In this document: in pieces, positions 1 through 23,684 of the stretch | Position numbering within the stretch: the stretch's first letter is position 1 | Layout of the letters: every line of letters begins with the position of its first letter | Source: Seison nebaliae | Taxonomy: Eukaryota | Direction of reading: 5' to 3' | Length of the DNA stretch: 23,684 bases | NCBI GenBank assembly: GCA_023231475.1 | Contig: JALJEE010001281.1 | Location: forward strand, 62,001 to 85,684 | Position numbers and translations under genes: made by a program | The notes under the pieces: model-generated | What the model saw: the letters and a program-made list of their open reading frames with translations, nothing else | The model's database searches: none | What the model was told of the DNA's origin: nothing

Positions 1-1
1 A

Positions 2-1085
2 TCGATAAAAGACAAAGTGGAAAAAGTGAAAGAAGAGAATGTGCAAACGTCCCGACCAACCATTGACAAGATCTCCATGATTCTTACCAAAAATTTCAAT
101 CAGCCAATTGAGAACGTGAAGAAAATGAAAGAGAAGATTGGTGAGGATTCAGCTAAAGCAACCGTATCCAATACGATGGAAGACACGAGATATAAAATGT
201 ATCTCGCCAAATACAACAACGACAAAGGAGAAGAATATTTGTTCGTCTTTTTTCTTCCTCACACACTTTCATTCAATCCTCTAGAAATAAAGTTGTTAAT
301 AACAAAGAGAAATTGAATAATATCAGTGAAACGACGGAAGAAATTAGAGAAGAATTCGACGAACAGAAAGAACACGTCTCGGCTGTTCTAGGGAAAGTGT
401 CGAATGATGAGCAATCGACAAATGTTTCCTTTTCTTGTTTTTAACGAAAAATTTCAAATATTTCCTTCTCATTAAGATTCGAGAAATGATATTAAATCAT
501 CAACAAGAATCGGCTTCTCTCACTCGCAAAGTCGAAGATTTGAAACGGAAAGTCACCCTACTGAAAAGAGATAAAGGAATCATCGCGAAGAATACCGTTA
601 CTTCTCAATCATCCATGGACAACACAGGAAAAGTAACGGAACAACTAAATAATGTTCATATTTCATTTAAACATTTCTCATTATAATTCTTTCCAATTTA
701 GGATATGGAAGAAACGGAAGAAAATTTGAGTAAAACGTTTGGATTGTTTGGAGAGAAGAGAAGAGACGTTCAACCGATTCGAACGAAAATTAATTTGTTA
801 AGGAAAAATTTCGTTCGAGTTAAAGAGAATTACGAGAGTTGGCTACAGAAAATTACGGGTTAGTTTCCATAAAAAACTTCTATATGAAAAAAATGTTTAA
901 ACAAATTTTAAAAAAATCTTCTAAATTCAATTTGTCAATTTGCAGATTATAAGAAGAATTTCCATGAAAATTCCAAACATATGGAACGGAATAAAGTGAA
1001 TTATCAGAATTTAATTGATCGAGCAAAGAATGCGAATGAGATCATCTCAAGTAAACTACTTCGAACGGAATGTGAAGCTAAATGA
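2..1085 (+). CDS. 3' part of a spliced gene encoding a long coiled-coil protein (5' end outside window); C-terminus loosely resembles a laminin beta/gamma chain tail
   Basis: Exons <2-240, 285-423, 477-653, 702-858, 946-1085 join in frame across four GT-AG introns (241-284, 424-476, 654-701, 859-945). The product is K/E-rich and heptad-like and ends ...YQNLIDRAKNANEIISSKLLRTECEAK*. The laminin idea rests only on a coiled coil with one Cys near the C-terminus and is weak inference. Confidence 0.75.
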
Positions 1086-1427
1086 GAAATGGGAGGAATC
1101 TTTGAATATTTCTGTAAATAAAACGTTTTTCCAACCTGTCCACAATCCAACCAACTTATTTAACTGTGACGATGAATTGAAAGATATTTATGAATCAGTC
1201 GATTAAACGATTCCGAGTGATTGAGTCAATTTCATTTCAATTCACAAATTAACAAATATGAAAACCTAAAATTTCTTCCATTTCAGGAAAAGATTTTATA
1301 TCAACTTCTCTCCCCCTCTCTTTCTCTCTCTCTATCTCCAAAACAATCCAATTCTCTGAGATGAAATCAAATAAACAATTGGTGAGAATTTGAAATGAAC
1401 AAAAAGCATTTATTAGAAATGATAATA

Positions 1428-3667
1428 TTAATCATTCGATTTATATTTTTGAAAACGTCGATATCGATCCGCGTTAATTCCATAAGCCGATAATCGATCA
1501 TCCGTAATTTTTAATCGATTTTTCGAATTTGATTTGAAATTTTTCTCTTTTTTCTTCTTTTCTTTTTTTCTCGAATTATCCTCATTCATCTTTATTCCAT
1601 TTTCTTCTTCCATTCTACTTCTTTTTAATAAAATCTTTTCATCTTCTTCTTTCTCATCATCATCATCATCAACAACAACTTTCTTCTCCATCTCTTCATC
1701 ATTCACTTCCGATGATTCAACTTTCTTCTTATGATGTCGTTTTCTCTTCTTTTTCTTCTTCTTTTCGCTTGTCGTTTCAGATTCTTCTGCTATAATTCTG
1801 AGAAAAAAAATTTTTTAACAAAATTAGAAAAAAGTTTTAAGAAATTGAATACCAAAAAATATTTTGAGGAAAAAGTTTTGAGAAAGAAATTTGAAATAAC
1901 TTTTCGGCAATTTTAGTTTCAATTTCTTCCTCTTTATTTTCATTTTCTGCCTTATTTCCATTCTCTTCTTCTTCTTCTTCTTCAACGAATAGTGATGGAA
2001 GTAATCGTTTCTTCAACTTCAAATTTTTACTTTTTTCTTCATATTGTCGCTTCTCATTCAGTTCGATATGTTTGGAACTAAAAATAATTAAAGTTGAAAT
2101 AATTTAAAGACACGAACGTTGATCTGGTGGATTTCTTCAAAGATACCCAACCATTCAATTCTTTATCGTTGGCCAAAAGAATCTGAAAGAACGAAATTTG
2201 AATTGATATTATTTTTATTATTTATTTTATTATCTAAAAATGAACTTCTTCGATCGTCAAACCATAAGTGCTGGGAAGAACTGGCCGATATTTGAAATTA
2301 CTTTTCTCTTCGGTTTTTTCCTTCACATTCTCAAATTCTTCAATTAATTTAACAGTTCTATCGTCTTCTTTCAATTTTGAGGAATGTTTCTCAAGAAACT
2401 TCTCGTCTTCTTCCACTTTATTTTCTGCTTTCAATTTTTTCTCTAATTTCTTTTCTTCAATTGTCAAATTTTTCTTTTTCTTCTTCTTCTTGGTTTCTTC
2501 TTTTGCAACCGATTCGTATTCATCATAATCGATATCATCAATATCGGAAAAAACTGGTTTTTGTTCGTCATCCACATTCTCACTTTTGTTCTTATTTAAA
2601 TAATAATTGTCATCAAATAATCGTTCCATTAATTGATCGTGTTTGTCTGAATCGAAATCGCCATCCAAATCATCGATTTCTAAAGGAATGGAATTCAGAC
2701 CGGAATTCTGTTGAATATTTTCGATCTTCGTCATCAATTCCTTCCGTTTCAACGTTCGCAATCTTTTCATTTCTTCTTTCATCTTCTTTTGTTCATCATA
2801 AATCTTCTTCTTTTTCTCTTTTCGTTTTTCCGCACGATTCTTATTCTCTTGGCGGAGCGAATCGGCCACGTCTCTCGAATGTTTCTCAATTTCATCACCA
2901 TCTTCTTCTTCATGTCGATAATTATATTGATATTCGAATGTTTCTTGTTTTTCCAATTCAGCTTCGTCATCTGATGCCGTCACTAAATTGACGTTAGTAA
3001 ATCGTTCATTATCATCATCTTCATCATTTCCATCATCCTCATCATCATCATTGTCTTCGTTTTCTAAATATTTTCTATCTTTGATATATTTGTGTAAGAA
3101 GAATTGATCGTCTGTTAAAATTTCCTTTAATTTCTCTTCATCTTCATCAACTTCATTTCCATCTTCATCTTCAGATTCCATTTTCTTCTTTATTAATAAA
3201 TCGTCATCATCTTTTTCTTCTTCTTCTACCAATTGATGAAACTTTTTCAAATCTTTTTTCTTTTTCGAATTATATGATTCTGATGAAACTTCTTTCTCAT
3301 CTTCTTCATTCTTCAATAATTGTTCTCGATGATAATCGTGAATACGTAATGGTTTCTCTTTCTTCTTCTCCAACATCTTCTTCTCTTTTTTCTTTGAAAA
3401 ATAATTATCTTTCTTTTTCAATAACGTTTGATCTCTTCGAATAATCTTCTCATGCAACGACAACAACAAACGATCATCTCCTTCTTCGATTGAACTAGCA
3501 TTGTCGGATGATGAAGCGGAATCGGAATCTCCATATTTTGTTTTCAGACGACTCAATTCTTCTTTCTCTCTCGAATTCTCATAATATTTCGCATATGATT
3601 TATTTATTTGGATTTTCGAATCTTTGTCTGATTCATCTTCACGATCATCAAACAGTTTCTTCATCAT
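1428..3667 (-). CDS. KRI1: KRI1 homolog (KRR1-interacting protein, 40S ribosome biogenesis), about 677 aa
   Basis: Exons 3667-2246, 2182-2118, 2077-1901, 1797-1428; introns 2245-2183, 2117-2078, 1900-1798. Recognisable motifs: INKSYAKYYENSREKEELSRLKTKYG, FEYQYNYRHEE, LDGDFDSDKHDQLMERLFDDNYY, FKYRPVLPSTYGLTIEE|ILLANDKELNGWVSLKK, ITDDRLSAYGI. Confidence 0.95.
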
Positions 3668-5800
3668 ATATTCGAATGAAACTGAATTAATTTCCCATCA
3701 AAACTATCCACATTTTTATTAGACTACTCATTTAAATTCTTTCTCCTTTTAAATTTTTTTAAATTAAAATTTTTCTTATTTCATTTCTTTCAAACAGATA
3801 CCGAAGAAGATTTGAAAGAATTGAAAATAATTTAAAACTGAAAGTTCAAACTGAATTTTTTTGAAAAAACATAGAAAATTCGGTTAAGATTTTGAAGAAA
3901 ACTTAAAAGTGCCAAATGGTGTTTGAAGGAAAATTGGAAGTTCCGATTGAATTTTGGAGAAAAACTAAAAATGGCGATAAAGGAAAACGTGAATTTTGAT
4001 TGGCATAATAATTTGGGGAAGTTTGATAATGTTGCCTTCCGGTCGTATGGGAACGAATCACCGTGTTAATGTCCATTTTAATGACGTAATTCGTAGGAGG
4101 CAGGAATAAGTAGAAGTAATAAAACGGATATTAAGGATTTTCTTAGGAAATGTTATTCGACTAATAATTATCATATTTCTGAATGTTTCATTCGTTCTCA
4201 TGGAATTTTCAACGTTAATGTCAACTGTATAATGGGATTTCAGTAGTCTGTCATTGTCGATCGATCTAATCATGTACTGTTTATTATTCATCGGAATTAA
4301 CCTTAACATTCCAACTTGCACATGAACATGTGGAGTCTAATAATTATTATTCAACCATATTCTTCCAATCCCAATACTCCACTCTTCAGAAACGAAGTAA
4401 GACTCACTTCACTCGATTGATGGAGTTACGACGACTAACAATAGTTGACTTCCATTGACTATTAAAGATTAACATGGACATAAAGCGCAGATTGTCGGGA
4501 GCAATCGGGAAGAATGAGGAACGTTTAAATAATCGGTTCGTTAGAGAGAAGACATTCAACTTCTTCCTTTCCTTCAACTTTTTATACTAGTACATAGTTG
4601 TATTTTTCTTTTATTGTATTGTACATTGTTGTGGTGAAGTTCATATGTAAAAGAATGAGGAGGAGAGGGATGAAGGTCACTTTCATCCAATTTGAAATGA
4701 ATAAGTGAATTCTATTCCGAATTACTACCGAATTCCTTTACAATTTCCTTTCTCCTTCTTCCAATCAACTAACAACTAACAACAATAATAATACGATAAC
4801 AAGGGATGATGAAGGAGAATGACATAAGAAACATTTTTTTTTCCTTTTTGAAATAACAGACGACGACAACAACACGACGAGAACGAAAAAGAATAATGAG
4901 GATAAATTTTTTTTCATCCGAAGGAAACGTTTCTGAATAGTAAATATTTGCGGAGGTAAAACAAAAACGAAGTTTATTCGCGCTAAACTTCTCTTATTTT
5001 TCAATTGGATTGCTACATTCATTTTCATCAAAAAACTCTTCATGTTCTACTAAATTCTCCTATCCATTTACTTCCTCCAATGTTCGCGAGGCGATAAGAG
5101 CGTCATGAGAAGAGAAGCCATTGTTGTCGTATTATTAGAAATTTGAGGGGAGGACGAATATTACATAAATTATTTTCTTCTTCTGTTTTCACCTTCACCT
5201 CTTTCGTGTCGGTCCATTAATTACTTAATTCGATTCTACACGTGCTATCGGAGAAAGTTGGACGGAATCGGTCATTCTTTTCGAGAAATGGAAGGGCGTT
5301 ATCCAGAAGAAGAAACTTTAAGTCATTTCTCTCAATTTATTTGATTGATGAACTAATTATTGTCATATTTCTAAGAGTTCACTTTATTCTTCTAGAATTA
5401 TTGTTCATTCATTTTCATTCCATTTACATTCTATTCAATTAATTAAATCTAATTCTCCACAAGCATCAAATTTCAATCAACTTAATTCAATTGAAGAGAA
5501 AATTTAATTTTAATAAAAATTCTCAATTTATATTTTAAAATGATTAAAAATGGAAATTAGATTTTTTAGTTTTCAGAAACAATTTCTATAATCCTTCAGA
5601 CATCTTCATATTCATTTTAAATTCTCCCAAAAAAATTGCCAAAAAAATTTAATTTTCTGATTAATCGAATTATGGAATGTTGAGAAATCGAATAAATCTT
5701 TAGAAATTGGTGAGAACAAACGAAAATGAATGAGAGAATTCTTCTCTCAAAAGAAATTCCACAATAAACTAATAATTTCTCTAGTTTTGTTTAAAAGAGA

Positions 5801-7075
5801 ATGAATCATTCTACTCATATGTCGAAGAATGATGATATTGAGAAGATCATCGAGAAATACAATGACTATTCTCTTTGGCTAAGGAAATATCGTCATTTAT
5901 TCTTAAAATCAGCTACTCCAATTCCAACAATTAAGAATCTCCATCAGAATCCCAGTCAACTTCATCGTTTCAATTCTTTTAATAATCAGAATAAACGAAG
6001 ATCATCTTCTATTGTACATTGTAACAATCAACATGAACAACAACAACAACAGAATTCTTATCAAACTGATTTTTCTTCATCAGATCATTCTCGTCATTTA
6101 TCGACATTGCCAAATGCCTCTGTCACATCATCGATTACCACATCGGGAAATAATTATAGAAATTCATTTTTTCCATATAAACCACCAATCTCACATAATT
6201 CCCGAACGGGATTGATGACGAATAAAAACCGTTCAAAATCCGTTCATCATAATCGTCAAATCTATATTAACGATACATTCAATCCACATCCACAATCCAC
6301 TCAATTTAAACGAAAGAACAGTAAAGATCGTTCGTCTACACACAAATTCCAATTTAATGGTGTCGAATCGTCCAACAAATTATTGGAAGTTATCGAAAAA
6401 CGTAAATTAGAAATGAAAGATAATAATCGACGTCGATACAAGACGAAACGTGATCAACGTTCAACTCATACAGTTATGGAACAAATTAGGAATCAATATA
6501 TTTATGACACAAATAAAATTAACGATACGAATCGATATCGGAAGAACGTGAGTATGTGGAATAGTTTTCAATTCCAACGAGATAATCTTGGAACAGCCGA
6601 TAGCACCGTTGGAAAATTATCATCGCCCAGATCTTCTATTTCTTCCGCCGCCTCCAACACTAATAAAATACAGTCATCATTCTCAAAATCGAATCCTAAT
6701 ATCGGTGTGGAAAACCGTTCAAATCTCCCCAACATATCGAGAGATGTTGGCGGGAAAACGGCAAAGAAACGTGTCAACTTTCTCACTGGCAATAAAGCGG
6801 AAAACCAAAAATTATCTTTAAATTATTGTCAGTCTGCACATCCAACCAGTAAACGCCAAATAAAATCTATTTTGAAAACATGTGGCTCGGTCGACTCATC
6901 GTCATCATTTCCCGTCACTTACAATTTACCTTCGTCCAAAATTCCGCAAGTTGATGAAACATCGAACGGTGATTATTTGGATGAAGCTTATCCAATTATC
7001 AAATTTAGTGCGAACATTAATGAAACCATAGCTCCGACTTATACTGATTCGATGATCGAAATATGGAAAACTTAA
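5801..7075 (+). CDS. Intronless 424-aa Ser/Asn/Arg-rich, probably disordered protein of unknown function
   Basis: A 1275-nt uninterrupted ATG-to-TAA ORF in very AT-rich DNA is unlikely by chance. No domain recognised. Confidence 0.65.
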   Translation: MNHSTHMSKNDDIEKIIEKYNDYSLWLRKYRHLFLKSATPIPTIKNLHQNPSQLHRFNSFNNQNKRRSSSIVHCNNQHEQQQQQNSYQTDFSSSDHSRHLSTLPNASVTSSITTSGNNYRNSFFPYKPPISHNSRTGLMTNKNRSKSVHHNRQIYINDTFNPHPQSTQFKRKNSKDRSSTHKFQFNGVESSNKLLEVIEKRKLEMKDNNRRRYKTKRDQRSTHTVMEQIRNQYIYDTNKINDTNRYRKNVSMWNSFQFQRDNLGTADSTVGKLSSPRSSISSAASNTNKIQSSFSKSNPNIGVENRSNLPNISRDVGGKTAKKRVNFLTGNKAENQKLSLNYCQSAHPTSKRQIKSILKTCGSVDSSSSFPVTYNLPSSKIPQVDETSNGDYLDEAYPIIKFSANINETIAPTYTDSMIEIWKT

Positions 7076-7650
7076 TTTAACGTATTCTATCCTCCACTCG
7101 CTCTCCCATTTTCAATCTTCATTTTGTAAAGGATTTTTATTGAATAGTTGGCAATCTACATTATATATTTCTCCAACAATTTCTTTACACATCGATTTCC
7201 TCATCGTTCATTTCTATCGATATTAATCACTTTATCAATCTCCCAACAAAACTATTCGTAAATTTTAATAAAATTTGTAGATAATTATTTTACCGTTCAA
7301 ACCGTATTGAATATTTCTGAATGATACTGATATTAATGTGAAGTAGTTAAATTTGAGATAATATAAGTTTTCTAAATTTCCGATTATCATCATTATTGAT
7401 AGATATTATTGAATGGGAGATCGATTATTCGAAACTTTTAGAAGAAAATTGATGGTCAATTGACCAGTGAGAAGGGAAATGAAATGAAGAAATGAAAATT
7501 GAAAAAAAAGTATTTTGAGAAATTTGAAGGAAAATTGAGCGCAAAAAGTTCAAACTGAACAATAGGAAATGAGAAATTTGGAAAAAATTTGAGAAGATAA
7601 TGAATGAAATTGTGACACGTCAACTTAATATTGATGAGTCGTTTGTTTGA

Positions 7651-7686
7651 TATAAAAGCGAAGAATTTCTAATTAGAATTTCATTT
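7651..7686 (+). promoter_or_regulatory. Candidate beta-tubulin core promoter (TATA box plus initiator-like element)
   Basis: TATAAAAG at 7651-7658 and TCATTT at 7681-7686, about 30 nt apart and about 245 nt upstream of the ATG. Confidence 0.45.
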
Positions 7687-7844
7687 AGTTTTTCCTTCAT
7701 CTAGAATTAGTAGTTCACATTTAGTAGTAGCAATTTCAATTCATCTTTAGCAAGTAGAAAATACCAGTAGACAAATTCTTTTCTTTTTAACAATTCGTAG
7801 TAATATTTTATTCATCCTACTAGTAGTTTACGTAAAGTAATCCA

Positions 7845-7922
7845 GTTGAGTTTAGTATTTTCTTTCCATTTCAACTAATTCTCATTGAACTTCAATTCAA
7901 TTCTCCATCCAACCTTCATTAG
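7845..7922 (+). other. Probable 5'-UTR intron of beta-tubulin
   Basis: GTTGAG at 7845 (alternative GTTTAG at 7850), then a pyrimidine-rich tract, then TAG ending at 7922, 4 nt before ATG 7927. Confidence 0.5.
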
Positions 7923-7926
7923 GAAA

Positions 7927-9315
7927 ATGCGTGAAATCTTACATATGCAAGTGGGACAGGCTGGTAACCAGATTGGAGCGAAATTCTGGGAAGTTATTTC
8001 AGATGAACATGGTATTGATCCGACTGGTACATACCATGGCGACAGTGATTTGCAATTGGAACGTATCAACGTCTATTTCAATGAAGCCGCTGGCGGCAAA
8101 TATGTCCCGAGGGCTGTTTTGGTCGATTTAGAACCGGGTACTATGGATGCAGTACGAGCTGGCCCTTTCGGACAGATATTCCGTCCCGATAATTTTGTAT
8201 TTGGACAAGCAGGAGCTGGCAACAATTGGGCGAAAGGTCATTACACGGAAGGTGCTGAAATTGTCGATTCAGTTTTGGATGTTGCACGAAAAGAAGCAGA
8301 AGGATGTGATTGTTTGCAAGGCTTTCAATTGACACATTCATTGGGTGGAGGATCAGGATCTGGTTTGGGAACTTTACTTATCTCGAAAATTCGAGAAGAA
8401 TATCCTGATCGAATGATGTGCACTTATTCGATTGTACCATCACCAAAGGTATCAGATGTAGTCGTCGAACCGTATAACGCTACATTATCCGTCCATCAAT
8501 TGGTAGAGAATTCTGACGAAACGTTCTGCATCGACAATGAAGCATTGTACGATATCTGTTTCCGAACATTAAAACTCGTCACACCAACATATGGTGATTT
8601 GAATCATTTAATTTCCGCTGCCATTTCCGGTGTCACTACATGTCTCCGATTCCCTGGTCAATTGAATTCGGACTTGAGGAAACTGGCTGTCAACATGGTT
8701 CCATTCCCTCGTTTGCATTTCTTTATTCCCGGATTTGCTCCATTAACGAGCCGTGGTAGCCAACAATATCGTGCGCTAACCGTACCAGAATTAGTACAAC
8801 AAATGTTCGATGCCAAAAATATGATGGCTGCCTGCGATCCACGTCATGGACGTTATCTCACTGTTGCTTGCATTTTCCGAGGTCGTATGAGTATGAAAGA
8901 AGTGGACGAACAAATGTTGAACATTCAAAATCGTAACAGTTCATACTTTGTCGAATGGATCCCTAACAATGTCAAGAGTGCCGTTTGTGATATTCCACCG
9001 CGCGGCTTGAAAATGTCTTCTACCTTTGTAGGTTAACAGGAAATCATTTCGAATTTAATCTTCATTCTCTCTTCAGGTAATACCACCAGCATCCAAGAAT
9101 TATTCAAGCGAGTAGGCGAACAATTTACCGCTATGTTCCGCCGTAAGGCTTTCCTCCACTGGTACACCGGTGAGGGTATGGACGAAATGGAGTTCACTGA
9201 GGCCGAATCGAACATGAATGATCTCGTATCCGAATACCAACAATATCAAGAGGCAGGCTTAGATGAAGAAGCAGAGAACGAGGAGGAAGAAGAAGGTGTC
9301 GAACAAGATGGTTAG
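7927..9315 (+). CDS. TUBB: Beta-tubulin, divergent isotype, 447 aa
   Basis: MREI start at 7927; exons 7927-9031 and 9077-9315. Removing the 45-nt intron 9032-9076 (GTTAAC...TTCAG) restores [14 protein letters not shown]. Motifs [14 protein letters not shown] and [20 protein letters not shown], with an acidic tail. Confidence 0.99.
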
Positions 9316-9667
9316 ATTATATATACCGGTAGAACGGTAGGAAAAATTTTAATAAACAATTAAAATTTAAAAAAAAGAAAAATTCTAAAACTATTTCAAA
9401 ATGATCTCATTTTATCGATTGTCCCATTACAGTCGTTATTAAACTTTAAAAAGAAAATTTTAAAATTTTCGAATAAAATTTCGCTTTAACTTAAAAACTC
9501 AAAATTTTATCTTCCATACAAAATTAGTTTACATTCTCTTCATAACTGTTTGCATTGCTAAGTAGAAGTAATGAGAAAATAATCATCTGGTGAACTGGAG
9601 AAGAAATATTTTGTTCTGAATACTCGAAAGAATTTATTTATTCTCATTTTGTTTTTATTGGGAAATA

Positions 9668-10825
9668 ATGATTTCTTTAATATTTCATTTCTTATTTTTA
9701 TATCTAATCAATAGCATTAGCTCCGAATCTCGCTTCGTCAACTTTAAGGGTTTTATATGTGACACGGCTGGAATGACTTTAGAATTTGAATATGATGACC
9801 ATTTCTATCTGGAAGTATTGGATGTGGATGACAAAAATTGTTTTAAACAACGTAATGGTACTGACAAAACGATTTTTGTAGACATTCCACAAAAATGTCT
9901 CAAAAAAGATTCTGACAGGTGATCCATTTTCGGTCGTTATTTACTTATTCTTTCTCTTCTTCACTAGTCAGACCTGCTGGATATGCTTCCATTCTCGTTT
10001 CAGTAGCCGATGTTCTCGTTTATGAAAATGTGTTGTCATACTTTGATCTCGTTTGTGAACTAGCTGAAACGGTGGATAAGCCCAACTCGTTCAAAGTCAA
10101 GTTTGCACAATTTTGATAGAAACTAAGAACTGTTGATGATTATTTGAAGAATGTTTAAAGAGAATCCTCATTTCGTCCGTTTAGTAACCGTGGCGGAAAA
10201 TGTTGAAGACTCACTTTCCATGATCTTTACTCCTATTTCATCAGATAAAAACAGCGCGTCCTCTTGTCTCATAGAGAACGAGTCTTATATTTTTTCCTTA
10301 ACTTTAAATTCGAACCGTTAAATTTCTTTTCATTCTTTCACTCCTCTAACAACTATAAAGAATATAATCATTTCAAAATCGAATCGATGAGATATTTTAT
10401 GAATAAGCCACCGAATGCAGAAGCAATTATCTTCGAGAACAGGTTTCTTTTTTAAATTCTCCTCTTAAATTAAAAGTGTCTTTAATTCATCCAGTTGTCC
10501 AAAATGGTCCTACCAATTCGGCGATTGGACAATCGACCAAAAATTTGAATATAAAACTACTTTCTCTCCCATCGACTTGCCCAATCTCCATATTGAGATT
10601 GTCGTCAACGTTTGTAAATTGGCAACTGATCCTTATTGTCATATTCCGGTTGAATTCTTTTATTTCTATTCATTTGTTTCACGAAATTATTTTTTTTAGA
10701 ATAATTGTAAATCAATTCGACGAGATAATGATAACTCGTTGACGGTTGAGATAACAGACAACGCTACAGAAGATCATAAACAACTGAAATTGACTAAACC
10801 TCAGATAATATGCGATTCAAAATAA
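9668..10825 (+). CDS. Secreted zona pellucida (ZP) domain / cuticlin-like protein, about 302 aa
   Basis: Exons 9668-9918, 9972-10100, 10150-10316, 10361-10442, 10495-10648, 10700-10825 join in frame (intron 2 donor could be 10089 or 10101). Hydrophobic signal peptide; ZP-N-like CDTAGMTLEF...C...C...FDLVC; ZP-C-like IIFENSCP and LHIEIVVNVC...C..P..C followed by KSIRR. The ZP call comes from the Cys pattern by eye. Confidence 0.7.
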
Positions 10826-11120
10826 AATTTATTTCGGAATAAATTATACTGATGAGTTCAATTAAATACTTCTTACCTCATCTATGTGATAATCAAAGGC
10901 TTCTGTTGACGATGAAGAAGAATATGAAGAGAATTTAGTAGAGTAGAATAGAGGAGGAAATACGGAAATCTCCCCATGTTCGATAATTGTTAGAGTAAAA
11001 AACAAGGATTATAAAATTTCCTCTTTTTCATGAAAAGGTTAATAATAATAATAAATGACTGAACGATAAAAAATGGTGTAAATTAATTGAATTGATTTAC
11101 TTTTGATCACGATTATCGAC

Positions 11121-12143
11121 TTACGCTTTCTTAGAATGTTTCAACAGCCATTGTAATGTGATATCTTCAAATGAAATTAAAATAATCATGATGTTAAAAA
11201 TAAAATAAAAGTTCAATCAACCTAAATTTTTGTTCTCACGACAGGAAATCGAATAACAACAAAGTTCCCGAGTAGCGTTTTGTCCGTTCAATTGCCTAGA
11301 ATAAAATTCATAAAATTTAATAGAAAAAAAATAATAAAATTTTCAGCTGAAATAATTTTAAAAATTTGATATAAAAAAAATTAATAAAATTTCATGAAAA
11401 GAAATTTACAAAATTTGATGAGAAAAAATTAATAAAATTTCATGAAAAGAAATTTACGAAATTTGATGAGAACAAATTAATAAAATTTCATGAAAAGAAA
11501 TTTACAAAATTTGATAGGAAAAATAAAAATGGTTTAAATTTGACAGAAAATAAAAGACTAACAATGCATTAATTAGATCATCAGAATTCATTGCATTTGG
11601 TAAATCGTTCTTGTTCCCTAGAATCAATACGGGAATGCCATCGAGTTGTGGCTTGTCTAACAAATTATGAAGTTCTGTTCGTGTCGGTTCAATTTTATCA
11701 GAATCAGCTGCATCGACCATATATCTATGAGAGGAAGTGGATGAATAAAAAGAGAATAGATGAAAAACATTATTGCATTTACTCCACGACAATATCGTTC
11801 CCACATGCTACGGAATCGAGCCTGTCCCCCGATATCCCACAACTGAGAGAGTAAAGTGTTTAAAAATTTTAATAAATAGAAATTGATCAAACTTTAATAG
11901 ACATATTTCCTTTCGTTATCTTCTTCATGTTGAATCCAACGGTGGGAATCATATTCTCGTTGAATTGTCCATTCTGGAGAATGAGAGAATTGAAAGAGAA
12001 ACGACAAATGTGAAATGAACGGCGATGACATTGACGAATGTGGTTTTGCCCGAATTCTGCAGACCGACCAACGTCAATTCCATCTCCTCCTTCCAGAAGA
12101 GACTCTTCAACCAATCCAGAAACTTCGATAGGAATGTTATCAT
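11121..12143 (-). CDS. ARL8: ADP-ribosylation factor-like GTPase 8 (lysosomal Arl8), 185 aa
   Basis: Exons 12143-12021, 11973-11893, 11842-11769, 11724-11563, 11295-11222, 11164-11121. Motifs [73 protein letters not shown]. Confidence 0.98.
11361..11516. repeat. 48-bp minisatellite, about 3.2 copies, inside ARL8 intron 4
   Basis: Unit AAAATTTGATGAGAAAAAATTAATAAAATTTCATGAAAAGAAATTTAC repeated in tandem with few mismatches. Confidence 0.9.
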
Positions 12144-12982
12144 TGTAAAGATAAATATAATAGATAAATCTAAAGAGGAAATTGAGAGGGAAATTATGAA
12201 GATACATGGGCTATCATGTGATGAGAGAAGAATGACAAATTCGAAATTTTTCTTTTGTCCCTATAACCAGTTATCGACTTTGTCTCCAATATATTAAACG
12301 AAATTTATTTTGTTGAAAACATAAAAATTATGAGTAAGATGATCATTTGGAAAAGATCTGATATGTTTCACACTTAATCCATTCAAAAAATTAAGCCGAA
12401 TATCACACGAAATTAAAGGAAGGAGTAATTGTTTTCTCTCTTATTTTTTTCTCATTTTTTCTCATTTTACCCTCATTTTTTTTGACAACGAACTTTGCTT
12501 CTAATACAATTGCTAATTTAAGTTTTTCTTTCTCACTATATATAATGAACGCTCATTTTTAATACTTTTTTCTCATGTCTTGTTCTAATTATTTCTCTAA
12601 TTTCTCATGTTCTAATTTCTAATGAGTCATATAATGAATTGAATGTAGCATAAAAATTACGTTTCATATTAATGTTATGGTTGATGGTTTAAAGGCAACG
12701 ACATTATTATTTGGCAATGCTTATTCGATATTGGTAAAAATAACTGGGTATTATTTGAATTGTAAATGGAATTTTCGAGTTTTGTAACTTATCAATTGAG
12801 AGGAACGATGAAATTGATAGATGTGAGTTAGATAAAACGAATAAAACTTTTAATGTTTTATAACGAGAAAACGAAAGAAATTCTTTTAAATATTTCGAAA
12901 ATAAAATAATAAACAAAAGTATGAATTAAAGTATCAGTAATTGTTGTAGAAAGGACGAAGATTTATAAGGGAAAGATAAAAG

Positions 12983-15115
12983 TTATAAGTGATGGCTAGG
13001 AAACCACTTCTGTTTATCAGATGATATGTCGCAACTCTTCACTCGAACTGTTCCGATCGAATCGCCTTCGAAACATTTTGCAATCGACATTTGTTTGATT
13101 GTATTCGTAATGTTACTGTATTGTACGAATTGGTTTCCTTTCATTCCATGACAAGAAAATAATTTAATTGGAGATCCTTCCTTTTCAATAATCACAACTT
13201 AATTCATTTTCGAGTGTAAATATTTAATAACTTCGCTGAATGGAGTATCGGCACATACATCGTGATGTTTTCTTTTCATGTCTTGCTTCCAAGTGAATTC
13301 CCATCTTTCTCCTTTTAGGCAATCATCCAGAACTAAAATGGAATTTCTTTAAAAAAAATGTGAGAACTCCAAAAACAATTTCACCAACTTTCCAGTAATA
13401 CAAAGTGATTTATTCACTTTCCATTGTACGAATCCGGAAGCATATGGCAATTTTGGGATTTTCGGATAATACGATTCCAAATCGTAGAGAACATTCTTCA
13501 TATACCAATCGAACGATTTACATTCTAATTGCGTCCTAATTATTTTCATCTTCTCAATATTTTTTCCAACATCTTCATGTCTATTTAATAATTAATAATG
13601 ATAATAATAATAATCCATTATATAATAATTAATAGAATTAAAATTATAACTTGAGATATGGTAGTCGTTTATAAACATATTCCTTATACTCATCCATCCA
13701 CACTTCCACTACTCTTTTCAAATTGCGACCAAGACTAAATTGTCCACCAGAAGTATGTCCACCATAAATCCGATAAATGTGACCGATTCTCGAACAAGGA
13801 ACATCAACCATTCGACCACCACATTGCCAGATCTGCCGAAAGAATTGGAAAAGGATCGTCTGAAAATGATGAAAACCTTAAAAGAAATTTCATATTGTTC
13901 ACCTCCCCACACTTTCAATTCTTCGTCATAACCACCGAGTTCCCAGAACCACCGTTTAGTGATGGCGAATAAACCACCCGCCATTACCGGTGATTCGAAT
14001 GGAACTGAATGAACATATCCCACTCCGTATTTAGTAGGTAGTCGTTTGTAATCCATATTCCAATCGAACGCACCTCTCGCACCTTGATCTTGTTCACGGA
14101 AAGCAAATGTCTTCCCATCGATAATATCGATGAAGGGACAAGCAACCATCTTATAATTTTTAGCGATTTCATCTGATAATTTTCTTAAGCTTTTCACAAA
14201 TGAAAGAGAATGGGAAACGGAGTAATGGTGGTAGATAGTTATGTTGACATTCGATATGAGAATCGAGAAATAGAAGAACTTCACCTAAAAGAGAAAATTT
14301 GAATGAAGAAGTTCGAAGGAATTGTGAACTTTTGGCAACTCGAGCGCCAGCCATTCTCGCTTTCATCAATCCATTTTGTTCCGATAATAATTCAAATTTA
14401 ACTTCAATCTTATCAGTAGAATTCTGAATGGACATTGCATATTGATGTAATTCATCGAACTTAATTCCTTCATATCGTCACTAGTTAATGGCAGGAAGTC
14501 AAATTGAATGAAAACTTGGTTTACTATTATCATCAACAATGATAATTTCTCTCAAATGTTCCGATGCTCGATTGATCAGAGACGTAACCGATCGATACAA
14601 AACTGATGATAATTCATTACGAACCGTAATAATAACTGAAGTATGAGGTAATGTTCTAAAGTATTTCGTTCTTAAACATCTTTAAACAAAAAAAAAAATT
14701 TTTTAATTAACCATTTTCAAATTAACTTCGGATGTCGTAAATCAGGAAGAGAACGATCATAAACTAAAGCGTCACTCACAATTCCTTCAAATCCATGATA
14801 ATGTTTCAAGCTCTCATGTAACGGATTTGCTAATTGTTCATTGCTTAATAGAAATGGTTTGCCTTGCTCTCCATTCCCATGACGAAGACGATCTTTCTTC
14901 AATGATTCTAATCGATTATAATTCACCAAATCCTCCCATTTCTCTTGTTGATTTAATGAGGGAAGTAGCTTTCTCTCGTTGTCATGGTAATCAGTTAATT
15001 TCAATTGAACAATCTTTTCCGGTCTCAATACGTCAATACTTATTTGTTTTAAAATCACAATAATGATAATGATGATGAGAATCCTCGTTAGTTTCTTATA
15101 AGTAAATCGTCGCAT
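12983..15115 (-). CDS. GALNT10: Polypeptide N-acetylgalactosaminyltransferase, GALNT10-like, about 579 aa
   Basis: Nine exons: 15115-14727, 14679-14516, 14467-14330, 14284-14219, 14172-13877, 13832-13651, 13580-13389, 13346-13232, 13180-12983. Type II TM anchor, GNGEQGKP, RSLPDLRHPKC, EIIIVDDNS, DxH motif FLDSHIEC, GARGAFDWNMDYKRLP, PFESPVMAGGLFAI, WGGEQYEISFKIWQCGG, and a ricin-type lectin domain (CHGMKGNQ). The subfamily is assigned from remembered motifs. Confidence 0.93.
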
Positions 15116-16009
15116 CTTCTATTCTTTCGAGTGTTGTGAGAAATTCAATTAAATTTACCTTTCTTTCACTCCATTCTTTCTCATCTCATCATTCCATTGT
15201 CACATCTGTTCTTCATTCGATATTCACACTATGCACACTTTTTAAACAATGAAAAATAATTATCAAATTTATTATGAATTATCTCTCTCTACTACACTCA
15301 CTGCACAACATCTACAATATTGAATCAATCATCACGAATCTGAAAAAGAAGCAACTGGGAAGAAACTTCCTCCAAACATTTATCGTCTAAAGTACAACCA
15401 AATCTGTTTTAAAACTGTTACGAAACTATTAAATTAAATTTTCAAAGAAATATATTCGATATGTTTCGTTAGGACAAAAATGTTTGAATGACTTGGGAAT
15501 TTCTTCTTACAATCATAAGAATGAGAAAAAAAATCAATAGAATTATGAGAAGAAGTTGTAGAAGGAGAAATTGATTTGTAATTAGAGAAAATAATATCGA
15601 GTTAGATAATGTTAGTTTGTTTGAGTTGTTGATAATTGAAGATAAATAAGTGGACAATAAGCATATCAGATAAACGACAGGAAGTGTAGAATTAAAAAAG
15701 AAATTTGAATTTTTTTGAAGTTTCACGTGAAATTCAATTCAGAGCTTATCGGACAATTGCAATCAATTTTCTATGCTCCTTTCAGAATCTTTACATCACA
15801 CTTACTATTCTCATTATTCAATTCAATTTAAGAGTTTCTATGAAAGAACTTTTAGTTCAGAAATAACTATCATATTTCTTGGATTATCTCCATCTAAAAA
15901 CTATGAAAATTTCTTAATAATCTTTTGAAACTTTTGATGTATCTCAAAATATCTTATAACAAACTTTTAAAATTTTTATTTTTATAGATCGAGTGATAGT
16001 TATCGAAAT
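15116..16009. promoter_or_regulatory. Intergenic region between divergently transcribed GALNT10-like and LRPPRC genes (possible bidirectional promoter)
   Basis: Head-to-head start codons about 0.9 kb apart; no specific element confirmed. Confidence 0.4.
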
Positions 16010-19000
16010 ATGTCTTTATTTCGATTAAGTAATTTAAGGAGTTTGAATCGATTCTCTTTCTTTTCATTTCAACGACAAGATCGTTCATATCATTTGTCAT
16101 CGGTAAGAAGGAATGAATTGATGGAAGAATCGAAAGAGAAAAAAATATTCAAATCATCAGTTTCGTTGACGGATATTTATCAGACAATATCTGATTGGCA
16201 TCAGAAGAAAGGTCGAATTCCGATTCATTGTGTGAAGAATTTGAGAGAGGATTCCCATGACATAACAGAATTAACACATTTTGAATTGATGAATTTATTG
16301 AGATCGACTGGTCATGAAATGAGTACGATTTCGAATGAGGAACGTTTAATTCTCTTAAATGATTTATGGAAGAGAATTGTCGATTCGAAAATTCCGTTAA
16401 CGATCAATTACATAAATTCTTATTTGAATTCAAGAATGAAATTGAACGATACTGAAATGGAATTAAATGGAATTCTGAAAATGATTCAGGAAATGGAAAC
16501 AGAACCGAATAAAGTGACGTATCAATTGTTGTTGGAGAATTGTGGGAAGAGTGCGAATATTGGCGATGCTCAGAAAATTCTGCAATTGATGAAAACTTCA
16601 AATTTTGCAATAAATGAAAAAACTTTCGCTGCATTGTTAGTGGCACATATTCGTTCCAACAATTTATCAGCATCGAAAGATATTCTCAATATTTTGAGAG
16701 ATAGAAATATCGAATTGAGTGATGAAACACGATTGGAAATGGTGATGGCACATTCGAATGTGTTGAAGAATAGTGAAAAGTTCTCGTTGAATTCGAATGA
16801 GATGGATGAACATTCGGACAATTTAGTAAAGTTGTGGAAAGAGTTCGCATCGAATAAATTGGTGGATATTGCTCCAATTCAAAAGAATATTGAATCATTG
16901 AAAGATATAGAAATGACACAATTCCTACCACTCAGATATGGAATCGATTTATTACGTGATGGAAATGTGATGGTGAGTAACGAGAGTGGAGAAACGGTGA
17001 AATCGATAAAAATCGTTTATGACGATCTGATGGAAAAGATGAAGGAGACGATTGGACTACTCAATCTCGGATTGATGAGTCGTCGAGAACGATCGATGAA
17101 TGAAACGAGAAGAATGAATGATAATATTCCTGAACGATTATTAAATCAATTGGGAGGATTGAGAGATGTATATAATGCCGCAGTTTCATTCTCAGCAAAT
17201 GGTCAATATGAAATTGCAACGAAATTATTAGGAATGCATTTAAATGAGAATTTAGATAATCAATTATCATTCATTTATCCATATCGACATTCATGTACTC
17301 ATCAATTCATCCGATTATCATTATTTGGTGAATTGGAAGATTGGAAGTATTTGAATGAACAAGAACAAATCGAACGATTAAATTTGGCAAATGAAAATTT
17401 CGGGGAATTAATCGATCTGATGGTTTTCAATGAAATTGTCTCGAGAAACCGATCGACATATCTCGACAATTTATTAGGAATTGTTTATTCCACCACCGCC
17501 TTCCGTTACCAGAAGAGAAGTGACGAATATAAAACGACGGTGACGAAATTGACGACGAATATTCTTCAGGAATTAATTCAAGACAATTCCGCTTCCAATT
17601 TCCTCTATTTCGCACCGTTACTCAAACGACATATGGGAAATGAGGAATCTCTCGTTAATTTATATCAGAAAGCTGATAAGACGAATGCATATCCGTCATC
17701 TAGTGAATTGAACATGTTACATTTTACAAACCGTCACAAAACCGTCGATGATATGAAACTGAACAATGAAGAATGTAAGAATTGGATGAATAAATCGAAT
17801 GTTCCAAAACGCATTCGAAATGTATTTCCCGTCGCCTTAATCGAGAACAATTTCGATATTCTCAATAGTTGTCAGGAAGATGTGAAAGTGGAAATGTTTC
17901 AGGAATTGAACAAATCTTTCGATCAATTCTCGAAACTTTCAGGTGAATTTTCGACTTTCTCTTATCGTCAATTCTACGAATTTATCACTGATCAATTGGC
18001 AACAACTTTCCGACGTCTCGAACAATTTTCTGAAGAAGAGAAAAAGGAATTTCTTCAAAAATTTCTTCCTTTTTATATTGAACAGACAAAATCAATTCAG
18101 AATAATCTAATCAATTTCTCCAATTCATTATCGAAAGAGAGTGAGAATATTTCGAGATTTGAGAGTGGTCTCTTGAAGACTAATTTACGAGACTGTTTCA
18201 ATCTCCTCACCATCCATCATAGATCATTCGTCAATTTAGTGACGAGACTATCCGAAGAAAATGAACGAGATACATTGAAGAATTTATTAGATGGAATTTT
18301 CAAAGAGAATCCATTAATGATTGCTCTCAATAGTTATGAGGAGAATGTGAAAGGACAATTGATGGAAGAGAATTTGAGGAAATTGTTTGATCAAGAATAT
18401 ATTGATGAGTTAAAGAAATCAACTGATTTCTACGTTTATCAGAATACGAAGGAATTGATTATGACTGAAATGAATGATGATCGACGAAAATTACTTAAAG
18501 AATTACATCGTGCACCAGTTACTACACCAATGAAGGAATTGGAAGATGGTTTAGAAGAGATGAAATTGGCATCATTGCCACGTATCAATTTACAATTACG
18601 TCTCTTCCGTCAATATATGCAATCATCACAATTTGTGAAAGCGATGGAATTATATGACGAATTAAAATCAATGAAAGTTCATCAATCTGATAATATCGAT
18701 GAGAATTATTTGAATATTGTCGAGAAAGCGGTTCCAGTATATTTATTGAAATTAATTACGTTGCCTGATATCGTCCTAAATTCCAATATGGTATCATTCC
18801 CTAAAGAATTGACGAATGAGAATGATCGAAAAGAATTAATGAACAAATTGAGAAATCGTATCACCGATCCTAAAAGTCAATTACTCCAACATTGGCAATT
18901 GAGAGATATTCTTAATTATTACACAACCTCATTCAACCTCACCAGTACGATGGTGGAAGAGCAAGAAGAAGAAATTGGGAGTTTGATGAAAGATTTGAAA

Positions 19001-20983
19001 TCGTTTGAAAAGCGTCATAAAGAGGCCATAGCAAATTCAGAACAACATATGTTTGATGATCGTCAATTATATCAGAAGAATAGAGATCAGTCCACTATCC
19101 AAAATTGTTATGTTTCTCTTGTGAAAAATTTCATCAATTACGTATATGAAATGGAGAAATCGTCATCGAAACCATTGGAATTATCGACGATAGTGAAGAG
19201 AGTGGATGAATTAGTTGATGAATTATTCAAATTAAATTTATTCCAATCGAATAACATGAAATTCTTGTGGAATACGATTCTTCGTTCGTTCATCGATTTG
19301 AATAAAACGAAAGAATTCCAATCGGAAGAATTTAATGAGACTCTCATGAAATTCTTCAAAGATTCCATGGCACAAAACCGACAAATGATAACAGAAAGTC
19401 TATTGAAACATCTAGTAAAATATGAAGATTTGGATCATATTCAAGAAATTTATGATATCGTTCGAGAGCATTATGGTCCAAATAACGCCATCTCTGATTT
19501 AGCATTCGCTTTCCTCTCAAATCACCAAATCGAACAAGCCACACGTCTCCTCAATCTGCCCACTTTCCAGCCTCGATATGATCGTTTCCTCTACCAATGT
19601 CAATTATTAGCTGAGAACGAACAAACGGAAGAATTAATTGTAGCTTATGATTTTTTGGCGAAACGGAACTTCCAATTTAGAGAAGAACATTATCGATATC
19701 GATTATTGTCATCACGAAATGACGAGAAGATGTTGAAGGAAATTGAGATGGAAATGAAAGAGAATAATATTCATTTGTCTCAAATCAGTCAACAATTCCT
19801 AATGAATCGTTCACCATTATTGAAGGAAATGATCAATTCAGATGAGAAGAATATTCCCCAATTGCCTAACAATTATCAGAAGATGATACAATTATTGAAC
19901 GAGAAACAATTTTATGTCGCTATGAGAATTTGGAGTCGTATGTCCTTCCAAGACATGTCAGACGAACTACTCTTAAGTCCAACCAAAGACATCGTTTCCT
20001 ATTTGTTAAGAGGCTTAAAAACGATAAAGGACGAAAATGAACTTCAACGAATTCGACAACGTCTCAACACCATCACAACTCGATTAGTGTCTGCAAATAG
20101 AATGGAAATTATCAGGTTAACTTCTTCATTGCCTCTCCAAATTGTATCTACATTCCTCAAAATAAATATTTTGAATTTTTTAAAGGCATTTATCAGAGAT
20201 CGAACAAAATGACACTTCATTTAACGGTTTCAAGAATGCTTTAATTCGAAATGACTTACGGAAAGAAGATATTGATGAATTTTTAGAGAAAATTTTAAGT
20301 TAAATTTTCTTCTAATTATTTCTCTGAAAATCATATTTCTTTCCATATTCTATTCCCTCTATATTCACTTGTTGTCAGATGGAACTATTGAAGATCCGGA
20401 ACTTTATTTGAGGAACAATTTATTTACAATTTTCAATAGAATACGAAAATCTCCAAATTTTGAGAATTATAGAAATAAAGTTTATCTAATAATAATTTCA
20501 ATTTTTCATCAAAATCCTTTTTAGTTGGAACAATGTGTCGCTTTTAGTGTGGATGGAACTAAAAGAGATTTTCTATTAGATGAATTGCTGACGCAATACC
20601 TTCAAAATAACAATTTGGAAGAAGCGAAAAATTTGATAGAAAATGGAATTGGCTTATCGGAAACGAAGGCACCGATGAAGAGGTTGAACATTCTTCAGGA
20701 TTTGAAGGAAGATGAGAAATTGGAGAAATTTGAACGACTAACATTTCTATTAGAAATGATGGAGAAGAATTTAGAGAATAAGAATAATTCAAAACTGAGA
20801 ATTATTCTTTTACAACGAAATCTATATAATAATATTCGGATGAAGGACGTAGAAAAGGTGAAGGAGAGTCTTCAACAGCTCAACCAATGTTTAGGAGCAC
20901 CCAATCTCACCGACCGAATGAAAGGCGATTGTCGAACATTATTAATTGCGAAAGACTACGATGAATTAGTTATGAAGAAATAA
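16010..20983 (+). CDS. LRPPRC: Leucine-rich pentatricopeptide repeat-containing protein, mitochondrial (LRPPRC/bsf ortholog), about 1592 aa
   Basis: Exons 16010-20115, 20186-20298, 20379-20479, 20525-20983 join in frame. R/S/L-rich presequence; PPR block EPNKVTYQLLLENCGKSANIGDAQKILQLMKTSNFAINEKTFAALLVAHIRS resembles LRPPRC QPNRVTYQRLI...GDIEGASKILGFMK...EAVFSALVTGHAR; a later block, DLAFAFLSNHQIEQATRLLNLP, also matches. Confidence 0.88.
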
Positions 20984-21288
20984 AATTATTATTAGCTCCA
21001 ACATATTTCACTTATTTTCCTGAAAAAATATTTTCCTATTTGTTTTTTTTGTTATCATCAATCCGATTATCAATGAAATTTACAGAATTTCTAATATTTC
21101 GAAATAAAATTTAATGTTTATTAACTATAATATTCAATTATTAAAATATTATTTCAAACGTAAGAAACGTTTCTTAAAGTTTTATCCACAAAAAGGAAGC
21201 AAATTTATACTCAACATTCAAAATAGAAGTTAAAAATTACTACATGAACAATTATAAATCACTTTTATAAATAGGTATCCAAAATAAC

Positions 21289-21545
21289 AGAAACTTTTTT
21301 TGAAGAAAGTTTTTATAATGGAACATGCCATAATCAGGACAAACCACAATTGGGACAAAAGACAATTGAAACACTAAAAGTCGGGACGGACGGCAATCGA
21401 GTTTTCATAATTTTTTTTAGTTAAAAACTTTCTATGAAAAGTTTTTATAAATTTATATTAATAAAGGAACATGCGGCAATCCGGACAAAAGAAAATCTGG
21501 ACGAAAGACAATCTAGACAAAAGACAACAGAGTTTTTATAAGTTT
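21289..21545. repeat. Diverged tandem pair of about 130-bp units, each with internal 16-bp subrepeats
   Basis: Both units (about 21289-21410 and 21423-21545) contain AAACTTT..AAAGTTTTTATAA, GGAACATGC, 3-4 copies of a GACAATCTGGACAAAA-like unit, then GAGTTTT.ATAA. Confidence 0.75.
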
Positions 21546-21795
21546 TAAATTAATAATTTTTTTTTTTTGTTCAAATTGAAATTAATTAAGAAAGGTGTCT
21601 CGGTTAGACAATATTATTTTTGAAAACTTAAAAATAGGACAACAAAAAGAACTAAAAAGGTTTGAAACTTGAAACTGTTTATTTTAGACAAGAAAGGTGA
21701 TTTATATAGAAGCAAGCAAAACACGAAAAACCATAAAACAGGATCCAAATTTCTGTTTGCTTTAACTGTGTGCAACAAAAGGAAAGCATTAATCA

Positions 21796-22778
21796 TTGAG
21801 CAGTGGAAAATTTTCTATAATGAGTCAAAGTACGAGTACATCCGATTCTATCTGTCTTCCCGATCAAAATAATAATCCTCCAAATGCTATTAAAGAATCT
21901 GATAACAAGAAACCAAGAGGAAGACCAAGAGGAGTGAAGAATAAGAACAACAATACACCAACCTACCGTAAAACAACTTGGTTGGATGAAGAAGATGAAA
22001 ATAATTGCACAGTTGCACGACAGAACTTGTTGCAATACAATTAAAATTAAACCTAATTCTCTCCGAAAATACCAACTTGAGAAAAGAATTGGAGATTCTC
22101 TCAGAACGAATGCTACAGTTATCTGAAAGCGTACAGTGCATTAACAATAAGTTAAGCGACAACATTTTGGAACAAGATCATTTGTTCACAATGGTCAAAT
22201 CCATTTCTGATAATAATGTCCTTTCAAATTCAAATTTGAATAATTCCGTCGTTCAAAATAAGTCGAATAAGAACCAGTCGAAATTCGACGGCAAATCTAA
22301 GAAATCATATGCTGGCATGCTATATGGTGGATCCGACGACTTCTGATTCTACCAAACGACCTCCGACCAATAATCCGATTATGAATGAGAAGATAATTAA
22401 ACCTTCTAAAAAGAAAACTAAATCCAAAAACCAAAATGGTTCTTCATCTTCCTTCTCTGGTGAAGCATTGTCTGTATGTATTAAAGGAAGAGAACGATGA
22501 CCTTTCATTCGTACGAAAGCTGTGATTATCAGGAATGTAGTGGCCCACACGACTGTTGATATGATGGCAAACTTTTTGAATGATATGAAATTGCCATTCA
22601 TAAATTTATGGAGATTACGTCGAAAATGTTGATTGGAATCCTGGATGATTGTGAATCCAGCACCAAATGTTTCATTGTAAAATTCGCAGAAGAGCATTCA
22701 GAATCGTTCTTCAAACCTGGGAATTGGTCGCTGCACACTTTTGTGCGAGAATTTGCAGAGGAACCTTACCTTTACTGA
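21796..22778 (+). mobile_element. Degenerate ORF1 of a non-LTR retrotransposon (frameshifts and stops)
   Basis: Successive frames give an AT-hook-like KKPRGRPRG, a coiled coil (LSENTNLRKELEILSERMLQL), SYAGML, and an RRM-like region KAVIIRNVVAHTTVDMMANFL...CFIVKFAEEHSESFFKPGNWSLHTFVREF ending TGA at 22776-22778, directly upstream of RT sequence. Confidence 0.7.
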
Positions 22779-22799
22779 TTCTTCTAAAATTCTTTAATT

Positions 22800-23185
22800 C
22801 TTTATTTCTTCATGTCGTATATCTAAAAGGAAATTTATTTTTTATTTTTTGGACGCGTCAAAAGCGTTTGATTCGATTTCGATGTCTCACGGAATGAGAG
22901 TCTTACATAATTCCGGAATGGATGAGTTTTCTCTCCGTTTCATAAGCGAAATGTTCACAAATGCTTATGGTGTCATCAAACATAAATCAGAATCTTCGTC
23001 GTTATTCAAGATTAACAAAGGAGTCCGACAAGGTTCAATTCTCGCTACTTGGATTTTTGGAAGAATTATTGATGAAGTTCTTGTCGATGCTAACAATAAC
23101 TTCTCCTTTAAAGTCGGTAATGAGAGTTTCCCATCAGTCTACGCTTATGCGGATGACATTCTCATTTGTTGTAATAATGTAATAA
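22800..23185 (+). mobile_element. Non-LTR (LINE) reverse transcriptase fragment, subdomains about 3-5
   Basis: FLDASKAFDSI, FKINKGVRQGSILATWIF, YAYADDILI; similarity stops just after the YADD box. Confidence 0.92.
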
Positions 23186-23684
23186 TGAATCGGAGTATTA
23201 AATTGTTCGCATTTAGAGAATTCCGGGAAAGGAAACAAAGAGGAGGAAATATTCTCCGATAGTGATAGATATCGTTCCAACACAATTAAAGGAAAAGGAG
23301 GTAATTCCACAACGGAGAACATCAGAGCTCTACAGGTCTAGGACGGCCCAGTAAAACTCGAATGCACCGATTATATGCTTTATCGAGAGAATCCATCGAT
23401 TTATTCGATATACCCAAGGAAGCTTGAAGTCCATAGAACCCGCAACAGAAGGTGAAGAAGAGTTTTAACTTCAGCTTTATCGGAAAGTATTTGCATCTGT
23501 GGTGGAAGGAGTAGAAGTTTCTTATGAATTTGCGACGTATTTCATCAACAAAAGAGGAGCTTCTTTTCCTTTTATCAATTAGACAGCCAAGAAATATAGT
23601 TTCATTGCAAGTAATCGATCTGAGAACGGAATATTTTTTACTAATTACATTGTTGTTTAACAACTTCGATTTTTGATTATTGCA
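23186..23684 (-). mobile_element. Inverted LINE ORF2 fragment: RT subdomains 6-7 and thumb/C-terminal region (CR1/L2-group-like), runs off the window
   Basis: Minus strand reads CNNQKSKLL...IFLGCLI...KLKLFFTFCCGFYG...LDKAYNRCIRVLLGRPR, then after a frameshift ALMFSVVELPPF. These motifs normally follow YADD in LINE ORF2. The clade is inferred. Confidence 0.8.

Follow-up and report, generated by a model that had tools for sequence, protein, structure and literature searches.

Near-uniform GTT splice donors in a genomic window of the rotifer Seison nebaliae and a possible change in the U1 base that reads them

Seison nebaliae is a rotifer that rides on a host. The stretch of its DNA analysed here (the window, 23,684 nt) carries 29 predicted introns in seven genes. 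Genes and introns are listed below with coordinates and strand, and each donor is written as exon end (lower case), slash, and intron start (upper case).

2..1085 (+): 3' part of a laminin beta gene ("gene 1" of the earlier note), 4 introns; spliced product identical to the 283 C-terminal aa of P0242; laminin domains by Pfam
241..284 (+): laminin intron, ttt/GTTCGT; agrees with P0242
424..476 (+): laminin intron, aat/GTTTCC; AAG acceptor; agrees with P0242
654..701 (+): laminin intron, aat/GTTCAT; agrees with P0242
859..945 (+): laminin intron, cgg/GTTAGT; agrees with P0242
1428..3667 (-): KRI1 gene, 3 introns; Pfam Kri1 and Kri1_C; open frame
2183..2245 (-): KRI1 intron 1, gaa/GTTCAT; connects Kri1_C profile positions 42 and 43
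2078..2117 (-): KRI1 intron 2, aac/GTTCGT; placed by frame continuity; in-frame GTC 6 nt downstream
1798..1900 (-): KRI1 intron 3, aaa/GTTATT; placed by frame continuity
7927..9315 (+): beta-tubulin (TUBB) gene, 1 intron; Pfam Tubulin
9032..9076 (+): tubulin intron, tag/GTTAAC; spliced alignment to weevil tubulin P0036
9668..10825 (+): "ZP-like" gene (label from the earlier note), 5 introns; spliced product ends with P0241 (SNEBB_007041)
9919..9971 (+): ZP-like intron, cag/GTGATC, the sole non-GTT donor; agrees with P0241
10101..10149 (+): ZP-like intron, caa/GTTTGC; AAG acceptor; agrees with P0241; alternative in-frame GTT 12 nt upstream
10317..10360 (+): ZP-like intron, acc/GTTAAA; AAG acceptor; agrees with P0241
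10443..10494 (+): ZP-like intron, cag/GTTTCT; agrees with P0241
10649..10699 (+): ZP-like intron, ccg/GTTGAA; agrees with P0241
11121..12143 (-): ARL8 gene, 5 introns; exons alignable to human ARL8A/B chains
11974..12020 (-): ARL8 intron 1, gcc/GTTCAT; connects chain residues 43 and 44
11843..11892 (-): ARL8 intron 2, aaa/GTTTGA; connects residues 70 and 71
11725..11768 (-): ARL8 intron 3, aat/GTTTTT; falls inside residue 95
11296..11562 (-): ARL8 intron 4, att/GTTAGT; 267 nt with a short tandem repeat; placed to within one residue
11165..11221 (-): ARL8 intron 5, tag/GTTGAT; AAG acceptor; placed to within one residue
12983..15115 (-): GALNT10-like gene, 8 introns; spliced product is P0130 (SNEBB_007043)
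14680..14726 (-): GALNT intron 1, gaa/GTTAAT; AAG acceptor; position common to bdelloids and other animals
14468..14515 (-): GALNT intron 2, caa/GTTTTC; AAG acceptor; shared position; 1 of 5 alignments placed the donor 9 nt upstream, at a GTA
14285..14329 (-): GALNT intron 3, aaa/GTTCAC; no counterpart position in the loci examined
14173..14218 (-): GALNT intron 4, tcc/GTTTCC; shared position
13833..13876 (-): GALNT intron 5, aag/GTTTTC; shared position
13581..13650 (-): GALNT intron 6, caa/GTTATA; shared position
13347..13388 (-): GALNT intron 7, aaa/GTTGGT; AAG acceptor
13181..13231 (-): GALNT intron 8, gaa/GTTATT; AAG acceptor
16010..20983 (+): PPR-repeat gene, probably LRPPRC-like, 3 introns; Pfam PPR; open frame
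20116..20185 (+): LRPPRC-like intron, cag/GTTAAC; AAG acceptor; placed by frame continuity
20299..20378 (+): LRPPRC-like intron, taa/GTTAAA; placed by frame continuity
20480..20524 (+): LRPPRC-like intron, aaa/GTTTAT; placed by frame continuity

A Pfam scan of the ZP-like gene gave no match, so the ZP label is used without Pfam confirmation. Pfam scans of 12 further open reading frames in the window revealed no overlooked genes, and an Rfam scan of the window gave no match. DNA contigs from two sequencing runs (X1 and X2) span the window unbroken, with no intron joints among the rows listed, and two further runs (X6 and X7) gave no contig here; none of this bears on expression or splicing.

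In this sample of 29 introns from one window, with junctions inferred from protein alignment and not from RNA, the donors were GTT in 28 introns, GTG in one (9919), and GTA or GTC in none, and the recount thus agreed with the earlier note. All introns were of the GT..AG form, with lengths of 40-267 nt (median 49), and every junction left an open frame. The probability of at least 28 GTT donors among 29 was 9e-10 given the frequency of T after GT in the window (0.43), and 4e-8 given the T content of intron interiors (0.50). Seventeen introns were the same letter for letter as those of NCBI gene models (laminin beta P0242, four; ZP-like P0241, five; GALNT P0130, eight), which may stem from a predictor trained on the Seison genome. 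Among all placements yielding the P0130 protein, each GALNT intron had a single GT..AG placement. Five non-Seison GALNT proteins were placed by a spliced aligner whose donor scoring considers GT alone; of the 40 resulting calls, 38 had the identical donor and 39 a GTT donor. In ARL8, junctions 1-3 link consecutive residues of the human ARL8A/B chains and junctions 4-5 are fixed to within one residue. Frame continuity was the sole basis for five introns (KRI1 introns 2-3 and the three of the LRPPRC-like gene). Unused in-frame GTs at most 30 nt from real donors were GTT in only 3 of 16 cases. For the second ZP-like intron the earlier note had allowed GTTTGC or GTTCAA, and P0241 matches GTTTGC. 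Another GTT donor in this gene, at 9840 with a TAG acceptor at 9967, is in frame and would raise the count to 29 of 29; it was rejected because 26 codons with two cysteines would be lost and because it conflicts with P0241. It is highly likely that GTT makes up 85% or more of Seison donors genome-wide.

The comparison with related taxa that the earlier note had proposed was made on GALNT introns. Of 80 GALNT loci, 50 were aligned and 30 were omitted because they looked intron-less from the match span or seemed to be duplicates. A fixed filter, which dropped intron calls with fewer than 4 of 10 flank identities, a gap within 5 residues or a GC donor, removed 17 of 139 bdelloid and 33 of 151 other-animal calls. 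The bdelloid set comprised 14 loci, which group in one clade together with Adineta and Rotaria (quick tree, SH-aLRT 97). The 122 bdelloid introns kept were mostly GTA (GTA 105, GTT 14, GTG 3; Fisher P=6e-19 against Seison, the loci not being independent), and GTA was the majority donor at 11 of 12 intron positions. Since these introns are as T-rich as those of Seison (T content 0.50) and similarly short (median length 52), composition does not account for the pattern. Five of the eight Seison GALNT intron positions are shared with other animals, whose donors there are GTT in only 7 of 76 cases; therefore, old donors were converted. The earlier note had proposed altered donor recognition in this lineage, and the bdelloid donors together with the converted ancient positions support an altered signal. 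That one near-fixed letter (A) gave way to another (T) suggests that the partner changed rather than that the signal relaxed, because C at +3 was found in none of the 29 donors while GTC made up 23% of decoys.

The earlier note counted +5 G in 7 and exon -1 G in 8 of the 29 donors, which is correct. Its statement that nothing beyond GT except +3 T is conserved had to be given up, since two further positions are enriched: A at -2 (22/29, against 10.7 expected; P=2e-5) and G at +5 (against 1.5 expected; P=5e-4). No enrichment was found for -1 G (expected 5.9), which occurs in 7 of the 28 GTT donors, and +4 T was present in 9 of 29 (14.4 expected from the intron background). The lone purine donor, cag/GTGATC at 9919, has a full CAG exon end and is the best match of the set to canonical U1 (-8.2 kcal/mol with the canonical U1 end). 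Bdelloid donors had +3 A in 86%, +5 G in 34% and -1 G in 46%, and 13 of the 14 bdelloid GTT donors carried -1 G, ten of them from one inherited position. Compared with bdelloids, +4 A was less frequent in Seison (11/29 vs 79/122, P=0.011), and -2 A (22/29 vs 58/122, P=0.007) and AAG acceptors (9/29 vs 9/122, P=0.002) were more frequent. When only GTT sites were considered, the normal U1 register told real donors and decoys apart (AUC 0.79, P=4e-7) whereas the register shifted by +1 did not (AUC 0.53, P=0.29). Seison donors suit the normal U1 register rather than the shifted one.

With GT..AG ends whose removal restores the frame, all 29 introns have this feature of U2-type introns. A purine at +3 (GTR), the majority class in U2-type introns, was found in just 1 of 29; as this is a consensus feature, its rarity makes these introns a variant rather than a separate intron type. 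U12-type (minor) introns, whose donor motif is RTATCCTT, were considered and rejected, as no donor had +3 A. ZMAT5 is BUSCO-missing in Seison and in both acanthocephalans. Branch points are usually weak in animals, and a YTRAY-like motif was present in 12 of the 29 introns (15.1 in shuffled sequences).

The earlier note knew of no description of near-fixed GTT donors. This does not hold outside animals, and our literature search found no animal with such donors. According to the consulted parts of Roy and Bowser (10.1101/2022.06.08.495308), Entamoeba uses GUUUGU(U) donors with a co-evolved U1 (ACAAAC), its U6 has kept ACAGA, and 97-98.5% of its introns begin with GUUUGN. Entamoeba thus resembles Seison in that nearly all its introns have U at +3, where a purine is usual. 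However, this amoeba has few introns and a strict seven-base motif in which +4 is altered too, while Seison, an animal, averages about four introns per gene in the window and has a motif that is weak beyond +3 and no +4 U; a strict GUUUGU motif is absent (+4 T 9/29, +5 G 7/29). The loss of METTL16 and SNRNP27K has been linked to switches of +4 from A to U (Parker et al. 2023, PMC10581693; Shen et al. 2024, PMC11347140; PMC11732430). Seison shares with these lineages, as the consulted parts describe them, a METTL16 listed as missing, a lost +4 A preference and a stronger -2 A; it differs in that +3 is changed, +4 U is lacking and SNRNP27K is kept, whereas they kept +3 A and canonical U1 and U6 and lost introns.

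The reading we favour, with a chance that we put slightly short of even, is that the GTT pattern goes with a change of U1 base 6 from pseudouridine to A, as in Entamoeba. This base lies opposite intron +3, and the change would make U the matching letter. Rotifer donors seem to have been weak already outside the first three bases, and the signal would therefore have centred on GTN. A variant copy of the U1 gene could have recognised GTT beside the old U1 while drift towards T-rich introns converted donors singly. The -2 A and the residual +5 G would still be read in the normal register, and most specificity would probably come from the short, T-rich and G-poor introns. A probable loss of METTL16 would explain the lost +4 A, but not +3 T. 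The mean donor duplex was -2.9 kcal/mol for U1 carrying A at base 6 and -2.2 for canonical U1, compared with -5.0 for bdelloid donors with canonical U1. The A6 model also gave a higher AUC over all GT sites (0.83 vs 0.69), which merely reflects the +3 T count. About a dozen Seison donors barely pair with any of the U1 variants tested; therefore, donors may be selected otherwise than by U1 pairing. The usual exon-side U1 pair, -1 G, is unenriched, which counts against the U1 mechanism. In most atypical-donor lineages covered by the sources consulted (+4 changes in yeasts, Thecamonas and Micromonas), U1 stayed canonical.

Scanning genome contigs for a U1 motif yielded seven matches, five of them animal-type U1 genes; viral contigs likewise yielded seven, none of which was U1 by Rfam. 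With one animal-type U1 (L011:281-480) as reference, one matching contig, which may be non-Seison, was found in each of runs X1 and X2. Its alignment starts 9 bases upstream of U1 and reaches U1 base 58, with 12 of 67 letters different, the one listed difference falling at U1 base 25, and its loose 3' end contains U1 loop II. Its 30 upstream letters are 60% G+C (window 32%), and its depth was 5.4 (X1) and 15.2 (X2), against 8-9 and 16.7 for the window contigs. The loop II tail looks arthropod-like, and the contig may come from the crustacean host or another animal.

A less likely possibility, though the strongest of the alternatives, is that, with a canonical U1, the donor is chosen at the hand-off to U5/U6 after METTL16 loss. 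With U6 A43 unmethylated and the U6/donor helix weaker, +3 U, tolerated opposite the U1 pseudouridine, would be favoured by wobble with U6 G44, or G44 itself would be changed, and exon-side A's would pair with U5 loop 1. The sources consulted place intron +3 opposite U6 G44, where purines pair weakly, and METTL16 mutants show less +4 A and more -2 A (PMC10581693; PMC11347140; PMC11732430), the same direction as Seison relative to bdelloids. In the published BUSCO table, METTL16 is missing in Seison alone among 25 syndermatans, which is weak evidence because Seison lacks 356 of 954 BUSCOs. Among the factors named by the earlier note, METTL16 gains some ground by this, whereas SNRNP27K, BUSCO-complete in Seison, loses it, which also speaks against this explanation. 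Furthermore, the signature of METTL16 loss is +4 U (same three sources), which in Seison is under the intron background; yeasts without METTL16 are described as retaining +3 A (GUAUGU); Watson-Crick pairing with G44 would prefer the C that was never seen; and U6 ACAGA is reported as invariant across 240 fungal genomes and in Entamoeba.

It is likewise unlikely, and slightly more so, that a changed protein (U1-C, LUC7, a factor of the PRP39/NAM8-TIA1 type, or PRP8) reads +3 U, with the snRNAs canonical or U1 lost or marginal. The very poor pairing of the donors with every U1 end tested would fit such a reader, and precedents exist in the highly diverged U1-C of Entamoeba (10.1101/2022.06.08.495308) and, as far as the source goes, in Cyanidioschyzon, where splicing works without U1. 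BUSCO lists SNRNP40 as missing in Seison and in one bdelloid, and the raised AAG acceptors hint at a wider change of the core. However, PRPF6, PRPF31, PRPF3, RBM22, ZMAT2 and SLU7 are all BUSCO-complete in Seison, the table has no entry for U1-C or LUC7, and positions -3, -2 and +5 still obey the U1-register consensus.

A local, compositional or annotation artefact with mixed donors genome-wide is improbable. Although the sample is one window, with five introns placed by frame continuity and GTT as its commonest GT trinucleotide, the pattern agrees across seven unrelated genes on both strands, non-Seison proteins choose the same donors, nearby unused GTs are mostly not GTT, and bdelloids with equal T use GTA. 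Roca and Krainer are said to have described, in 2009, a U1 register shifted by +1 at atypical human donors; such donors are rare in humans and share +3 U with Seison, but need +6 G and +7 U, which Seison lacks. That canonical U1 works in this register in Seison, with +3 U against U1 A7, is very improbable: it predicts +3 U and a +5 purine (19/29, P=9e-4), but the predicted +6 G was found in 0/29, +7 U in 13/29 (background) and a -2 pyrimidine in 6/29 (depleted), and it failed on the GTT decoys as given above. Recent insertions of Introners (mobile elements) with a GTT end are the least credible explanation, for although three of eight GALNT positions have no counterpart in the loci examined, five are common to other animals, 8-12-mers shared between introns stay within the shuffle range, and no terminal inverted repeats or target duplications were found.

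We tentatively suggest, as a reading that is rather doubtful in its entirety, that an intron-rich animal recoded +3 from A to U in essentially all inherited donors, with a rewritten U1 and loss of METTL16. If true, no earlier animal would be known to have swapped its donor code, and it would be shown that an intron-rich genome can undergo such a swap. Transformed donor signals, as described in the sources consulted, go with the loss of most introns, which has been taken as allowing co-evolution of signal and snRNA; yet Seison, with roughly four introns in each gene of the window and many of their positions ancient, seems to have flipped a position that is 86% A in bdelloids. GTT donors also have a practical bearing on gene prediction in the Seison lineage. 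Seison would offer a direct test of what sets the +3 preference, be it U1 base 6, U6 G44 or a protein, and of whether an animal with many introns can lose METTL16.

Mauer et al. 2021 (PMC8351084) describe Seison nebaliae as a rotifer (Seisonidea) that lives on Nebalia crustaceans and has a compact genome of ~46 Mb. The G+C content of the window was 32%, and seven spliced genes were recognised in it. A GALNT exon was matched to the Seison protein SNEBB_007043 (P0130, GALNT10-like), a second exon to SNEBB_007041 (P0241, labelled ZP in the earlier note), and a third search led to a laminin beta chain of 1801 residues (P0242); each of these three proteins was reproduced letter for letter by the spliced window. 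An in-frame ATG lies 35 codons upstream of the start in the NCBI model P0241 (window 9668-9774) and would give an additional hydrophobic, signal-peptide-like N-terminal start. Other features were:

5822-7075, + strand: single-exon open reading frame of 417 aa, low complexity, no Pfam match
21793-23452, + strand: broken non-LTR retroelement, with an RVT_1 fragment at 22798-23259

The open reading frame pieces of the retroelement upstream of its reverse transcriptase fragment had no Pfam match either. The exons of ARL8 (window 11121-12143) measure 123, 81, 74 and 162. They fit those of human ARL8B, which we take to be 123, 81, 74 and 94+68, and this match suggests that the intron positions are ancient and that one intron was lost. 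ARL8 intron 4 is 267 nt long because of a short tandem repeat of ~39 nt, judged by eye (window 11375-11520). On the tubulin gene (window 7962-8931), DNA sequencing runs X1 and X2 contained a second contig, ~82% identical to the gene and ~1.55 times as deep as the contig of the window itself, with a paralog or a diverged lineage as candidates.

The near-uniform GTT donors claimed in the earlier note were confirmed among the predicted introns. All 29 are GT..AG, with lengths of 40-267 nt (median 49), and 28 start with GTT and one with GTG. This count is far from chance, both for the 43% T that follows GT in the window (P=9e-10) and for the 50% T of intron interiors (P=4e-8), and of 16 in-frame GTs that lie no more than 30 nt from real donors but are not used, 3 are GTT. 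All 29 junctions were deduced from proteins rather than from RNA, and the predicted GTT placements are not a product of preferring GTT in the choice of boundaries. When all boundaries yielding P0130 were searched, a single GT..AG placement was obtained for each GALNT intron, in every case GTT. Five other GALNT queries (bdelloid, sea slug, schistosome, water flea and annelid), run with a spliced aligner that scored GT and AG only, recovered the donor already assigned in 38 of 40 calls, and the donor picked was a GTT in 39. The exons of ARL8 line up along human ARL8 chains from one side of each junction to the other, and the tubulin intron and KRI1 intron 1 are fixed in position by homology; for five of the 29 introns the support is the reading frame alone.

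For comparison, metagenome contigs were scanned with bdelloid GALNTs, which gave 80 loci, of which 50 were aligned; monogononts and acanthocephalans were not recognised among them. In a quick tree, fourteen loci cluster with Adineta and Rotaria (SH-aLRT 97), and their introns are like those of Seison in T content (0.50) and median length (52). Their donors (122 kept calls of 139 made) were GTA in 105, GTT in 14 and GTG in 3; ten of the 14 GTT calls represent one inherited position, and GTA is the majority at 11 of 12 positions. Since bdelloid introns of equal T content and length are mostly GTA, composition and short introns, as far as these sequences tell, do not explain the GTT pattern. The single exception (e.g. 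L039:1737-1787) keeps GTT after an exon end aag in 10/11 loci, the other 11 positions being GTA. In 31 other loci, nearest to animal GALNTs, 118 calls were kept of 151, with A at +3 in 76, G in 24, T in 14 and C in 4. One of these animal loci, L088, has introns of 42-47 nt and GTT in 2/3 calls, with weak flanks. Of the eight GALNT introns of Seison, five share their positions with introns of these animals, whose donors there are GTT in 7/76; old donors were therefore converted. Introner insertion was rejected as the source of GTT donors. The altered donor recognition proposed earlier is partly supported: the conversion of old donors, set against bdelloid GTA, adds to it, while the mechanism is one that we infer.

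Against local backgrounds, the 29 donors were enriched in A at -2 (22/29, P=2e-5) and in G at +5 (7/29 vs 5% G inside the introns, P=5e-4). No enrichment was seen for G at -1, A at +4 or T at +6, and +6 G occurred in 0/29. Bdelloid donors are also weak beyond GTA (+5 G 41/122, -1 G 56/122); the Seison donors thus resemble the bdelloid state with the third base switched. Compared with bdelloids, Seison had lower +4 A (P=0.011), higher -2 A (P=0.007) and more AAG acceptors (9/29 in the window vs 9/122, P=0.002), P values that are optimistic because the loci are related. The Seison acceptors are relaxed as well as the donors.

The base of U1 that faces donor +3 is base 6, a pseudouridine. Since a near-fixed A became a near-fixed U, C was excluded and the normal register was kept, the simplest cause of the GTT pattern would be that U1 base 6 has become A, and we propose this tentatively, at somewhat less than even confidence. 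As U1 genes are usually multi-copy, a stepwise route is conceivable, in which a variant U1 copy would read GTT alongside the old U1 while T-rich drift converted the donors. The register was evaluated on GTT sites only (28 real vs 184 decoys), which were told apart in the normal U1 register (AUC 0.79) and not in the +1 shifted one (AUC 0.53). In Entamoeba, the +3 U lineage described in the preprint passages found, the U1 base was changed likewise and U6 was kept (bioRxiv 10.1101/2022.06.08.495308). Counting against base 6 = A, -1 G is not enriched and pairing remains weak: predicted duplexes of Seison donors reached -2.2 kcal/mol with canonical U1, -2.9 with A and -3.2 with G at base 6, whereas bdelloid donors paired to canonical U1 reached -5.0; these energies were computed without pseudouridine, and the duplexes of Seison were weak under all U1 models tried. 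The lone GTG donor has a full CAG exon end and the best canonical U1 match of the set. In most +4 switches, moreover, U1 is reported as unaltered in the sections consulted (PMC10581693).

Donor +3 is also faced by U6 G44 (PMC11732430), and the donors might be read from the U5/U6 side, which is unlikely: a drop in +4 A together with a rise in -2 A is also seen in METTL16 mutants (PMC11347140), but the +4 U preference that this predicts is absent in Seison donors. Reading at the protein level, or with little role for U1, would fit the weak U1 duplexes, and we regard it as about equally unlikely. In the supplementary BUSCO table of 25 syndermatans (Herlyn et al. 2025, PMC12256650), METTL16 is scored missing in Seison only, SNRNP40 in Seison and one bdelloid, and ZMAT5 in Seison and both acanthocephalans; SNRNP27K, PRPF6, PRPF31, PRPF3, RBM22, SLU7, ZMAT2 and NCBP1 are complete in Seison, and U1-C and LUC7 lie outside the table's gene set. 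Because 356/954 BUSCO genes are missing in Seison, a single missing call is a lead only. Five animal-type U1 snRNA genes (L008-L012) were located on contigs assigned to bacterial metagenome-assembled genomes, where they are probably host contamination of the bins.

The literature search gave no report of GTT-dominated donors in an animal, with logos in subscription papers or bioRxiv supplements possible. Donors were not treated in the passages found that join the Seison genome, introns and splicing; the supplements of Mauer et al. 2021 (PMC8351084) hold no splicing terms, and the main text of a survey of >3000 genomes (PMC10639083) does not mention Seison. A transformed donor with +3 U was already known in Entamoeba, so the Seison donor is of a known kind; what is new, unlike Entamoeba, is its occurrence in an intron-rich animal in which only +3 has switched.
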